NCBI GenBank assembly: GCA_016721245.1
Contig: JADKIQ010000020.1
Location: 21,694-85,693 of the forward strand
Length of the DNA stretch: 64,000 nt
Reading direction: 5' to 3'
Source of the DNA: Sphingobacteriales bacterium
GTDB lineage: Bacteria; Bacteroidota; Bacteroidia; Chitinophagales; JADIYW01
A program made the translations under genes and the position numbers. The notes below the pieces were generated by a model that saw only the letters and a list, made by a program, of their open reading frames with translations, ran no database searches and was not told the origin of the DNA. Shown one piece after another: positions 1-64,000 of the stretch (position 1 is its first letter; each line of letters begins with the position of its first letter).

Positions 1-763
1 GCTCGGCTATTTTTAAATTATATAATTGTGTCTGTCCAAACAGTCCTGTAAACTCAATTGTACGTATATATCCTAAATCGTTAAAATAATTCATATCCAA
101 TAATGATGATAGTATAATATCGTTAACATCAAAGCCGATTAAATTTTTTTGATTAGCATAATGGTTTGGATAAGAAATTATATATTCTCCTTGGTTATAA
201 CTGCTTGTATCGTAAGGAACACCAGGATCATAATAATTATTCAAATAAAAATTCAGGTCAATGTTATTTAAATTTTTGCCTGCATAGGAAAAAAAGAGTT
301 GCTGCACTTTTCTTTGTACGATTGAATTAAGATTATCATACTTATCAAAATGGTTATCCTGCGCATTAGTGATTGTTTGCAGGCTTCCATTTGAATTATA
401 TTGGATATCTTGTTTATACTCATGCAGGTATGCGTCAACCGAATAAGATGTCAGGTATTTATGGTAACAAGAATTGAATTTCCTATTTACAATATAGCAG
501 TAATCGGATAAGCTACTGGAAAAAAACAAATCAAGATGATTGCTTAACAAAATGCTATCGTTTCGCTCTTCGAAATTGATGCCTGATATTCCATTGTAAA
601 TAGATGAAGATGGAATACTTGTAGCTATAAAGTTTGGATTAGTAGTGATGGTTCTTGAATAATAATAATTTCCTATTGTATCTAAATATCCAATTGCAAC
701 AGAATCCAACTCATAAGTAGGTGGAGCAATTCGGTTATTGTCTTTCTTACAACATGTTGTCAA
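1..763 (-). CDS. partial ORF (C-terminus lies beyond the left edge); N/Y/S-rich hypothetical protein, possibly a lipoprotein remnant
   Basis: The minus-strand frame is open from position 2 to a TTG at 763 by manual translation (..FLTTCCKKDNNRIAPPTYELD..). A lipobox-like LTTC is present, but an in-frame TAA just upstream leaves no room for a signal peptide and there is no ATG. It is absent from the ORF track because it is truncated at the window edge. Confidence 0.3.
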   Translation of the reverse strand, partial: MTTCCKKDNNRIAPPTYELDSVAIGYLDTIGNYYYSRTITTNPNFIATSIPSSSIYNGISGINFEERNDSILLSNHLDLFFSSSLSDYCYIVNRKFNSCYHKYLTSYSVDAYLHEYKQDIQYNSNGSLQTITNAQDNHFDKYDNLNSIVQRKVQQLFFSYAGKNLNNIDLNFYLNNYYDPGVPYDTSSYNQGEYIISYPNHYANQKNLIGFDVNDIILSSLLDMNYFNDLGYIRTIEFTGLFGQTQLYNLKIAE

Positions 764-962
764 AAATATGCTTTTGTAAAATATTGATTATAAATAAATT
801 ATAAATGATTCTTGTCTCAATTGCTATAGTCCTTTTAAATTGGTAATTTTAAATGTAAATACGATCTATGAATACAGAAATCAATAAAATAAGAAGAAGA
901 CTTTAAAGAAAGGTTTGAATTCCGCTGTTTGAGGTTCGTCTGTTGTGTCGCACCAAAGCTTG

Positions 963-1417
963 TCATTGCGGATAATACTGATATTCCGTCACTTCCATAA
1001 TGGCAAGGCTCACATCCGATATCTTTTCTACACCATGTTCTCTTACCGCTGCCATTAATTCATCATCGCTCAGTAATACCTCTTTCATGTTTTTTGGAAT
1101 AATTTTACCTTCATAAATTAAGGTAACAGGTTCAGATTGTACCAGACTTCGAAAGCCTTTAAAACGGAACATTAAAAAACCCAGCAGCATATTCAAGGCA
1201 AATAAAACAGTGCCTGCCGTTACCCGCCTAACAGCGTGGTATTCTCGCCTACCATAGCATTTTGAACAGCATTACTGATTAGCCACCAGGCTAATCTGCA
1301 TAGACAATTGGAAATTCCCTTGCCAAAAATACGGAAGGCGACAATCATAAAAATATACACACAACTGCTTCTGAAAGCAATATCCAGTAAGGAGTGATAA
1401 TCTATAGGCATAATCAA
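963..1417 (-). pseudogene. DUF421/YetF-family membrane protein gene disrupted by frameshifts
   Basis: ORFs 1220..1417 (..LISNAVQNAMVGENTTLLGG*) and 963..1196 (..FRSLVQSEPVTLIYEGKI..LSDDELMAAVREHGV..) are the N- and C-terminal halves of one DUF421-type protein in different frames. Adding one G in the GGCGGG run near 1223 restores ..LLGGVTAGTVLFALNMLLGF... A second shift near 993-996 would restore the family-typical AIMESDGISVLS. Confidence 0.6.
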
Positions 1418-1492
1418 AGTTAATAAATATTAAATACAATTTTCCTTAACAAATATTCACTCCCGTAATTTGACAGCAAATAATTGTAACAA

Positions 1493-1500
1493 TATTTTTG
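1493..1500 (+). promoter_or_regulatory. candidate Bacteroidota -7 promoter box (TATTTTTG, consensus TAnnTTTG)
   Basis: Exact match to TAnnTTTG, ending 5 nt before the ATG at 1505, which implies a very short or absent leader. Confidence 0.35.
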
Positions 1501-1504
1501 CCCC

Positions 1505-2179
1505 ATGCAATTTATACATCAACTCAAAAAACATCAGCGATTAGAATTTACCTTACTCTTAATGGCGTCCTGCTTCTTAAGCTTTGGATTAATAGTATTA
1601 AGGGTAATGGCCACTAGGCAATTACATTTCATCTTTCTGATTTGGAATTTATTTCTGGCATTCATTCCATTTTTTATCGCCAACTGGTTATACCTGTTTA
1701 AAGACAGATTTAATAAAATAACCGTGATTCCGGTGGTGGCAATGTGGTTATTATTTTTCCCGAATGCGCCTTACATAATTACGGATTTAATCCATCTGCA
1801 TCCCGATAAGAGTTTTGGTTATTGGTATAATCTGCTGATTGTGGTTTCCTGTGCCTGGAATGCCTTAATCATGGGCTTGTTATCGCTCAACGACGTTCAA
1901 AATGTTATAACTGAAAAATTCGGGAAAATAACAGCATGGATATTGACTGTCAGTTCAGTTTTTCTGGGAGCATTTGGTATTTATATCGGCAGGATTTTAA
2001 GGTGGAACAGCTGGGATGTTTTCTTTGATACCAAATGCCTGATATACGATATCAGCGAACGGGTTATAAATCCTTCTGCGCACGGACGAACCATAGGAAT
2101 TACCTTGTTTTATGGCATATTTTTACTGGTTGTCTATTTATTTTTCAGACAACTTATGATGAGAAAAGAAACGGTGTAG
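1505..2179 (+). CDS. DUF1361 domain-containing integral membrane protein
   Basis: 224-aa ORF with multiple TM helices. Motifs LIWNLFLAFIP, FPNAPYIITDLIHL and RWNSWD are typical of DUF1361. Confidence 0.75.
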   Translation: MQFIHQLKKHQRLEFTLLLMASCFLSFGLIVLRVMATRQLHFIFLIWNLFLAFIPFFIANWLYLFKDRFNKITVIPVVAMWLLFFPNAPYIITDLIHLHPDKSFGYWYNLLIVVSCAWNALIMGLLSLNDVQNVITEKFGKITAWILTVSSVFLGAFGIYIGRILRWNSWDVFFDTKCLIYDISERVINPSAHGRTIGITLFYGIFLLVVYLFFRQLMMRKETV

Positions 2180-2851
2180 TTATTTCATTGCAACTGACTG
2201 CTGTGATTTTACCAGACTTTTTAATTCAGCCACTTCTTTCTTTAACTCCTCAATCTGTGTTTGTTGTTCCTGCATTCCTTTTGCCAGCAATGGAATCATT
2301 TCCTGGTAATTGACAGAATAATAACCGTTAGAATTCAGTTGAACAAAATTCGGATAAACGACTTTCAGTTCCTGAGCCATAAAACCAAAATGTTTGCCAT
2401 TTGGCAGAAATCCGGTATATCCTGCAGGTGCCTGATATTCATAAGAATAAACATTCAGTTTATCAAAATTAGCTAAAACATTATTTACCGATACTATATT
2501 TTTCTTTAAGCGTTTATCCGAAAACGGCAGAAATTTGTCTGTAGAGTAATGTAGTTCCTGACATTGTTTTACTGTATCTGGAAGAAATTCATCTATGTAA
2601 ATAGTGTCAGTACCAATTTTTACCGTTACAATAAAGGGACCAACTGATATGTTGTCCACAGTAACTTCTGCACCTTTCGCTACGGATGCAATTTTGGTGC
2701 TACCCAGATAAAAATCGGCAGTACCAGACGGCATGAATTCTCCGTCATTATGTATCATAACAGAGCCTGTATTGTTTGATGAACAATCGCTTTTCTTTCC
2801 GCAGGAGAAAATAAAAAGACTTAAAACAATGATGGTGAGTGATGCTTTCAT
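2180..2851 (-). CDS. lipoprotein with C-terminal tail-fiber / peptidase S74 intramolecular-chaperone-like domain
   Basis: Signal peptide plus lipobox (LFIFSCGKK). The C-terminus HFGFMAQELKVVYPNFV..GYYSVNYQEMIPLLAKGMQEQQTQIEELKKE matches the endosialidase-chaperone (S74) domain pattern and is followed by a coiled coil. Confidence 0.65.
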   Translation of the reverse strand: MKASLTIIVLSLFIFSCGKKSDCSSNNTGSVMIHNDGEFMPSGTADFYLGSTKIASVAKGAEVTVDNISVGPFIVTVKIGTDTIYIDEFLPDTVKQCQELHYSTDKFLPFSDKRLKKNIVSVNNVLANFDKLNVYSYEYQAPAGYTGFLPNGKHFGFMAQELKVVYPNFVQLNSNGYYSVNYQEMIPLLAKGMQEQQTQIEELKKEVAELKSLVKSQQSVAMK

Positions 2852-2942
2852 AAATTATGTTTTTCTTAAAATTATACTTTATAGCGTGTATTCACAAGAA
2901 TCTGTTTAATTTTAACGTTTCTAATTATTTATAAAAATACGG

Positions 2943-5369
2943 ATGAAAATTTCACTCAACTGGCTCAAATCTTATATTCATTTCGATTTATCGAATGAGG
3001 AACTGCATAATTTATTAACGGATATTGGTCTGGAAGTGGAAAGCATTGAACCTTACGAATCAGTAAAAGGCGGTTTGAAGGGCCTCGTAGTAGGACATGT
3101 GCTGGAAAAGGAAAAACATGCTGATGCCGATAAATTGTCTGTCTGTAAGGTAGATGTTGGAAACGAAGTATTGCAAATTGTTTGTGGAGCACCCAATGTG
3201 GCTGCCGGACAAAAAGTAGTGGTTGCCTTAGTGGGAACAAAATTGTACCCAAGCACAGGCGAAGCGTTTGAAATCAAAAAAGCGAAAATCCGTGGTGTGG
3301 AATCTGTGGGGATGATTTGTGCGGAAGACGAAATCGGACTCGGTGCTTCTCATGCAGGCATTATGGTGCTCGACGAAAACACGGAAGTTGGCTTGCAGGC
3401 TTCTTTTTTATTCGGGGTGGAAAATGACTACGTCATTGAAATCGGATTAACACCAAACCGCACCGATGCTTTTTCTCATATAGGTGTTGCCCGCGATTTA
3501 GCCGCAGCGTTAAGCTTTAGAACAAAGAAAGAAGTAGAACTTAATTTACCTAAACTCACGACTCACGACTCACGACTCACGACTGATTTTCAAGTAACAA
3601 TTGAAAATACAACCGCTTGTCCAAAATACCTCGGTATCATTTTGCAAAATATAAAAGTGACTGAATCTCCGGCATGGTTGAAAAACCGCTTGAAGGCAAT
3701 CGGACAAAAACCGATTAACAATATCGTAGATATTACCAATTTCGTGTTGCATGAATTTGGCCAACCGTTACACGCGTTCGACCTGAAAGAAATTAAAGGC
3801 AACAAGATTATTGTAAAGAACCTTCCGGCAAAAACAAAATTTACGGCATTGGATAATTCGGTGGTTGAATTGCACGAAGAAGATTTAATGATTTGCGATG
3901 GCGAAAGCAATGGCATGTGTATTGCAGGGGTATATGGTGGTGCACAATCCGGAGTGAAAGATTCTACAACGTCTATCTTTCTGGAAAGTGCTTATTTCGA
4001 TCCGAAAACTATCAGACGAACTTCTACCCGTCACGGATTGCGTACCGATGCAGCTACCCATTTCGAAAAAGGCATTGACCCGGCAGTTACACAAACTGCT
4101 TTGTTGCGTGCCGTACAACTGATTTCCGAATTGGCCGGAGGCGAAGTTGCATCCGAAATCTATGATGTTCAATCCAAAACATTCGAACCGTTTAAGGTAA
4201 CGTTGGAATACAAAAACATCAAACGATTAACCGGAGCCAATATTTCTAAAGAAGATGCCAAAAAGATTCTGGCTCTTTTAGAAATTCAGGTGGCAGTAGA
4301 AAATGAAACAACATTAGAATTGCTTGTTCCGCCTTACCGCACCGACGTTACCCGCGAAGCAGATGTGATTGAAGATATTTTGCGTATTTATGGTTTCAAC
4401 AATGTGGTTATTCCAACAAAATTGAATGCCAGCGTCAATTTCTCCAAATCCTTTGATGCGGATAAATTGTACAATAATACAGCAGATACCTTAGTGAATT
4501 TTGGTTTCTATGAAATGATGAATAACAGCATCACAAAATCAAAATACCAGTCTTTACTAAAAAATCAATCTTCTGAAAACTGGGTGCGTTTGCTGAGTTC
4601 CATCAATGTGGAATTGGATGTACTGAGAAATAATATGCTGTTTTCCGGACTGGAATCGGTTTCCCATAATATCAATCACAAGAACTCTAATGTCAAATTA
4701 TTTGAATTTGGGAAAACATATCATAAAAATGAAGAGTACACCGAGAAGAACCATTTAGCCATTTTCATTTCCGGCAACAAATCGAATACCAATTGGAACA
4801 CTCCGACGAAGAAATCTGACTTCTATTATATCAAATCCATAGTAGATGCGGTTTTATCAAAAATCGGCATTGCTGCCTTTGATGTGCTGGATAATGACCT
4901 TTCTGAAATCTTCAATTATTCACTGCTGTACAAAAAAGGAGAGAAGGTATTGGTAGAATTTGGGAAAGTACATACGCAGTTCACCAAACAGTTTGATATC
5001 AAACAAGAGGTATATTTTGCGGATTTTAACTGGGATGCTATTATTGCCACCGCTAAAAAGGTGAATATCAACTACACGGAGATTTCTAAATATCCGGCAG
5101 TAAAACGCGATTTAGCCCTGTTACTAAATAAAAAAGTGAAATTTTCTGAGGTAAAATCGATAGCGGAGAAATTTGGAAAGAAAATTTTGCGTAATATTGA
5201 GTTATTCGATATCTATGAAGATGAGAAAATCGGTCATGATAATAAATCCTATGCCGTAAGTTTTACCTTCAGAGATGACGCAAAAACACTGCAAGATAAT
5301 GATATTGATGGTGTTATGAAAAAATTAATGGAAGAATACCAATCACAGTTAAACGCTATAATTCGTTAA
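2943..5369 (+). CDS. pheT: phenylalanine--tRNA ligase beta subunit
   Basis: 808 aa with an N-terminal tRNA-binding (OB) domain (VGHVLEKEKHADADKLSVCKVDVG), B3/4 and B5 regions and a C-terminal FDX-ACB domain (YPAVKRDLALLL..SYAVSFTFR). Confidence 0.97.
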   Translation: MKISLNWLKSYIHFDLSNEELHNLLTDIGLEVESIEPYESVKGGLKGLVVGHVLEKEKHADADKLSVCKVDVGNEVLQIVCGAPNVAAGQKVVVALVGTKLYPSTGEAFEIKKAKIRGVESVGMICAEDEIGLGASHAGIMVLDENTEVGLQASFLFGVENDYVIEIGLTPNRTDAFSHIGVARDLAAALSFRTKKEVELNLPKLTTHDSRLTTDFQVTIENTTACPKYLGIILQNIKVTESPAWLKNRLKAIGQKPINNIVDITNFVLHEFGQPLHAFDLKEIKGNKIIVKNLPAKTKFTALDNSVVELHEEDLMICDGESNGMCIAGVYGGAQSGVKDSTTSIFLESAYFDPKTIRRTSTRHGLRTDAATHFEKGIDPAVTQTALLRAVQLISELAGGEVASEIYDVQSKTFEPFKVTLEYKNIKRLTGANISKEDAKKILALLEIQVAVENETTLELLVPPYRTDVTREADVIEDILRIYGFNNVVIPTKLNASVNFSKSFDADKLYNNTADTLVNFGFYEMMNNSITKSKYQSLLKNQSSENWVRLLSSINVELDVLRNNMLFSGLESVSHNINHKNSNVKLFEFGKTYHKNEEYTEKNHLAIFISGNKSNTNWNTPTKKSDFYYIKSIVDAVLSKIGIAAFDVLDNDLSEIFNYSLLYKKGEKVLVEFGKVHTQFTKQFDIKQEVYFADFNWDAIIATAKKVNINYTEISKYPAVKRDLALLLNKKVKFSEVKSIAEKFGKKILRNIELFDIYEDEKIGHDNKSYAVSFTFRDDAKTLQDNDIDGVMKKLMEEYQSQLNAIIR
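3555..3584 (+). repeat. perfect heptamer tandem array (CTCACGA)x4+CT, in-frame inside pheT (LTTHDSRLTT)
   Basis: Read directly from the sequence: ctcacga ctcacga ctcacga ctcacga ct. It starts on a codon boundary of pheT. Confidence 0.95.
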
Positions 5370-5370
5370 A

Positions 5371-5661
5371 ATGGCAAAGATTGATGACAAATGGGCAAGG
5401 ATTTTTAAAAAAATTCAACTAATTTTAGAAAAAAATCAAAAGTTAGAAGAAAGTAATACTGGCTTCGAACTTAAGATTTCAGCATTAGAGAATAAAATTA
5501 GTGAACTAAATAAAGAAAAAGAAAGTTTAAAAGAACAGATACAATATATAAAAGCAGCAAAAGAAGTGCATTTATCCGAAAAGGAAAGAGCAGTGACAAA
5601 GCAACAGTTGAAAGAGTTTATGGAAGAAATTGACGACTGTTTGGCAAAATTGATACAATAA
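5371..5661 (+). CDS. small coiled-coil protein (ZapB-like by context)
   Basis: 96 aa, Lys/Glu-rich heptad pattern, tightly packed between pheT and zapA. Confidence 0.55.
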   Translation: MAKIDDKWARIFKKIQLILEKNQKLEESNTGFELKISALENKISELNKEKESLKEQIQYIKAAKEVHLSEKERAVTKQQLKEFMEEIDDCLAKLIQ

Positions 5662-5957
5662 TGGCAGAACCACTCAACATAAATCTATTAATCGCCGGAA
5701 GACCTTATAAATTAAAAGTGTCTACGGATGAAGAAGGCTATGTTCGACAGGCCGCCAAGGATATCAATGATAAAATAGCCGAATATCAAAAAACATTACT
5801 TACCCGCGACCGACAGGATTTCCTGTCTATGATTGCCCTGCAGTCGACCGCGGAAGTTTTGCAAAATAAAAATAAAGCCACTAACGCAAACATCGACGCC
5901 AAACTCGATGAACTGGAAGCCTTGCTCGACAAGCAACTCGGTATCACACTCTTCTGA
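5661..5957 (+). CDS. zapA: cell division protein ZapA
   Basis: 98 aa. INLLIAGRPYKLKVSTDEEGYVRQAAKDINDKI fits the ZapA family signature, and its start overlaps the upstream stop (ATAATG). Confidence 0.8.
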   Translation: MAEPLNINLLIAGRPYKLKVSTDEEGYVRQAAKDINDKIAEYQKTLLTRDRQDFLSMIALQSTAEVLQNKNKATNANIDAKLDELEALLDKQLGITLF

Positions 5958-6099
5958 TTTTTCAGAGTTATTCTTATGCTGTGTAAAAGATAAAAAGAAG
6001 GATGATTTCTATATTCCTACTTTTACTTTAAGGGTTTTGATTGCTTTCCATCAAAAAGTAACAGAAATAAATTAAATAACAATATAAACAACAAACACA

Positions 6100-7707
6100 G
6101 TGGATCCAATAATAATAGCAATAATCGCAGGTGTAGTAGCACTGATAGTTGGTTTTGTAATAGGCAAATTAGTGTCTAAGGCAAACGTAGACAAACAATT
6201 AGCAGAAGCTAAAATCATCGAAGAAAAGGCAAAAGCTCTAGAAGAAACAGCCAAAGCAGAAGCAGAACTCATCAAAAAAAGCGCCTTAAACACCGCTGAA
6301 TCTTTGAAAAAAGATAAAATGATGGAAGCAAAGGAGTTCTTTTTAAAACAAAAAGAAGAACACAATAAAGAAATCGAGCAGCGCAACCGCAAAATGCTGG
6401 AAGCGGAAAACCGTGCAAAGCAAATCGAACAATCGCTCAAAGATAAATTAACCAGTGCCAATAAACAGGAAAAGGAAACCGAAGCACTTAAAACCCGTCT
6501 GAACGAACAGATTGATTTGGCAACGGTAAAACGCACGGAACTGGAAAAAGCACACGAAGTGCATATTGCCAAACTGGAGCAGGTGGCACAATTATCTGCG
6601 GAAGAAGCAAAAGCACAACTGGTTGAACAACTGAAAGGCAAAGCACAATCCGATGCGATGGCGCACGTGAAAATGGTAATGGATGAGGCAAAATTGAAAG
6701 CAACGAAAGAAGCGAAGAAAATCGTTATTCAATCTATTCAAAGAACAGCAGCAGAAACAGCTATTGAAAATACAGTGTCTGTATTCAACTTATCCAGTGA
6801 CGAGCAAAAAGGACAAATTATCGGCCGTGAAGGTAGAAACATCCGTGCGCTGGAAGCAGCTACGGGCGTTGAAATCATCGTGGATGATACTCCGGAAGCG
6901 ATTATCATTTCCGGATACGATGCGTATAAAAGAGAAATCGCGCGTTTGTCGTTGCAGCGTTTAGTAGCGGATGGACGTATCCACCCTGCTCGTATCGAAG
7001 AGGTAGTAGCAAAAACAGAAAAACAACTGGAAGGACAAATCATGGAAATCGGAGAGCGTACCGTAATTGATTTAGGTGTGCATGGCCTGCATCCTGAATT
7101 AATTCGTCTGGTAGGTAAGATGCGTTTCCGTTCTTCTTACGGACAAAATTTATTGCAACACTCCCGTGAGGTAGCCAACCTTTGTGCTATCATGGCGAGC
7201 GAGTTGGGATTGAATTCTAAAATCGCCAAACGTGCAGGTTTATTACATGATATTGGTAAAGTATCGGATGAAGATCCGGAATTATCACACGCTTTGTTAG
7301 GTGCAAAATTATGTGAGAAATACGGAGAAGCACCGGTAATCATCAATGCGGTAGGAGCACACCACGATGAGATGGAAATGTTGTATGTGGTTTCTCCAAT
7401 TATTCAGGCGTGTGATGCTATTTCAGGTGCACGTCCGGGCGCGCGTCGTGAGATTATGGAAAGCTATATGAAACGTATAGACGAGCTGGAAAAATTAGCC
7501 GTTTCTTATCAAGGTGTACAAAAAGCCTATGCGATACAGGCAGGCCGTGAGTTGCGTGTGTTAGTAGAAGCAGAAAAAATAGACGACAAACAAGTGGAGG
7601 AGATTTCGTTCAAAATTGCACAGCAAATTCAGGATGAAATGACTTATCCGGGACAAATCAAAGTAACCGTAATCCGCGAAACAAGAAGTGTGTCGGTGGC
7701 GAAGTAA
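6100..7707 (+). CDS. rny: ribonuclease Y
   Basis: 535 aa (GTG start) with an N-terminal TM helix, a long Lys/Glu coiled coil, a KH domain ([26 protein letters not shown]) and an HD domain (LLHDIGK..GAHHDE). Confidence 0.95.
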
Positions 7708-7752
7708 TACAAAGCTGTCCCGCTGAGCTTGTCGAAGCGATTGGTAGCGAAG

Positions 7753-7787
7753 AAAAAAGCGAAGTAATTTTACTTCGCTTTTTTTAT
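7753..7787 (+). terminator. rho-independent terminator after rny
   Basis: 12-bp stem aaaagcgaagta / tacttcgctttt with a 4-nt loop, followed by a T-run. Confidence 0.8.
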
Positions 7788-7842
7788 TTGTCGGAATTAG
7801 GATTTTTGGATTAAAAGATGACAGGATTTCAGATAATTATAA

Positions 7843-9567
7843 TCACCTAAACTCATATGTCGTTCCTCGCAACTGTGTCAGTAAGGTGTCAGCTGCATCC
7901 GTCGCTGTGGCACGCTTTTCTAAGCTTGGCGAAACCGGTGAATTTACCTTCAAATATTCCGTAATCACATCATGCAGCAGAATAGTAAGTTTTGTCGGAT
8001 TTTTCACATGCTCCACCCTGCACAACGTATCCTCCGGGTCGCCTTCACGTTCACAGGCTATGATGCTATATTCTTTGGTAAGGTCGAGTGGCGCATTTCC
8101 CACTTTCACCCAGTTCAGGCGCTTGCCGTAATCATTGCCAATGGTAAAATTGACTTCCATTCCCTTGAACCGCACAAACCAACCGCCAAACCGTTTAGAC
8201 GGATCTTTCGCAAAGGCATTCTCCAGTTCCTTCTCCAGCCAGACGTGTATTTGTTGTCCCGTTACCATAGCCGTTTTTGCTTCGCTGTTTACCGGCAGCA
8301 TATTCCATAAAAATTCTTTAGTGATGGCTGCCACACCGGTCTTTTTATTTACAGCAAGCGGCTGACAAAAACGGAAACCATTCGACAACGCGATGTCCGG
8401 TTTAAACTTCCACATAATGGCATCCGTAATTAAATTATCCATCGGTGTTTCCATCACAAAATAACGTACCAGCGGTGTGCTGCTGGTGCCGATGACTTTC
8501 TGCAGTTCAGCCTTGTACGGCAGGTATGTTTTATCTACCATTGCCTGTATGGTTTTGTCGGCAGGATATTTTCCGGGGTCTACATCCAGCAAGTGATAAC
8601 GGATGTCTTTGAGTTGGCCATTTTCGAGTATTAAATCGAGTTTACCCAGAAAGGAACCGAAGGCACCGCACTCAATCACTTTTGTGTATTTTCCTTCAAT
8701 CGGTACCCGCACGCGTTCATGCGTATCCGCACCGATGATGCAATCCACCCCGGCAGAAACGGGATTGTTTGCCAACCCCACCTGCTGTGCCAAACCCATG
8801 TGGGTAGCCAGCAATACCACGGCACAGCCTTCCGTTTCTCTCAGCAGCTTTACATATTTGGCAACGGTTTTTTCCGCATGTTCGAAACGCAATCCCTCGC
8901 TGTAGGCAGGCGATTGACGTTTCGGAATGAGATGGTCGGTATATCCAATCACCCCGATTTTTACGCCGGCTATATATTTTATCCAATACGGCGGATAGAC
9001 TAATTCTCCGTTGTTTTCATCGTCTGTTTTGTGCCACATATTGGCACATATTTTTGCCGCGTTCGAATGCCCCAGATCGTACAGCATTTTCTTTTTCTTG
9101 TACACCACTTCCCAGTTGCCCGGCAACAGTAAATCGTAATTCAGTTTATTGAAAATGGGAATCAGCGCTTCTCCTTCCGTGAGAGAGGCGATGGCATGTC
9201 CGTGAAAGAAATCACCGCCATCATACAAAATAGTATTGTCCGGATTTTCTTTTCTGAACGTGTCAATCATCGTTTTTAAAACAGCCAGTCCGCCACGTTT
9301 GCGATATACCGCCTGATTGTTTTCCCAGAAGAATTCATCATGCGTATTGAGTTGCGAATGTATATCGGCAGTAATCAGAATGGTGATTTTCTTTTTTGAA
9401 GTTGCCGGTTTTACAGGATAGTTTTTGGATGCATTTGCGACCGGTGTTGTTGAAGCAAAGTTGGCGACCGGTTTCAAAAATGCAGCCAGACCTATTAAAG
9501 CAGATTTCTTAAAAAAACTCCTGCGATTACCGGAGTCGTGTGTTTCGTTTTCTGTTGTGTTTTCCAT
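7843..9567 (-). CDS. Tat-exported metallophosphoesterase / 5'-nucleotidase-family protein, SoxB-like
   Basis: 574 aa with a twin-arginine leader (NRRSFFKKSALIGLAAF), calcineurin-like motifs (ITADIHSQL, DGGDFFHG, GNWE, THMG, GADTHE) and a 5'-nucleotidase-type C-terminal domain. Size and architecture match thiosulfohydrolase SoxB. The function is inferred from this architecture. Confidence 0.7.
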   Translation of the reverse strand: MENTTENETHDSGNRRSFFKKSALIGLAAFLKPVANFASTTPVANASKNYPVKPATSKKKITILITADIHSQLNTHDEFFWENNQAVYRKRGGLAVLKTMIDTFRKENPDNTILYDGGDFFHGHAIASLTEGEALIPIFNKLNYDLLLPGNWEVVYKKKKMLYDLGHSNAAKICANMWHKTDDENNGELVYPPYWIKYIAGVKIGVIGYTDHLIPKRQSPAYSEGLRFEHAEKTVAKYVKLLRETEGCAVVLLATHMGLAQQVGLANNPVSAGVDCIIGADTHERVRVPIEGKYTKVIECGAFGSFLGKLDLILENGQLKDIRYHLLDVDPGKYPADKTIQAMVDKTYLPYKAELQKVIGTSSTPLVRYFVMETPMDNLITDAIMWKFKPDIALSNGFRFCQPLAVNKKTGVAAITKEFLWNMLPVNSEAKTAMVTGQQIHVWLEKELENAFAKDPSKRFGGWFVRFKGMEVNFTIGNDYGKRLNWVKVGNAPLDLTKEYSIIACEREGDPEDTLCRVEHVKNPTKLTILLHDVITEYLKVNSPVSPSLEKRATATDAADTLLTQLRGTTYEFR

Positions 9568-9623
9568 CAGTATTAAATTCTTTTTAATCTAAATATGCAA
9601 AACTTTTAGTATTATTTTGTTTA

Positions 9624-9712
9624 TACCTCACCCCAATTCCGACTTTGTCGGAACCACCCCTCTCCATATGGAGAGGGGAAAAGTCGTACGAAGTTCGACT
9701 TGGGGTGAGGTA
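9624..9712. repeat. 89-nt structured palindromic element (four-way junction) in an intergenic region
   Basis: A 12-bp closing stem tacctcacccca/tggggtgaggta encloses three hairpins: ttccgac-ttt-gtcggaa, a perfect 22-nt palindrome cccctctccatatggagagggg (9657-9678), and agtcg-N9-cgact. Confidence 0.85.
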
Positions 9713-9765
9713 AAAGAAAGCATATTTGGACCACTCGTTTAGATTACACCTGTTTTATGGTTTTC

Positions 9766-10803
9766 CTATATCGTTTTCTTTTTTTGTTTCCCAGCGTCTC
9801 TTTCTTTTTTCATGGCATCCAGTTTATCTTTGATTGGCTGGAATGGACCATACTTATGTTGTATTTCCGTGAAGCCATCTGCATACGGACCGAAGGGATG
9901 GTCAAATGGTTTTTCCTCTGTTTTCGGCCAGTCTTTTTTCAGGTCTTTTGAAGGCCTTGGCTGTGAGTTGACGAATGCCGCCAAATCCCAGGCTTCTTCA
10001 TCGCTTAACTGAGTATTCAGGTAACTGGCACCGAAAGGCATATTGTATTTTATATATTTCGCAAAACTCGCCAGTCGGTACAAGCCTGCTCCAATATTGT
10101 AACTGTGTTCGCCCCAAAGCGGCGGATAGGTATACACAATGCCATCTGCGTCTTTAACGCCTTCGCCGTTCAGTTGATGGCAGCTCTGGCATTTTTGCAC
10201 ATACACCATTTTACCTTTTTCAGGATCTGCAGGTCTGTCTAAAAAGGCGATATCCTTAAAACCGGAGCCTGCAGCCTTTTCTCCTTTCGCTACGTCTTTA
10301 CCCAGCCAGTTGATATAGGCAACAATCGCTTTCATTTCCACAGATGAAGAGTCCGGAGCTTTGCCATTCAGACTTCTTTCAAAACAGTCCGTTACACGCT
10401 TTTGAATGTTCTCTTTGGTGCCGGAACGAGGACGGTATTTTGGATAGTTGGCAAATACGGAGCCGTAGTTATTTCCGAAAACTTTAGTGCCGGCATCCAG
10501 ATGACAATTCTGGCAGTTCATGCCATTGGTCGTTTGTGCAACACTTCCTTTTGGGCCTAAATAATAAGCAGTTCTGGAAATCAAATCTTTGCCGTATAGA
10601 ATTGCTTCCCTTTCAGGATTTTTTTCCAACGTGCTTATATCCGGCGCATGCCAGTATTCGGTGCCAGTTGTATCTGCGATGCCCGCCTGAACCGGCAGGT
10701 TTTGTCTGCCCATCTCATCTGATTTGGTAAATACCACATATCCAAACACCCCCAACAGTCCTAAGGAAAACAGGAAAGTATATATAAGTAGTTTGTTGCT
10801 CAT
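9766..10803 (-). CDS. diheme c-type cytochrome, TsdA/SoxA-like (thiosulfate dehydrogenase family)
   Basis: Two CxxCH motifs (CQNCH, CQSCH), an N-terminal membrane anchor, and a conserved-looking Cys in RVTDCFERSLNG about 45 aa after heme 1. The start was moved to the ATG at 10803 (MSNKLLIYTFLF). Confidence 0.65.
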   Translation of the reverse strand: MSNKLLIYTFLFSLGLLGVFGYVVFTKSDEMGRQNLPVQAGIADTTGTEYWHAPDISTLEKNPEREAILYGKDLISRTAYYLGPKGSVAQTTNGMNCQNCHLDAGTKVFGNNYGSVFANYPKYRPRSGTKENIQKRVTDCFERSLNGKAPDSSSVEMKAIVAYINWLGKDVAKGEKAAGSGFKDIAFLDRPADPEKGKMVYVQKCQSCHQLNGEGVKDADGIVYTYPPLWGEHSYNIGAGLYRLASFAKYIKYNMPFGASYLNTQLSDEEAWDLAAFVNSQPRPSKDLKKDWPKTEEKPFDHPFGPYADGFTEIQHKYGPFQPIKDKLDAMKKERDAGKQKKKTI

Positions 10804-10925
10804 AGTACAGAATAAGGTAAGCCCGTTTACTCTAACGGTGTACAATATTACATAATTATAAGTAAAAACTCTATAGACTTACTATATTATTCTGTATCCA
10901 GAGGTGAAAATAGTAGTCAAGGGGC

Positions 10926-11186
10926 TTATGCCTGTTGCATCGCAAAATTGACACTCAGCCAGCTGCCGCCGTTTTCGCAGTTGATACCCTGATCGCGCAG
11001 AAACATCATGGCTTGTCCGCTTCTGTTGCCGGAAGCACAGCATAAGATGACAGGTTGTGGCATTGCCTTTATTTCATCCAGGTGTTGAGGAAGATCCTGC
11101 AGCGGAATATTGATGCTGCCGGCTACATGTCCTCCCATGAACTCACCGTAGCTTCTTACGTCGATAATGGTTTGTTTGTTTTGCAT
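10926..11186 (-). CDS. single-domain rhodanese-like sulfurtransferase
   Basis: 86 aa with the active-site loop CCASGNRSG and a DVRSYGEF..GHVAGSINIP rhodanese fold signature. Confidence 0.85.
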   Translation of the reverse strand: MQNKQTIIDVRSYGEFMGGHVAGSINIPLQDLPQHLDEIKAMPQPVILCCASGNRSGQAMMFLRDQGINCENGGSWLSVNFAMQQA

Positions 11187-11204
11187 GATTTGTTATTTAG
11201 GTGT

Positions 11205-11405
11205 TTAAGTATCATTTTTGTCTTTCTGAAAAATATTCAGAAGTAAACCGCCAAGCAGGGCGCCATAAAGCGTACTATTCAACGGCCTTGAGGTGATGGC
11301 ACAGGTACCGCTGGCACATCCAACATAGTAATAATAGGCAAAGCCTCCGGCTGCACCCAGCAATATTCCTAGCAGGGTGAGTTTGTATTTTAGTATGTAT
11401 TGCAT
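11205..11405 (-). CDS. small two-TM membrane protein with a CASGTC motif (DUF6132-like)
   Basis: The start was chosen at ATG 11405 (MQYILKYKLTLLGILLG...) to avoid overlapping the upstream stop at 11411. The gene is conserved-looking and sits between sulfurtransferase genes. Confidence 0.5.
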   Translation of the reverse strand: MQYILKYKLTLLGILLGAAGGFAYYYYVGCASGTCAITSRPLNSTLYGALLGGLLLNIFQKDKNDT

Positions 11406-11410
11406 AATTT

Positions 11411-12835
11411 TTAGAGTAAAGTGGACGGGCAAACGTAATCCGTAATTTTAAATTTATCTGATTTTTTGATGGCAGCAAAACCGCCGTCCACATCTATCAG
11501 GTTATCATATCCTCTTGCTCTGAGGATAGAAGCAAATATCATAGAGCGATAACCGCCCGCACAATGCACATAATAGGTTTTGTTTTTGTCAATCTGCTGC
11601 ATGCTTTCATTAATGAAATCCAGTGGTGTGTTCAAGGCATTTATAATATGCTCAGAGTCATATTCGCTTTTTTTGCGCACATCCAGAATATTGATGCTTG
11701 CATCTTTTTCTTCAGCAGTTGCAAATTCATCCACACTCACCGATATGATGGAATCCGTTTCTTTTCCAGCATTTTTCCAGGCATCAAAACCGCCGTCCAG
11801 ATAACCGATGGCATGGTCGTAGCCCACACGTGCCAGACGGGTAATTACTTCCTGTTCTTTGCCCGGTGTAGTCACCAGTAATATTTTTTGTTTGATGTCG
11901 GTAATCAAAGTGCCCACCCAAACGGCGAAACTGCCGTCCACTCCGATATTGATGGAGTTGGGAATAAATCCTGCACCGAATTCAGCTGGCTTTCTGGTAT
12001 CCAGAATAATCGCATCCGTTTCGTTGGCAGCCGCTTCAAAGGCATCCGGAGATAAAGCGTGCGTACCTCTGGAAATTACTTCGTCAATGCTGTCATATCC
12101 CTGAATATTCATCAGTACATTTTTAGGGAAATAGCTTGGTGGAGCTACCAGTCCATGTAGTACTTCTTTAATGAACGCTTCTTTGGTTAAGGCAGGATTC
12201 AGTGCGTAATTTGTTTTTTTCTGATTGCCTAAGGTATCTGAGGTTTCCTTACTCATATTTTTACCACATGCACTGCCCGCTCCGTGTGCTGGATAGATAA
12301 TGATGTCATCCGCCAGCGGTATGATTTTATTACGCAGGGAATCATATAAATGAGCAGCCAGTTTTTCTTCCGTTAAATCAGCTACGACATGTTGCGCCAA
12401 ATCCGGTCTTCCCACATCGCCGATGAATAAAGTATCACCGGTAAATAAGGCTGTTTCTTTTCCTGATTCATCTATTAGTAAATAGCAACTGCTTTCCATG
12501 GTATGTCCGGGTGTATGGATGAGTCTGATGCGTGCATTTCCCAGTGTGAACTCTTCACCGTCGTAAGCAATATGGGCGGCAAAACCCGTTTCCATTTTAG
12601 TAGGTCCATAGATGATGGGCGCTTCCACTTTTCTGGATAAATCCACATGGCCGGAAACAAAGTCGGCATGGAAATGTGTTTCAAAAATGTATTTGATTTT
12701 GGCACCTCGTTTTTCTGCCATATCAATATAAGGTTGCACCTCGCGCAGCGGATCTATGATAGCCGCCTCGCCGTTGCTTTCTATGTAATAAGCACCTTGT
12801 GCAAGACATCCGGTATATATTTGTTCTATTTTCAT
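11411..12835 (-). CDS. MBL-fold persulfide dioxygenase fused to two rhodanese domains (CstB-like)
   Basis: The glyoxalase-II/ETHE1-type metal site (ETHFHADFVSGH, HTPGHT) is followed by two rhodanese modules, the last with the catalytic loop CAGGYRS. The start is at ATG 12835 (MKIEQIYTG). Confidence 0.85.
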   Translation of the reverse strand: MKIEQIYTGCLAQGAYYIESNGEAAIIDPLREVQPYIDMAEKRGAKIKYIFETHFHADFVSGHVDLSRKVEAPIIYGPTKMETGFAAHIAYDGEEFTLGNARIRLIHTPGHTMESSCYLLIDESGKETALFTGDTLFIGDVGRPDLAQHVVADLTEEKLAAHLYDSLRNKIIPLADDIIIYPAHGAGSACGKNMSKETSDTLGNQKKTNYALNPALTKEAFIKEVLHGLVAPPSYFPKNVLMNIQGYDSIDEVISRGTHALSPDAFEAAANETDAIILDTRKPAEFGAGFIPNSINIGVDGSFAVWVGTLITDIKQKILLVTTPGKEQEVITRLARVGYDHAIGYLDGGFDAWKNAGKETDSIISVSVDEFATAEEKDASINILDVRKKSEYDSEHIINALNTPLDFINESMQQIDKNKTYYVHCAGGYRSMIFASILRARGYDNLIDVDGGFAAIKKSDKFKITDYVCPSTLL

Positions 12836-12853
12836 AAACATATAATTGTACAG

Positions 12854-12861
12854 CAAAAATA
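12854..12861 (-). promoter_or_regulatory. candidate -7 promoter box (TATTTTTG on the minus strand) for the sulfur operon
   Basis: The forward sequence CAAAAATA is the reverse complement of TAnnTTTG, 19 nt upstream of ATG 12835. It overlaps the alternative upstream ATG, which supports the shorter start. Confidence 0.35.
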
Positions 12862-13065
12862 TACAGTATTAGTAAACTTTTACGCAACTTATGTTACAAA
12901 ACGAATAATAAAAGCATAATGAAATCCTTGTGAGAAAATAGATAGTGTGGTTTTCTGATTATCATAAAAATATTGTAATACATATTTATGATTATATTCG
13001 TTCTGCGGTAAGTATTTTTATAGTTTATTAGTAACATAAATCAAGGTACATTCTTTTTTAAAAGT

Positions 13066-13728
13066 ATGATTTTAAATCTAAAAAAAATACTCAGTTACTT
13101 TTTCGAATTTTCAATAGAAAAAAGACAAAGTGAATTTAGCGGTGAGGTCGTGGTTTCTTTAAGCAAAGGGGAATACATGCTCAGTACACAAAACGCCATT
13201 TACTCTTACGGTAGAAATTATACCTCATTTGGTATGGCATTCAATGCTATCGAGATTCAGCAGCAAAAGATGGAAAGTGTTTTAGTGCTGGGTTTCGGCT
13301 TAGGCAGTGTAGTGGATTTGCTGGAAAATCATCCAACTATAAAAAATATAACAGCGGTAGATGCAGATGCAGTCATTATTGAGTTGGCAAAAAAGTATCT
13401 GCAATCGAATCTGAAAAGCAAAGTAACATATGTATGCGGCGATGCAGAAAAATTTGTGTTAAACGAACAACATCAGTTTGATTTAATTTTGTTTGATGTA
13501 TTTATCGAAGAACTAACACCCATACAGTTTATGCAGCCTGTTTTTTTTACGTCGTTAAAAAAGTTAGTGGCTACAAATGGTATTTTATTGTTTTCAAAAA
13601 TCAATGACTCCTTCAGAAGTAAAATTGAAAACGAGCAGTTTGAAAAAAACTTTTCATCCGTTTTTTCAGAAGCTTTCTCTATTGACGCCAACGGCAATAA
13701 AGTGTTTGCCTGGTACAATAAAGCATAG
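13066..13728 (+). CDS. class I SAM-dependent methyltransferase, spermidine-synthase-like
   Basis: 220 aa with a Rossmann motif VLVLGFGLGSV, AVDADAVIIELAKKY, GDAEKFV and FDLILFDVF. Confidence 0.7.
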   Translation: MILNLKKILSYFFEFSIEKRQSEFSGEVVVSLSKGEYMLSTQNAIYSYGRNYTSFGMAFNAIEIQQQKMESVLVLGFGLGSVVDLLENHPTIKNITAVDADAVIIELAKKYLQSNLKSKVTYVCGDAEKFVLNEQHQFDLILFDVFIEELTPIQFMQPVFFTSLKKLVATNGILLFSKINDSFRSKIENEQFEKNFSSVFSEAFSIDANGNKVFAWYNKA

Positions 13729-13747
13729 TTATCTTGATAAGACCACC

Positions 13748-13772
13748 GTCATTCTGAACTTGTTTCAGAATC
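13748..13772. repeat. short hairpin repeat (gtcattctgaacttgtttcagaatc) between convergent genes; probable bidirectional terminator
   Basis: Stem attctgaa/ttcagaat. A related copy lies at 38880-38902. Confidence 0.6.
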
Positions 13773-13787
13773 CCATGACAAATAAAT

Positions 13788-14540
13788 TTATTTTCTTCTG
13801 AATTCCCTGCGGTGAAGGAATGGCGTTAAGGTTCCTACAAGCGCGCCTACAGCATACCCGGTGATGACATCTGTCCAGTAGTGTTTGCCTGCTTTTACAC
13901 GTGTAATACCTGTCAGTGCAGGAAGTATAGCGGCACCAGTCCACATCAGAGGTTTCCAGCGGGAGTGGGGATGATAATCGGCATATACCATGGCCATAAA
14001 GTAGGTGCTTGCTGCGGTTATAGAGGTATGCCCGGACCAGAAAGAAGACCTTGCATCTTTGCTGCTCTTGTTGCCATTGTCATAATCAGAATACACATAA
14101 GGACGATTCCGTTTAGCTAATTCTTTGGTAAACATCGTCAGTGCAGAGGTCATCGCAAATGTTTCCATCCATATCGGTAATACGGTGTTCCAGTCTTTGC
14201 GGATGTCTTTGTCAATAAATAATAATGCCGGACTTACCATTGCCGTGTATTGAAATACATCACTTGCTATGGCAGAAGCTTTAGAATGCTGGTAGATAGC
14301 ATACCTGTCAAACTTGTTTACATCCGTTGGTTTCAGGTTGCTTAATTCGGTAAATGAAAGTGGCTGCTTTTTTTTGCGTAAAATCAGGCTCGTGGCTCCT
14401 GTACCAAGTGTAATTAACCCAATCGGAATATCTAAACCCAGACGGTATTTATAAACGCTTTGTCTTTTTAATGAATCCTGTGAAAAGGCTTCAAATCCGA
14501 TTGCAAATGCAATAATTAATAAGATATACTTTTTCATCAC
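13788..14540 (-). CDS. PAP2-family phosphatase (membrane/periplasmic)
   Basis: Contains KxxxxxxRP (KELAKRNRPY), SGH (SFWSGHTS) and SRxxxxxHxxxD-like (RVKAGKHYWTDV) motifs. Confidence 0.85.
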   Translation of the reverse strand: MMKKYILLIIAFAIGFEAFSQDSLKRQSVYKYRLGLDIPIGLITLGTGATSLILRKKKQPLSFTELSNLKPTDVNKFDRYAIYQHSKASAIASDVFQYTAMVSPALLFIDKDIRKDWNTVLPIWMETFAMTSALTMFTKELAKRNRPYVYSDYDNGNKSSKDARSSFWSGHTSITAASTYFMAMVYADYHPHSRWKPLMWTGAAILPALTGITRVKAGKHYWTDVITGYAVGALVGTLTPFLHRREFRRK

Positions 14541-14616
14541 GTTAAAATTAGCACAATTTTTGTTTTAAAAATATAAATATCAAACTATAACTTTACATTA
14601 GAGAAAAATGTAGCAT

Positions 14617-15561
14617 ATGAAACATCTGTACACCTTTATTATTTGCTTGTGTTGCGTATCTGTATTTGCTGAAGGAATGCACATCAAAGGTGTGATAAAA
14701 GATATGGATACTCAACAACCCGTCAGCGGGGCTTTTATATTGATAACCTTCTTTAAAGGGGTAGAGTTTTCAGATGTCACGGATTCTCTTGGCCGGTATG
14801 ATATTACAACCAAAACTTTATTTCCTGTAGGGTATTATTCGGTTGAAATTGAAGCAAAAAATTATAATACACGCAGCGGATTTGCAAAAATTCTGAAAGA
14901 GAGTATTTTGGATTTTACAATAAAAAATAAAGACCCCAAAGTGGTTACAGCAGCAGCGCCCCTTATATTGAAGCCCGAACCCGTAAAACCAGTTCTGGAA
15001 GGATATGCAACGAACAATCTTGTTTTTCTCATAGATATTTCATCCTCCATGAATACAGCGGAAAAAATGCCCCTGCTAAAGGAGTCCATAAAATATCTGG
15101 TGAATGAACTACGGCCTACCGACAGAGTGGCAATTCTGACGTTTTCTAATTTTGTGAAAGAGGTATTGCCTTCAACGGCTGCTACAGATAAAGCATTAAT
15201 TACGAAAACAATTGACGGACTGACATTTGGTAGCACCTCACAAGGCGGAGCTGCGCTGGATGTTGCATACAAAACGGCTCTTAAGAATTTTGTGCAAAAA
15301 GGAAACAACCGTATTGTACTTGCCAGCGACGGTATTTTTACTTCCGGTGAAAAGGATTATAAAAAAATGCAACAGGTGATTGAATCCGGATTAGATAAAA
15401 ATATAACCTTGTCTGTATTTTGTTTCGGAAAAAATACGGAGTATGTAAAAACCAAACTTAAGAAACTGACAGCCACTGGAAACGGGAACTTTGCAATAAT
15501 TACCAGTTTAGAAGAAGGAAAACAACATATGCTGGAAGAAGCCAAAGCCGTAAAGAATTAA
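14617..15561 (+). CDS. secreted vWA domain protein with N-terminal carboxypeptidase-regulatory-like domain
   Basis: Has a signal peptide and a MIDAS-type DxSxS motif (LIDISSSMN) within a VWA fold pattern. Confidence 0.75.
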   Translation: MKHLYTFIICLCCVSVFAEGMHIKGVIKDMDTQQPVSGAFILITFFKGVEFSDVTDSLGRYDITTKTLFPVGYYSVEIEAKNYNTRSGFAKILKESILDFTIKNKDPKVVTAAAPLILKPEPVKPVLEGYATNNLVFLIDISSSMNTAEKMPLLKESIKYLVNELRPTDRVAILTFSNFVKEVLPSTAATDKALITKTIDGLTFGSTSQGGAALDVAYKTALKNFVQKGNNRIVLASDGIFTSGEKDYKKMQQVIESGLDKNITLSVFCFGKNTEYVKTKLKKLTATGNGNFAIITSLEEGKQHMLEEAKAVKN

Positions 15562-16151
15562 CTGCAGATAACGATTTTTTTTGTTTCAAAGAATTCTTCT
15601 TCGAATAATTCTTTTAATTCTACAATGCGGATATTTTTTCGGATATGCTGCAGTTCCTCTTTTAAATCTCCGCCTTTCAGGGCAATTATTTTTTTTGGAT
15701 GTTTGTTTTTACTCCAGAAAATAAGGTCGCTCATTTTTGCCACAGCGCGTGTTACTACATAATCCACATCTTCTTTTATATTTTCCGCACGTTCCACCAC
15801 CGCAGTTATATTTTTTAATTGCAAGGCACCAGCAATTTCTTTTACCACTGTAATTTTTTTTGCTATAGAATCTGTTAAAATAAATTTTGTTTCAGGAAAA
15901 AATATAGCTAATGGAATTCCAGGAAAGCCACCACCGGTACCGATATCTAAAACAGTTTCACCTTTTTGAAAAGAAATTACTTTTGCAATGGATAAGGAAT
16001 GCAGTACATGACGCTCATAAAAATTGTCTACATCTTTACGCGAAATCACATTTATTTTTTCATTCCATTCCGTATATAGCGGCAGCAACTGTTCCAGCTG
16101 TTTTAATTGCTCGACAGATATGTCAGGAAAGTATTTTTGTATAATGTCCAA
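15558..16151 (-). CDS. rsmG: 16S rRNA (guanine527-N7)-methyltransferase RsmG
   Basis: Contains YFPDISVEQLKQLEQLLPLYTEWNEKINVISRKD and the SAM motif DIGTGGGFPGIPLAI. The start is placed at TTG 16151. The track ORF extends to 16286 only by reading through a repeat element. Confidence 0.85.
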   Translation of the reverse strand: MDIIQKYFPDISVEQLKQLEQLLPLYTEWNEKINVISRKDVDNFYERHVLHSLSIAKVISFQKGETVLDIGTGGGFPGIPLAIFFPETKFILTDSIAKKITVVKEIAGALQLKNITAVVERAENIKEDVDYVVTRAVAKMSDLIFWSKNKHPKKIIALKGGDLKEELQHIRKNIRIVELKELFEEEFFETKKIVICS

Positions 16152-16180
16152 TGTTTTTTTCTTTAATTTTTTAGTAACGT

Positions 16181-16255
16181 CATTGCGAGGTACGAAGCAA
16201 TCTCTCGATTTTTTGTTAGATTGCTTCACTTCTTCCGAAGTTTCGGAACGCAATG
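16181..16255. repeat. 75-nt structured palindromic element (three-way junction)
   Basis: The outer stem cattgcg/cgcaatg encloses the hairpins gaagcaatct-N14-agattgcttc and ttccgaa-gt-ttcggaa. It lies between the stop of the 16264..17439 gene and the rsmG start. Confidence 0.8.
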
Positions 16256-16263
16256 ATGGTAAG

Positions 16264-17439
16264 CTATTTCGCGTAAGCAAACGCATTATAATTTGCCATC
16301 ACAAAATCCTGGTAACAACGTATCAGTTGTTCTTTAGAGCGTTCTACCATGTCAAATGAATTCGGGAATAACACAGGTGGATTTCCGAGTTTGCTCAATG
16401 TTGCAGCACTCAATGCATCCCTGTTGCCATACACCTGAAAATAAGAATAATCAAAAGCCGCGTTTCCGCTGCATTTTTGATTTTTAATATAATCTTTCGT
16501 CTGCGCATCATAAATAGTAGCATCACCAAAAACCTGAGCAGTTTTATTCATGCGGGTCTCTTTCACCTGACAACTTATCTTAGCATATTTCGGAATTTTA
16601 ATGTCATTACCAAGAGAGTCTTTCTGAACATTCCCTCTGCTGTCCAGCACATACTGCCAACCGTCTTCAATCGTTTTTTCTTCAACCGTGTTCAGTTCTT
16701 TCAGGGCATCCGGTGAAACCTGAATATCGTATAAGTTCAGCTTTACTACATAATCGTACACAACCTTGTCTTTCCTTCTGTAATCAATATTTACCCATTG
16801 ATCTCTTTGTGTCAGTTTTACATTATCTACAATGCTTTGTTCAAAAGAAGGAGGCACCATTAGTGTTGGATTCCTTTCTACTATAAGCAATACGTAATTT
16901 TTTCCCTTAGCCAGTGCCTGATCCATCAGCTCGTTTACGTCTTTATAATTAATATAGAATTTTTTTGACGCAGCAAAATAATCTAAAGACTGGCGGATGG
17001 AACTTTTAACTCCCGAATTTAGCAATTTCACACCTTGATCGTAATAATACTGTGCTGCATTCTGTTTCGATTCTTCTAAAACACTGCTAAAATTAAACGT
17101 TTCAATAATCGCTTCATCGCCATTAGTATAATGCAGCGGCAGTAAGCGTAACACACTATTTTGTCTTGTATTTATTTTCGTGTACATATCAAATATTTCT
17201 TCCCATCGTTCGCCGTTGTTCAGTGATTTTAGTACAGTAATTTGTTGTTTATCTCTGTCAAATGCAGCTTTATAAGATTTTTCAAACATGGAAAGCTCCT
17301 CATCATCAAAATTATTTGTCTTTAAAAATTGGGATATTACACTGTCATAATCCCGGCTTTCAAAGCTTTTTTTGATACTTTGACAGGAAAATATGGTTAT
17401 ACTGAGCAGAAGTATGGATAATTGTCTAAAAAGTTTCAT
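16264..17439 (-). CDS. hypothetical lipoprotein
   Basis: Start at ATG 17439 (MKLFRQLSILLLSITIFSCQS, a lipobox). About 390 aa with no recognisable catalytic motif. Confidence 0.7.
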   Translation of the reverse strand: MKLFRQLSILLLSITIFSCQSIKKSFESRDYDSVISQFLKTNNFDDEELSMFEKSYKAAFDRDKQQITVLKSLNNGERWEEIFDMYTKINTRQNSVLRLLPLHYTNGDEAIIETFNFSSVLEESKQNAAQYYYDQGVKLLNSGVKSSIRQSLDYFAASKKFYINYKDVNELMDQALAKGKNYVLLIVERNPTLMVPPSFEQSIVDNVKLTQRDQWVNIDYRRKDKVVYDYVVKLNLYDIQVSPDALKELNTVEEKTIEDGWQYVLDSRGNVQKDSLGNDIKIPKYAKISCQVKETRMNKTAQVFGDATIYDAQTKDYIKNQKCSGNAAFDYSYFQVYGNRDALSAATLSKLGNPPVLFPNSFDMVERSKEQLIRCYQDFVMANYNAFAYAK

Positions 17440-17706
17440 AGATAATTTTTTGTTGTAAAGCATAATCAATTATGTATATAAAAACCGTACCAAAATAGGA
17501 AAAAATTCACCGTGAACTCAAATAACTTTTTAAAAGTTCCACAATATTTCATGAAAGTCTAAAGAAATGTTAAGCGTACATTAAATTCTTTTTTTTACTG
17601 TTTAACTTCTTTTTCAATCATTCTGATAATCAATAAAATACAATTTATTTAAACTCAATCTAAATAGAGAATTATCAACACTTTATGCGAATTAGCGGTT
17701 GAATAC

Positions 17707-17714
17707 TATATTTG
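17707..17714 (+). promoter_or_regulatory. candidate -7 promoter box TATATTTG upstream of the ACIII operon
   Basis: Exact TAnnTTTG match 25 nt before the actA ATG, at the end of a 270-bp AT-rich intergenic region. Confidence 0.35.
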
Positions 17715-17738
17715 CAACCGAGAAAAATTAGATAAATA

Positions 17739-19022
17739 ATGTATTCTTGTAAACCAATCAGAAAAATCCTCGCTTTAATAGTAATTACTTTATTTCTATC
17801 TCTGTCAGCCACTTCTTTTGCAGCGGTTGCTGTACCGGATGTTGCAGCTACAGATGCAGCAGGTGTGGAAAGAGCAAAGGCAGGTATGGCTTTATTTAAA
17901 GCAAACTGTACCTCTTGTCATGCAATAGACAGAAAAGTAGTTGGACCTGCACTTACTGGTGTTTGGGACCGATGGGAAAGTGAAGCAAAAATTGTTGCCT
18001 GGGTGCAAAACTCATCAAAACTTATAGCAAGCGGTGACGCTTACTCTAACAAAATTTTTAATGAGTATAACAAATCTGTAATGTCAGCATTTCCTCAGTT
18101 AACGGCTGAGCAAATTATGGACATTCTGATTTACGTAAAAAACCCGGGTGTAGCCGAACCGGCAAAAGCAGCAACTGCAACTGATGCAGGAGCAACTGCT
18201 GGTGGTGCTGAAAATAAAGGTGCTTCTGCATGGTATATTTGGGCCTTGGTAGCATTTTTGGTAGTTTTGGCATTATTGCTATGGACAGTAACGTCTAAAT
18301 TAGACAAAGCTGTTAGAGAAAAAGCTGGTGAGGTAGTGGAAGATATTCCGTTGGCTAAAAAAGTATTCAGCAATAAAACATTTAAAGTATTAATGCTGAT
18401 TGGTTCTATATTGTTGGTATTCAATATCTTCGGTGGGGCTATCGACTTAGGTCGCTCTCAGGGATATGCACCCGATCAGCCGATTAAATTCTCTCACGCA
18501 TTACACGTTGGCCAGAATAAGATTGAATGTCAGTATTGTCATACCGGCGTTGAGAAAAGTAAACACGCAAGCATTCCGGGTACTCAGATTTGTATGAACT
18601 GTCACAAATATGTGCAGCAAGGTCCTAAATACGGTAAAGACGAGATTGCAAAAATCTATGATTATGCAGGTTGGGATGTTGACAAGCAAAAATTCACACA
18701 AGCTCCTAAAAATATCGAATGGGTAAAAATTCACAACTTACCGGATCACGTATATTTCAATCACTCTCAGCACGTGAAAGTTGGTGGTGTTAAATGTCAG
18801 ACTTGCCACGGTAAAGTGGAAGAGTACGAAGTGATGAAACAATTCGCTCCTTTATCTATGGGATGGTGTATCAACTGTCACAGACAAACGGAAGTGAAAT
18901 TTGCTGAAAATAAATACTATTCTGTATTCCAGAAATATCAGGACGAATTGAAAAAAGGCACTAAGTCTAAAGTAACAGTAGAAGATATTGGCGGTACAGA
19001 ATGTCAAAAATGTCATTATTAA
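17739..19022 (+). CDS. actA: alternative complex III subunit ActA (pentaheme) with an extra N-terminal class I cytochrome c domain
   Basis: Six CxxCH motifs: CTSCH in an N-terminal monoheme domain, then a TM helix, then CQYCH, CMNCH, CQTCH, CINCH and CQKCH. Confidence 0.85.
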   Translation: MYSCKPIRKILALIVITLFLSLSATSFAAVAVPDVAATDAAGVERAKAGMALFKANCTSCHAIDRKVVGPALTGVWDRWESEAKIVAWVQNSSKLIASGDAYSNKIFNEYNKSVMSAFPQLTAEQIMDILIYVKNPGVAEPAKAATATDAGATAGGAENKGASAWYIWALVAFLVVLALLLWTVTSKLDKAVREKAGEVVEDIPLAKKVFSNKTFKVLMLIGSILLVFNIFGGAIDLGRSQGYAPDQPIKFSHALHVGQNKIECQYCHTGVEKSKHASIPGTQICMNCHKYVQQGPKYGKDEIAKIYDYAGWDVDKQKFTQAPKNIEWVKIHNLPDHVYFNHSQHVKVGGVKCQTCHGKVEEYEVMKQFAPLSMGWCINCHRQTEVKFAENKYYSVFQKYQDELKKGTKSKVTVEDIGGTECQKCHY

Positions 19023-19052
19023 TATTCAAGAACTCAATTAACCTATATATAA

Positions 19053-22000
19053 ATGAGTAACAAAAAATATTGGACGAGCTTGGATGAGTTAAATGAAACT
19101 CCTCAATACAAAGAACAAGCTGCAAAGGAATTTAATTTTGAAATCGACGCAAACGATGCGGAAGATAATGGTGGTACCAATCGCCGTGACTTCCTAAAAG
19201 CAATGGGTTTCAGTGTATCTGTGGCTGCATTGGCTTCTGCATGTAAAATTCCTACACACAAAGCAATTCCTTACACGCTGGATACCAGAAAAGCAGTTCC
19301 TGAAGTAACACCGGGTGTAGCAGATTATTTTGCTACTACTTTTTACGATGGAAATGACTGTATCAATATTTTGGTGAAAACACGTGAAGGTCGCCCAATT
19401 AAAATTGAAGGAAATACTGATTCTCCTTTTACGTTAGGCGGAACAAACGCAAGAGCACAGGCTTCTGTATTGAGTTTGTACGATGTAACACGTTTAGCTA
19501 CTCCAACCATTAAAAATAAAAAGGCTGACTGGAAAACAGTAGATGCTGAAATTACTGCAAAACTGGATGCAATTGCAAAAAGTGGCGGTAAAATCGCATT
19601 GGTTACAGGTACTGTTGCTTCTGTGATTACTAAAAAAGCAATTGAAAAATTTGTAGCAAAATATCCAACCACTACTGTAGTTAGTTATGATGCAATTTCT
19701 AACTATGCAACAAGAAAAGCAAACCAGACGAGTCTTGGTGCTGCAATCATCCCTTCTATTAATTATGATAAAGCGGATGTTATTGTTGGTTTTAATACAG
19801 ACTTTTTAGGTACCTGTATTTCTTCTGTAGAAAATACAAAGAAATATATTGCAAACAGAGTACCGACTAAAGAAAATCCAAAAATGTCCCGCCACCACCA
19901 GTTTCAGTCAACTATGACGATTACAGGTGCAAGTGCGGATTACAGATATCCAATCAATCCGTCAGAAGAGAAACAAGCATTAATCAATTTGTTGGCAGCA
20001 GTTGGCGGTTCAGTAAGTGGTGTAAAAAACCTTTCGGGAAAAGACGCTAATGACGGTATTGCTAAAGTGGCTAAAGAATTAAGCGCTGCAAAAGGAAAAT
20101 CTGTTGTGGTTTCCGGTACTAATGATGTGGAGATACAATTATTGGTAAACGCAATCAATGGAACTTTAGGTAATTACGGTAGCGTGATTGATACTGCAAA
20201 CAACTATAATTTAAAATCAGGAAACGATGAAGCATTGGCTGCATTGGCAAATGATTTAAAAGCTGGTGCATACAAAGGAATTATTTTAGTAGGAGCAAAT
20301 CCTGTTTACAACACACCTTACTCAGAAATATTTAAGGAAGCTATTAAAAAAGCAGAATTATCCGTTTCTACGGCAGACAGACCTGATGAATCAGCTCAGT
20401 TTAGCCAATATATTGCACCAGATTCACATTATTTAGAGTCATGGGATATCATTGCACCGAAATCTGGTTTCTACGGATTCGTACAACCAACCATTTCAGC
20501 ATTATTTGATACCCGTCAGGCAGCAGCTTCTTTATTTACATGGGCAGGAGATACTACACCGATTGCACAAATCGTGCAAAATGAAGTAGCAGCCATCTCA
20601 GGTGGAAATTACCAGACAGCAATACAGGCAGGTTTCTTCGGAAGCGTTGCAGCTGGCAGCGGCGCAAGTGCTAATGTGGGCGCATCTGTAGCAGGTGTGA
20701 AAACAGAAACGGCTGCACCTAAAGGAATGGAAGTAATCTTCTACGAAAAAGTTGGTTTAGGTGACGGTAGCTATGCAAATAACCCGTTCTTACAGGAATT
20801 GCCGGATCCGGTGGCTAAAGTAACCTGGGATAACTATGTTACGATACCATATTCATATGCGAAAGCAAAAGGAATCGATCCTCAGCCATCTGAAAAAAAT
20901 GTACCTATTGCAAAAGTAACCATCAACGGTAAATCTATTGAATTGCCGGTTGTTGTTCAATTCGGACAAGCAGCGAATACTCTAGCTATTGCTTTGGGTT
21001 ACGGTCGTGAGAAAGCGGGTAAAGCCGGTGATATGGTAGGTAAAAGTGTATATCCTTTTGTAAAATCTGCAAATGGTGTCGCTTCTTATTCTACAGATGG
21101 TGCAACGATTGAATTGACAGGAAAAACATACGAGTTGGCATTAAACCAAACGTATCATACCCTAATGGAAGATTACAGTCTTCCGATGCGTTCTAAAAAA
21201 TACAGAGGCGAAATCGTTAAAGAAACGACTTTAGCTGAATACAAAAAGAATGAGCACGCAGGTAACGAAGACAGAGAAAAAATTAAAGAAGAATTCAGTC
21301 ACTCATTATATGACGGCTATAAACCAAATGACTATAAACAAGGTCATCACTGGGGAATGGTAGTGGATTTAAATGCATGTATCGGTTGCGGTTCATGTGT
21401 GGTTTCCTGCAGCATTGAAAACAACGTTCCTGTTGTTGGAAAACGTCAGGTTTACCGTTCACAGGAAATGCACTGGATGCGTATCGATCGTTATTATAAT
21501 GGAAATCCAGATAATCCGGATGTTTCTTTCCAGCCAATGATGTGTCAGCATTGCAACAACGCACCATGCGAGAACGTATGTCCGGTGAATGCTACCAACC
21601 ACAGTTCGGAAGGTCTGAACCAAATGGCTTATAACAGATGTATCGGTACAAGATATTGTGCAAACAACTGTCCTTATAAAGTACGTCGTTTCAACTGGTT
21701 GGATTATCAGGGAGCAGACAGCTTTGGTAAATTCAATGACGGTAAACGTTCATTCACAGATACAGAAGCACAATCTTATATGTTCGAAGATTTAACCAGA
21801 ATGGTATTGAATCCGGATGTTGTAACACGTTCACGTGGTGTGATTGAAAAATGCTCTTTCTGCGTTCAACGTATTCAGGAAGGAAAATTAACTGCGAAAA
21901 AAGAAGGTCGTCCGTTGAAAGATGGAGATGTGAAATCAGCTTGTCAGACAGCTTGTCCTACAAATGCCATCACATTTGGTGACCAGAACAATAAAGAAAG

Positions 22001-22151
22001 CGTAGTAGCCAAAACTTTTGATACAAGTGGAAGAAACTACTATGTATTGGAAGAACAGCATTTCCTTTCAGCAGTTGGCTATCAGGTAAAAGTTAGAAAT
22101 AAAGACGAAGAACCGGCACAATATTTCATTGATAAACCGTCGGAAGTTTAA
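19053..22151 (+). CDS. actB: ACIII subunit ActB (molybdopterin-oxidoreductase-like plus 4Fe-4S ferredoxin domains)
   Basis: 1032 aa with a Tat-like NRRDFLKAMGFS leader and Cys clusters CIGCGSCVVSC, CQHCNNAPCENVCP, CIGTRYCANNCP and CSFCVQR. Confidence 0.9.
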   Translation: MSNKKYWTSLDELNETPQYKEQAAKEFNFEIDANDAEDNGGTNRRDFLKAMGFSVSVAALASACKIPTHKAIPYTLDTRKAVPEVTPGVADYFATTFYDGNDCINILVKTREGRPIKIEGNTDSPFTLGGTNARAQASVLSLYDVTRLATPTIKNKKADWKTVDAEITAKLDAIAKSGGKIALVTGTVASVITKKAIEKFVAKYPTTTVVSYDAISNYATRKANQTSLGAAIIPSINYDKADVIVGFNTDFLGTCISSVENTKKYIANRVPTKENPKMSRHHQFQSTMTITGASADYRYPINPSEEKQALINLLAAVGGSVSGVKNLSGKDANDGIAKVAKELSAAKGKSVVVSGTNDVEIQLLVNAINGTLGNYGSVIDTANNYNLKSGNDEALAALANDLKAGAYKGIILVGANPVYNTPYSEIFKEAIKKAELSVSTADRPDESAQFSQYIAPDSHYLESWDIIAPKSGFYGFVQPTISALFDTRQAAASLFTWAGDTTPIAQIVQNEVAAISGGNYQTAIQAGFFGSVAAGSGASANVGASVAGVKTETAAPKGMEVIFYEKVGLGDGSYANNPFLQELPDPVAKVTWDNYVTIPYSYAKAKGIDPQPSEKNVPIAKVTINGKSIELPVVVQFGQAANTLAIALGYGREKAGKAGDMVGKSVYPFVKSANGVASYSTDGATIELTGKTYELALNQTYHTLMEDYSLPMRSKKYRGEIVKETTLAEYKKNEHAGNEDREKIKEEFSHSLYDGYKPNDYKQGHHWGMVVDLNACIGCGSCVVSCSIENNVPVVGKRQVYRSQEMHWMRIDRYYNGNPDNPDVSFQPMMCQHCNNAPCENVCPVNATNHSSEGLNQMAYNRCIGTRYCANNCPYKVRRFNWLDYQGADSFGKFNDGKRSFTDTEAQSYMFEDLTRMVLNPDVVTRSRGVIEKCSFCVQRIQEGKLTAKKEGRPLKDGDVKSACQTACPTNAITFGDQNNKESVVAKTFDTSGRNYYVLEEQHFLSAVGYQVKVRNKDEEPAQYFIDKPSEV

Positions 22152-22181
22152 TAATTAATAAAAGTCGTAAAGTAAGATATA

Positions 22182-23621
22182 ATGGCAAGTCATTTTGAAT
22201 CACCACTACGCGAACCGTTAATATTCGGTAATAAAACGTATAAACAAATTACAAACGATATCGTTGGGCCAACTACCGGTAAAGTACAGCCTAAATGGTT
22301 GTTCTGGACTTTGGTATCTGCTGCTGTTGCGGGATTATTTGTGTTTTGTATCACCTGGGAAGTTTGTTTTGGTATTGGTACCTGGGGTGCTAACAAAACG
22401 GTTGGTTGGGCATGGGATATCACCAACTTCGTTTGGTGGATCGGTATCGGTCACGCAGGAACACTGATTTCAGCTATCTTGTTATTATTCCGTCAGAAAT
22501 GGCGTACAGGGGTTAACCGTGCAGCAGAAGCGATGACGATTTTCGCGGTTGTCTGCGCAGGTCAGTTCCCTATCTTCCACATGGGGCGTGTTTGGGACGC
22601 ATTTTTCATCTTCCCTTATCCGAATACAAGAGGACCACTTTGGGTAAACTTTACCTCTCCCTTACTTTGGGACGTATTTGCGATTTCTACTTATTTCACT
22701 GTTTCTTTATTATTCTGGTATACAGGTTTAGTTCCGGATTTTGGTACTATTCGTGACCAGTCTAAGACACCGGGCAGATGGAAATTCTATAATTTCTTAA
22801 GCTTCGGATGGGTAGGAAGTGCTAAACATTGGGAACGATGGGAATCACTTTCATTAATTTTAGCAGGTTTATCAACTCCATTAGTATTATCCGTACATAC
22901 GATAGTATCCTTTGACTTCGCAACTTCCGTAGTTCCAGGCTGGCATACAACCATCATGCCTCCGTACTTCGTAGCGGGTGCGATTTTCTCAGGATTTGCG
23001 ATGGTATTAACTTTGATGTTAGTGGCGCGTCACGTAATGAATTTACAGGATTACATCACTCTGGCTCACATTGAGTCGATGAATAAAGTAATGTTGTTAA
23101 CCGGTACAATGGTGGGTATAGCTTATTTGACAGAGCTTTTCACAGCATGGTATTCCGGAAATATGTATGAAAGTTATGCATTCGCCAACAGAGCCTTTGG
23201 TCCGTATTGGTGGGCATACTGGAGTATGATGTTCTGTAACTTAGTATCACCGCAGGTGTTTTGGTTTAGAAAATTAAGAAGAAATCTATGGGTTACGTTT
23301 GCTATGTCTATTTTGATTAACATAGGTATGTGGTTTGAGCGTTTCGTGATTATCGTAATCTCCTTACACAGAGATTATTTACCATCAAGTTGGGTGTACT
23401 ATTCTCCAACATGGGTAGAAATAGGCATTTTCGTAGGAACAATTGGATTATTTATGACCCTGTTCTTATTATTCTGCAGATTCTTCCCGGCAATTGCGAT
23501 TGCAGAGGTAAAATCTATCCTGAAAGTTTCAGGAAATCAATACAGACAAGGACAATTAGATGAAGTAAAAGATCAGGAAGTATATAAAAATACATCAGTA
23601 GAAGCTGGAACCTGGGATTAA
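22182..23621 (+). CDS. actC: ACIII subunit ActC (NrfD/PsrC-like quinol-binding membrane subunit)
   Basis: 479 aa polytopic membrane protein of the NrfD-like family, located directly after actB. Confidence 0.85.
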   Translation: MASHFESPLREPLIFGNKTYKQITNDIVGPTTGKVQPKWLFWTLVSAAVAGLFVFCITWEVCFGIGTWGANKTVGWAWDITNFVWWIGIGHAGTLISAILLLFRQKWRTGVNRAAEAMTIFAVVCAGQFPIFHMGRVWDAFFIFPYPNTRGPLWVNFTSPLLWDVFAISTYFTVSLLFWYTGLVPDFGTIRDQSKTPGRWKFYNFLSFGWVGSAKHWERWESLSLILAGLSTPLVLSVHTIVSFDFATSVVPGWHTTIMPPYFVAGAIFSGFAMVLTLMLVARHVMNLQDYITLAHIESMNKVMLLTGTMVGIAYLTELFTAWYSGNMYESYAFANRAFGPYWWAYWSMMFCNLVSPQVFWFRKLRRNLWVTFAMSILINIGMWFERFVIIVISLHRDYLPSSWVYYSPTWVEIGIFVGTIGLFMTLFLLFCRFFPAIAIAEVKSILKVSGNQYRQGQLDEVKDQEVYKNTSVEAGTWD

Positions 23622-23648
23622 TTTTTAAAATTCATTATTAGAAATAAT

Positions 23649-24179
23649 ATGAGCGATACAAAAAAATATTTAGTAGGAATGTTCGACGACGACGATGTGT
23701 TATTACACGCCGTTAAGGACGTGCGAAATGCAGGTTATGAAATTACCGATGCATTTACACCATTTCCGGTGCATGGTTTGGAACATGCAATGGGTTTAGA
23801 ACCCACTCGTATTCATACAGCAGGATTCTTCTTCGGAGCTACAGGTTTAACCGTTGCGTTGAGTATGATTACGTTTATCAATAAGTTTAACTATCCGACA
23901 GATTATGGCGGCAAACCAAACTTTGGGTTGTTGGCATATGTACCGATTACATTTGAACATACCGTATTATTTTCTGCAATTGGTATGACTGTTTCTTTCT
24001 ATTATTTATGTAAACTTTGGCCGGGTAAAAAGCCGAAAATCATAGATGAAAGAACAACAGATCATTTGTTTGCATTAACATTTGAACTAGACAGCACTAA
24101 AGATGCTAATTATGTAAATGCTGTCTCTGAATTACTGAAAAAAGAAGGCGCTATCGAAGTTTATCAAAAAGAAGTATAA
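23649..24179 (+). CDS. actD: ACIII subunit ActD (DUF3341)
   Basis: 176 aa. YLVGMFDDDDVLLHAVKDVRNAGYEITDAFTPFPVHG is the typical DUF3341 N-terminus. Confidence 0.85.
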   Translation: MSDTKKYLVGMFDDDDVLLHAVKDVRNAGYEITDAFTPFPVHGLEHAMGLEPTRIHTAGFFFGATGLTVALSMITFINKFNYPTDYGGKPNFGLLAYVPITFEHTVLFSAIGMTVSFYYLCKLWPGKKPKIIDERTTDHLFALTFELDSTKDANYVNAVSELLKKEGAIEVYQKEV

Positions 24180-24183
24180 CATC

Positions 24184-24783
24184 ATGTTGAAACAATATCA
24201 AATCATATTTATCGTTTTAGTGCTTGGTCTTACATCTTGTATCCGAAGTTCTAAACAGCCGGGAAGACAATACATGCCCGATATGGCTGAAGCAGTTGCT
24301 TATGAGGCCGGTTCTCCAAATCCTATTTTTAAGGATGGAAAAACGAATCAACTGGCACCTGCAGGAAGCATGGCAAGAGGAAAGTACATCTATCCGTTAT
24401 CGGATTCAGATTATGAGAAATCCGCATCTCTGATAACAGATCCTTTTACATTTACGAAGGATGAAATAGAAGGAGAAGGTAAAAATTTATTTACTGTGAA
24501 CTGCGCTATTTGTCATGGTGAAAAAGGAGACGGACAAGGGTATCTTGTTCAGATTAATAAATTCCCGCCTCCGCCGTCTTATTTATCTGAACCATTATTG
24601 TCTTTGTCAGAAGGTAAAAGATATCATACGTTGATGTATGGAAAAAATATGATGGGTTCTTACGCATCACAATTAAATCACAGAGAACGTTGGTTAGTGT
24701 TAAGTTACGTGAAATCACTGCAGGATGCAAGCAAACCTGCAGCAGCTTCATCGGCAAAAACTGACTCAACTAAAACTAAATAA
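24184..24783 (+). CDS. actE: ACIII subunit ActE (monoheme cytochrome c lipoprotein)
   Basis: Has a lipobox (LGLTSCIRS) and a single CAICH motif. Confidence 0.85.
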   Translation: MLKQYQIIFIVLVLGLTSCIRSSKQPGRQYMPDMAEAVAYEAGSPNPIFKDGKTNQLAPAGSMARGKYIYPLSDSDYEKSASLITDPFTFTKDEIEGEGKNLFTVNCAICHGEKGDGQGYLVQINKFPPPPSYLSEPLLSLSEGKRYHTLMYGKNMMGSYASQLNHRERWLVLSYVKSLQDASKPAAASSAKTDSTKTK

Positions 24784-24804
24784 TAATTTAAACAGATTCT
24801 CGCA

Positions 24805-26109
24805 ATGAATACATACGTTTTTGATTCGGGCACCAAGAAAAATATTTTTATAGCTTTTGGCATAGGAGTACTTTTACTTATACTGGGTGTGTTGTTTTTT
24901 GGAAATAGCGAAAGCCATAGTAATCATGCCACTGCCACACACGGACAGGCGGTAGAAGCAAAAGCAGTAACAGCTGAACCTGCTGCTGCGGAAGGCCATG
25001 GTCATGCTGCGCCAACCTTGAAAATGACGGTTATCGCAAATATTTACAATATTTTCTATTTCGGATTTTATATTGCATTAGCAGCTTTGTTCTTCCTCGC
25101 AGCAACTAATATCGCTTGGGGTGGTTGGCAGATTCAGATTCAAAAAATACCATTGGCTATGGCATCCACTATAGTTGTATTTTTAGTTTGTTTACTGGTA
25201 ATGTTTCTATTTTTCAATCATGATATCTTTCACTGGACACATGAAGAATTATACATAAAAGGAAGCAAGACGTTTGATGAAACACTGAACACAAAACGTG
25301 ATTTCTTGAACATGACAACATTCTGGTCTTTTTATGTGATAATAGCCGGTTCTTGTTTAGCATTAACATATAAATGGTGGAACACGCTGACAACAATGGA
25401 TTCCAACCCTTCCAGAAAACTATTTTCTACCAGTCGTGTTATAGCTGCAACCACAATAGTTTTGATTTCATTCGTTATCAATACATTCGCAACATGGTTA
25501 TGGTCTATGTCTATTCAACCACATTGGTATAGTACTATGTTCACATGGAATACAATGGCAAGTGCTGCCGTTACTATGTTATCCATTGTAATACTGTTTA
25601 TACATTACCTGAAAGGAAAAGGATATTTACCAAAAGTAAATGACAACCATAAACATGACGTGGCTAAACTGATGTTTGCTATCAGTGTATTCTGGTGCTA
25701 TACCTGGTTTGCTCAGTATATGTTAATCTGGTATGCAAATATCCCGGAAGAGACAGAATACTTCCGCTTAAGAAGAAATGTAGATAACTATGGTATCTTA
25801 TTTCACGGAGCATTCTTTTTCAATTTCGTATTACCGTTCTTTATCTTAATGACCAGAAATTCTAAAAGAAGTAAAAATGTAACGATTGTTGCAGCTATTA
25901 TCATAATTCTGGGACAATTTGCAGCATTCTTCTTAATGAATTGTCCTGCATTATTACCAAAAGGCGGATTTGGATTAATTAGTTTCGGATTGTTTTTGAT
26001 GATTGGAAGTATATTTGTTTACCTCACTCTTGCAGTTTTAGCAAAAGTGAAAGACTTAGCATCTACCACTCATCCATACGTAAATGAAAGTTATCATCAT
26101 CATATTTAA
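24805..26109 (+). CDS. actF: ACIII subunit ActF (membrane subunit)
   Basis: 434 aa polytopic membrane protein in the conserved ActF position. Confidence 0.8.
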   Translation: MNTYVFDSGTKKNIFIAFGIGVLLLILGVLFFGNSESHSNHATATHGQAVEAKAVTAEPAAAEGHGHAAPTLKMTVIANIYNIFYFGFYIALAALFFLAATNIAWGGWQIQIQKIPLAMASTIVVFLVCLLVMFLFFNHDIFHWTHEELYIKGSKTFDETLNTKRDFLNMTTFWSFYVIIAGSCLALTYKWWNTLTTMDSNPSRKLFSTSRVIAATTIVLISFVINTFATWLWSMSIQPHWYSTMFTWNTMASAAVTMLSIVILFIHYLKGKGYLPKVNDNHKHDVAKLMFAISVFWCYTWFAQYMLIWYANIPEETEYFRLRRNVDNYGILFHGAFFFNFVLPFFILMTRNSKRSKNVTIVAAIIIILGQFAAFFLMNCPALLPKGGFGLISFGLFLMIGSIFVYLTLAVLAKVKDLASTTHPYVNESYHHHI

Positions 26110-26122
26110 AATTTAGTCAGAC

Positions 26123-27619
26123 ATGGCAATTATATTAGGCTTATTAACGTTAGTGTTGTTGTACATCGTAATTGTACAAATAAGCAAGGCATCAGATTTA
26201 ATCAAGTCCTTGCGTTCCGGTGATGAAAAAGAAGAGTCATTTGGAAACAGTGCATTATTTACCTCTATTATCGGTTTTGGAGTACTTGTTTATTCTATTG
26301 TAACTTGTTTTGTATATGGCCCAACGATGTTACCGAAACCTGCTTCCGAACAAGGCGTTTGGATAAATGATTTAATGAATGTCACAATTGTGTTAACAGG
26401 TGTCGTATTTATCATTACTCAGGCACTTTTATTCTGGTTTGTATATAAATATCATTACAGAAAAGGTAGAAAAGCATATTTCTTTGCAGATAATAATAAA
26501 CTGGAAGTAGCCTGGACAGTCGTTCCTGCTATCGTGCTCACTTTTTTAATTGGTTTCGGTATACAGAAATGGTTTAAAATATTCTCACCCGCACCAAAAG
26601 ATGCAGTTTTAATTGAAGCTACCGGTAAACAATATGCATGGTCAATACGTTATTCTGGTGCTGATCATACATTAGGAAAAAGAGACTTTTCCCTCGTGAA
26701 TCCAGATAATGAATTGGGAATAAACTGGAATGATGCTGCAAGTCATGATGATTTCATGGCGGATGAAATAGTATTACCGGTAAATAAACCGGTTTCAATA
26801 AATGTTGGTGCATTGGATGTTATACATAATTTTTGGTTGCCTCATTTCAGATTAATGATGTCGGCTGTTCCTGGTGTTCCAACACACCTTTGGTTTCGTC
26901 CGACTATAACCACTGAAGAAATGAAAAAGGAAACGAACAATCCTAACTTCGAATATGTTGTAGCTTGTAATAAATTATGTGGTTCCGGACACTATAATAT
27001 GAAGAAAAAAGTAAGAGTAGTATCACAGGAAGAATATGAAAAATGGTTCAGTGAACAAAAGTCTTATTATGCAACTGTTGTAAAGCCTGCAATGGAAAGC
27101 GGTACATTCAAAATGCCGGTTTCTGAGGTTTCAGAAAACACACCAGCAGCAGCAACATCTGCAAATGGATTTTCAGGCAAGCTTTCAACAGGCTTTGAAT
27201 TAGTAGGTGCTGTGAATGGAGGAGTGGAAAATAAATTGGTTAATTTTATTCAAAGTGATAAACAGGTTGCTAAAGATATATGGTTTTCTTTTGACAGATT
27301 GTTGTTCGAAACAGGTAAGTCAACATTGAAACCTTCATCGCAGGAACAGTTGAAAAATATTTCGGAAATAATGAAAGCATTTCCTGCTGTAGAAATTAAG
27401 TTAGGTGGATATACCGATAATGTTGGAGATCAGAAAGCTAATTTAAAATTATCTGATAACCGGGCAAAAGCAGTAATGGCAGAGTTGATTAAATTGGGTG
27501 TGGCTGCTAACAGAATAAAAGCGGAAGGTTATGGTGACCAGTTTCCTGTTGCTACAAATGATACAGATGCAGGTCGTCAGCAAAACAGAAGAATAGATAT
27601 TAGAGTAACTAAGAAATAA
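26123..27619 (+). CDS. coxB: cytochrome c oxidase subunit II with a C-terminal OmpA-like domain
   Basis: Two N-terminal TM helices and a CuA site (VIHNFWLP...CNKLCGSGHYNM). The C-terminal 112 aa (nt 27281-27616) match the OmpA/MotB peptidoglycan-binding domain (GYTDNVGD..N..LS..RA..V...GYG...PVA.N....GR..NRRI). Confidence 0.9.
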   Translation: MAIILGLLTLVLLYIVIVQISKASDLIKSLRSGDEKEESFGNSALFTSIIGFGVLVYSIVTCFVYGPTMLPKPASEQGVWINDLMNVTIVLTGVVFIITQALLFWFVYKYHYRKGRKAYFFADNNKLEVAWTVVPAIVLTFLIGFGIQKWFKIFSPAPKDAVLIEATGKQYAWSIRYSGADHTLGKRDFSLVNPDNELGINWNDAASHDDFMADEIVLPVNKPVSINVGALDVIHNFWLPHFRLMMSAVPGVPTHLWFRPTITTEEMKKETNNPNFEYVVACNKLCGSGHYNMKKKVRVVSQEEYEKWFSEQKSYYATVVKPAMESGTFKMPVSEVSENTPAAATSANGFSGKLSTGFELVGAVNGGVENKLVNFIQSDKQVAKDIWFSFDRLLFETGKSTLKPSSQEQLKNISEIMKAFPAVEIKLGGYTDNVGDQKANLKLSDNRAKAVMAELIKLGVAANRIKAEGYGDQFPVATNDTDAGRQQNRRIDIRVTKK

Positions 27620-27650
27620 TTAAATTTAAGTAGCCTTAAATTAACAATAT

Positions 27651-29477
27651 ATGCAAACGACAACAGTACATGAAACGCATGCAGATGTTCACGTTCACGG
27701 TCCAGGACACAGTGGCGGTCATCATCACACGGAAACGTTTATTTCAAAATATATTTTCAGCTTAGACCACAAAACTATCGGTAAGCAATTCCTGATAATG
27801 GGTATGGCATGGGCAATTATAGGCGGTTTCATGTCTGTATTGTTTCGTGTGCAGTTAGGTTGGCCTGATGAAACATTTCCTATTTTAGAAAGAATTTTTT
27901 CTACCTGGTTTACTGATGGAAAATTAAATCCTGAAGCATACTACTCTCTGATTACAATGCATGGAACCATCATGGTATTCTTCGTATTAACAGCGAGTTT
28001 GAGCGGTACTTTCGCAAATGTTTTAATTCCTCTACAAATTGGAGCAAGAGATATGGCGTCTCCTTTAATGAACGCGTTATCTTTCTGGTTTTTCTTTATC
28101 GCAGGTGTTGTAATGTTTGCTTCTTTATTTTTGCCAACAGGTGCTGCTTCTGCTGGATGGACGATTTATCCACCCTTAAGTGCACTACCACAAACTTCAC
28201 CAGGTTCGGGTAATGGTATGACATTCTGGTTGATTGCCATGGTATTATTCGTAGCATCTACTTTATTAGGTGGTTTAAATTATGTTTCTACTGTTTTAAA
28301 TATGCGTACTAAAGGTATGACGATGTTTAGATTACCGCTGACGGTATGGGCATTATTCTTTACAGCCATCATTGGTATCTTGTCTTTCCCTGTATTGGTT
28401 TCTTGTGTGGTACTTTTAATTTTTGACAGAGGATTGGGAACAAGTTTCTATTTGTCAAATATTGTAATCGGTGGTAAAGCCTTACCATATGCAGGTGGTT
28501 CACCTATCTTATTCCAGCATTTATTCTGGTTCTTAGGCCACCCGGAGGTATATATCATCATTTTACCTGCTATGGGTATGGTATCTGAGATTTTAGCAGT
28601 ACACTCACGTAAACCTATTTTCGGATACAAAGCGATGATTTTTTCTATCTTAGGTATCACCGTATTAGGTTTCATCGTTTGGGCACACCACATGTATCTT
28701 TCAGGTATGAATCCTTTCTTAGGTTCAGTATTTACTTTATTTACACTGTTAATTGCGATACCATCAGCAGTTAAAGTGTTCAACTGGTTGACTACATTGT
28801 GGAGAGGTAATATCCGTATTACACCACCATCTATGTTTGCTATTGGTTTTGTGTCTATGTTTATATCCGGTGGTTTGACAGGTATCTGGCTCGGAAATTC
28901 AACTATTGATATTCAATTACATGATACCTATTTTGTGGTTGCACACTTCCATATTGTAATGGGTATCGCTGCATTCTTTGGTATGTTTGCTGGTATTTAT
29001 CATTGGTTCCCACGCATGTTTGGCAGAATGATGAATGAAACAATGGCTTATATTCACTTCGCTATTACATTTATTGGTGCATACCTTATATTCTGGCCTA
29101 TGCACTTTATAGGTTTAGCTGGTGTACCTAGAAGATATTACTCTTTTAACGAAATTGAAGCGTTCTCACAATACGGTGACTTAAATAAATTAATCAGCGT
29201 AGCAACTATCATTGTTTTCTTAGGACAGTTACTTTTCCTCGTAAACTTCTTCTGGAGTATGTATAGAGGCAGAAAATCTGTACAAAACCCTTGGCAGGCA
29301 AATACATTGGAATGGACTTCACCTATCGAAGGTATTCATGGAAACTGGGATGGTGAACTTCCTACAGTACATAGATGGCCATATGATTACAGTAGAGATC
29401 CGAATAGTGACATTGATTTCATACCTCAGACGGTTCCATTGACTGAAGAAGAAAAAAAAGATAAAATTCATCATTAA
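27651..29477 (+). CDS. ctaD: cytochrome c oxidase subunit I
   Basis: 608 aa with heme-copper oxidase signatures (WFFGHPEVYIIILP, HHMY, VAHFH). Confidence 0.97.
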   Translation: MQTTTVHETHADVHVHGPGHSGGHHHTETFISKYIFSLDHKTIGKQFLIMGMAWAIIGGFMSVLFRVQLGWPDETFPILERIFSTWFTDGKLNPEAYYSLITMHGTIMVFFVLTASLSGTFANVLIPLQIGARDMASPLMNALSFWFFFIAGVVMFASLFLPTGAASAGWTIYPPLSALPQTSPGSGNGMTFWLIAMVLFVASTLLGGLNYVSTVLNMRTKGMTMFRLPLTVWALFFTAIIGILSFPVLVSCVVLLIFDRGLGTSFYLSNIVIGGKALPYAGGSPILFQHLFWFLGHPEVYIIILPAMGMVSEILAVHSRKPIFGYKAMIFSILGITVLGFIVWAHHMYLSGMNPFLGSVFTLFTLLIAIPSAVKVFNWLTTLWRGNIRITPPSMFAIGFVSMFISGGLTGIWLGNSTIDIQLHDTYFVVAHFHIVMGIAAFFGMFAGIYHWFPRMFGRMMNETMAYIHFAITFIGAYLIFWPMHFIGLAGVPRRYYSFNEIEAFSQYGDLNKLISVATIIVFLGQLLFLVNFFWSMYRGRKSVQNPWQANTLEWTSPIEGIHGNWDGELPTVHRWPYDYSRDPNSDIDFIPQTVPLTEEEKKDKIHH

Positions 29478-29506
29478 TACAGAAAGATTAAATTGCTTAT
29501 TCTAAC

Positions 29507-30412
29507 GTGAAAACAGAAAGAATATATATTGACAGACCTTCATTCGGTAAGATACTTTCTTTAAAGATGAAAGATATTATGGAATTAACTAAATTCCGGT
29601 TATCTTTTCTGGTTGTCTTTTCTGCAGTAATGGCGTATCTGGTTGCTAATCCACTCACTGTTGAATGGCTGAAAATCGTTTTGCTTTCTTTAGGAGGTTT
29701 CTTGGTTACCGCCTCTTCTAATACCATTAATCAGTTAATAGAGAAAGATACAGACAAGCTAATGGATAGAACAAAAAATCGTCCATTGCCTTCCGGAAGA
29801 ATGAAACCAATAGAAGCTTATTTAATTGCTGGATGTACTGGTGTAACAGGAATATTTATTTTGGGAGTGGTATTTAATCCAATCAGTGGATTATTAGGTG
29901 CATTAGCATTAATTTCATACGCATTTATTTATACGCCGTTTAAGAAAATAAGCCCAATTGCTGTATTTATCGGAGCAATACCAGGCTCTATGCCATTATT
30001 AATTGGATGGACAGCAGCAACCGGTACTATAGGATTAGGTGGTGTGATATTATTCTCTATTCAGTTTTTTTGGCAGATTCCTCATTTCTGGTCTATTGCA
30101 TGGTTATTAAACGATGACTATAAAAAAGCCGGATATTATTTGCTGCCATCCGCTGACGGAAAAAACAGAACAACAGCATTACAAAATATTCCTTATTTAC
30201 TGTGCCTGATTGCAGTAAGCGTATTACCATATGCATTTGGGTTCACAGGAAGAATATCATTAATAGTGGCTTTAATAGCAGGGTTGTTTTTTTTAATAAA
30301 CGGAATTCAATTAGCAACGGATATATCAGATAAAAGTGCAAGAAAACTGATGTTTGCATCTTTCATGTACATTCCGGTAGTATTTATTGCATTCGTTTTA
30401 GATAAAGTATAA
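29507..30412 (+). CDS. cyoE: protoheme IX farnesyltransferase (heme O synthase)
   Basis: UbiA-family motifs (NQLIEKDTDKLMDRTKNRPLPSG). The GTG start comes from the track, but the true start may be an internal ATG (MKDIMELTKFR). Confidence 0.9.
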   Translation: MKTERIYIDRPSFGKILSLKMKDIMELTKFRLSFLVVFSAVMAYLVANPLTVEWLKIVLLSLGGFLVTASSNTINQLIEKDTDKLMDRTKNRPLPSGRMKPIEAYLIAGCTGVTGIFILGVVFNPISGLLGALALISYAFIYTPFKKISPIAVFIGAIPGSMPLLIGWTAATGTIGLGGVILFSIQFFWQIPHFWSIAWLLNDDYKKAGYYLLPSADGKNRTTALQNIPYLLCLIAVSVLPYAFGFTGRISLIVALIAGLFFLINGIQLATDISDKSARKLMFASFMYIPVVFIAFVLDKV

Positions 30413-30414
30413 AA

Positions 30415-31038
30415 TTGGCAGAGACAACGAAATATAAGATTAATAATCAGGGAGCACACCGTTTCACTATGTACTTATTCATAGTGACAACTTCTATGAT
30501 TTTTGCAGGGTTTACAAGTGCCTTTTTAGTACGTAAAGGCGGCGGCGGAGCGTGGACACCTTTTGATATTCCGGCAATTTTTAAAGTGTCAACGTTACTG
30601 ATATTATTAAGCAGTGTGTTTTTGCAGGCTGCTCATATAGCTAATAAAAAACAGCATAAACTAATGACGGCAGTTAGTTTATTTTTTACGCTGGTATTGG
30701 GCTTGTTATTCTGTTACTACCAGATACAAGGCTGGAAACAGTTAAATGATGTCGGAGTTTATCTTTCTTTTAATCCAAATCCGGCCGGACCATATTTTTT
30801 AGTAATTACGTTTATACATGCACTACACGTATCTGTTGCAATATTGTTTTTATTTATTGCATTTGTGCATTCGGTAATTTTATTAAGAAGATCAACGAGC
30901 ATTGAAATATTAGATGAAATTGAAACAAAAGAAAAAGGAATCCTTAATATACGCACGGATTTACTGACTTTGTTTTGGCATTTCATGGGTATACTTTGGG
31001 TATATTTATATTTCTTTTTAACCTTAAATTTAAAGTAG
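30415..31038 (+). CDS. heme-copper oxidase subunit III-family protein (first of two)
   Basis: 207 aa with 5 TM helices and a TTG start. Subunit III-like, in the conserved position after cyoE. Confidence 0.7.
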   Translation: MAETTKYKINNQGAHRFTMYLFIVTTSMIFAGFTSAFLVRKGGGGAWTPFDIPAIFKVSTLLILLSSVFLQAAHIANKKQHKLMTAVSLFFTLVLGLLFCYYQIQGWKQLNDVGVYLSFNPNPAGPYFLVITFIHALHVSVAILFLFIAFVHSVILLRRSTSIEILDEIETKEKGILNIRTDLLTLFWHFMGILWVYLYFFLTLNLK

Positions 31039-31053
31039 AAAAATCATACTGTA

Positions 31054-31797
31054 ATGGCAGAAGTTTTAGAAATACAAGAAGAGCATCACGCAGATTTATT
31101 GCCTACGCCAGATAATGGCGAAGGAGGTGAAAAAACAGCAATGAATATCAGTTATGGTAAAACCATGATGTGGTATTTCCTATTATCTGATGCATTTACA
31201 TTTTCAGCATTCCTAATTGCGTATGCATCTATAAGATTAGCACAAGCATGGTGGCCAAATCCAAATTTGGTTTTTAAATCCTTTCCGGGTTTAGGACATG
31301 CAAATGCTCCATTAGCATTCGTGAGTGTGATGACATTTATTCTGATTCTTAGCTCTGTTGCAGTTGTACGTGCCGTACAGGAAGGCCACAGAATGAATCA
31401 GAAAGGTGTTATGCTTTGGATGATTGGTGGTATTGTTGGTGGTGCTATGTTCTTAGGCTGTCAGGCTTGGGAATGGAGTCACTTAATAGCGGAAGGTTTA
31501 CGTCCTTTCTACAATCCATTCGGACCGGATGCAAATGGTATTACACATTTAGTAGAAGAACATATGGCTGTATCACCGGGACCCATCGCATTCGGCGCAT
31601 TATTCTTCGGTATTACAGGATTTCACGGATTCCACGTATTTACAGGAGTTTGTATTAATATCTGGGCATTCTTTGCTACGGCAAATGGTACTTTCCAGAG
31701 AAGAGGTCATTATGAAATGATTGAAAAGGTTGGTTTATACTGGCACTTTGTGGATTTAGTATGGGTGTTTGTATTCTTAGCATTCTATTTAATGTAA
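31054..31797 (+). CDS. ctaE: cytochrome c oxidase subunit III
   Basis: 247 aa. The pattern FFGITGFHGFHVFTGV...YWHFVDLVWVFVF is typical of subunit III. Confidence 0.85.
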   Translation: MAEVLEIQEEHHADLLPTPDNGEGGEKTAMNISYGKTMMWYFLLSDAFTFSAFLIAYASIRLAQAWWPNPNLVFKSFPGLGHANAPLAFVSVMTFILILSSVAVVRAVQEGHRMNQKGVMLWMIGGIVGGAMFLGCQAWEWSHLIAEGLRPFYNPFGPDANGITHLVEEHMAVSPGPIAFGALFFGITGFHGFHVFTGVCINIWAFFATANGTFQRRGHYEMIEKVGLYWHFVDLVWVFVFLAFYLM

Positions 31798-31825
31798 TTG
31801 TTTTATAAAAAATTAAAAGAAAGAT

Positions 31826-32152
31826 ATGTCTAGTCATTTATCAGAAGAACAATATCAGTCAGGTGTAAAAGCAGTCTGGAGAGCAACGGCAATTCTTAGT
31901 ATTGTTACTGTAGTTGAAGTAGCAGTTGCACTAATATTAGGACCGCATTTGCCAAAATTAGTTATGAATACATTCTATGTGCTTGCAAGTTTAGCAAAAG
32001 CTTTCTTTATCGTAGGTGAATTTATGCACTTGAAATACGAGAAACGTGCCTTTATGCTTTCTCTTGGAGTTCCATTAGTTTTCCTGGTTTGGGCAATTAT
32101 TGCATTTGCTACAGAAGGACATTACTGGAATATCTTGAATCATCCTAAATAA
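31826..32152 (+). CDS. cytochrome c oxidase subunit IV-family small membrane protein
   Basis: 108 aa with 3 TM helices, in the conserved position after subunit III. Confidence 0.7.
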   Translation: MSSHLSEEQYQSGVKAVWRATAILSIVTVVEVAVALILGPHLPKLVMNTFYVLASLAKAFFIVGEFMHLKYEKRAFMLSLGVPLVFLVWAIIAFATEGHYWNILNHPK

Positions 32153-32158
32153 TCTTTA

Positions 32159-32899
32159 TTGAAAAATAATAAAAGAGTCGGGTTTATTGCTGCCGTAATA
32201 GTAGTTGCATTATTTCCGGTTGCATTCTTTCTGGTATTTAACTATCTGAATAAACATAGACCGACACTGGAAACGGATAAATGTTTGCCAATTTACGGTC
32301 CTAAAGAACCTTTTAAGTCGAAAGATTATCGTGACAGAGATATCATAGATACTGCTTATTTTAAAGTTCCTCCTTTTTCTTTTTTAGATCAGAACGGTGA
32401 TACTGTTACAGAAGCTATTATGAACGGAAAAGTAACCGTAGTTGATTTCTTCTTCACTACCTGCAAAAGCATCTGTATTGATATGACCAGCAATCTGCAT
32501 CTCGTGCAGGATAAATTTGTAACAGATAAAGACGTATTGATACTTTCCCATACAGTTGATCCTGAAACAGATTCTGTAAAACAATTATTCAATTATTCTG
32601 TTGAAAAGGATGTGAATTCCAGAATGTGGAGATTGCTGACCGGAGACAAGAAAGAACTGTATAAACAAGCTCGTAACGGGTATTTTATTACAGCGATGCA
32701 AGGTGACGGTGGTCCGACGGATTTTATTCACGATCAGAAATTTGTACTAATTGATAAGGAAAGACGAATCAGAGGATATTATGACGGGACAGATAAGAAA
32801 TCAGTTGATCAGTTGATAAAAGACATTCAAATGTTACTGGTGAGTTATATTGTTCCCATGAAAAGGAACGACCCTAAGTACAAGAAAGAGAAAAAATAA
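32159..32899 (+). CDS. SCO1/SenC-family copper chaperone
   Basis: Thioredoxin-like fold with a CxxxC motif (FFFTTCKSICIDMT) and a downstream His (LSHTVDPETD). TTG start. Confidence 0.85.
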   Translation: MKNNKRVGFIAAVIVVALFPVAFFLVFNYLNKHRPTLETDKCLPIYGPKEPFKSKDYRDRDIIDTAYFKVPPFSFLDQNGDTVTEAIMNGKVTVVDFFFTTCKSICIDMTSNLHLVQDKFVTDKDVLILSHTVDPETDSVKQLFNYSVEKDVNSRMWRLLTGDKKELYKQARNGYFITAMQGDGGPTDFIHDQKFVLIDKERRIRGYYDGTDKKSVDQLIKDIQMLLVSYIVPMKRNDPKYKKEKK

Positions 32900-32935
32900 A
32901 TCAGAATTTATAGATTGTTCTAAAATCTTTATTGT

Positions 32936-33472
32936 ATGCTTCAAAATACTTCTACTAAAACAATCAATCTTGTCATTGCAATAATTTCTGTTGCTGTACC
33001 CAGTCTGGTTATTGCTATGCTGAAATTTGCGCCACCTGCGATTACCCACAATATTGATTTGAGTTTTTTTCCAAAATTTCATGCTTTTGTAAATACAGGA
33101 ACTACCCTTTGTTTGTTAACGGGATTGTTCTTTATAAAAAATAAAAACAGTAGCTCTCACAGAATAGCTATGTTGACAGCATTATTACTTTCCGTTGTTT
33201 TTCTGTTGTCATACGTTATTTATCATACGTTAAAGGCAGAAGATAGCAAGTTTGGTGGAGAAGGGGTTTTACGTTATGCTTACTTTTTTATCTTGATTTC
33301 ACATATTATACTCTCTGCAATTGTATTGCCTTTTGTATTAAAAACTTTTTCTTTTGCATTTAAGAACGATTTTATACAACACAAGAAATGGGCGAAATTT
33401 ACTTATCCATTGTGGCTATATGTGGCAATCACCGGAGTTTTGGTGTACGTGTTTATGGCGCCTTATTATTAA
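32936..33472 (+). CDS. DUF420 membrane protein (oxidase-associated)
   Basis: 178 aa with 4 TM helices, in the typical gene position after SCO1 in aa3 oxidase clusters. Confidence 0.7.
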   Translation: MLQNTSTKTINLVIAIISVAVPSLVIAMLKFAPPAITHNIDLSFFPKFHAFVNTGTTLCLLTGLFFIKNKNSSSHRIAMLTALLLSVVFLLSYVIYHTLKAEDSKFGGEGVLRYAYFFILISHIILSAIVLPFVLKTFSFAFKNDFIQHKKWAKFTYPLWLYVAITGVLVYVFMAPYY

Positions 33473-33518
33473 CGCTAAATTCACTCTTCTAATCTAGTTA
33501 TTGTGTAATTTTACAAGT

Positions 33519-33749
33519 ATGCAAATCAGGAAATATATACCATTTATTTTTACAATACTTTTATTAAGTATTTCTATTCTCTCGCAGGCACAATGCGCCA
33601 TGTGTAAAGGTACTGTGCAAACTTCTCAGTATGCAAAAAGTATCAATAACGGTATAGAATATTTATTAATGGCTCCTATTCTCTTGGTTGGCGTTATTGT
33701 GTTTCTCTGGGTGAAAAATAAAGAGAAATTTCAAACAAAAGAAAATTAG
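33519..33749 (+). CDS. small secreted/membrane protein with a CAMC motif
   Basis: Start at ATG 33519 (MQIRKYIPFIFTILLL..). Has a signal peptide, a QCAMCKG motif and a C-terminal TM helix. Confidence 0.45.
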   Translation: MQIRKYIPFIFTILLLSISILSQAQCAMCKGTVQTSQYAKSINNGIEYLLMAPILLVGVIVFLWVKNKEKFQTKEN

Positions 33750-33817
33750 AAATTAATTTTCAACCTCAATTTATTCTCTGCTTCTGAATTCTTAAATTTT
33801 CTTTGTACTATTGTAAT

Positions 33818-35071
33818 ATGTCTCCGTCATTTCATATCAAAAAACCGGCGCAGGATTTTATTAATGGCTCCATTCAGTTAAATGGATCTAAAAGTATCAG
33901 TAATCGTGTATTAATTATTGATGCTTTATGTAAGAATCAGATTGCTATGGAAAATTTATCCAATGCGGATGATACGGTTTTTCTTAAAAATATACTTCAG
34001 TCAAAAGATAACGTTTTAGATGCAGGAGCAGGCGGAACCACCTTCCGTTTTCTTACCGCATTTTTAGCTACACAAGAAGGAAGGGAAGTGGTGCTGACCG
34101 GCAGCGAACGCATGCAGTTGCGGCCGATAAAAATCCTGGTAGATGCCTTAGTGCAATTAGGTGCAGATATCACCTACGAAAAGAATCAGGGCTTTCCGCC
34201 ACTAAGAATCAGAGGAAGAAAATTAAAAGGCGGGAAAATAAGTTTGCCTGCTGATACTTCTTCACAATTCATTACCGCTTTGTTGTTAATCGCACCAACG
34301 CTGGAAGAAGGTCTTGAGCTTGAATTAACCGGTACTATTGTTTCTGTTCCATATATTAAGATGACGTTGAAAATGATGGAGTATTTTGGAGTTCGTACCA
34401 AATTTGAAGGAAACAATATAAGTGTAGAATCCGGCAATTATGTACCCAAACCATTTTATATAGAAGCTGACTGGAGTGCAGCATCTTACTTTTATGCGAT
34501 GGCAGTTTTAGCAGAAGCTGCATCCATAGAATTAAAAGGATTAACCAATCAGCAAATACAGGGAGACGCAGTTATTGCTTCCATTGCAAATAGTTTTGGT
34601 GTAGAAACGACGTGGAAAGAAAATGCTGTTGAAATTCGTAAAATTAGCAAACCGGATATTAGTGTATTTGATTTTGATTTCCTGGAATGCCCTGATTTGG
34701 CACAGACTGTTGTTGCGTTTTGTGCCGCCTTGAATATAGAACTGCATTGCAAAGGTTTGCAAACGTTGCGAATTAAAGAAACAGACCGAATTGCAGCATT
34801 AGATACAGAATTACAAAAATTAGGTTTAGCTTCTTTAGTGGAGTTGGATAGCAAAAACTGGCAATTAATTTCAAATAAGCTTACGACTTACAACTCACGA
34901 CTTACGACTATAAAAACATATGACGATCACCGCATGGCCATGGCGTTTGCACCCTTAGTCTTGAAATTAAATGAATTAGTTATAGAAGATGCCAATGTAG
35001 TTTCAAAATCCTATCCGTTATTTTGGAAAGACCTCGAAAAGTTGGGATTTGAAATTACAACAGCGATTTAA
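33818..35071 (+). CDS. aroA: 3-phosphoshikimate 1-carboxyvinyltransferase (EPSP synthase)
   Basis: Contains LNGSKSISNRVLII, GAGGTTFRFL, SSQFITALLLIAP and YDDHRMAMAFAPL. The start is at ATG 33818. Confidence 0.95.
   Translation: MSPSFHIKKPAQDFINGSIQLNGSKSISNRVLIIDALCKNQIAMENLSNADDTVFLKNILQSKDNVLDAGAGGTTFRFLTAFLATQEGREVVLTGSERMQLRPIKILVDALVQLGADITYEKNQGFPPLRIRGRKLKGGKISLPADTSSQFITALLLIAPTLEEGLELELTGTIVSVPYIKMTLKMMEYFGVRTKFEGNNISVESGNYVPKPFYIEADWSAASYFYAMAVLAEAASIELKGLTNQQIQGDAVIASIANSFGVETTWKENAVEIRKISKPDISVFDFDFLECPDLAQTVVAFCAALNIELHCKGLQTLRIKETDRIAALDTELQKLGLASLVELDSKNWQLISNKLTTYNSRLTTIKTYDDHRMAMAFAPLVLKLNELVIEDANVVSKSYPLFWKDLEKLGFEITTAI
34880..34909 (+). repeat. degenerate heptamer array (CTTACGA CTTACAA CTCACGA CTTACGA CT), in-frame inside aroA (LTTYNSRLTT)
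   Basis: Read directly from the sequence. It has the same 30-bp length, boundaries and reading register as the pheT copy. Confidence 0.9.
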
Positions 35072-35660
35072 TTTTGGTAAACATATAAAAAGGGCAGTCC
35101 ACAGAAGATAAATTTGCCAGTACATCCGGAATTCCGCCACCCGGTGAGCCATATGCCTGATGTATCAACTCAATTTTTCCATTTCCAAGTGGAACAATTT
35201 TAAAATAACCTTTTGATTTAGGTATTCGTACGTATTTATCATTTTTTGGAATCAAATCAGGAGCACCATCTAAATTAATCATAATTACGCCTTTGCTGTC
35301 TGGTGGATAAAAAGTCATGTGCGTAATCGTTTCTCTGGATTTTATAAGTGGTGCAGAAATGATCATGTAAGTGTAGAAATCATTCTCATTATTTTTTTTT
35401 AGAACTTTCACGCTGCCTGCATCTACTTTGTACATCCATTTTTCATATTGTGAAATGTTTTTTAAAAAAGAAACCAACTTTTCAGATGTAATATTTAAAA
35501 CAATAGAAGCTTTGTATTCTTTAAGTGAAGAATTCGGTGTTTTTCTGTTCCATATCTTAATTCCGTCTTTATCTTTTTCCAGCTTCCATGGTTCTTCAGC
35601 AGAAGCGTATGAAAAACTTAGTGTAGACAAAGAAAAAAGCAGCAGTAATAAGTTTTTCAT
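35055..35660 (-). CDS. secreted START/SRPBCC-like lipid-binding domain protein
   Basis: Has a signal peptide. The W..EKDKDGIKIW.R......LKEYKA...I.....L......W... pattern and the C-terminal GGIPDVLAN match START-like domains. Its 3' end overlaps the aroA 3' end by 17 nt (convergent genes). Confidence 0.65.
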   Translation of the reverse strand: MKNLLLLLFSLSTLSFSYASAEEPWKLEKDKDGIKIWNRKTPNSSLKEYKASIVLNITSEKLVSFLKNISQYEKWMYKVDAGSVKVLKKNNENDFYTYMIISAPLIKSRETITHMTFYPPDSKGVIMINLDGAPDLIPKNDKYVRIPKSKGYFKIVPLGNGKIELIHQAYGSPGGGIPDVLANLSSVDCPFYMFTKIKSLL

Positions 35661-35810
35661 ATGGACAGAAATTTAAAAATAGTATACAAATATAATGCCT
35701 GTTTTTTGCATTTCATTTGTAACCAACAAAACTATAAAATGTTTAAAACAAAATGAAGACGGATGATTGAAACTTTAATTTCTTAACGAATTTTATGAAA
35801 ATCATTTTTT

Positions 35811-36848
35811 CTATACCACCTCTTGCGGCTTGTAATTAGGTTGTATGGAGTCATCATAGTAAAATTGCTGTGCCCACATTCTGTATTGCGTCACAGGACC
35901 GTCACCCTTGGCTAAAATTGGCGGGTCAATATAAATCTTATTCTCCCAGATTTTAAAATCCATACTTACATCATGGCAGTAGCCTTTGTAGGCGCCATTT
36001 AGTAAAATTTTATGGACTAATTTCTTGGGTAATAGATTTAGTAAAGGTGTGATTTTATTAAAATTTGACATCTTTTTTATGCTCACTCCGATGCGCAGTT
36101 TAAGCTTGCCTGTGTCCGTAGGTGTTGGCAGTACAAAGTGGCGGGTATGCATGCCCAGTTCGGGAATTTCTGTATTTACAAAGGAATAACCTAAGCCATG
36201 TACATGCACGTTAAACTCTGTTCGTATGTTTCTTTTCTTACCCACAAAATCTGCGATGCGGTACATGGCATATTTTGCATACAGATAATGGTCGTGTGTT
36301 TCCATTTCATGTAAGGTTTCTACACCTGTATATCCATGTACAATGCCGAAATGCCCTACATCCACACTGTTTTCTGAAGTTTCCTGTGGATGTGAATTAA
36401 AATTGTATTCTGCAAAACGCACTTCAGTCCACTCACTCCAGTCTTCCTGCGGAACAAACCACGACGGTGCATTATTTTTTTCATCAAACCAGATTAAAAT
36501 CAAATCGTTTTTTTCATCAGAATAGTAAGTAGGCAATTTTAATTTTGAAGATGGTTTTGAGTCGTAACCGGTTTTTGTACAGTCTCCTTTGGTGTCAAAA
36601 CAAAAATGATGAAAAGGACATTTGATGTTTTCGCCTTCTACTTTTCCACCGTATCCGAAATGACCGCCCATATGAGGACAGTAGGGTTCTGTAATTGCCA
36701 GTTTTCCGGATGCTGTTCTGAATAATAAAATATCTTTTCCTGCAAATCTTCTGGTAATGATTTCTCCATTCTTCAGTTCATTGGAATGTGCCACAACATA
36801 CCAACCATTAGGGAATGGTTTTAATGGAATTCTTTTGTAAGACGCCAT
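35811..36848 (-). CDS. Rieske [2Fe-2S] non-heme iron oxygenase (ring-hydroxylating/KshA-like alpha subunit)
   Basis: Rieske motif CPHMGGH..x17..CPFHHF and a downstream mononuclear-iron-type region (DVGHFGIVH). The start is at ATG 36848. Confidence 0.8.
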   Translation of the reverse strand: MASYKRIPLKPFPNGWYVVAHSNELKNGEIITRRFAGKDILLFRTASGKLAITEPYCPHMGGHFGYGGKVEGENIKCPFHHFCFDTKGDCTKTGYDSKPSSKLKLPTYYSDEKNDLILIWFDEKNNAPSWFVPQEDWSEWTEVRFAEYNFNSHPQETSENSVDVGHFGIVHGYTGVETLHEMETHDHYLYAKYAMYRIADFVGKKRNIRTEFNVHVHGLGYSFVNTEIPELGMHTRHFVLPTPTDTGKLKLRIGVSIKKMSNFNKITPLLNLLPKKLVHKILLNGAYKGYCHDVSMDFKIWENKIYIDPPILAKGDGPVTQYRMWAQQFYYDDSIQPNYKPQEVV

Positions 36849-37070
36849 AGCATATGGTTTAACGTAATTAAAAAAATAGCTTTCTATTGCAAAAATAATT
36901 GAAAAAATTAACAATCAGTATGTCATGCAGTATAACAAAATTGATAACAAATACTTAACTGAACCTTTTGACCAAACGTTTGTTATTCCAATGCGTGCAT
37001 TGTATTTTAGTATGTCATTTTGAACGAATTGTCAAACCTTTTGAATTTAAAAAAAATAAAATCAATAAAA

Positions 37071-38870
37071 ATGAGCGAAACATTAGCCGACGTAAAAAAC
37101 TTACTCAAAGGCGGTGAGTTTTTAGTTAAAGAATCTAACTTTCAGGATGTTTTTACACCTGAAGATTTAAACGAAGAACAGCAAATGATTGTCGATACAG
37201 TCGTGTCATTTGTTGATACGGAAATTACGCCGATTTACGACAGAATTGAACATCAGGAACCAGGGCTTACAGAATCATTACTGATGAAGGCAGGCGAATT
37301 AGGCTTGCTGGGTTTAGCTATTCCTGAAGAGTACGGCGGGATGGGTAAAGACTTTAATACTAATTCATTGTTGATTGAGTATCTGTCTAAATCTCGTTCA
37401 TTCTCCTTGTCCTTAGGAGCGCATATTGGTATCGGTACTTTGCCGATAGTTTATTTCGGAAATGAGCAGCAAAAAGCACACTATTTACCAAAACTGGCAA
37501 GCGGTGAATTGAAAGCTTGCTACTGCCTGACAGAACCAAGTTCAGGTTCTGATGCCTTAGGTGCTAAAACAACGGCTATTTTAAATGCAGAAGGAACACA
37601 CTATATCGTAAATGGTCAGAAAATGTGGATTACCAATTCCGGTTTTGCAGATGTATTCATTGTTTTCTGTCAGATTGGAGGCGATAAATTCTCCTGCCTG
37701 ATTTTAGAAAAAGGCATGGAAGGCTTGACATTAGGTGCTGAAGAGAAAAAAATGGGTATCAAAGGTTCTTCTACCCGTCAGGTGTTTTTAGAAAATGTAA
37801 AAGTGCCGGTAGGAAATTTATTAGGCGAAATAGGAAAAGGTCATTTAATCGCTTTCAACATCTTAAACGTAGGCCGTTATAAATTGGCAGCTGGTGTTTT
37901 AGGCGGTTCTAAATTAGCCTTGGAACAATCGGCAAAATATGCAGTAGAACGTCAGCAATTTAAAACACCGATTGCAACGTTTGGCGCAATTCAATACAAG
38001 ATTGCAGAAATGGCAACACGTATCTACGCATTGCAAAGTTCTTGCTATCGTGCATCCGATATGATTGACAATAAAGAAAAAGAATTGGTAGCAAACGGAA
38101 AACCATATCAGGAAGCTATCATGTTAGCGGCTGAAGAATATGCTATCGAATGTTCATTGTTAAAATTCATCGGTTCAGAAGTTTTAGACTACTGTGTGGA
38201 TGAAAACGTGCAGGTACACGGCGGTATGGGTTATTCAGAAGAGTTAGGCGCTGCAGGTGCTTACAGAGATGCGCGTATCAACCGTATTTTTGAAGGTACC
38301 AACGAAATCAACCGTTTACTTTCAGTAGATATGTTATTGAAACGTGCTATGGGTGGTAAAATTGATATGATGACACCAGCGATGGCCGTTCAAAAAGAAT
38401 TAATGAGTGTTCCAGATTTTGGAGGTGACGACGATAGCACACCATTAGCAGCAGAAGTAAAAGCTATCAAAAATGCGAAAAAAGCAATTTTAATGACAGC
38501 TGGTGCAGCCGTACAGAAACTGATGACAAAACTGAAACACGAACAGGAAATCCTGATGAATGTGGCAGATATGTTGGCAGAAGTATACTCTATGGAATCT
38601 GCGGTATTGCGTACACAAAAATTAATCACTGCAAACGGTGAAGAAGCAAGTGCTACTCAAATTGATATGACGAAAGTATTTATTTCTGATGCGATAGAAA
38701 GAGTAAATTTACATGGAAAACATGCATTGCAATCTTTCGGCGAAGGCGATGAATTGCGTATTATGTTGATGGGCTTGAAACGTTACACGAAATATGAAAC
38801 ATTCAATACAAAAGATGCACGCAGAAGAATAGCTGCAAAAGTTTTGGAAGCAGGGAAATATATTTTCTAA
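37071..38870 (+). CDS. long-form acyl-CoA dehydrogenase
   Basis: ACAD N-terminal, middle and C-terminal domain signatures (CLTEPSSGSDA, WITNSGFADVF, QVHGGMGY, RIFEGTNEI) plus a C-terminal extension. The start is at ATG 37071. Confidence 0.9.
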   Translation: MSETLADVKNLLKGGEFLVKESNFQDVFTPEDLNEEQQMIVDTVVSFVDTEITPIYDRIEHQEPGLTESLLMKAGELGLLGLAIPEEYGGMGKDFNTNSLLIEYLSKSRSFSLSLGAHIGIGTLPIVYFGNEQQKAHYLPKLASGELKACYCLTEPSSGSDALGAKTTAILNAEGTHYIVNGQKMWITNSGFADVFIVFCQIGGDKFSCLILEKGMEGLTLGAEEKKMGIKGSSTRQVFLENVKVPVGNLLGEIGKGHLIAFNILNVGRYKLAAGVLGGSKLALEQSAKYAVERQQFKTPIATFGAIQYKIAEMATRIYALQSSCYRASDMIDNKEKELVANGKPYQEAIMLAAEEYAIECSLLKFIGSEVLDYCVDENVQVHGGMGYSEELGAAGAYRDARINRIFEGTNEINRLLSVDMLLKRAMGGKIDMMTPAMAVQKELMSVPDFGGDDDSTPLAAEVKAIKNAKKAILMTAGAAVQKLMTKLKHEQEILMNVADMLAEVYSMESAVLRTQKLITANGEEASATQIDMTKVFISDAIERVNLHGKHALQSFGEGDELRIMLMGLKRYTKYETFNTKDARRRIAAKVLEAGKYIF

Positions 38871-38879
38871 TACCGTTTT

Positions 38880-38902
38880 GTCATCCTGAACTCGTTTCAG
38901 GG
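38880..38902. repeat. second copy of the short hairpin repeat (gtcatcctgaactcgtttcaggg)
   Basis: About 80 percent identical to 13748-13772. Stem cctgaa/ttcagg, 10 nt after the stop codon. Confidence 0.55.
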
Positions 38903-38914
38903 TTATATACAAAG

Positions 38915-38946
38915 ACCTCGTAAGTATTTTACTTGCGAGGTTTTTT
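38915..38946 (+). terminator. rho-independent terminator after the acyl-CoA dehydrogenase gene
   Basis: Stem cctcgtaagt/acttgcgagg (one G-U pair) with a 5-nt loop and a T6 run. Confidence 0.75.
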
Positions 38947-38996
38947 GTTGTATCGCTACCTTAAATTATCTTGCAGACAGTTTTGTTAATTTAATT

Positions 38997-39004
38997 TATA
39001 TTTG
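38997..39004 (+). promoter_or_regulatory. candidate -7 promoter box TATATTTG
   Basis: Exact TAnnTTTG match 12 nt upstream of ATG 39017, with a TTG at 38971-38973 that could serve as the -33 element. Confidence 0.35.
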
Positions 39005-39016
39005 CTTTACATTAGT

Positions 39017-40381
39017 ATGAAAGGGAAACGCATCTTCGAACTATTAAATGAACTGACGGTGACAGAACACAGGCAGTTGATGCATCATTGTTCAAAAAGC
39101 GAGGATAAACGACTGCAAATATTTTATAAAGTTCTTAAAATTAATATAGAGTCATTAGAAGAATTTAACTTGTGCCTTATTAAACATACCTCACAGATTT
39201 TTAAAGGAAAAACAAAAGAGGAAATTGAACATATCTGCCGAAGAAACCTGGATTATTATGCACTGGAGATAGAAGGGTTGATGATCCAAAATCAGTTAAC
39301 AACAGATGAAAAACTTCGCAATATAATTATTGCAGAATCTTTAGAAAAATCAGCCAATCCTTATTTGTTGGATTATTACTACAGTAAATCGCATGTATCT
39401 GCCAAATTGTGGAGTGATAGTTATGTTGAAATAAAAGCCATAAGAGGAAAAATCAGATTAAATTTTAATACACAAACAGAGGCAGCTTACAAAGAGGCAG
39501 TAAAGTTAAATGAGCAGTTAAAAGTCAATATTGATACCTTTTATCATGATAAATATGTAGATTATTATAACAATATCTCCAATATCTACATAGAAAGTAA
39601 TCTGCTTATTAACGTAGATGAACAGAAATTAATACAAGAAATCGAAATCAAAAAAACACACTGCAATATACTGCAGTTTCAGATAGGATATCTCATTTCT
39701 CAGGCAAGATTGTGTTATAAAAACGAGCAGTTTTTTACCTATATTAACGAGGCTTACAAATTATTAAATGAATCTGGTATAGATGAACGGTCAAAAAATA
39801 TTTTAAAAAGAAAAATCCTTTTTCTGGAATTAATTATCGGTTTTTATTTTAATAAAAATCAGCAGGATTTAATGAATGTTATTGATGAAATACTGAAGAT
39901 TAATAGTGAAAATAAATTTATAGACAATAATACATTGTTTCATAAATTACTGTTAATGATTATTCATAATCAAACAGAAGAAATTCTGGAAATAGTACAC
40001 AAAGAGAAAAATTATTTTAAAGGAAAATCATCTGAACTGAAAGAATTTATCATGGCACTTGTCTTCTACAGAAAACAACAAATAAATAAGTGTATTAAGT
40101 TGATCAATGAATTAAGTTATTGTAATAATTACTTTATTGCTTTATTCTCAAAAATGATGAGTATTAAAATTCATATAGAACTTGGCAATAAGGAGTTAGC
40201 AGAATCACTCATTTACAATACAGAACGTTTTATAAAACGAAATACGGACAAATACACTGTGCTTGATTCATCTTTATATTCAGTTAATGTCTTGAAATCG
40301 AGAATTAAACAAAAGACGTATAAAAAAAGTGCTATATCTTCTGTAGCATTAACACCATTTCATGATTTTTTATTGCAATAG
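39017..40381 (+). CDS. hypothetical all-helical (TPR/helical-repeat-like) cytoplasmic protein, AT-rich orphan
   Basis: 454 aa from ATG 39017, with no signal peptide and no recognisable motif. It is Lys/Asn/Ile/Glu-rich and visibly lower in GC than its flanks. Confidence 0.6.
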   Translation: MKGKRIFELLNELTVTEHRQLMHHCSKSEDKRLQIFYKVLKINIESLEEFNLCLIKHTSQIFKGKTKEEIEHICRRNLDYYALEIEGLMIQNQLTTDEKLRNIIIAESLEKSANPYLLDYYYSKSHVSAKLWSDSYVEIKAIRGKIRLNFNTQTEAAYKEAVKLNEQLKVNIDTFYHDKYVDYYNNISNIYIESNLLINVDEQKLIQEIEIKKTHCNILQFQIGYLISQARLCYKNEQFFTYINEAYKLLNESGIDERSKNILKRKILFLELIIGFYFNKNQQDLMNVIDEILKINSENKFIDNNTLFHKLLLMIIHNQTEEILEIVHKEKNYFKGKSSELKEFIMALVFYRKQQINKCIKLINELSYCNNYFIALFSKMMSIKIHIELGNKELAESLIYNTERFIKRNTDKYTVLDSSLYSVNVLKSRIKQKTYKKSAISSVALTPFHDFLLQ

Positions 40382-40599
40382 AATAAGCTGTTTAATCTAT
40401 TGATTTTCACTGGTTGTAGTTTAAGTTTAATTATTTTTTATTTAGATTCTATATAGGGCAATTTACTTTTTTGTGTCCTGCATTTCGATTATTAGTTACC
40501 TAAATTTAATGAAGTATTTCGTTGTATAATTGAAATACTTGCTTGCTCTTTCCGTCTACAGACATATTACTCAATTCTTGTTTTTTAAATCAATTGTCT

Positions 40600-43500
40600 A
40601 TGAAGAGAAATTTACACTTTTATACTTTGTTGTTTGTGCTGTTTATTTCAACTCAGAATATAAAAGCACAGACAGCAGGTGATTATAAAACTTTTGGAGC
40701 AGGTAATTGGGCAACTGCCGCAAATTGGTCAAGATATAATGGCACAACCTGGGTGAATCCTGCACCTGCAGCCCCATCTTCTACAGATGGTGTTATTACA
40801 GTAGATCACGGCATGACCGTAAATACAACAATTACCATCGACCAGACAACCATCAGTTCATCAGGTTCTGTGGAATTGTTAACTAGCGGTGCCATTACAG
40901 TAGCAAACGGACCAGATGCCATTGATTTAAATGTATATGGTACTTATAAACGTACTGCAACTGCAACAAATTTAACCCCAACTGGAAATGTTACATTTCA
41001 ATCAGGAAGCTACTATATTCACAACGCATCAGGCGGTACCTTACCAACCTGTACATGGGATGCAGCATCCAATTTACAAATTGATGTTACTTTGGCTAAT
41101 AATGAGTTTACAGAAAGTTTTGGTAACGTAATTTTTAACGGATCTGCTGATTGTAATTTGGCAACCGGTGCTTTTACCAGAACCATACAGGGAAATCTTA
41201 CTATTTCTAGTACAGGTACTATCGGATTGTCTTCTTCAACTACAAATGCTGCGACGTTAACAATAAATGGTAATTTGATAATCAATGCAAACGGTAGTTT
41301 AATTTTAGACAGACCTACTGCAGCAAATGGCACATCACTCACTAAAAAAATTATTGTAAAAGGTAATTTTGAACAATCAACCGGTACACTCAATTTCTCA
41401 AACAACACCAGTACCACCATTAGTGCGCCACCCTCCAGAATTGCAGAAATAGATGTGGAAGGAAATTTTATACATACAGGGGGCACCATAACAGAAACTG
41501 CGTCTGATGCAGATTTTACGTCGAGGTTTAATATGACAAAAACTACCGGTACACAAAATATAGAAAGTACCGGATTCTCAAACGGAGCATCTAATATTAT
41601 CAACTTCTTAGCAGGAAATGCCAATGCTAAATCTGTAGTTGCGACTGGTAAAACATTTACTCAGGCAGCCAATACTACCTTTACGGTTTCTGCCGGCACT
41701 TCAACACCGGATTTAGATATAGACGGAACATTAATAAACCAAGGCACTACGTCCTGGACAGTTAATGGAACTTGGGCTGTGAATAATAACGGAACGTATG
41801 TACATAATACATTAGCAGGTATTTCTACTCCTCTAAATTCTGCAACTCTTAATACCGGCAGTAACTTTATTTACAGAGGCTCATCTACTTTAAATACACC
41901 TGTTTCGTCCAGTGGCAGAACTTATTATAATCTTGCTTATGAAAGCACTTCCGGAACATATGCTCCTACATTTAGTGCAGGTTCAAGTGCATTAACCGTT
42001 AATGGAACACTTCGTGTAGGTGATGGCTCTGCTAATGCAACGAATTTAAGTCAGGGTGCATTTACAGGCACTTTAAATTTCAACGGTGATATTAACATCA
42101 CGCAAAGTTCAACATTAAGCTGTAATTCTTTTACACTTGCAGCTGATAAAATTTTAACCTTATCTAATGCTTCGGCAAACAGTCTTTCTGCAGCATCAGC
42201 CAGTCAAACATTTACACTTAATGGTATAACCAAAGAAGTAAATACAAATGGATTTTCGGGTGCTTCAACAAGAGCCATTAGTAATACTAATTCACCAACA
42301 ATTACATTAGGCAGTGCGGCAACAGTAGAATTTAACGGAACTTCCAATCAGCCAACTTCAGGATTACCTTCAACAGTTCCAAATGTTACAATAAATAATA
42401 ATGCGGGTGTAACACTATCTGCTGGTTTAGATGTATCAACATCATTAGCACTTACTGCAGGGTTATTTACTATTGGAGCAAACAATCTTACCTTTGGTAC
42501 ATCCGCCACAATAAGTGGTACGCCATCTTCCACAAAAATGGTAGTGGCCACCAGCACCGGTGAATTCAGAAAAAATTATGCAGGCACCGGCTCCTTTTTA
42601 TTTCCGGTAGGAGATAACACCGGAACAGCTGAATATAGTCCGGTTACTTTAAATTTTACTGCTGGAACTTTTTCTGCTGCGTATGCAGGTGTACGAGTGG
42701 ATAATTCTAAACATACCAATAATTCCAGCATTACTGATTTTTTAAACAGATTCTGGACGGTTACCACGAGTGGTATCACTTCACCCACCTGTGATGTTAC
42801 ATTAGTGTATGCAGATGGTGATGTGAATGGAACAGAATCCAATATTTTTGGCGGTGTTAAAAACGGAAGTGTCTGGGTTTGCATGGATGGCGTTGCCGTT
42901 TCAACAAACACCATTAATAAATCAATCACCAACTTTTATGATGGAGTTTTTACAGGCGGTGATGCAACAGTTATGGTTTGTACGGTTTGTATCAATCCAA
43001 CAAATGGTGGCAGTATTGGTAACGCACAATCCTATACTTGTGGCAGTTTTGATCCTGCTGCAATTACAAATACAGCAGCTCCGACCGGGCATACAGGTAC
43101 TTTGGAATATCAATGGCAATTATCCACAACAAGTAATTCAAGTGGATTTAGTGATATTAGTGGTGCTATTTCTGATACGTATGATCCGGCTTCCATTTCA
43201 CAAACCACTTGGTATAAACGATTGTCGAGAGTGGATTGTAAATCAAACTGGACAGGAGCTGCAGAATCCAATGTAGTTGAAATGACAGTGTCCTGTGTCA
43301 ATCCGACAAGTGGTGGTACGATTGGAAATGCACAGTCAAATTGCGGTTCATTTAACCCTACCACAATTACAAATACTGCAGATGCAAGCGGTACATCCTG
43401 TACCATAGAATATCAATGGCAGTCTTCCACAACCAGTAATGCTTCTGGATTTAGCGATATCAGTGGTGCAACTTCATCAACATATGATCCTTCAACCATA

Positions 43501-46500
43501 ACTCAAACTACCTGGTTCAAAAGAATAGCACGCTCAATATGCAGATTAGATTGGGTTGGTGTAGTTGAATCTAATGTAATTGAAATGACTATAGATGTTG
43601 CACCATCTATAACAACTCAGCCAGGCAGTCCGGCAGCAGTTTGTGCTGGTACAGGAAATCGAACATTTACGGTAGCAGCAATAGGAAGTGGTACGTTAAC
43701 TTATCAATGGCAGGAATTTATTTCAGGATGGAATGATGTAACGAATGGCGGAGTTTATTCAGGGGCAACAACTGTTACTTTAACCATCACCAATCCAACA
43801 GCAGGAATGAATGGTAACAGATACCGTTGTGTAGTTTCAGGTACTTGTTCTCCTATAGCAACATCTGATGGAAATGCTACACTTACAGTGAACGATGTTC
43901 CTTTGAAAGCAGTTATTCCATTTCCCGGTGATGGTTCAATAAATATTGTTTTAGATCCGGATTTAAACTGGACAGACGGCGGTAATGCTGCAACGTATGA
44001 TGTATATTTTGGCACCTCATCACCAGGTTCGTTTATTGGAAATCAGGCATCAGCAAGTTACACACCTGCAACCTTAAGCAACTCAACATTATATTACTGG
44101 CGAATAAATTCAGTTAATTCCTGTGGAACTACAACAGGAGATATCTGGTCATTCACAACAGAGCCGGTTACGTTTAATCCGGGTTTTGAAAACAATGTTG
44201 GGACAGCCAATGGTTGGATAAAAGATGCTTCCGGAAATATTGCAGTCACCATCGGAACAGCACCTTCAACAGCTGCCGTTCGTACAGGAAACAGACGATT
44301 GAATGTAACCGTAACAACCACGAACGAACGTTATGTTCAACATGTTGGATATCCTGTTGTTATTCCAGGAAGCGGTACAAATTATATTCATGCTATCGGA
44401 TATATCCGTTCAGCAGATAATGCTGATTTAGGCAGAGTTTCAGCTATATCTACTGATGGTGGAACTGCTGTAAATGGTTCTTTAAGTGCAACAACTTCTG
44501 GTTCATGGGTGAGATTCACGGCAAGTGGTACCGCTACAAACGGAAGAACCTATATACCAAGAATTGGTGTGGATGGTGATAATGATGCGGGTGGAGATAC
44601 TTACGGATTTGAAGATGTAATCATTTATACAACAACACTTTCATCCGGAGTGGATGTAACTGCACCAAATGTAGCCACAGGCTTATGTATTAATTCAGTT
44701 GGAAATAATAATGTTATAACCTGGACGGATGGAACAGACAATGCCACACAAACCAGTGGTATTAATGGTGTGATGATTTTACGTGCACCTGCCGGAACGT
44801 CATTGCCTACTCTGAATAATCAGGGTTATTATTCCACAGATTCAAAAATTGGCCCGAATACAATTAACGGCTGGACGGTTTTATCAAATAATATTGCACC
44901 CGGTACTCAAACTTACACAGATAATAATTCGGCGGGTACACCATTTATTTATGCTGTGTATATGCGTGACAAAGCATATAATTATTCCGCAGCAGCCAGT
45001 TTTACAACAGCAAATGGCGGTTCAGATCAAACACTGGCTTGTGGTGCAACAACAGCGACTATGGCAGGAACAGCAGCTCCGGGCGGTTATACTGGAACAT
45101 GGACTTTGGTTAGTGGATCAGGAACAATTACATCTCCAAATTCTGCAACAACAACAATCACCGGTATCACATCTAATTCTATATTTAAGTGGTCAGTAAC
45201 GAATGGTTCAGGCTGTTCAACTTTTGATTATGTAAATGTATATTCCTCTATTTTGCCTGATGGATATCCGTTGGATGATACAGTATATAATGAAACAGGT
45301 ACTGCATCTTTTGGTACGTCACCAACATTTACTGCTGGCGTTACCTATCAATGGGTAGTTTATAATGGTACCACCTGGTCTGATGTTGTCAATGGTGGTG
45401 TGTATTCAGGAGCAACAGATACTGTTCTTATTATAAATAACCCTCCGTTCAGTATGAACGGGTATAAGTATTTTTGTAAACTTATGAGGAGTCCGTGCGA
45501 CCTTACTCAAACATTACAGGCAACTTTATCGGTGTTGCCATTGACAATATTTTCTAATACAACTACAAAAGCATGTGGTACAGATTTTGGCAGTAGTTTC
45601 GGTACATTTACAAGAAATATAACAGTATCGGGATTACCAACACCATTAAACAATACAGGAGGCAAATATGTATTGCAGCAAATTGATATAAAATTAGGAA
45701 GCTCGTCTTGTAAGAAGAATCTAAGCACGTATGATTTTAGATTAACAGCTCCGGATGGTACTAATATAGACTTTATCACAGACTTAACTACTACCTCAAC
45801 AAATGTTTGGGCTGATTTGCATTTCAGAGATCAGCCATCATTAGAGAAGATAAGGGAATATAGTAATACTGTACAAGGTTCTTATTATCCATACGGTATT
45901 GGTTATTATGCTGTAGATGGTGATAATAGTTTTCAAAGCACATTCAATGGGAAAAGCCCGAATGGAACCTGGGTGTTATCCATTAAAGAGAGTGTAAGCA
46001 CAGGCAATGAGATTTCTTTTGAAGGTGTAAAATTATACTTTGGACCTGCATTTGTAAATAATGTTGTAACAACTGTGGATGCAAATAATGATTGTGTTTC
46101 CGCAACTTGTTTGGACACTAAAAGTAAGATAGTGGGCACAAATAATTACTATCCTCAAAGTGACCCTAATTACCCTGGAAACACAGTTAGCGGCGCCTGT
46201 GACTGGAATGCAGCAAACAATAACAGTACCTGGTTTTATTTTATAGCAAGTGCTACAACAGCCTATATTTCTGTAAGCGGTAACACAAATCAAACGGCTG
46301 GTTCAGATGACACACAGCCAATTGTACTTAGCCAGACAGGTGATTGCACGGGTAGTTTTAGTGTGCCAACCGGAGGATGCCCAAATGACGAAACAAGAAA
46401 TAATACCGCATATCTCTCAGCTAATGGCGGAGGGATTACTACTTCGGGAAATATATATGTTAATGGTATAGCTGCAAATACTGAGTTTAATCTATCTGGA

Positions 46501-47136
46501 CTAACAGTTGGACAAAAATATTATTTGTTAGTGGATGGGAATGGAGGTATTTCATCCACATTCTATTTGGAAGGTTTAAATGGTTGTGCTGTTTGTAATA
46601 CATTACTGCCAATAGAATTACTGTATTTTAAAACGACCTGCGAGAATAACGGTGAATTAATTTACTGGGCCACGGCATCGGAACTGAACAATGATTATTT
46701 TGATATAGAAGTCAGTACAGATTCCAGAAACTGGGAAAAAATAGCAACCATAAACGGTTCGGGTAACAGTAATAATGTAAAAGAGTATTCCTGGAAAAAT
46801 AATAAACCAATTTCAGGTATTAAATATTACAGAATTAAACAAGTAGATTTTAATGGAAAATACACCTATTCGTATATCATATCTTCAACCTGTCATTTTG
46901 AAGATGACAGCAATTTTTTAGTTTACGTAAACCAGAATAATGAAGAAGTTATAATATACGGAAATAATGGTGCTGAAGAAGATTATACTTTGTTTGATAA
47001 CTTAGGCAGAGTAATAATCAAAGGGTTTATTCACGATAAAATATCAAATATTAATATTCAGCAATTACAAAAAGGTGTTTATATACTTAAGCTCGGAAAT
47101 GAATCAATCAAAACATTTAAAATTGTGAAACAATAA
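40600..47136 (+). CDS. giant secreted T9SS cargo protein (type A Por C-terminal sorting domain), adhesin-like
   Basis: Signal peptide from ATG 40600 (MKRNLHFYTLLFVLFISTQNIKAQ). Contains a T/N/S/G-rich beta-helix-like region, repeated ~100-aa YQWQ modules, Ig-like modules, an Fn3-like module and a proprotein-convertase P-domain-like segment (..FRLTAPDGTNIDFITDL..NGTWVLSIKES). The terminal ~70 aa fit the Por secretion tail (..KGVYILKLGNESIKTFKIVKQ). Confidence 0.85.
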   Translation: MKRNLHFYTLLFVLFISTQNIKAQTAGDYKTFGAGNWATAANWSRYNGTTWVNPAPAAPSSTDGVITVDHGMTVNTTITIDQTTISSSGSVELLTSGAITVANGPDAIDLNVYGTYKRTATATNLTPTGNVTFQSGSYYIHNASGGTLPTCTWDAASNLQIDVTLANNEFTESFGNVIFNGSADCNLATGAFTRTIQGNLTISSTGTIGLSSSTTNAATLTINGNLIINANGSLILDRPTAANGTSLTKKIIVKGNFEQSTGTLNFSNNTSTTISAPPSRIAEIDVEGNFIHTGGTITETASDADFTSRFNMTKTTGTQNIESTGFSNGASNIINFLAGNANAKSVVATGKTFTQAANTTFTVSAGTSTPDLDIDGTLINQGTTSWTVNGTWAVNNNGTYVHNTLAGISTPLNSATLNTGSNFIYRGSSTLNTPVSSSGRTYYNLAYESTSGTYAPTFSAGSSALTVNGTLRVGDGSANATNLSQGAFTGTLNFNGDINITQSSTLSCNSFTLAADKILTLSNASANSLSAASASQTFTLNGITKEVNTNGFSGASTRAISNTNSPTITLGSAATVEFNGTSNQPTSGLPSTVPNVTINNNAGVTLSAGLDVSTSLALTAGLFTIGANNLTFGTSATISGTPSSTKMVVATSTGEFRKNYAGTGSFLFPVGDNTGTAEYSPVTLNFTAGTFSAAYAGVRVDNSKHTNNSSITDFLNRFWTVTTSGITSPTCDVTLVYADGDVNGTESNIFGGVKNGSVWVCMDGVAVSTNTINKSITNFYDGVFTGGDATVMVCTVCINPTNGGSIGNAQSYTCGSFDPAAITNTAAPTGHTGTLEYQWQLSTTSNSSGFSDISGAISDTYDPASISQTTWYKRLSRVDCKSNWTGAAESNVVEMTVSCVNPTSGGTIGNAQSNCGSFNPTTITNTADASGTSCTIEYQWQSSTTSNASGFSDISGATSSTYDPSTITQTTWFKRIARSICRLDWVGVVESNVIEMTIDVAPSITTQPGSPAAVCAGTGNRTFTVAAIGSGTLTYQWQEFISGWNDVTNGGVYSGATTVTLTITNPTAGMNGNRYRCVVSGTCSPIATSDGNATLTVNDVPLKAVIPFPGDGSINIVLDPDLNWTDGGNAATYDVYFGTSSPGSFIGNQASASYTPATLSNSTLYYWRINSVNSCGTTTGDIWSFTTEPVTFNPGFENNVGTANGWIKDASGNIAVTIGTAPSTAAVRTGNRRLNVTVTTTNERYVQHVGYPVVIPGSGTNYIHAIGYIRSADNADLGRVSAISTDGGTAVNGSLSATTSGSWVRFTASGTATNGRTYIPRIGVDGDNDAGGDTYGFEDVIIYTTTLSSGVDVTAPNVATGLCINSVGNNNVITWTDGTDNATQTSGINGVMILRAPAGTSLPTLNNQGYYSTDSKIGPNTINGWTVLSNNIAPGTQTYTDNNSAGTPFIYAVYMRDKAYNYSAAASFTTANGGSDQTLACGATTATMAGTAAPGGYTGTWTLVSGSGTITSPNSATTTITGITSNSIFKWSVTNGSGCSTFDYVNVYSSILPDGYPLDDTVYNETGTASFGTSPTFTAGVTYQWVVYNGTTWSDVVNGGVYSGATDTVLIINNPPFSMNGYKYFCKLMRSPCDLTQTLQATLSVLPLTIFSNTTTKACGTDFGSSFGTFTRNITVSGLPTPLNNTGGKYVLQQIDIKLGSSSCKKNLSTYDFRLTAPDGTNIDFITDLTTTSTNVWADLHFRDQPSLEKIREYSNTVQGSYYPYGIGYYAVDGDNSFQSTFNGKSPNGTWVLSIKESVSTGNEISFEGVKLYFGPAFVNNVVTTVDANNDCVSATCLDTKSKIVGTNNYYPQSDPNYPGNTVSGACDWNAANNNSTWFYFIASATTAYISVSGNTNQTAGSDDTQPIVLSQTGDCTGSFSVPTGGCPNDETRNNTAYLSANGGGITTSGNIYVNGIAANTEFNLSGLTVGQKYYLLVDGNGGISSTFYLEGLNGCAVCNTLLPIELLYFKTTCENNGELIYWATASELNNDYFDIEVSTDSRNWEKIATINGSGNSNNVKEYSWKNNKPISGIKYYRIKQVDFNGKYTYSYIISSTCHFEDDSNFLVYVNQNNEEVIIYGNNGAEEDYTLFDNLGRVIIKGFIHDKISNINIQQLQKGVYILKLGNESIKTFKIVKQ

Positions 47137-47168
47137 ATTTCTAACCAAATTTCTTCATACTTGTTTCC

Positions 47169-47195
47169 GCCACCTTTTTCAGGGTGGCTTTTTTT
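47169..47195 (+). terminator. rho-independent terminator after the first giant gene
   Basis: Stem gccacctt/agggtggc (one G-U pair) with loop tttc and a T7 run. Confidence 0.7.
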
Positions 47196-47448
47196 ATCAG
47201 AACTATTTTTATTTGTATTCTGCGCAGGAATAACTACATATTAATTTTATGATTTAAATGTGCGTTTTATTTTCTGTTGTAACTGATTAATAGTTAATAA
47301 GATAAAGCAAAATTTAATTTGTAAATCAAGAAATATTTTAAATTTTAAGTAGGGCAATCGTAGAATATTATCACTAAGATAAACTTTGTTATACTCTTAT
47401 ATTTAGAAATAAATTTTAGTCTCTCAAACAATTTACAAATAAGATATC

Positions 47449-50400
47449 ATGGCTTCAATGTTATATCATTTTAAAAAAATAATATTTGTATTTCTATTTA
47501 TTAATGTTACAGGTGTTTACTCGCAAATTGTAATCAATGAAGTAAACCATAGACCTACAGATGCAGCACCATGTCCAACAAACCCTACTACTGGAGCACC
47601 TACTTGTCAGGGTTTAGTAGGTACAGGCAGAGAGTTTGTTGAATTATATAATCCAACTTGTAATGCTTTTGATTTAAGTGGTTTTATTATTGCATCTAGA
47701 AGTGATGTAGTTGGTAATGATTACGGAGGAGCATTCAGATTTCCTGCAGGTGCATCAATTCCACCTAACGGGATTGTATCATTTGGTTCTGGCGATGCCG
47801 GTGCACCAGCAGTAACTTATGGATATAATGCTGCTCCCGCCGGAGATAAAAGAGTTGGACCCAAAGGATGGTTATTGCCAAATACAGAAGGTTGGGTTGC
47901 GTTATACAGACCCAATGGGACTTGCTACCAATTAGTATATTATGCAAGTTCTGGAGAAGGTACTGCCTGTATTACAAACGGAAGCTCAGAGTTCTTGCAG
48001 AATCCACTTGTACCAACAAATAGTGGTGCAATAACATTATTAAGTGCAAATGCAGTATTCACGAGTACACCAGCTGTTTGCCAATATATTGGTCCATATG
48101 CCAGTCCAAATTTATCAATGGCAAGAGTGCCTGATGGTGGAACCTGGCAAACAAACAGGGCAGCTACACCAACTGCATGTAATAGTACTTGTAATGTTAT
48201 TTCAACCATAAATTTTACGGCCTCTGTATCTCAACCAACTTGCGGAAATAATAATGGAAGTATTACTCTAAATGTTACATCAGCAGGCGCAGCAACATTT
48301 AGCTGGTCTCCTAATCCATCACCAACAAATACAACATCATCAACAACAGCTAATAATCTTTCAGCTACTAGCTATACAATAAGTGTCACTCAATCTGGTT
48401 GCACTAAAGATACAATCATTACATTAACTGCAACAGGTAAACCAAATGCAGGATCTGATCAAACGGGTGCCTGTGGTGGAACATCAGCTACATTAACGGG
48501 AACAGCACCAACTACCGGAACATGGTCGGCACAGTCAAGTAACCCAACCGGAGCTACGTTAGGTTCTACAGTTGGTGGCATTGCGTCGGTAGCATTTACT
48601 GCGAATGCAAGCGGAGTATATAACTTCATTTATTCATCGAGCGGATGTACAGATACTATGAATATTACTGTTAATCCTAAACCAAATGCAGGATCTGATC
48701 AAACGAATGTCTGTGCAGGAACTTCTGCAACCTTAACCGGAACAAATCCAACAACTGGTACATGGACTGCACAAACCGGAAATCCTGCCGGAGCTACTTT
48801 AGGTTCTACAGCTGGTGGCATTGCTGCGGTAGTATATGCAACAAGTTCAAGTGGAGTTTACAATTTTATTTATACCGCTAATGGATGTTCCGATACAATG
48901 AATATTACAGTAACTGCCAAACCGAATGCAGGCATTGATCAAACGGTCAATTGTTTTATCACAGGCACAGCTACGATGGCCGGCAGTGGAACTGGAACCT
49001 GGTCTTTTGCTACGGGAAATGCCGGTACAGCAACAATTACAACACTTAATAGCGCCACCACAACGGTTACAAATTTTAGTACATCCGGAACCTATAATTT
49101 AGTATGGACAAACAATGGCTGTAGTGATACAGCACGAATCACCGTAAATAATAGTTGTGCATGTCCGATAACGAATAATAATTTAACAGCACCGGTATCA
49201 CCCAACTGTGCACCATACAATGGAACAACGATAAATGGAAGTACGGCAACACCTGCAGGCGGAACCTACACGTGGCAATACAGCAATGGCGGCGGATTTG
49301 CCAATGCAAGTGGAACGAATAATACCGAAGATTATACAACAGGAGTATTGCCATCAAACACCCATCAATTCAGAAGAATATATACCACCACCAGTGGTAT
49401 CATTTGTTCTGATACGAGCAATGTGGTAACAATAGTGGTAAACGCCAAACCGAATGCAGGCATAGATCAAACGGTCAATTGTTTTATTACAGGCACAGCA
49501 ACGATGGCGGGCAGCGGAGCAGGTAGCTGGTCATTTGCTACGGGAAATGCCGGTACAGCAACAATTACAACACTTAATAGTGCCACCACAACAGTTACAA
49601 ATTTTAGTACATCCGGAACCTATAATTTAGTATGGACAAACAATGGGTGTAGTGATACAGCACGAATCACCGTAAATAATAGTTGTGCATGTCCGATAAC
49701 GAATAATAATTTAACAGCACCGGTATCGCCCAATTGTGCACCATACAATGGAACAACGATAAATGGAAGTACGGCAACACCTGCAGGCGGAACCTACACA
49801 TGGCAATACAGCAATGGCGGCGGATTTGCCAATGCAAGTGGAACGAATAATACAGAAGATTATACAACAGGTGTATTGCCATCAAACACCCATCAATTCA
49901 GAAGAATATACACCACAACCAGTGGAATCATTTGTTCTGATACGAGCAATGTGGTAACAATACTGGTAAACGCCAAACCGAATGCAGGCATTGATCAAAC
50001 GGTCAATTGTTTTATCACAGGCACAGCAACGATGGCCGGCAGTGGAACAGGAACCTGGTCTTTTGCTACAGGAAATGCTGGTACAGCAAGTATTACATCA
50101 ATAAATAGTCCGACAACAACAGTTACAAATTTTAGTACATCCGGAACCTATAATTTAGTATGGACAAACAATGGCTGCAGTGATACAGCACGAATCACCG
50201 TAAATAATAGTTGTGCTTGCCCGATAACGAATAATAATTTAACAGCACCGGTATCGCCCAACTGTGCACCATACAATGGCACTACCATAAATGGAAGTGC
50301 GGCAACACCTGCAGGCGGAACCTACACGTGGCAATACAGCAATGGCGGAGGATTTGCAAATGCAAGTGGAACGAACAATACCGAAGATTATACAACAGGT

Positions 50401-53400
50401 GTATTGCCATCAAACACCCATCAATTCAGAAGAATATATACCACCACCAGTGGAATCATTTGTTCTGATACGAGCAATGTGGTAACAATACTGGTAAACG
50501 CCAAACCCAATGCAGGCATTGATCAAACGGTCAATTGTTTTATCACAGGCACAGCAACGATGGCGGGCAGCGGAACTGGAACCTGGTCTTTTGCTACAGG
50601 AAATGCAGGTACAGCAACTATTACATCAACCAATAGCGCAACAACAACGGTTACCAATTTTAGTGCATCCGGAACCTATAATTTAGTATGGACAAACAAT
50701 GGCTGTAGTGATACAGCACGAATCACAGTAAATAATAGTTGTGCTTGCCCGATAACGAATAATAATTTAACAGCACCGGTATCGCCCAATTGTGCACCCT
50801 ACAATGGAACAACGATAAATGGAAGTGCGGCAACGCCAGCAGGAGGAACCTACACATGGCAATACAGCAATGGCGGCGGATTTGCCAATGCAAGTGGAAC
50901 GAACAATACAGAAGATTATGCAACAGGTGTATTGCCATCAAACACCCATCAATTCAGAAGAATATATACCACAACCAGTGGGATTATTTGTTCTGATACG
51001 AGCAATGTGGTAACGATAGTGGTAAACGCCAAACCCAATGCAGGCATTGATCAAACGGTCAATTGTTTTATTACAGGCACAGCAACGATGGCGGGCAGCG
51101 GAGCAGGTAGCTGGTCATTTGCTACGGGAAATGCCGGTACAGCAACAATTACAACACTTAATAGCGCCACCACAACGGTTACAAATTTTAGTACATCCGG
51201 AACCTATAATTTAGTATGGACAAACAATGGCTGTAGTGATACAGCACGAATCACCGTAAATAATAGTTGTGCTTGCCCGATAACGAATAATAATTTAACA
51301 GCACCGGTATCACCCAACTGTGCACCATACAATGGAACAACGATAAATGGAAGTACGGCAACACCTGCAGGCGGAACCTACACATGGCAATACAGCAATG
51401 GCGGCGGATTTGCCAATGCAAGTGGAACGAACAATACCGAAGATTATACAACAGGAGTATTGCCATCAAACACCCATCAATTCAGAAGAATATACACCAC
51501 AACCAGTGGGATTATTTGTTCTGATACGAGCAATGTGGTAACGATAGTGGTAAACGCCAAACCCAATGCAGGCATTGATCAAACGGTCAATTGTTTTATT
51601 ACAGGCACAGCAACGATGGCCGGCAGTGGAACTGGAACATGGTCTTTTGCTACAGGAAATGCAGGTACAGCAAGTATTACATCAATAAATAGTCCGACAA
51701 CAACAGTTACCAATTTTAGTGCATCCGGAACCTATAATTTAGTATGGACAAACAATGGCTGTAGTGATACAGCACGAATCACAGTAAATAATAGTTGTGC
51801 TTGCCCGATAACGAATAATAATTTAACAGCACCGGTATCGCCCAATTGTGCACCCTACAATGGAACAACGATAAATGGAAGTGCGGCAACGCCAGCAGGA
51901 GGAACCTACACATGGCAATACAGCAATGGCGGCGGATTTGCCAATGCAAGTGGAACGAACAATACAGAAGATTATGCAACAGGTGTATTGCCATCAAACA
52001 CCCATCAATTCAGAAGAATATATACCACCACCAGTGGAATCATTTGTTCTGATACAAGTAATGTGGTAACGATAGTGGTAAACGCCAAACCGAATGCTAA
52101 TGCAGGTTTAAATAAAGTATTAACATGTACCAATCCGACTGTTACTTTGGATGGTTCAAGCACAACAACCGGTGTTAGTTATTCCTGGACAGGTCCTGGA
52201 ATTGTAAGTGGTGGAAGTATTGCTACTCCTGTTGTAAATGCATCAGGAACTTATACATTGACCGTAACCGTAAATTCAACAAATTGTCAGCAAACAGATA
52301 ATGTTGATGTGACAAGCAACGGCGCATTACCAAATGCAGATGCAGGTTTAAATAAAGTGATAACGTGTACAAATCCAACCGTTATTTTAGACGGTTCAAG
52401 TACAACATCGGGTGTGAGTTATGCATGGACAGGTCCGGGAGTCGTTAGTGGAGGTGCTACTGCAAAACCAACTGTAAATGCTGCAGGTGCATATACATTA
52501 ACAGTAACAATTACAGCAACTGGTTGTCAGCAAACCGATGTTGTTAATGTAACCAATAACACCACATTACCCAATGCAAATGCAGGCTCAGATAAAATAT
52601 TAACATGTATTTTAACAGATGTGCTATTAGATGGAAGCAGTACAACATCGGGTGTGAGTTATGCATGGACAGGCCCCGGAATTGTGAGCGGAGGTGCTAC
52701 AGCAACACCCGATGTAAATAAATCAGGAATATATACATTGACTGTAACGAATCCTGTTTCCGGATGTAAAAATACAGATCAGGTAGAGGTATTTAATAAC
52801 GGAACATTACCAAATGCTGATGCAGGTTTAGATAAGGAGCTAACATGTACAAAAACCTCAGTAATATTAGATGGTAGCAGTACAACAACAGGTGTTACAT
52901 ATACCTGGATTGGGCCGGGCATCCTAAGTGGCGCAAGTTCTGCTACTCCGACAGTAAATACCACAGGAACCTACACCGTAACAGTTACAGAAACAGCCAC
53001 AGGTTGTAAAAAAACAGATCAGGTATTAGTTACGAAAAATACTGCATTACCAAACATAAATGCTGGAAATCCTAAAGAATTAACATGTACAGCTACTACT
53101 GTTTTATTAAATGGCTCATCATCCACAATCAGTGCAAACCCGAGTTGGGCAGGCCCAGGAATTATTAATGGTCAGTCTACTTTTACACCAACAATAAATA
53201 CCAGTGGTACATATACATTAACAATGACCGATACCATAAACGGGTGTGTTGCATCTGCTTCAGTTTTAGTTACTACGGATACTTTGCCACCGGTCTTAAC
53301 AATTATCTCTAGTAAGAATCCGGCAGAATATAATGAAATTATTAACCTGACATTAAACAGTAATGCTACTATTTCTGCTGTTCAGTGGCAGCCTGCAGCT

Positions 53401-53805
53401 TTGGTAAGTGATTCTTTAGCAACGCAAGTAAGCGCACAAATAAGCAGCCCGACAACATTTATCGTGAACGCTACTGATAGCAAAGGATGTTCAGGTACGA
53501 CTTCTTTATTTGTGAATCTCTTTAATGTAGATTGCATATATGTTCCAAATACATTTACACCTGATGCAAACGGAAAAAATGAAGTATTCAAACCCTTAGG
53601 CTCAAAATTAAAAACAATAAGCATATTCAGGATTTTTGACAGGTGGGGGAATATGGTTTTTGAAACAACAGATGTTAGTCAGGGGTGGGATGGTACCTAT
53701 AAAGGGAAATTATTAGAACCCGGTGTATATGTATATTACATAGAAGGAACTTGTATTACCAATAACAAAGAAATTATAAAAGGTGATGTTACGCTTATTC
53801 GTTAA
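47449..53805 (+). CDS. giant T9SS cargo protein with N-terminal lamin-tail domain, tandem repeats and a type B (gliding-motility-associated, CHU_C-like) C-terminal domain
   Basis: Has a signal peptide and LTD motifs (VINEVNHRP...GREFVELYNPT). Two diverged ~80-aa modules are followed by six near-identical 176-aa units and then ~81-aa modules (LTCTNPTV.LDGSSTT.GVSY.WTGPG). The C-terminus is CIYVPNTFTPDANGKNEVFKPLG..FRIFDRWGNMVFET..GWDGTYKGK..PGVYVYYIEG. Confidence 0.9.
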   Translation: MASMLYHFKKIIFVFLFINVTGVYSQIVINEVNHRPTDAAPCPTNPTTGAPTCQGLVGTGREFVELYNPTCNAFDLSGFIIASRSDVVGNDYGGAFRFPAGASIPPNGIVSFGSGDAGAPAVTYGYNAAPAGDKRVGPKGWLLPNTEGWVALYRPNGTCYQLVYYASSGEGTACITNGSSEFLQNPLVPTNSGAITLLSANAVFTSTPAVCQYIGPYASPNLSMARVPDGGTWQTNRAATPTACNSTCNVISTINFTASVSQPTCGNNNGSITLNVTSAGAATFSWSPNPSPTNTTSSTTANNLSATSYTISVTQSGCTKDTIITLTATGKPNAGSDQTGACGGTSATLTGTAPTTGTWSAQSSNPTGATLGSTVGGIASVAFTANASGVYNFIYSSSGCTDTMNITVNPKPNAGSDQTNVCAGTSATLTGTNPTTGTWTAQTGNPAGATLGSTAGGIAAVVYATSSSGVYNFIYTANGCSDTMNITVTAKPNAGIDQTVNCFITGTATMAGSGTGTWSFATGNAGTATITTLNSATTTVTNFSTSGTYNLVWTNNGCSDTARITVNNSCACPITNNNLTAPVSPNCAPYNGTTINGSTATPAGGTYTWQYSNGGGFANASGTNNTEDYTTGVLPSNTHQFRRIYTTTSGIICSDTSNVVTIVVNAKPNAGIDQTVNCFITGTATMAGSGAGSWSFATGNAGTATITTLNSATTTVTNFSTSGTYNLVWTNNGCSDTARITVNNSCACPITNNNLTAPVSPNCAPYNGTTINGSTATPAGGTYTWQYSNGGGFANASGTNNTEDYTTGVLPSNTHQFRRIYTTTSGIICSDTSNVVTILVNAKPNAGIDQTVNCFITGTATMAGSGTGTWSFATGNAGTASITSINSPTTTVTNFSTSGTYNLVWTNNGCSDTARITVNNSCACPITNNNLTAPVSPNCAPYNGTTINGSAATPAGGTYTWQYSNGGGFANASGTNNTEDYTTGVLPSNTHQFRRIYTTTSGIICSDTSNVVTILVNAKPNAGIDQTVNCFITGTATMAGSGTGTWSFATGNAGTATITSTNSATTTVTNFSASGTYNLVWTNNGCSDTARITVNNSCACPITNNNLTAPVSPNCAPYNGTTINGSAATPAGGTYTWQYSNGGGFANASGTNNTEDYATGVLPSNTHQFRRIYTTTSGIICSDTSNVVTIVVNAKPNAGIDQTVNCFITGTATMAGSGAGSWSFATGNAGTATITTLNSATTTVTNFSTSGTYNLVWTNNGCSDTARITVNNSCACPITNNNLTAPVSPNCAPYNGTTINGSTATPAGGTYTWQYSNGGGFANASGTNNTEDYTTGVLPSNTHQFRRIYTTTSGIICSDTSNVVTIVVNAKPNAGIDQTVNCFITGTATMAGSGTGTWSFATGNAGTASITSINSPTTTVTNFSASGTYNLVWTNNGCSDTARITVNNSCACPITNNNLTAPVSPNCAPYNGTTINGSAATPAGGTYTWQYSNGGGFANASGTNNTEDYATGVLPSNTHQFRRIYTTTSGIICSDTSNVVTIVVNAKPNANAGLNKVLTCTNPTVTLDGSSTTTGVSYSWTGPGIVSGGSIATPVVNASGTYTLTVTVNSTNCQQTDNVDVTSNGALPNADAGLNKVITCTNPTVILDGSSTTSGVSYAWTGPGVVSGGATAKPTVNAAGAYTLTVTITATGCQQTDVVNVTNNTTLPNANAGSDKILTCILTDVLLDGSSTTSGVSYAWTGPGIVSGGATATPDVNKSGIYTLTVTNPVSGCKNTDQVEVFNNGTLPNADAGLDKELTCTKTSVILDGSSTTTGVTYTWIGPGILSGASSATPTVNTTGTYTVTVTETATGCKKTDQVLVTKNTALPNINAGNPKELTCTATTVLLNGSSSTISANPSWAGPGIINGQSTFTPTINTSGTYTLTMTDTINGCVASASVLVTTDTLPPVLTIISSKNPAEYNEIINLTLNSNATISAVQWQPAALVSDSLATQVSAQISSPTTFIVNATDSKGCSGTTSLFVNLFNVDCIYVPNTFTPDANGKNEVFKPLGSKLKTISIFRIFDRWGNMVFETTDVSQGWDGTYKGKLLEPGVYVYYIEGTCITNNKEIIKGDVTLIR
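48916..52097 (+). repeat. six tandem copies of a 528-bp (176-aa) coding unit, above 95 percent identical, mosaic
   Basis: The anchor GCCAAACC(G/C)AATGC recurs at 48916, 49444, 49972, 50500, 51028, 51556 and 52084, spaced exactly 528 bp apart. Shadow ORFs in the track recur with the same period. Confidence 0.95.
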
Positions 53806-54826
53806 AATAATTTGTAGTTTGGTTTTTATCCAGACAATACAAGCACAGGAAGTTCATTTCTCTGCCATTCGTCAAATTCCGTATTTCTTTAACCCGGCAT
53901 ATACTGGATTTATAGAACAGGATGTTCGTGCCGGTTTAATCTATAGAAATCAGTCACCCACTTATTCCAAAGCATTCAATACCCTTGGATATGGAGCAGA
54001 TTTTTCTGTGTTAAAGCAAAAAACAAATAATAATTCCATTATAGGTGTGGGAATCAACGGCTATTATGACAGATCAGGATCACTGAATTTTACAGATAAT
54101 TCTTTCACAGCAAATTTCAGTTATATCCAGGCATTAGATAAGCGTCAGCGATTTTATTTATCTTTTGGAATTCAGGCAGGATATGCACTCAGAAAAATTG
54201 ATATTTCCAAAGCAACTTTTGAAGATGGTTTTAATGGTAATGATGGTTTTACACCAACAGCAGGTTCTGATTTAGTTCCGGTATTGTCAAGAAATAATCA
54301 TGTAAAATTAGGGGCAGGATTTATAGCATTTTTTAATATCAGCAAAAATATAAATTTTCACATTGGAGCTGCCGGATATGATTTAGCAGTACAAAATTTA
54401 TCTTTTAATGAAAATAGTACCGTAAAACAAAAACCAAGAATTATTGCCAATTTCGGTCTGGAAGCAAAAATTAAACAAGTATCTATTTTGCCCTATTTTT
54501 TAATGCAGATGAAAATGCCGGAAAAGGAAATTGTTTTCGGCTCTATGGTGAAATACAGTTCCGATAATAATCAATTTAATTTTAATGAAAATAACTACAG
54601 TATAGGCGGCGGCGTAGGTTACAGATATTTAGATGCATTGATTTTATCAGCACAGGCAGGGTATAAAAATTTTACACTGAATTTTTCTTACGATGTGAAT
54701 ATTTCAAAGCTGTCAAAAGCAACCAGAACCGTTGGAGCACTGGAAGTCTCTTTAATCTATCAAAACTCATTCATAAAATCAAAAAAGAAAGGAAAAGCCC
54801 TGGCTTGTCCAAAAATGTCTTTCTAA
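53786..54826 (+). CDS. PorP/SprF-family type IX secretion outer-membrane protein
   Basis: Signal peptide, then the QEVHFSAIRQIPYFFNPAYTGF start typical of PorP/SprF, with beta-barrel-like alternating sequence. It overlaps the 3' end of the type B CTD gene, which is the canonical pairing. Confidence 0.85.
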   Translation: MLRLFVKIICSLVFIQTIQAQEVHFSAIRQIPYFFNPAYTGFIEQDVRAGLIYRNQSPTYSKAFNTLGYGADFSVLKQKTNNNSIIGVGINGYYDRSGSLNFTDNSFTANFSYIQALDKRQRFYLSFGIQAGYALRKIDISKATFEDGFNGNDGFTPTAGSDLVPVLSRNNHVKLGAGFIAFFNISKNINFHIGAAGYDLAVQNLSFNENSTVKQKPRIIANFGLEAKIKQVSILPYFLMQMKMPEKEIVFGSMVKYSSDNNQFNFNENNYSIGGGVGYRYLDALILSAQAGYKNFTLNFSYDVNISKLSKATRTVGALEVSLIYQNSFIKSKKKGKALACPKMSF

Positions 54827-54887
54827 CATTTTACAGGTTTGTTTAAAACTAAAATCTTCCGGAGTTTCAAAACCTTTAAGGTTTTCT

Positions 54888-54895
54888 TACATTTG
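54888..54895 (+). promoter_or_regulatory. candidate -7 promoter box TACATTTG upstream of dnaX
   Basis: Exact TAnnTTTG match ending 7 nt before the dnaX ATG. Confidence 0.35.
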
Positions 54896-54902
54896 TCTCA
54901 CA

Positions 54903-56042
54903 ATGGAAAATTTCATCGTTTCAGCCCGTAAGTACCGCCCGTCCAAGTTTTTGGATGTGGTAGGACAGGAGCAGGTGTCTGAAACCCTGAAAAAAGCATT
55001 GTCCTCCGGAAAACTGGCACAATCGTTTTTATTTTGCGGACCACGTGGCGTTGGTAAAACTACCTGCGCGCGTATTCTGGCAAAAGCTATCAATTGCGAA
55101 AACCCGGGTGCTGATTTTGAACCCTGCGGTCAGTGTAATTCATGTACAGCATTTAACCAGAATGCGTCATTCAATATTTTTGAACTGGATGCCGCATCCA
55201 ACAACAGTGTAGACGATATCCGAACACTCGTAGATCAGGTTCGTTTTGCCCCGCAAAGCGGAAAATACAAGGTGTATATTATAGATGAGGTTCATATGTT
55301 GTCATCAGGTGCATTTAACGCCTTTTTGAAAACACTGGAAGAGCCGCCAAGCTATGCTATTTTTATTCTGGCCACGACAGAAAAACACAAAATCATTCCA
55401 ACAATTTTATCGCGTTGTCAGATATTTGATTTTAAAAGAATTTCTGATAAGGATATTGTAAAACAATTACAAAAAATCTGTGAGAGTGAAGGTGTGGCAG
55501 CAGAACCGTCTGCATTACATGTGATTGCGCAGAAAGCGGACGGAGGTTTGCGGGATGCACTTTCTTTGTTTGATAAGATTGTAAGTTATGCCGGTAAAAA
55601 AGTCACCTATCACGATGTTATCACCAATTTAAATATTCTTGATCACGATTATTATTTTAAAATCACGGAATATTTTATGCTGGAAGATTCTTCTTCCGTA
55701 CTTAATGCTTTCAATGAAATTATCAATAACGGTTTTGACGGAGAGATGTTTTTGTTAGGAATGGCGGAGCATTTCAGAAATCTGCTGATTAGCAAGGATG
55801 AAAGAACGGTGCAGCTTTTAGAAGCGGCAGATGATATCAAAGATAAATATTTCAAACAGGCAAATCTGGTGAATGAAACTTTCTTGCTGAATGCATTGAA
55901 TGTGATTAATCAATGTGACATAGAATATAAAACAGCCAAAAATAAACGCTTACACGTAGAATTAGCGTTGTTGAAAGTTTGTTTCCTCAACACGCAAATT
56001 GAAAATACACTTTCTGTGATTTTGGGTGAAAAAAAAAACTAA
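54903..56042 (+). CDS. dnaX: DNA polymerase III subunit gamma/tau, zero-frame product (domains I-III, gamma-like, 379 aa)
   Basis: Contains the Walker A motif GPRGVGKTT, a zinc module CGQCNSC, DEVHML and the sensor SRCQ. The ORF stops at TAA immediately after an A10 run. Confidence 0.95.
   Translation: MENFIVSARKYRPSKFLDVVGQEQVSETLKKALSSGKLAQSFLFCGPRGVGKTTCARILAKAINCENPGADFEPCGQCNSCTAFNQNASFNIFELDAASNNSVDDIRTLVDQVRFAPQSGKYKVYIIDEVHMLSSGAFNAFLKTLEEPPSYAIFILATTEKHKIIPTILSRCQIFDFKRISDKDIVKQLQKICESEGVAAEPSALHVIAQKADGGLRDALSLFDKIVSYAGKKVTYHDVITNLNILDHDYYFKITEYFMLEDSSSVLNAFNEIINNGFDGEMFLLGMAEHFRNLLISKDERTVQLLEAADDIKDKYFKQANLVNETFLLNALNVINQCDIEYKTAKNKRLHVELALLKVCFLNTQIENTLSVILGEKKN
56029..56042 (+). 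promoter_or_regulatory. A10 slippery tract plus zero-frame TAA at the dnaX gamma/tau junction (candidate -1 frameshift or transcriptional slippage site)
   Basis: The local sequence is ggTGAAAAAAAAAACTAA. The -1 frame has TGA at 56027-56029 and is open from 56030 to 56740. The zero frame stops at 56040-56042. Confidence 0.5.
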
Positions 56043-56740
56043 AATCACTACTACAGTTTTACCATAATAAAAAACATCCCGTTCCTGAAAATATTCAGCT
56101 TACGGAAGAGAGTTTGTATTTTTCTTCGATAGAATCAACAGAAATAGCTAAAAAGGTATCTGAACCTGAACATGTTGTAACTCCTTCACAGGTTGTAAAA
56201 GTTGAAATAAAAGAAGAAGTTGTTGAAGAAAAAATTGCACAGGAAAATCTCACGACTCATGACTCACGACTCACAACTGTAAAGCCTAAACGTGAATTGC
56301 CAAAGTCGTCTTCACTTGGTTCTATGTTTAAGGAAATTCACAAAGAAGTGGTTACCGTTCAGGATGATAATAAGGTAGAACTTACAGAGGAGAACTTACA
56401 ATCAATATGGGAGAATTTTTTAAGTGAGCATAAAGACAAATTACAAAATGCATTTTTAAGTGCAGCACAGAATCAGATTCCAAAACTGGATGAAGATAAA
56501 GTTGTTTTTACAGCAAGTAATAATGTTTCACTGGAAATGCTGCAATTGCATAAAATGGATATTACTTCTTATTTTAGAAAAGCTACAACATCCACCACTG
56601 TAGTGCCTTTTTTTAAACTACAAAAAGACGAATCTCAGACTAAAAATTATAAAACATCAAAAGACAGATTAAAGGATATGATTGAATCAAATGTGGCTGT
56701 TTTAAAGTTGATAGAAAAATTTGATTTAAATATGGACTGA
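56039..56740 (+). CDS. dnaX: tau-specific C-terminal part of DnaX in the -1 frame (not an independent gene)
   Basis: This frame is open continuously from the A-run. The track ORF 56114..56740 is its distal part. The C-terminal region (..LQSIWENFL..IPKLDEDKVVFTASNNVSLEMLQ..MIESNVAVLKLIEKFDLNMD) resembles the conserved C-terminus of full-length Bacteroidota DnaX. Confidence 0.7.
   Translation, partial: LKSLLQFYHNKKHPVPENIQLTEESLYFSSIESTEIAKKVSEPEHVVTPSQVVKVEIKEEVVEEKIAQENLTTHDSRLTTVKPKRELPKSSSLGSMFKEIHKEVVTVQDDNKVELTEENLQSIWENFLSEHKDKLQNAFLSAAQNQIPKLDEDKVVFTASNNVSLEMLQLHKMDITSYFRKATTSTTVVPFFKLQKDESQTKNYKTSKDRLKDMIESNVAVLKLIEKFDLNMD
56249..56278 (+). repeat. degenerate heptamer array (CTCACGA CTCATGA CTCACGA CTCACAA CT), in-frame in the dnaX tau linker (LTTHDSRLTT)
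   Basis: Read directly from the sequence. It has the same 30-bp length, boundaries and register as the pheT and aroA copies. Confidence 0.9.
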
Positions 56741-56782
56741 TGAATAAGTGAACTTGTTTTATCATTTTGTCGTTATACAGCT

Positions 56783-57145
56783 ATGAATAAGAAGACAGTA
56801 GTAATAGGTGCCAGCGCAAAGCAGGACAGATACAGTAACCGGGCAGTTCGAATGTTGCAGAAAAATAACCATGAGGTGCTTGCACTTGGTTTTGAAAATT
56901 CAGCAATAGATAACATTCCTATAGAAACAGCCTGGAAAAATTATGACAACGTAGATACTGTTACTTTATACATAAATCCGCAACGGCAAAAAGAATATTA
57001 CAAATATATTTTAGATTTAAAACCCAAACGTATTATTTTTAATCCCGGTACAGAAAACCATGAACTGGAACAACTGGCTTTTGATAATAATATTCAGCCA
57101 TTGGAAGCGTGTACGCTGGTTTTGTTAAGTACCGGTCAGTATTAG
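56783..57145 (+). CDS. CoA-binding domain protein (YccU-like)
   Basis: 120 aa. KTVVIGASAKQDRYSNRAV..L...GHEV and a Rossmann-like pattern are typical of CoA_binding_2 proteins. Confidence 0.75.
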   Translation: MNKKTVVIGASAKQDRYSNRAVRMLQKNNHEVLALGFENSAIDNIPIETAWKNYDNVDTVTLYINPQRQKEYYKYILDLKPKRIIFNPGTENHELEQLAFDNNIQPLEACTLVLLSTGQY

Positions 57146-57219
57146 CAATATTTAGAATACTTTTTTACCTATATTAAACCTTTGTGCGTAACTTTAGTCT
57201 AAACAGAAAATTAAATAAT

Positions 57220-57732
57220 ATGAATACAGCAAAAAACTTTTTAGCAATTGCACTTTTACTTTTAATTTCTCTTCCGGCATTAAAAGCTCAGAATGATACT
57301 AAACTTACAACAGCGGCAGGACAACGGGTAAAAATACCTAAGAAAACACCTGAACAACGGGCAAAAATTTTAACTGATACTTTAAGTAGTGTGGTAAATC
57401 TGTCCGCAGATCAATATGAAAAAGCATACACCTCAAATGTAAAATTCTTCATTCAAAAAGAATCTGTAAAGGGTAATAAAAATTCAGGATTGGATGAAAT
57501 AAAAGAAAAGATGAAAGAAATTTCAAAAACAAGGAAATCAGAAATAGCAGGTATTTTAACACAAGAACAATCAGAAAAATGGACTGAATGGAAAAAGGTA
57601 AGAAAAGCTAAAAATGTAAACAAGAATGGTGAAATAAAAACAAAATATAAGAATACTACAGGTGAGCTGAAAAGCAAATATGATAGTAGACTTAAAGACA
57701 GTGCTTCTTTGGATGATATTGATGATATGTAA
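57220..57732 (+). CDS. secreted Lys-rich hypothetical protein
   Basis: Start at ATG 57220 with a signal peptide (MNTAKNFLAIALLLLISLPALKAQ). No known motif was found. Confidence 0.6.
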   Translation: MNTAKNFLAIALLLLISLPALKAQNDTKLTTAAGQRVKIPKKTPEQRAKILTDTLSSVVNLSADQYEKAYTSNVKFFIQKESVKGNKNSGLDEIKEKMKEISKTRKSEIAGILTQEQSEKWTEWKKVRKAKNVNKNGEIKTKYKNTTGELKSKYDSRLKDSASLDDIDDM

Positions 57733-57754
57733 TTCAAATTTTAATTTATAGTTT

Positions 57755-57783
57755 AAGCCATTCAAATCTGAATGGCTTTTTTA
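57755..57783 (+). terminator. rho-independent terminator
   Basis: Stem aagccattca/tgaatggctt with loop aatc and a T-run. Confidence 0.8.
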
Positions 57784-57828
57784 TTTTACAGCTTTTAAAC
57801 TTTTTATTTTTCGCTAAGTCTAAATAGT

Positions 57829-59247
57829 ATGCTTATTGAAAAAGATAAAATAAAACATTTATACAATCGCGCAGGTTTCGGTTTGTCGGTGCATGACTGG
57901 CAAACAAAAAATAACTGGAATAAAGTGCTTGACGATTTATTTAAGCCTTCGTTAACTTATCGTACCCTGCAAACAATTTCTTTGGCAGAAGTGGAAGCAA
58001 CTAAAGCAAAAATGAAAACGTTGCCCAAAGAAGATGCAAAAGATTTGAAGCAGTTGTTGAAACAAAATGTATTAGAATTAAATAATTTATGGCTGCAGGA
58101 AATGATAAACAGTGAAGCACAATTGCAGGAAAAAATGGCACTCTTCTGGCATGGACACTTTGCCTGCCGTTCTGCAAATCCATATTTCGATCAGCAGTAT
58201 CTGGATATTATCAGAGAAAATGCATTAGGAAATTTTTCGGCAATGCTACGGGAAATTTCTAAAACACCGGCAATGCTTCAGTTTTTGAATAACCAGCAAA
58301 ATAAGAAAGATCATCCGAACGAAAACTTTGCACGTGAAGTAATGGAATTGTTTACGCTCGGCAGAGGAAATTATACAGAACAGGATGTAAAGGAAGCTGC
58401 CCGTGCATTTACGGGTTACGCTTTTGATAAAACAGGAGAATTTAAATTCAGAACACAGCAACATGATTTCGGAACGAAAACATTTCTGGGTAAAACAGGA
58501 AGCTTTACCGGAGATGATATACTGCAAATCATTTTGGAGAAGAATGAATGTGCCTATTTTATCACTAAGAAAATTTACCGGTTTTTTGTAAATGATAATG
58601 CAGATGAAACTATCGTAAAACAATTAGCTGCACATTTTTATGCTTCGAATTACGATATAAAAAGTCTGATGAAAGAAATATTTTCTTCCGACTGGTTTTA
58701 TGAAGAAAAGAATATCGCTAATAAAATAAAATCTCCAATTGAGTTATTGGTTGGCCTATCACGTACAATACCCCTTGTGTTTGAAGATGAACAAAGCATT
58801 TTGTTTATTCAGCGTTCATTAGGGCAGGTACTTTTAAATCCGCCAAATGTGGCAGGTTGGCCCGGAGGCAGAAGCTGGATTGACAGTTCCTCCCTGTTGT
58901 TTAGAATGCGATTGCCACAAGTGATTTATTATGATAAAGATCTCGATTTCTCGCCAAAAGATGACATACCGGAACAGGGAATGATGCGCATGAAAATGAC
59001 AGATACATTCATAAAAAAGTTAGTACAGAAAAAACTTGGCGCCAAGTCAGACTGGACAAATGTGCTGCAGTATTTTTCTAAATCAACCAATCTTACAGAT
59101 GAGATTTCTAAAAGAGTTCTTGCAAAACAACCTACGGCATCAGCAATAAAATGTATTCAGAAAAATAAAGATACATCATCGCTGGAAAATGAAATTAAAA
59201 GTGTGATGATAGATGTATTGTCATTACCGGATTATCAATTGTGTTAA
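57829..59247 (+). CDS. DUF1800 domain-containing protein
   Basis: 472 aa. Contains WHGHF, NENFAREVMELFTLG and other segments typical of DUF1800, and is paired with a DUF1501 gene. Confidence 0.8.
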   Translation: MLIEKDKIKHLYNRAGFGLSVHDWQTKNNWNKVLDDLFKPSLTYRTLQTISLAEVEATKAKMKTLPKEDAKDLKQLLKQNVLELNNLWLQEMINSEAQLQEKMALFWHGHFACRSANPYFDQQYLDIIRENALGNFSAMLREISKTPAMLQFLNNQQNKKDHPNENFAREVMELFTLGRGNYTEQDVKEAARAFTGYAFDKTGEFKFRTQQHDFGTKTFLGKTGSFTGDDILQIILEKNECAYFITKKIYRFFVNDNADETIVKQLAAHFYASNYDIKSLMKEIFSSDWFYEEKNIANKIKSPIELLVGLSRTIPLVFEDEQSILFIQRSLGQVLLNPPNVAGWPGGRSWIDSSSLLFRMRLPQVIYYDKDLDFSPKDDIPEQGMMRMKMTDTFIKKLVQKKLGAKSDWTNVLQYFSKSTNLTDEISKRVLAKQPTASAIKCIQKNKDTSSLENEIKSVMIDVLSLPDYQLC

Positions 59248-59256
59248 AGGGATAAA

Positions 59257-60450
59257 ATGAAAAGAAGAACATTTATACAAACTACCGGCTTAGCTTCTGC
59301 TGCGATGATGATACCGAAATTTCTTAAAGCATCAGAGAAAGATACAGTAAATACGACAGATAAAATATTAGTTATTGTTCAGTTAACGGGAGGCAACGAT
59401 GGCTTGAATACGGTGGTGCCTTTTGATAATGATTTGTATTACAATGCACGTCCAAAAATTGCCATTCCCAAAAATGAAGTTTTAAAATTAAATAATCAAT
59501 TGGGATTGAATCCGAATCTTACCGGTTTTAAAAGTTTATTTGATGATGGTAAATTATGTTTGATTAATAATGTTGGATATCCGGATCCAGACCGCTCACA
59601 TTTTCGTTCCATGGATATATGGCATACAGCGAGTAACAGTAATGAGTATAAAACTACCGGCTGGCTGGGAAGATACCTGGATGAACAATGCGGGGATTGC
59701 GATAAGCCTACACAAGTACTTGAAATGGATGATACGTTGAGTTTGGCGCTGAAAGGTGCTAAGGCAAAAGGATTGGCTTTAAAAGATCCTAAAAGATTAT
59801 ACGGTTCCACAACTGATCCTTTCGTTAATCAGCTTTCTAAACAACATATGCCAGGCGACCACCAGCACGACAACGCGGAGTATTTGTATAAAACACTGGC
59901 AGAAACAATTTCATCTGCAGAATATCTTTATAATACATCAAAAATATTTCATTCAGCTGCTACTTATCCAAATCATCAATTCGGGAAAAGTATGAAAACT
60001 ATTTCGGAATTGATTATTTCAGGAGTCAATACAAAAGTATATTATGTTTCATTGGGTAGTTTTGACACGCATTTCAATCAGCAAAAAAGACAGGGAGAAT
60101 TATTGCAGCAATTATCAGAAACAGTTAAGATTTTTATGGATGATATAAAAAGAAATGGTCGAGCAAATGATGTGTTGCTAATGACGTTTTCTGAATTTGG
60201 CAGAAGGGTAGAGGAAAATGCAAGTTTTGGAACTGATCACGGAACGGCCAGTCAGATATTTTTAATCGGAAATAATTTAAAGAAAAATGGAGTGTACAAC
60301 GAAGCACCGAATCTGGCGGATTTGGATGACGGTGATTTAAAATTCTCGGTAGATTTTAAAAATATCTATGCTACGGTGCTCCAGAAATGGCTGCACACAG
60401 ATGATTTAAAAATTTTAGGAAACAAATTCAGTTCACTTGATTTTTTATAA
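59257..60450 (+). CDS. DUF1501 domain-containing protein (Tat-exported, sulfatase/alkaline-phosphatase-like fold)
   Basis: Tat leader MKRRTFIQTTGLASAAMM. Contains GGNDGLNTVVP, SLGSFDTH, FSEFGRR and GTDHG. Confidence 0.8.
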   Translation: MKRRTFIQTTGLASAAMMIPKFLKASEKDTVNTTDKILVIVQLTGGNDGLNTVVPFDNDLYYNARPKIAIPKNEVLKLNNQLGLNPNLTGFKSLFDDGKLCLINNVGYPDPDRSHFRSMDIWHTASNSNEYKTTGWLGRYLDEQCGDCDKPTQVLEMDDTLSLALKGAKAKGLALKDPKRLYGSTTDPFVNQLSKQHMPGDHQHDNAEYLYKTLAETISSAEYLYNTSKIFHSAATYPNHQFGKSMKTISELIISGVNTKVYYVSLGSFDTHFNQQKRQGELLQQLSETVKIFMDDIKRNGRANDVLLMTFSEFGRRVEENASFGTDHGTASQIFLIGNNLKKNGVYNEAPNLADLDDGDLKFSVDFKNIYATVLQKWLHTDDLKILGNKFSSLDFL

Positions 60451-60539
60451 ATAAGGATGGCGGCATTTAGCAGCCCTTGTTCACAACTGTTGAATATTCT
60501 TTAAAGTCCGAAATAAAATTACTATCTACTTTTATGTAA

Positions 60540-61267
60540 ATGAATACGCAGATAAAATTTTCAGCATTTGTATTAACGCTTTGCTTTCAGCTAATATCCA
60601 CTTTTGTTTTAGCCCAGGATATTATTGATATTGTAGATCCTTACGAAATGAAAGTATCCCGCTCAAAAGACGCAGATACATTTTACTTTTCTCAAAACGC
60701 AACTACAGCCCTTGCTGCTAAACAAAAACTGGATACGCTCAGAACATACGATGTTTTTCTGGAAGAGAGGCCAACCCCTTTTGGAACGGCATATATGTGT
60801 AATGGAAATGAAGTAACTAAACAAAAATATTTTGAATATAAAAAATTCTGGAATGCTTCAGGTGCCTGTAAACCATGCTTGTTGTATACATATGACGACA
60901 AAAATAAATTAAAATACACAGCATTTCAGTACGAAGACTGCTTGTGTGGCAGTTATGTTGCTTATTATCAGGATGGAACTAAAAAAGTAGAAGGACAATT
61001 TAAAAGAATACAACAGATAACTGGTTAAATTTAAAAGCAAAAAATATATGCAGTATACGCGATGGAGTTTGGACGTATTATACCTCAGATGGTGTTATTG
61101 AAAGAACAGAAACTTACATTGACGGAAAATTAAAAGATTCTGGCAATGCAACCAATAATTCCTCCGGTACATCTAAGTATAAAAAGGCAGCGAATACTGA
61201 ATCGGAAGAAGAGAATGAAGACACAAAAAAAGGATTGTTTCAGCGGATGAAAGACAAAAATAAATAA
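60540..61267 (+). pseudogene. secreted MORN-variant/YwqK-like repeat protein interrupted by one frameshift
   Basis: ORF 60540..61028 ends ..YYQDGTKKVEGQFKRIQQITG*. A second frame, open from 61004 to 61267, continues the repeat pattern (..NWLNLKAKNICSIRDGVWTYYTSDGVIERTETYIDGKL..). The shift lies between 61002 and 61025. Confidence 0.55.
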
Positions 61268-61315
61268 AGAATAATTAAGATTAATCACGTAGGGGTATGT
61301 GGTTTTTATGTTTCT

Positions 61316-61345
61316 AAATCCTGACTAATGTCAGGATTTTTTTTA
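61316..61345 (+). terminator. rho-independent terminator
   Basis: Stem aaatcctgac/gtcaggattt with loop taat and a T-run. Confidence 0.8.
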
Positions 61346-61470
61346 TTTGTACTGGTTAAACAAAATATCACCATAAATCATGATTATTTGGCACAATAAA
61401 CAATTGTTAAGAAAAATGTTATTGAATGTTAAGTTAATTTGTTTACTTTGTAAATAAAATTATAACAAGT

Positions 61471-64000
61471 ATGAAGTACGTAAACAAATTTAGTATGCTT
61501 TTGGCGTTGTGCTTATGTAGTTTTACCTTATTGGCACAAACAACGTTGAAGGGTAAAGTTACTGATGGTAAAGAAGCCGTAATTGGAGCAAATGTTACCA
61601 TTAAAGGAACAACAGAAGGAACCGTTACTGATATTGACGGTAACTTTGAATTAACAACACAACAGCCCACACCGATAACTCTAGTTGTTACGATGGTGGG
61701 TATGGCTACCTCTGAAATTTCAGTTGAAGGTAGTAAAGATGATTTGAGTGTTACACTCTCTGAAGAGACAAGCTTACTGAATGATGTAGTAGTTGCCGCA
61801 TCTCGTGTGGAAGAGAAAATACTCGAATCGCCGGTAACTATTGAAAAAATGGATGCAAAAGCAATTAAAACAGCTTCTTCCGCAGATTACTACGATGATT
61901 TGGCAAAATTAAAAGGAGTTCAGACTATCAATGGTAGTATGACTTTTACATCTGTAAATACACGTGGTTTTGGCGGTATCTCCAACACTCGTTTTGTTCA
62001 GTTGATGGATGGTATGGATAATGCTGCTCCTTTACTAAATTTCCCTACAGGTAATATTGTTGGTATCGGTGAATTAGATATCAATAATGTTGAGTTGGTA
62101 CCTGGTGCAGCTTCTGCATTATACGGTCCAAACGCATTCAACGGTATCTTACTAATGAATTCAAAAAATCCATTTGAACAACCAGGTTTCAGTATGCAAG
62201 TAAAAGGTGGTTTTGCTCAGGCAGACAATGGTTATGGTGTAAAACCATTGGGTAGTGCAGCACTTAGATTTGCACATGCATTTAAAAGTAAAAAAACAGG
62301 ACAGGATTACTTGGCAATAAAAGCCAATTTCAATATTTTCCAGGGTACTGACTGGTATGCGAATGATTATACAACCGATAGAAACCTAGGAACTCAGGAT
62401 AATGTGGGTAATCCTAATTTTGATGGTATGAACACATATGGAGACGAAAACAGAATTTTTGTTCCTTATGGTGCAATCAGAGGTAATTTAATAGGTGGCG
62501 CTGCTGCCAGTTTACAAGCTTCCCCTCTTTTTCAGGCAGCAGTTACTGCAGGCGTTACAGCTCAGGTAAATGCTCAAATACCAGCTATTACAGCAGGTGT
62601 TACAGCAGCTGTAAGACAGCAGGCTTTTCTTAATGCTCAAGCAGGTGGTGCAGATGTTGCAACTGCTAATGCTTTAGCTGATGCATTTATAGCTTCTCCA
62701 ACAGGACAAGCTACGATAGCAGCGGGTGTTCAAAATCAGGTTAATACGCTTATTTCACAAAATGTAGCTTCACAGCTTCCTATTCAGGCGAACGCACGTG
62801 CAACTTCAAAAGTTGACTCTATCAGTTCTTTACTATCCTTGGATTTAAGAAGAACTGGTTTAACAGAAGATAAATTAATTGATAATCACAAAGCAACTTC
62901 CGTAAAAGGAGATTTTGGTGTTTACTTCCGCCCTTTTAAAGATAAATCATATGAATTCTCTTATAACTACAGAGTAGGGTACGGTAATTCAGTTTATCAG
63001 GGAAGTGAGCGTTATGCATTGAGAAACTTTACTCAACAATTTCATAAAGCTGAAATTAAAGGAAAAGACTTCTTCGTCCGTTCTTACATGTCTCAAACAA
63101 AAGATGGTGATTCTTATAACATGACTGCTTTAGGTGCTTATACCAATGAAGCTGTATCTGCATCTTCATCACAATGGGTGCCTACCTATCTGGGAAATTA
63201 TGCAAACCCTTTAATTCAAACAGCATTGACAACATCTGCAGCAAATGTTTTGGCTAATGCAGCTGCATTAACTACTGCTTCTCACGATACAGCAAGAGCA
63301 AGAGCTGACAGACCATGGACAAGCCTTTCTGCCGAACAACAACAAGCTGTTATTGAAGGCGTTCGTACTGGGTTATTCCAAAGAGGAGGAGCAGGGTTTA
63401 TCGATAATTCCCGTTTATTCCATACAGAAGCAATGATAGATTTATCCCGCTGGACAAAAAAATGGATTGATATACAGATTGGCGGTAACCACAGAATGTA
63501 TAGCTTAGCAACTCAGGGTACAGTATTCAATGAGGATCCGGATGCAAGCGGAAACTATAAAAGAATCAAGATTCAGGAATACGGTGCTTTTGTACAATTT
63601 CAACGTAAATTCTACAAAGACATGTTTAAATTCCAGGCTTCGGTTCGTATAGATAAAAACCAGAATTTCAAATTGATTGTTTCTCCTCGTGCTGCATTTG
63701 TAGCAACATTAGGTAAAGACAGAAATCATAATATTCGTTTATCTTATCAAACTGGTTTCAGAAACCCGGATTCTCAGGCACAATACATTTATTTCCCTAC
63801 AACAAATATCTTGTTAGGTGGTACTAAATCTAATGCTGAACGCTATGGCATTTATAACGGTGGTGCATATACACAAGCATCTTACGATGCATTTGTAAGT
63901 TCTGTATTATCTGGTGCTGCTGATTTAACATTACTGAAAGAATCTAATTTTGATTTTGTGAAACCTGAACAATTACAAGTGGTAGAATTAGGTTACAAAG
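61471..64000 (+). CDS. TonB-dependent outer-membrane receptor with N-terminal carboxypeptidase-regulatory-like domain (partial; runs off the right edge)
   Basis: By manual translation the frame is open from ATG 61471 to the window end. Has a signal peptide, LKGKVTDGKEAVIGANVTIKGTTEGTVTDIDGNFEL, and a plug domain (ESPVTIEKMDAKAIK..VNTRGFGG..VQLMDGMDN..ELVPGAASALYGPNAFNGIL). Confidence 0.85.
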   Translation, partial: MKYVNKFSMLLALCLCSFTLLAQTTLKGKVTDGKEAVIGANVTIKGTTEGTVTDIDGNFELTTQQPTPITLVVTMVGMATSEISVEGSKDDLSVTLSEETSLLNDVVVAASRVEEKILESPVTIEKMDAKAIKTASSADYYDDLAKLKGVQTINGSMTFTSVNTRGFGGISNTRFVQLMDGMDNAAPLLNFPTGNIVGIGELDINNVELVPGAASALYGPNAFNGILLMNSKNPFEQPGFSMQVKGGFAQADNGYGVKPLGSAALRFAHAFKSKKTGQDYLAIKANFNIFQGTDWYANDYTTDRNLGTQDNVGNPNFDGMNTYGDENRIFVPYGAIRGNLIGGAAASLQASPLFQAAVTAGVTAQVNAQIPAITAGVTAAVRQQAFLNAQAGGADVATANALADAFIASPTGQATIAAGVQNQVNTLISQNVASQLPIQANARATSKVDSISSLLSLDLRRTGLTEDKLIDNHKATSVKGDFGVYFRPFKDKSYEFSYNYRVGYGNSVYQGSERYALRNFTQQFHKAEIKGKDFFVRSYMSQTKDGDSYNMTALGAYTNEAVSASSSQWVPTYLGNYANPLIQTALTTSAANVLANAAALTTASHDTARARADRPWTSLSAEQQQAVIEGVRTGLFQRGGAGFIDNSRLFHTEAMIDLSRWTKKWIDIQIGGNHRMYSLATQGTVFNEDPDASGNYKRIKIQEYGAFVQFQRKFYKDMFKFQASVRIDKNQNFKLIVSPRAAFVATLGKDRNHNIRLSYQTGFRNPDSQAQYIYFPTTNILLGGTKSNAERYGIYNGGAYTQASYDAFVSSVLSGAADLTLLKESNFDFVKPEQLQVVELGYK

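Follow-up and report, generated by a model that had tools for sequence, protein, structure and literature searches.

The window analyzed here is the whole stretch of DNA under study, 64,000 nt of a Chitinophagales metagenome-assembled genome (MAG; GCA_016721245.1, contig JADKIQ010000020.1, positions 21,694–85,693 of the forward strand), and our evidence from the source genome is confined to these 64 kb. Three short heptanucleotide arrays lie within it, each inside an open reading frame (ORF). The arrays and their host genes are as follows.

2943–5369, + strand: pheT, phenylalanine-tRNA ligase beta subunit, 808 aa, with Pfam PheT domains; host of array 1
3555–3584, + strand: array 1, (CTCACGA)4CT, four perfect units plus CT; in frame in pheT
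33818–35071, + strand: aroA, encoding EPSP synthase (417 aa from its ATG); carries array 2
34880–34909, + strand: array 2, CTTACGA CTTACAA CTCACGA CTTACGA CT; in frame in aroA
54903–56042, + strand: dnaX zero-frame ORF, 379 aa, clamp-loader domains I–III; stops just past an A10 run
56114–56740, + strand: presumed tau C-terminal ORF, 208 aa, the dnaX frame continued after a −1 shift; host of array 3
56249–56278, + strand: array 3, CTCACGA CTCATGA CTCACGA CTCACAA CT; in ORF 56114–56740

Array 1 starts on a pheT codon boundary, as a first-pass annotation of this DNA had reported, and its product is LTTHDSRLTT (PheT residues 205–214). The same annotation placed identical 30-bp copies in aroA and in the tau part of dnaX. 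Their size, sense orientation, and register are indeed the same, but their sequences are not. Array 2 carries four substitutions relative to the perfect array and encodes LTTYNSRLTT (AroA residues 355–364), while array 3 carries two, encodes LTTHDSRLTT, and is unchanged in an independent MAG (L096). The host of array 3 is presumably the tau C-terminus, as was claimed, but dnaX itself is read in another frame and joins ORF 56114–56740 only through one extra A in the A10 run (56029–56038) or a −1 shift. A Pfam scan of this 208-aa ORF gave no match.

All three arrays are on the + strand, sense to their hosts, in one reading register, 30 bp long, and of the form (CTYAYRA)4CT. TRF assigns period 7 and 4.3–4.4 copies to each site. 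The heptamer pattern has 8 matches in the 64-kb window versus 0.05 expected by chance, and the three heptamer arrays are the only tandem arrays of at least four units among periods 4 to 13, with lag 7 the only lag; this bears out the earlier view that they are related copies of one heptamer. Read from the sequence, the ORFs stay open through all three arrays. The CTCACGA unit can be read in all three sense frames without meeting a stop, and its reverse complement stops in every frame. The array codons are rare ones, with CTC making up 4% of Leu codons, CGA 8% of Arg, and ACG 16% of Thr. An Rfam search of the window found no match anywhere. Array RNA is unstructured and folds less than shuffled sequence, with minimum free energies of 0 to −3.5 kcal/mol and z-scores of +1.3 to +1.8 versus shuffles.

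Three copies within 64 kb that agree in size, ends, and register, with one unit in unrelated genes, would fit a discrete mobile unit of 30 bp whose in-frame insertions fall in tolerant loops, much like a Rickettsia palindromic element, which is how the first-pass annotation saw them. However, register agreement of three copies arises by chance about 1 time in 9, and palindromes, target-site duplications, and conserved flanks are all absent at the three arrays. The likeness to Rickettsia palindromic elements therefore fails, as the arrays are non-palindromic and fold less than shuffles. A Pfam scan of 30 window ORFs found no reverse transcriptase, transposase, or XisH/XisI domain.

On this question we compared ~120 PheT and ~120 AroA orthologues, down to 51–57% identity. 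The distance from TPNR to CP[KR]Y is 56–57 aa in nearly all of the PheT sequences, and that from KETDR to Y.DHR is 46–49 aa in AroA. Orthologues down to 51–57% identity hold an equal-length segment without period 7, and alignments of PheT and AroA to PDB entries show no clean 10-aa gap at the array sites. The unchanged loop length in array-free orthologues leads us to reject insertion at pheT and aroA and contradicts a discrete inserting element there; it is the outcome that the first-pass annotation had itself named as fatal to a mobile or expanding element. Nor is the size fixed, as had been supposed: array length at one site is 30, 33, 39, or 42 nt across relatives, and AroA of P0235, a distant lineage and the only expanded one, carries a period-7 expansion of ~20 aa. 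Taken with the age of the pheT and aroA arrays, which are older than the species, these results make a mobile element a quite improbable explanation.

Below 60% local identity, none of 65 orthologues has a period-7 peptide at the PheT site, compared with 23 of 40 at 72% or more; for the AroA site, the corresponding counts are 0 of 42 below 68% identity and 13 of 80 above. In these orthologue sets, period-7 peptides at the exact PheT and AroA sites are thus limited to one Chitinophagales clade. On our best reading, the arrays would not be recent insertions, the same sites having been occupied before the diversification of a clade that spans ~70–100% protein identity. The P0235 expansion indicates that slippage happens where it is tolerated. 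The arrays had also been described as possibly hypermutable. Copy-number change was found neither among 27 AroA or 21 tau-ORF members of 90% clusters nor among close PheT relatives, which speaks against that description, and the listed AroA and tau-ORF cluster members include no out-of-frame or length variants.

The unit at a given site differs between relatives, while its position does not. At the PheT site, the window reads CCT AAA (CTCACGA)4 CT GAT and L211 reads CCA AAT (CTCAAAT)4 CG GAT, with equal start, phase, and length. In L209, (CAAATCT)5+ is written over DF codons at unchanged length, and eight substitutions extend the period into codons that were formerly flank. L216 has (AAATCTG)6, and the PheT arrays of L210 and L217 are partly decayed. 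At the AroA site, (CTYACGA)n in the window corresponds to (AGTCRAC)5 in L214, again in shared phase. A B-like unit is found at the PheT site and at the AroA site, in different lineages. In one genome, the pheT array is perfect and the aroA array decayed. In one relative, a (CTTAYTA)4 array precedes the aroA start codon by 10 nt. Metagenomes scanned for relatives of PheT yielded a single close one (L129), the rest being 47–60% homologues.

The same or a near-identical decapeptide in three proteins could suggest that they share LTTHDSRLTT as a functional short linear motif. We regard this as barely credible. The period is 7 nt and not 7 codons, the arrays draw on the rarest synonymous codons, and close relatives have unrelated peptides at the same sites, including LKSQISNLKS, TAYSILPTSKV, and QQSTVNSRQST. 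AlphaFold models of PheT and AroA also argue against it. In the PheT model, residues 205–214 of array 1 lie in coil between a helix (179–194) and a strand (217–220). In the AroA model, the lowest confidence falls on a 10-residue block (351–360) that overlaps the first six array residues. Both sites are thus modeled as coil with locally low confidence, in keeping with the tolerant-loop location first proposed.

A different account of the turnover is template-directed rewriting, in which a trans-acting reverse transcriptase or repair polymerase would copy a short template over loop DNA and keep its length. It would explain why arrays take the place of equal-length sequence at all tested sites, why one unit occurs in three genes and a few unit types recur at two sites, and why the L209 period runs over former flank codons. 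However, genome-wide co-variation of unit type is not supported by the single genome compared, GCA_029572485.1, in which the PheT array is decayed C-type and the AroA array is B-like. The window also lacks a candidate enzyme among the 30 ORFs scanned.

Comparison of close strains shows how the linkers differ over short distances. The L121 strain is 99.4% identical to the window over 7.2 kb, and most of its aroA differences fall within one segment:

34876–34918, + strand: aroA difference patch, 43 nt with 18 of the 23 aroA differences from L121; equal length in both alleles

Similarly, P0070 and P0081 have 48 of their 115 differences within ~120 nt, with flanks of at least 80 and at least 300 identical nt. 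Patch differences involve all four bases. The haplotype classes interleave on the PheT tree, and flanks outside the array change together with array type, a pattern that recombination of alleles predicts and that counts against template-directed rewriting. Such sharp patches (43 to ~120 nt) in near-identical genes suggest that linker segments are exchanged by homologous recombination. The aroA patch can be polarized either way: no aroA array occurs in L125, the nearer outgroup, whereas P0166 (93%) and P0167 (91%) have one. An ordinary recombination patch is also present close by, at 31473–31557.

We scanned a genome collection for CTYAYRA arrays and found at least 120 loci in many phyla. Among the matches listed, none of the 14 intragenic arrays in other genomes is antisense, which is consistent with the earlier argument that antisense copies would carry stops in every frame. 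A search with the (LTTHDSR)n peptide gave 41 matches of 42–79 aa, nearly all unannotated or labeled “hypothetical protein”; 10-aa copies are below the reach of this search. In viral contigs, the target pattern had 40 matches versus 119 and 31 for composition-matched control heptamer arrays. Because control arrays are comparably common, the spread across phyla reflects generic A/C/T-rich heptamer simple sequence repeats and not one mobile family. These control counts also weigh against template-directed rewriting, which we consider improbable. The same grade applies to its broader form, in which a length-neutral, template-directed process needing no flanking homology would write the heptamer into existing loops, and the 5′-leader arrays of Bacteroidota, Cyanobacteria, and other phyla would be products of that process.

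The placement of arrays in the scan raises the possibility of a functional cis-element, with the arrays serving as mRNA or DNA binding or loading sites (for example, for ribosomal protein S1, a cold-shock-type protein, or Rho) and their periodicity selected within coding sequence. Among the at least 120 loci listed, 52 arrays are followed by a gene start on the same strand, with no more than 50 nt to the ATG in 35 of the 52; co-directional contexts number 39 sense versus 20 antisense among the matches listed. The array just upstream of aroA in one relative, the C/A-rich and weakly folding RNA, and the translational role proposed for TAACTGA repeats (MacGregor 2015, PMC4679880) all agree with such a function. 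So does the full match (30/30) of the pheT array, and likewise of the tau array, in strains ~5% apart. However, the flanks are equally invariant, so this conservation is not array-specific. At the same essential-gene site, sister lineages show decay of the array or an entirely different unit, the pairing of a perfect pheT array with a decayed aroA array occurs within one genome, and a leader-type signal has no obvious role midway through pheT or aroA. We therefore think a cis-element unlikely.

The explanation that we find probable is that the arrays are old, length-constrained, concertedly evolving in-frame heptanucleotide microsatellites in the PheT, EPSP synthase, and tau linkers of one Chitinophagales clade. 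Conserved loop length, uniform units that differ per site (in shared phase at PheT and AroA), decayed arrays, and sharp linker patches are observed directly. The array sites would be best read as hypervariable surface linkers and the repeat family as akin to STRR, TAACTGA, and NeuO repeats. Purifying selection on frame and loop length would weed out the usual slippage products, in that changes of one or two units would cause frameshifts and changes of three units would add or remove 7 residues. What remains would be length-neutral homogenization, in which out-of-register slipped-strand repair or gene conversion may copy a unit over its neighbors and the adjacent flank. Homologous recombination would then mix linker haplotypes between strains and species. 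The encoded peptide is probably a tolerated by-product, because the periodicity lies in the DNA and the codons are rare ones. Evolution in place does not account for one unit shared by three unrelated genes, and a dispersal step is therefore needed; CTCACGA was presumably seeded into the three unrelated loops in the clade ancestor.

Several points count against the microsatellite reading. Length-neutral homogenization is deduced from end states, with no intermediates observed. The B-like unit at both the PheT and AroA sites hints at inter-locus exchange or a limited repertoire of units. Finally, that the pheT and tau arrays stay wholly unchanged across ~5% strain divergence could instead reflect functional constraint.

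To our knowledge, the origin and dispersal of heptanucleotide repeats are without explanation 30 years after STRR sequences were described. Here, the orthologues give an exact length ruler, so it can be seen that the repeat occupies host sequence and does not add to it, and that the unit changes in concert. Any mechanism must account for length-neutral copying. Every genome of the clade has the pheT, aroA, and dnaX linkers, which makes these tractable markers of repeat birth, homogenization, decay, and recombination. The array loops also resemble 10-residue lineage-specific inserts and may mislead annotation or alignment.

Among known systems, TAACTGA-type heptamer direct repeats have been described in Beggiatoaceae, Cyanobacteria, and five Bacteroidetes genomes, mostly in intergenic positions (MacGregor 2015, PMC4679880). 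The first-pass statement that nothing like the present arrays had been described in Bacteroidota is thus too broad for heptamer repeats in general, but stands insofar as those repeats are mostly intergenic. Like our arrays, TAACTGA repeats are tandem 7-nt units at many loci, strongly strand-specific with respect to genes, with a minority read through in ORFs, and the wider CTYAYRA set resembles them in lying, for the most part, no more than 50 nt ahead of start codons (among the matches listed). The unit differs, as TAACTGA matches the best rotation, CGACTCA, at 4 of 7 bases by inspection. The coding orientation is the “forward” one for CTCACGA because no sense frame has a stop, while TAACTGA is translatable only in reverse. 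TAACTGA repeats sit mostly between genes, in forward orientation a few nt ahead of starts, and their in-ORF copies lie at the protein periphery, whereas the three copies in the window are all inside ORFs, mid-gene in conserved essential genes. Length neutrality and turnover of the unit at a fixed site, both seen here, are not described for TAACTGA repeats.

The STRR heptamers of heterocystous cyanobacteria, with units CCCCAGT, TTGGTCA, and CAACAGT, occur also inside rnpB. The analogy drawn with them at the outset holds: both are dispersed heptanucleotide tandem arrays that can sit within functional genes, and the AroA array of L214, (AGTCRAC)5, rotates to CGACAGT, close to CAACAGT. The phylum and units differ, and our arrays are short (~4 units), in frame, and constant in length. 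Small dispersed repeats in Nostoc reportedly associate with heptamer repeats.

Rickettsia palindromic elements are palindromic insertions of ~100–150 bp that lengthen the host protein. They share with our arrays in-frame placement in conserved ORFs at structurally tolerant positions, but the arrays are 30 bp, non-palindromic, and unstructured, and the host is not lengthened. A diversity-generating retroelement is also a poor match, as the 30 window ORFs contain no reverse transcriptase domain and the differences are not adenine-specific.

The poly-psi repeat of NeuO, (5′-AAGACTC-3′)n, in the E. coli K1 prophage CUS-3 has 3–53 units, varies between isolates, and is phase-variable (PMC13001214). 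It too is a coding heptanucleotide repeat, translated at frame-preserving unit numbers into a cyclic peptide of 7 residues, and its unit rotates to CTCAAGA, one base off CTCACGA. However, neuO is a contingency locus, while our arrays have ~4 units, show no copy-number polymorphism, and reside in housekeeping genes. As summarized in PMC4679880, Mrazek et al. 2007 found heptanucleotide units to be the commonest long SSR class in many genomes, proposed polymerase slippage, and found coding-region repeats to be chiefly units of multiples of three. Measured against that summary, in-frame heptamer arrays in essential genes are an exception to the coding-repeat pattern, and the arrays described here are an unusual yet not unprecedented kind of bacterial microsatellite.

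Three tandem arrays of a 7-nt unit, (CTYAYRA)4CT, lie in the window, each 30 bp long and each starting on a codon boundary.

Heptamer arrays, host genes and the dnaX region
2943-5369, PheT ORF, full-length, five PheT Pfam domains; hosts array 1
3555-3584, + strand, array 1 in pheT, perfect (CTCACGA)4CT; peptide LTTHDSRLTT
33818-35071, EPSP synthase gene (aroA); hosts array 2
34880-34909, + strand, array 2 in aroA, 4 bases off array 1; peptide LTTYNSRLTT
54903-56042, dnaX ORF, 379 aa, clamp-loader domains I-III, stop just past an A10 run
56029-56038, A10 run near the 3' end of the dnaX ORF
56114-56740, tau-like C-terminal ORF, reached only by a -1 frame or an added A; hosts array 3
56249-56278, + strand, array 3, 2 bases off array 1; peptide LTTHDSRLTT

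The two-unit 14-mer occurs 8 times in the window, with overlaps and always on the + strand, versus 0.05 expected by chance. An autocorrelation scan at periods 4-13 found these three as the sole arrays, every one at lag 7. The first-pass annotation had placed one 30-bp unit in frame in pheT, aroA and dnaX. Coordinates, codon-boundary starts and read-through confirm this for pheT and aroA. Length and register are common to all three copies, but the second and third differ in sequence from the first, and the third, although present, sits in an ORF outside the dnaX frame. At the A10 run, either a -1 shift or a single additional A would join that ORF to dnaX. The same run and ORF arrangement are found in L096, a locus from an independent MAG (95% identical), and every full-length dnaX cluster member among those listed (4 of 15) is also 379 aa. 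The zero frame would yield a short gamma-size product, and tau would require slippage. E. coli dnaX has the opposite arrangement.

The array signal is in the DNA rather than the protein. Array codons are disfavoured synonyms (CTC, 4% of Leu; CGA, 8% of Arg; ACG, 16% of Thr codons). AlphaFold models predict the PheT array in coil between helix 179-194 and strand 217-220, and the AroA array in coil after strand 347-352. The AroA model is least confident (69 versus a mean pLDDT of 92.6) over the ten residues 351-360, a block that overlaps the array. Array RNA folds more weakly than shuffled sequence, and Rfam gave no family match anywhere in the window.

The arrays had previously been interpreted as a discrete 30-bp inserting element or a hypermutable microsatellite, and likened to Rickettsia palindromic elements. 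In PheT, the array lies between two invariant motifs, TPNR and CP[KR]Y, which are 56-57 residues apart in nearly all of ~120 orthologues, down to 51% identity. The corresponding AroA spacing, from KETDR to Y.DHR, is 46-49 residues, again for nearly all of ~120 orthologues and as far down as 57% identity. Flavobacteriia PheT has an equal distance without periodic sequence there, and alignments of PheT and AroA to solved structures contain no clean 10-residue gap. With loop length unchanged in PheT and AroA orthologues without arrays, insertion of a discrete 30-bp element is rejected for these two sites. Distant orthologues have an equal-length, non-periodic segment, the outcome that the first-pass annotation had set as refuting a mobile or expanding element. 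Neither hypermutability nor the Rickettsia likeness was upheld; what survives of the earlier interpretation is the "dispersed heptamer repeat".

By their distribution in orthologous sequences, the arrays are old and confined to one clade. Of 65 orthologues below 60% local identity, none has a period-7 peptide at the PheT site, against 23 of the 40 at 72% or more; at the AroA site, the counts are 0 of 42 below 68% identity and 13 of 80 above. LTTH[DN]S[RQ]LTT-type peptides occupy the AroA position in lineages 73-93% identical (e.g., proteins P0166, P0167 and P0184). The host lineage of the window is a Chitinophagales MAG. Different units occupy the same site in its relatives, whose loci carry L-numbers.

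Units at the PheT site
Window: CCT AAA (CTCACGA)4 CT GAT
L211 (80% aa identity): CCA AAT (CTCAAAT)4 CG GAT
L209: (CAAATCT)5+
L216: (AAATCTG)6
L217 and L210: versions that are decayed or only half homogeneous
L218: weakly periodic, CTGCCTA-type

The L211 and window arrays begin at the same codon with the same phase and length, and unit positions 5-7 differ in every unit. The L209 array runs on over the former DF codons by eight substitutions, with length unchanged. At the AroA site, C[TYA]CGA units in the window correspond to (AGTCRAC)5 in L214, read C[AGT]CGA in the same phase, and L212 has a (MAAATCT)4 array resembling PheT class B (below). Uniformity within arrays together with divergence between lineages amounts to concerted evolution. 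Since length is constant, we infer that the process homogenising units within an array must be length-neutral. At the AroA site, P0172 and P0173 have a different loop, 7 aa longer, PQPLKGSDVKESPLGDLGV, which resembles not a heptamer array but a GC-rich small repeat element in translation.

PheT loops fall into classes A (CTCACGA type; KLTTHDSRLTT), B (CTCAAAT type; NLKSQISNLKS) and C (TAYSILPTSKV), which are interleaved on a loop-masked PheT tree. The non-array flanks co-vary with loop class, e.g., DFQVTIEN with class A. The pheT genes of P0070 (A-type array) and P0081 (B-type) are 95.4% identical, and 48 of their 115 differences fall in ~120 nt, with identical flanks of at least 80 nt on one side and at least 300 nt on the other. 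Over 7.2 kb the window matches L121 at 99.4% identity. In aroA, 18 of their 23 differences lie within 43 nt (34876-34918), where L121 has CTTAATACTCAAGGTACCCAACTCACGCCT (LNTQGTQLTP), equal in length to the window. The simplest reading of these sequences is that divergent linker haplotypes are swapped by short-patch homologous recombination. The direction of change in aroA is ambiguous, as the array is missing from L125, the nearer outgroup, but present in the relatives at 93% and 91%. Elsewhere in the 99.4%-identical 7-kb stretch, ten substitutions versus L121 cluster at 31473-31557, mostly at multiples of three bases, in what looks like an ordinary short homologous-recombination patch.

PheT has a second hypervariable site past residue 596 (window ~4728), where relatives (P0059-P0063, P0070, P0071, P0077, P0079 and P0081) have insertions of 1-29 aa. 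A 19-aa insert, DSIPSPIGEGNVELARQRM, is common to five lineages, and a sixth (P0062) has a related 20-aa version. In other relatives the inserts are rich in S/N/T and partly periodic, e.g., DALNASAKPSNNTLNVSTNPSSDSLHASQ.

Constant length would also be expected of a trans-acting writer, a hypothetical system that copies a short template over loop DNA. However, GCA_029572485.1 has a decayed C-type array at PheT and a B-like array at AroA, and ERZ27258449 contig k141_874053 has a perfect pheT array and a decayed aroA array. Given these mixed states, units do not co-vary genome-wide in the cases that could be linked. No reverse transcriptase, transposase or XisH/XisI domains were found in 30 window ORFs scanned.

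Beside pheT, 2180-2851 (- strand) encodes a protein of 223 aa that contains a Peptidase_S74 (endosialidase chaperone) domain. This gene is present in L210 and L128 and absent at that position from L209, L215, L216, L217 and L218, and is thus a variable neighbour of pheT. Upstream of dnaX are two giant ORFs, one of 2197 aa (40543-47136) with no Pfam match and one of 2118 aa (47449-53805) with a CHU_C type IX secretion signal and 240-bp tandem repeats (TRF 48438-48945, 52089-52895). A PorP/SprF gene (53783-54826) comes next, and by this gene content the region is a typical Bacteroidota T9SS cargo locus.

A degenerate-pattern scan of one genome per species gave at least 120 loci. Bacteroidota predominate among the matches listed; Nostocales, Chloroflexota, Acidobacteriota, Candidate Phyla Radiation (CPR) lineages and others are also represented. 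The matches listed include 131 arrays, 14 of them inside long ORFs (14/14 sense); 52 of the 131 precede a gene start on the same strand, and for 35 of those the ATG is no more than 50 nt away. Co-directional contexts among the matches listed hold 39 sense versus 20 antisense arrays. Other phyla also have in-frame copies in genes that, judged by eye, look conserved, e.g., a UvrC-like ORF (Doudnabacteria MAG) and an aconitase-like ORF (Omnitrophota genome). In viral contigs, composition-matched control heptamers gave 119 and 31 matches versus 40 for the target pattern. With controls as common or commoner, cross-phylum spread is no evidence for a single mobile family. The placement of the wider CTYAYRA set upstream of gene starts matches that of TAACTGA repeats (MacGregor 2015, PMC4679880). 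L212 (GCA_029572485.1) has a (CTTAYTA)4 array at 3788-3818, separated by 10 nt from the start codon of aroA downstream; the window counterpart is a weak two-unit remnant only.

The best description of the arrays is as in-frame heptanucleotide microsatellites in hypervariable linkers: they are old, constrained in length, evolve in concert and are shuffled by homologous recombination. For one unit to have reached three unrelated loops with lengths unchanged, a dispersal step would have to be added. The closest described cases include the STRR and TAACTGA heptamers, most of whose copies are intergenic, whereas the window copies lie inside ORFs. Also among the closest is NeuO (AAGACTC)n, a phase-variable coding repeat with a unit one base from that of the window (PMC13001214).
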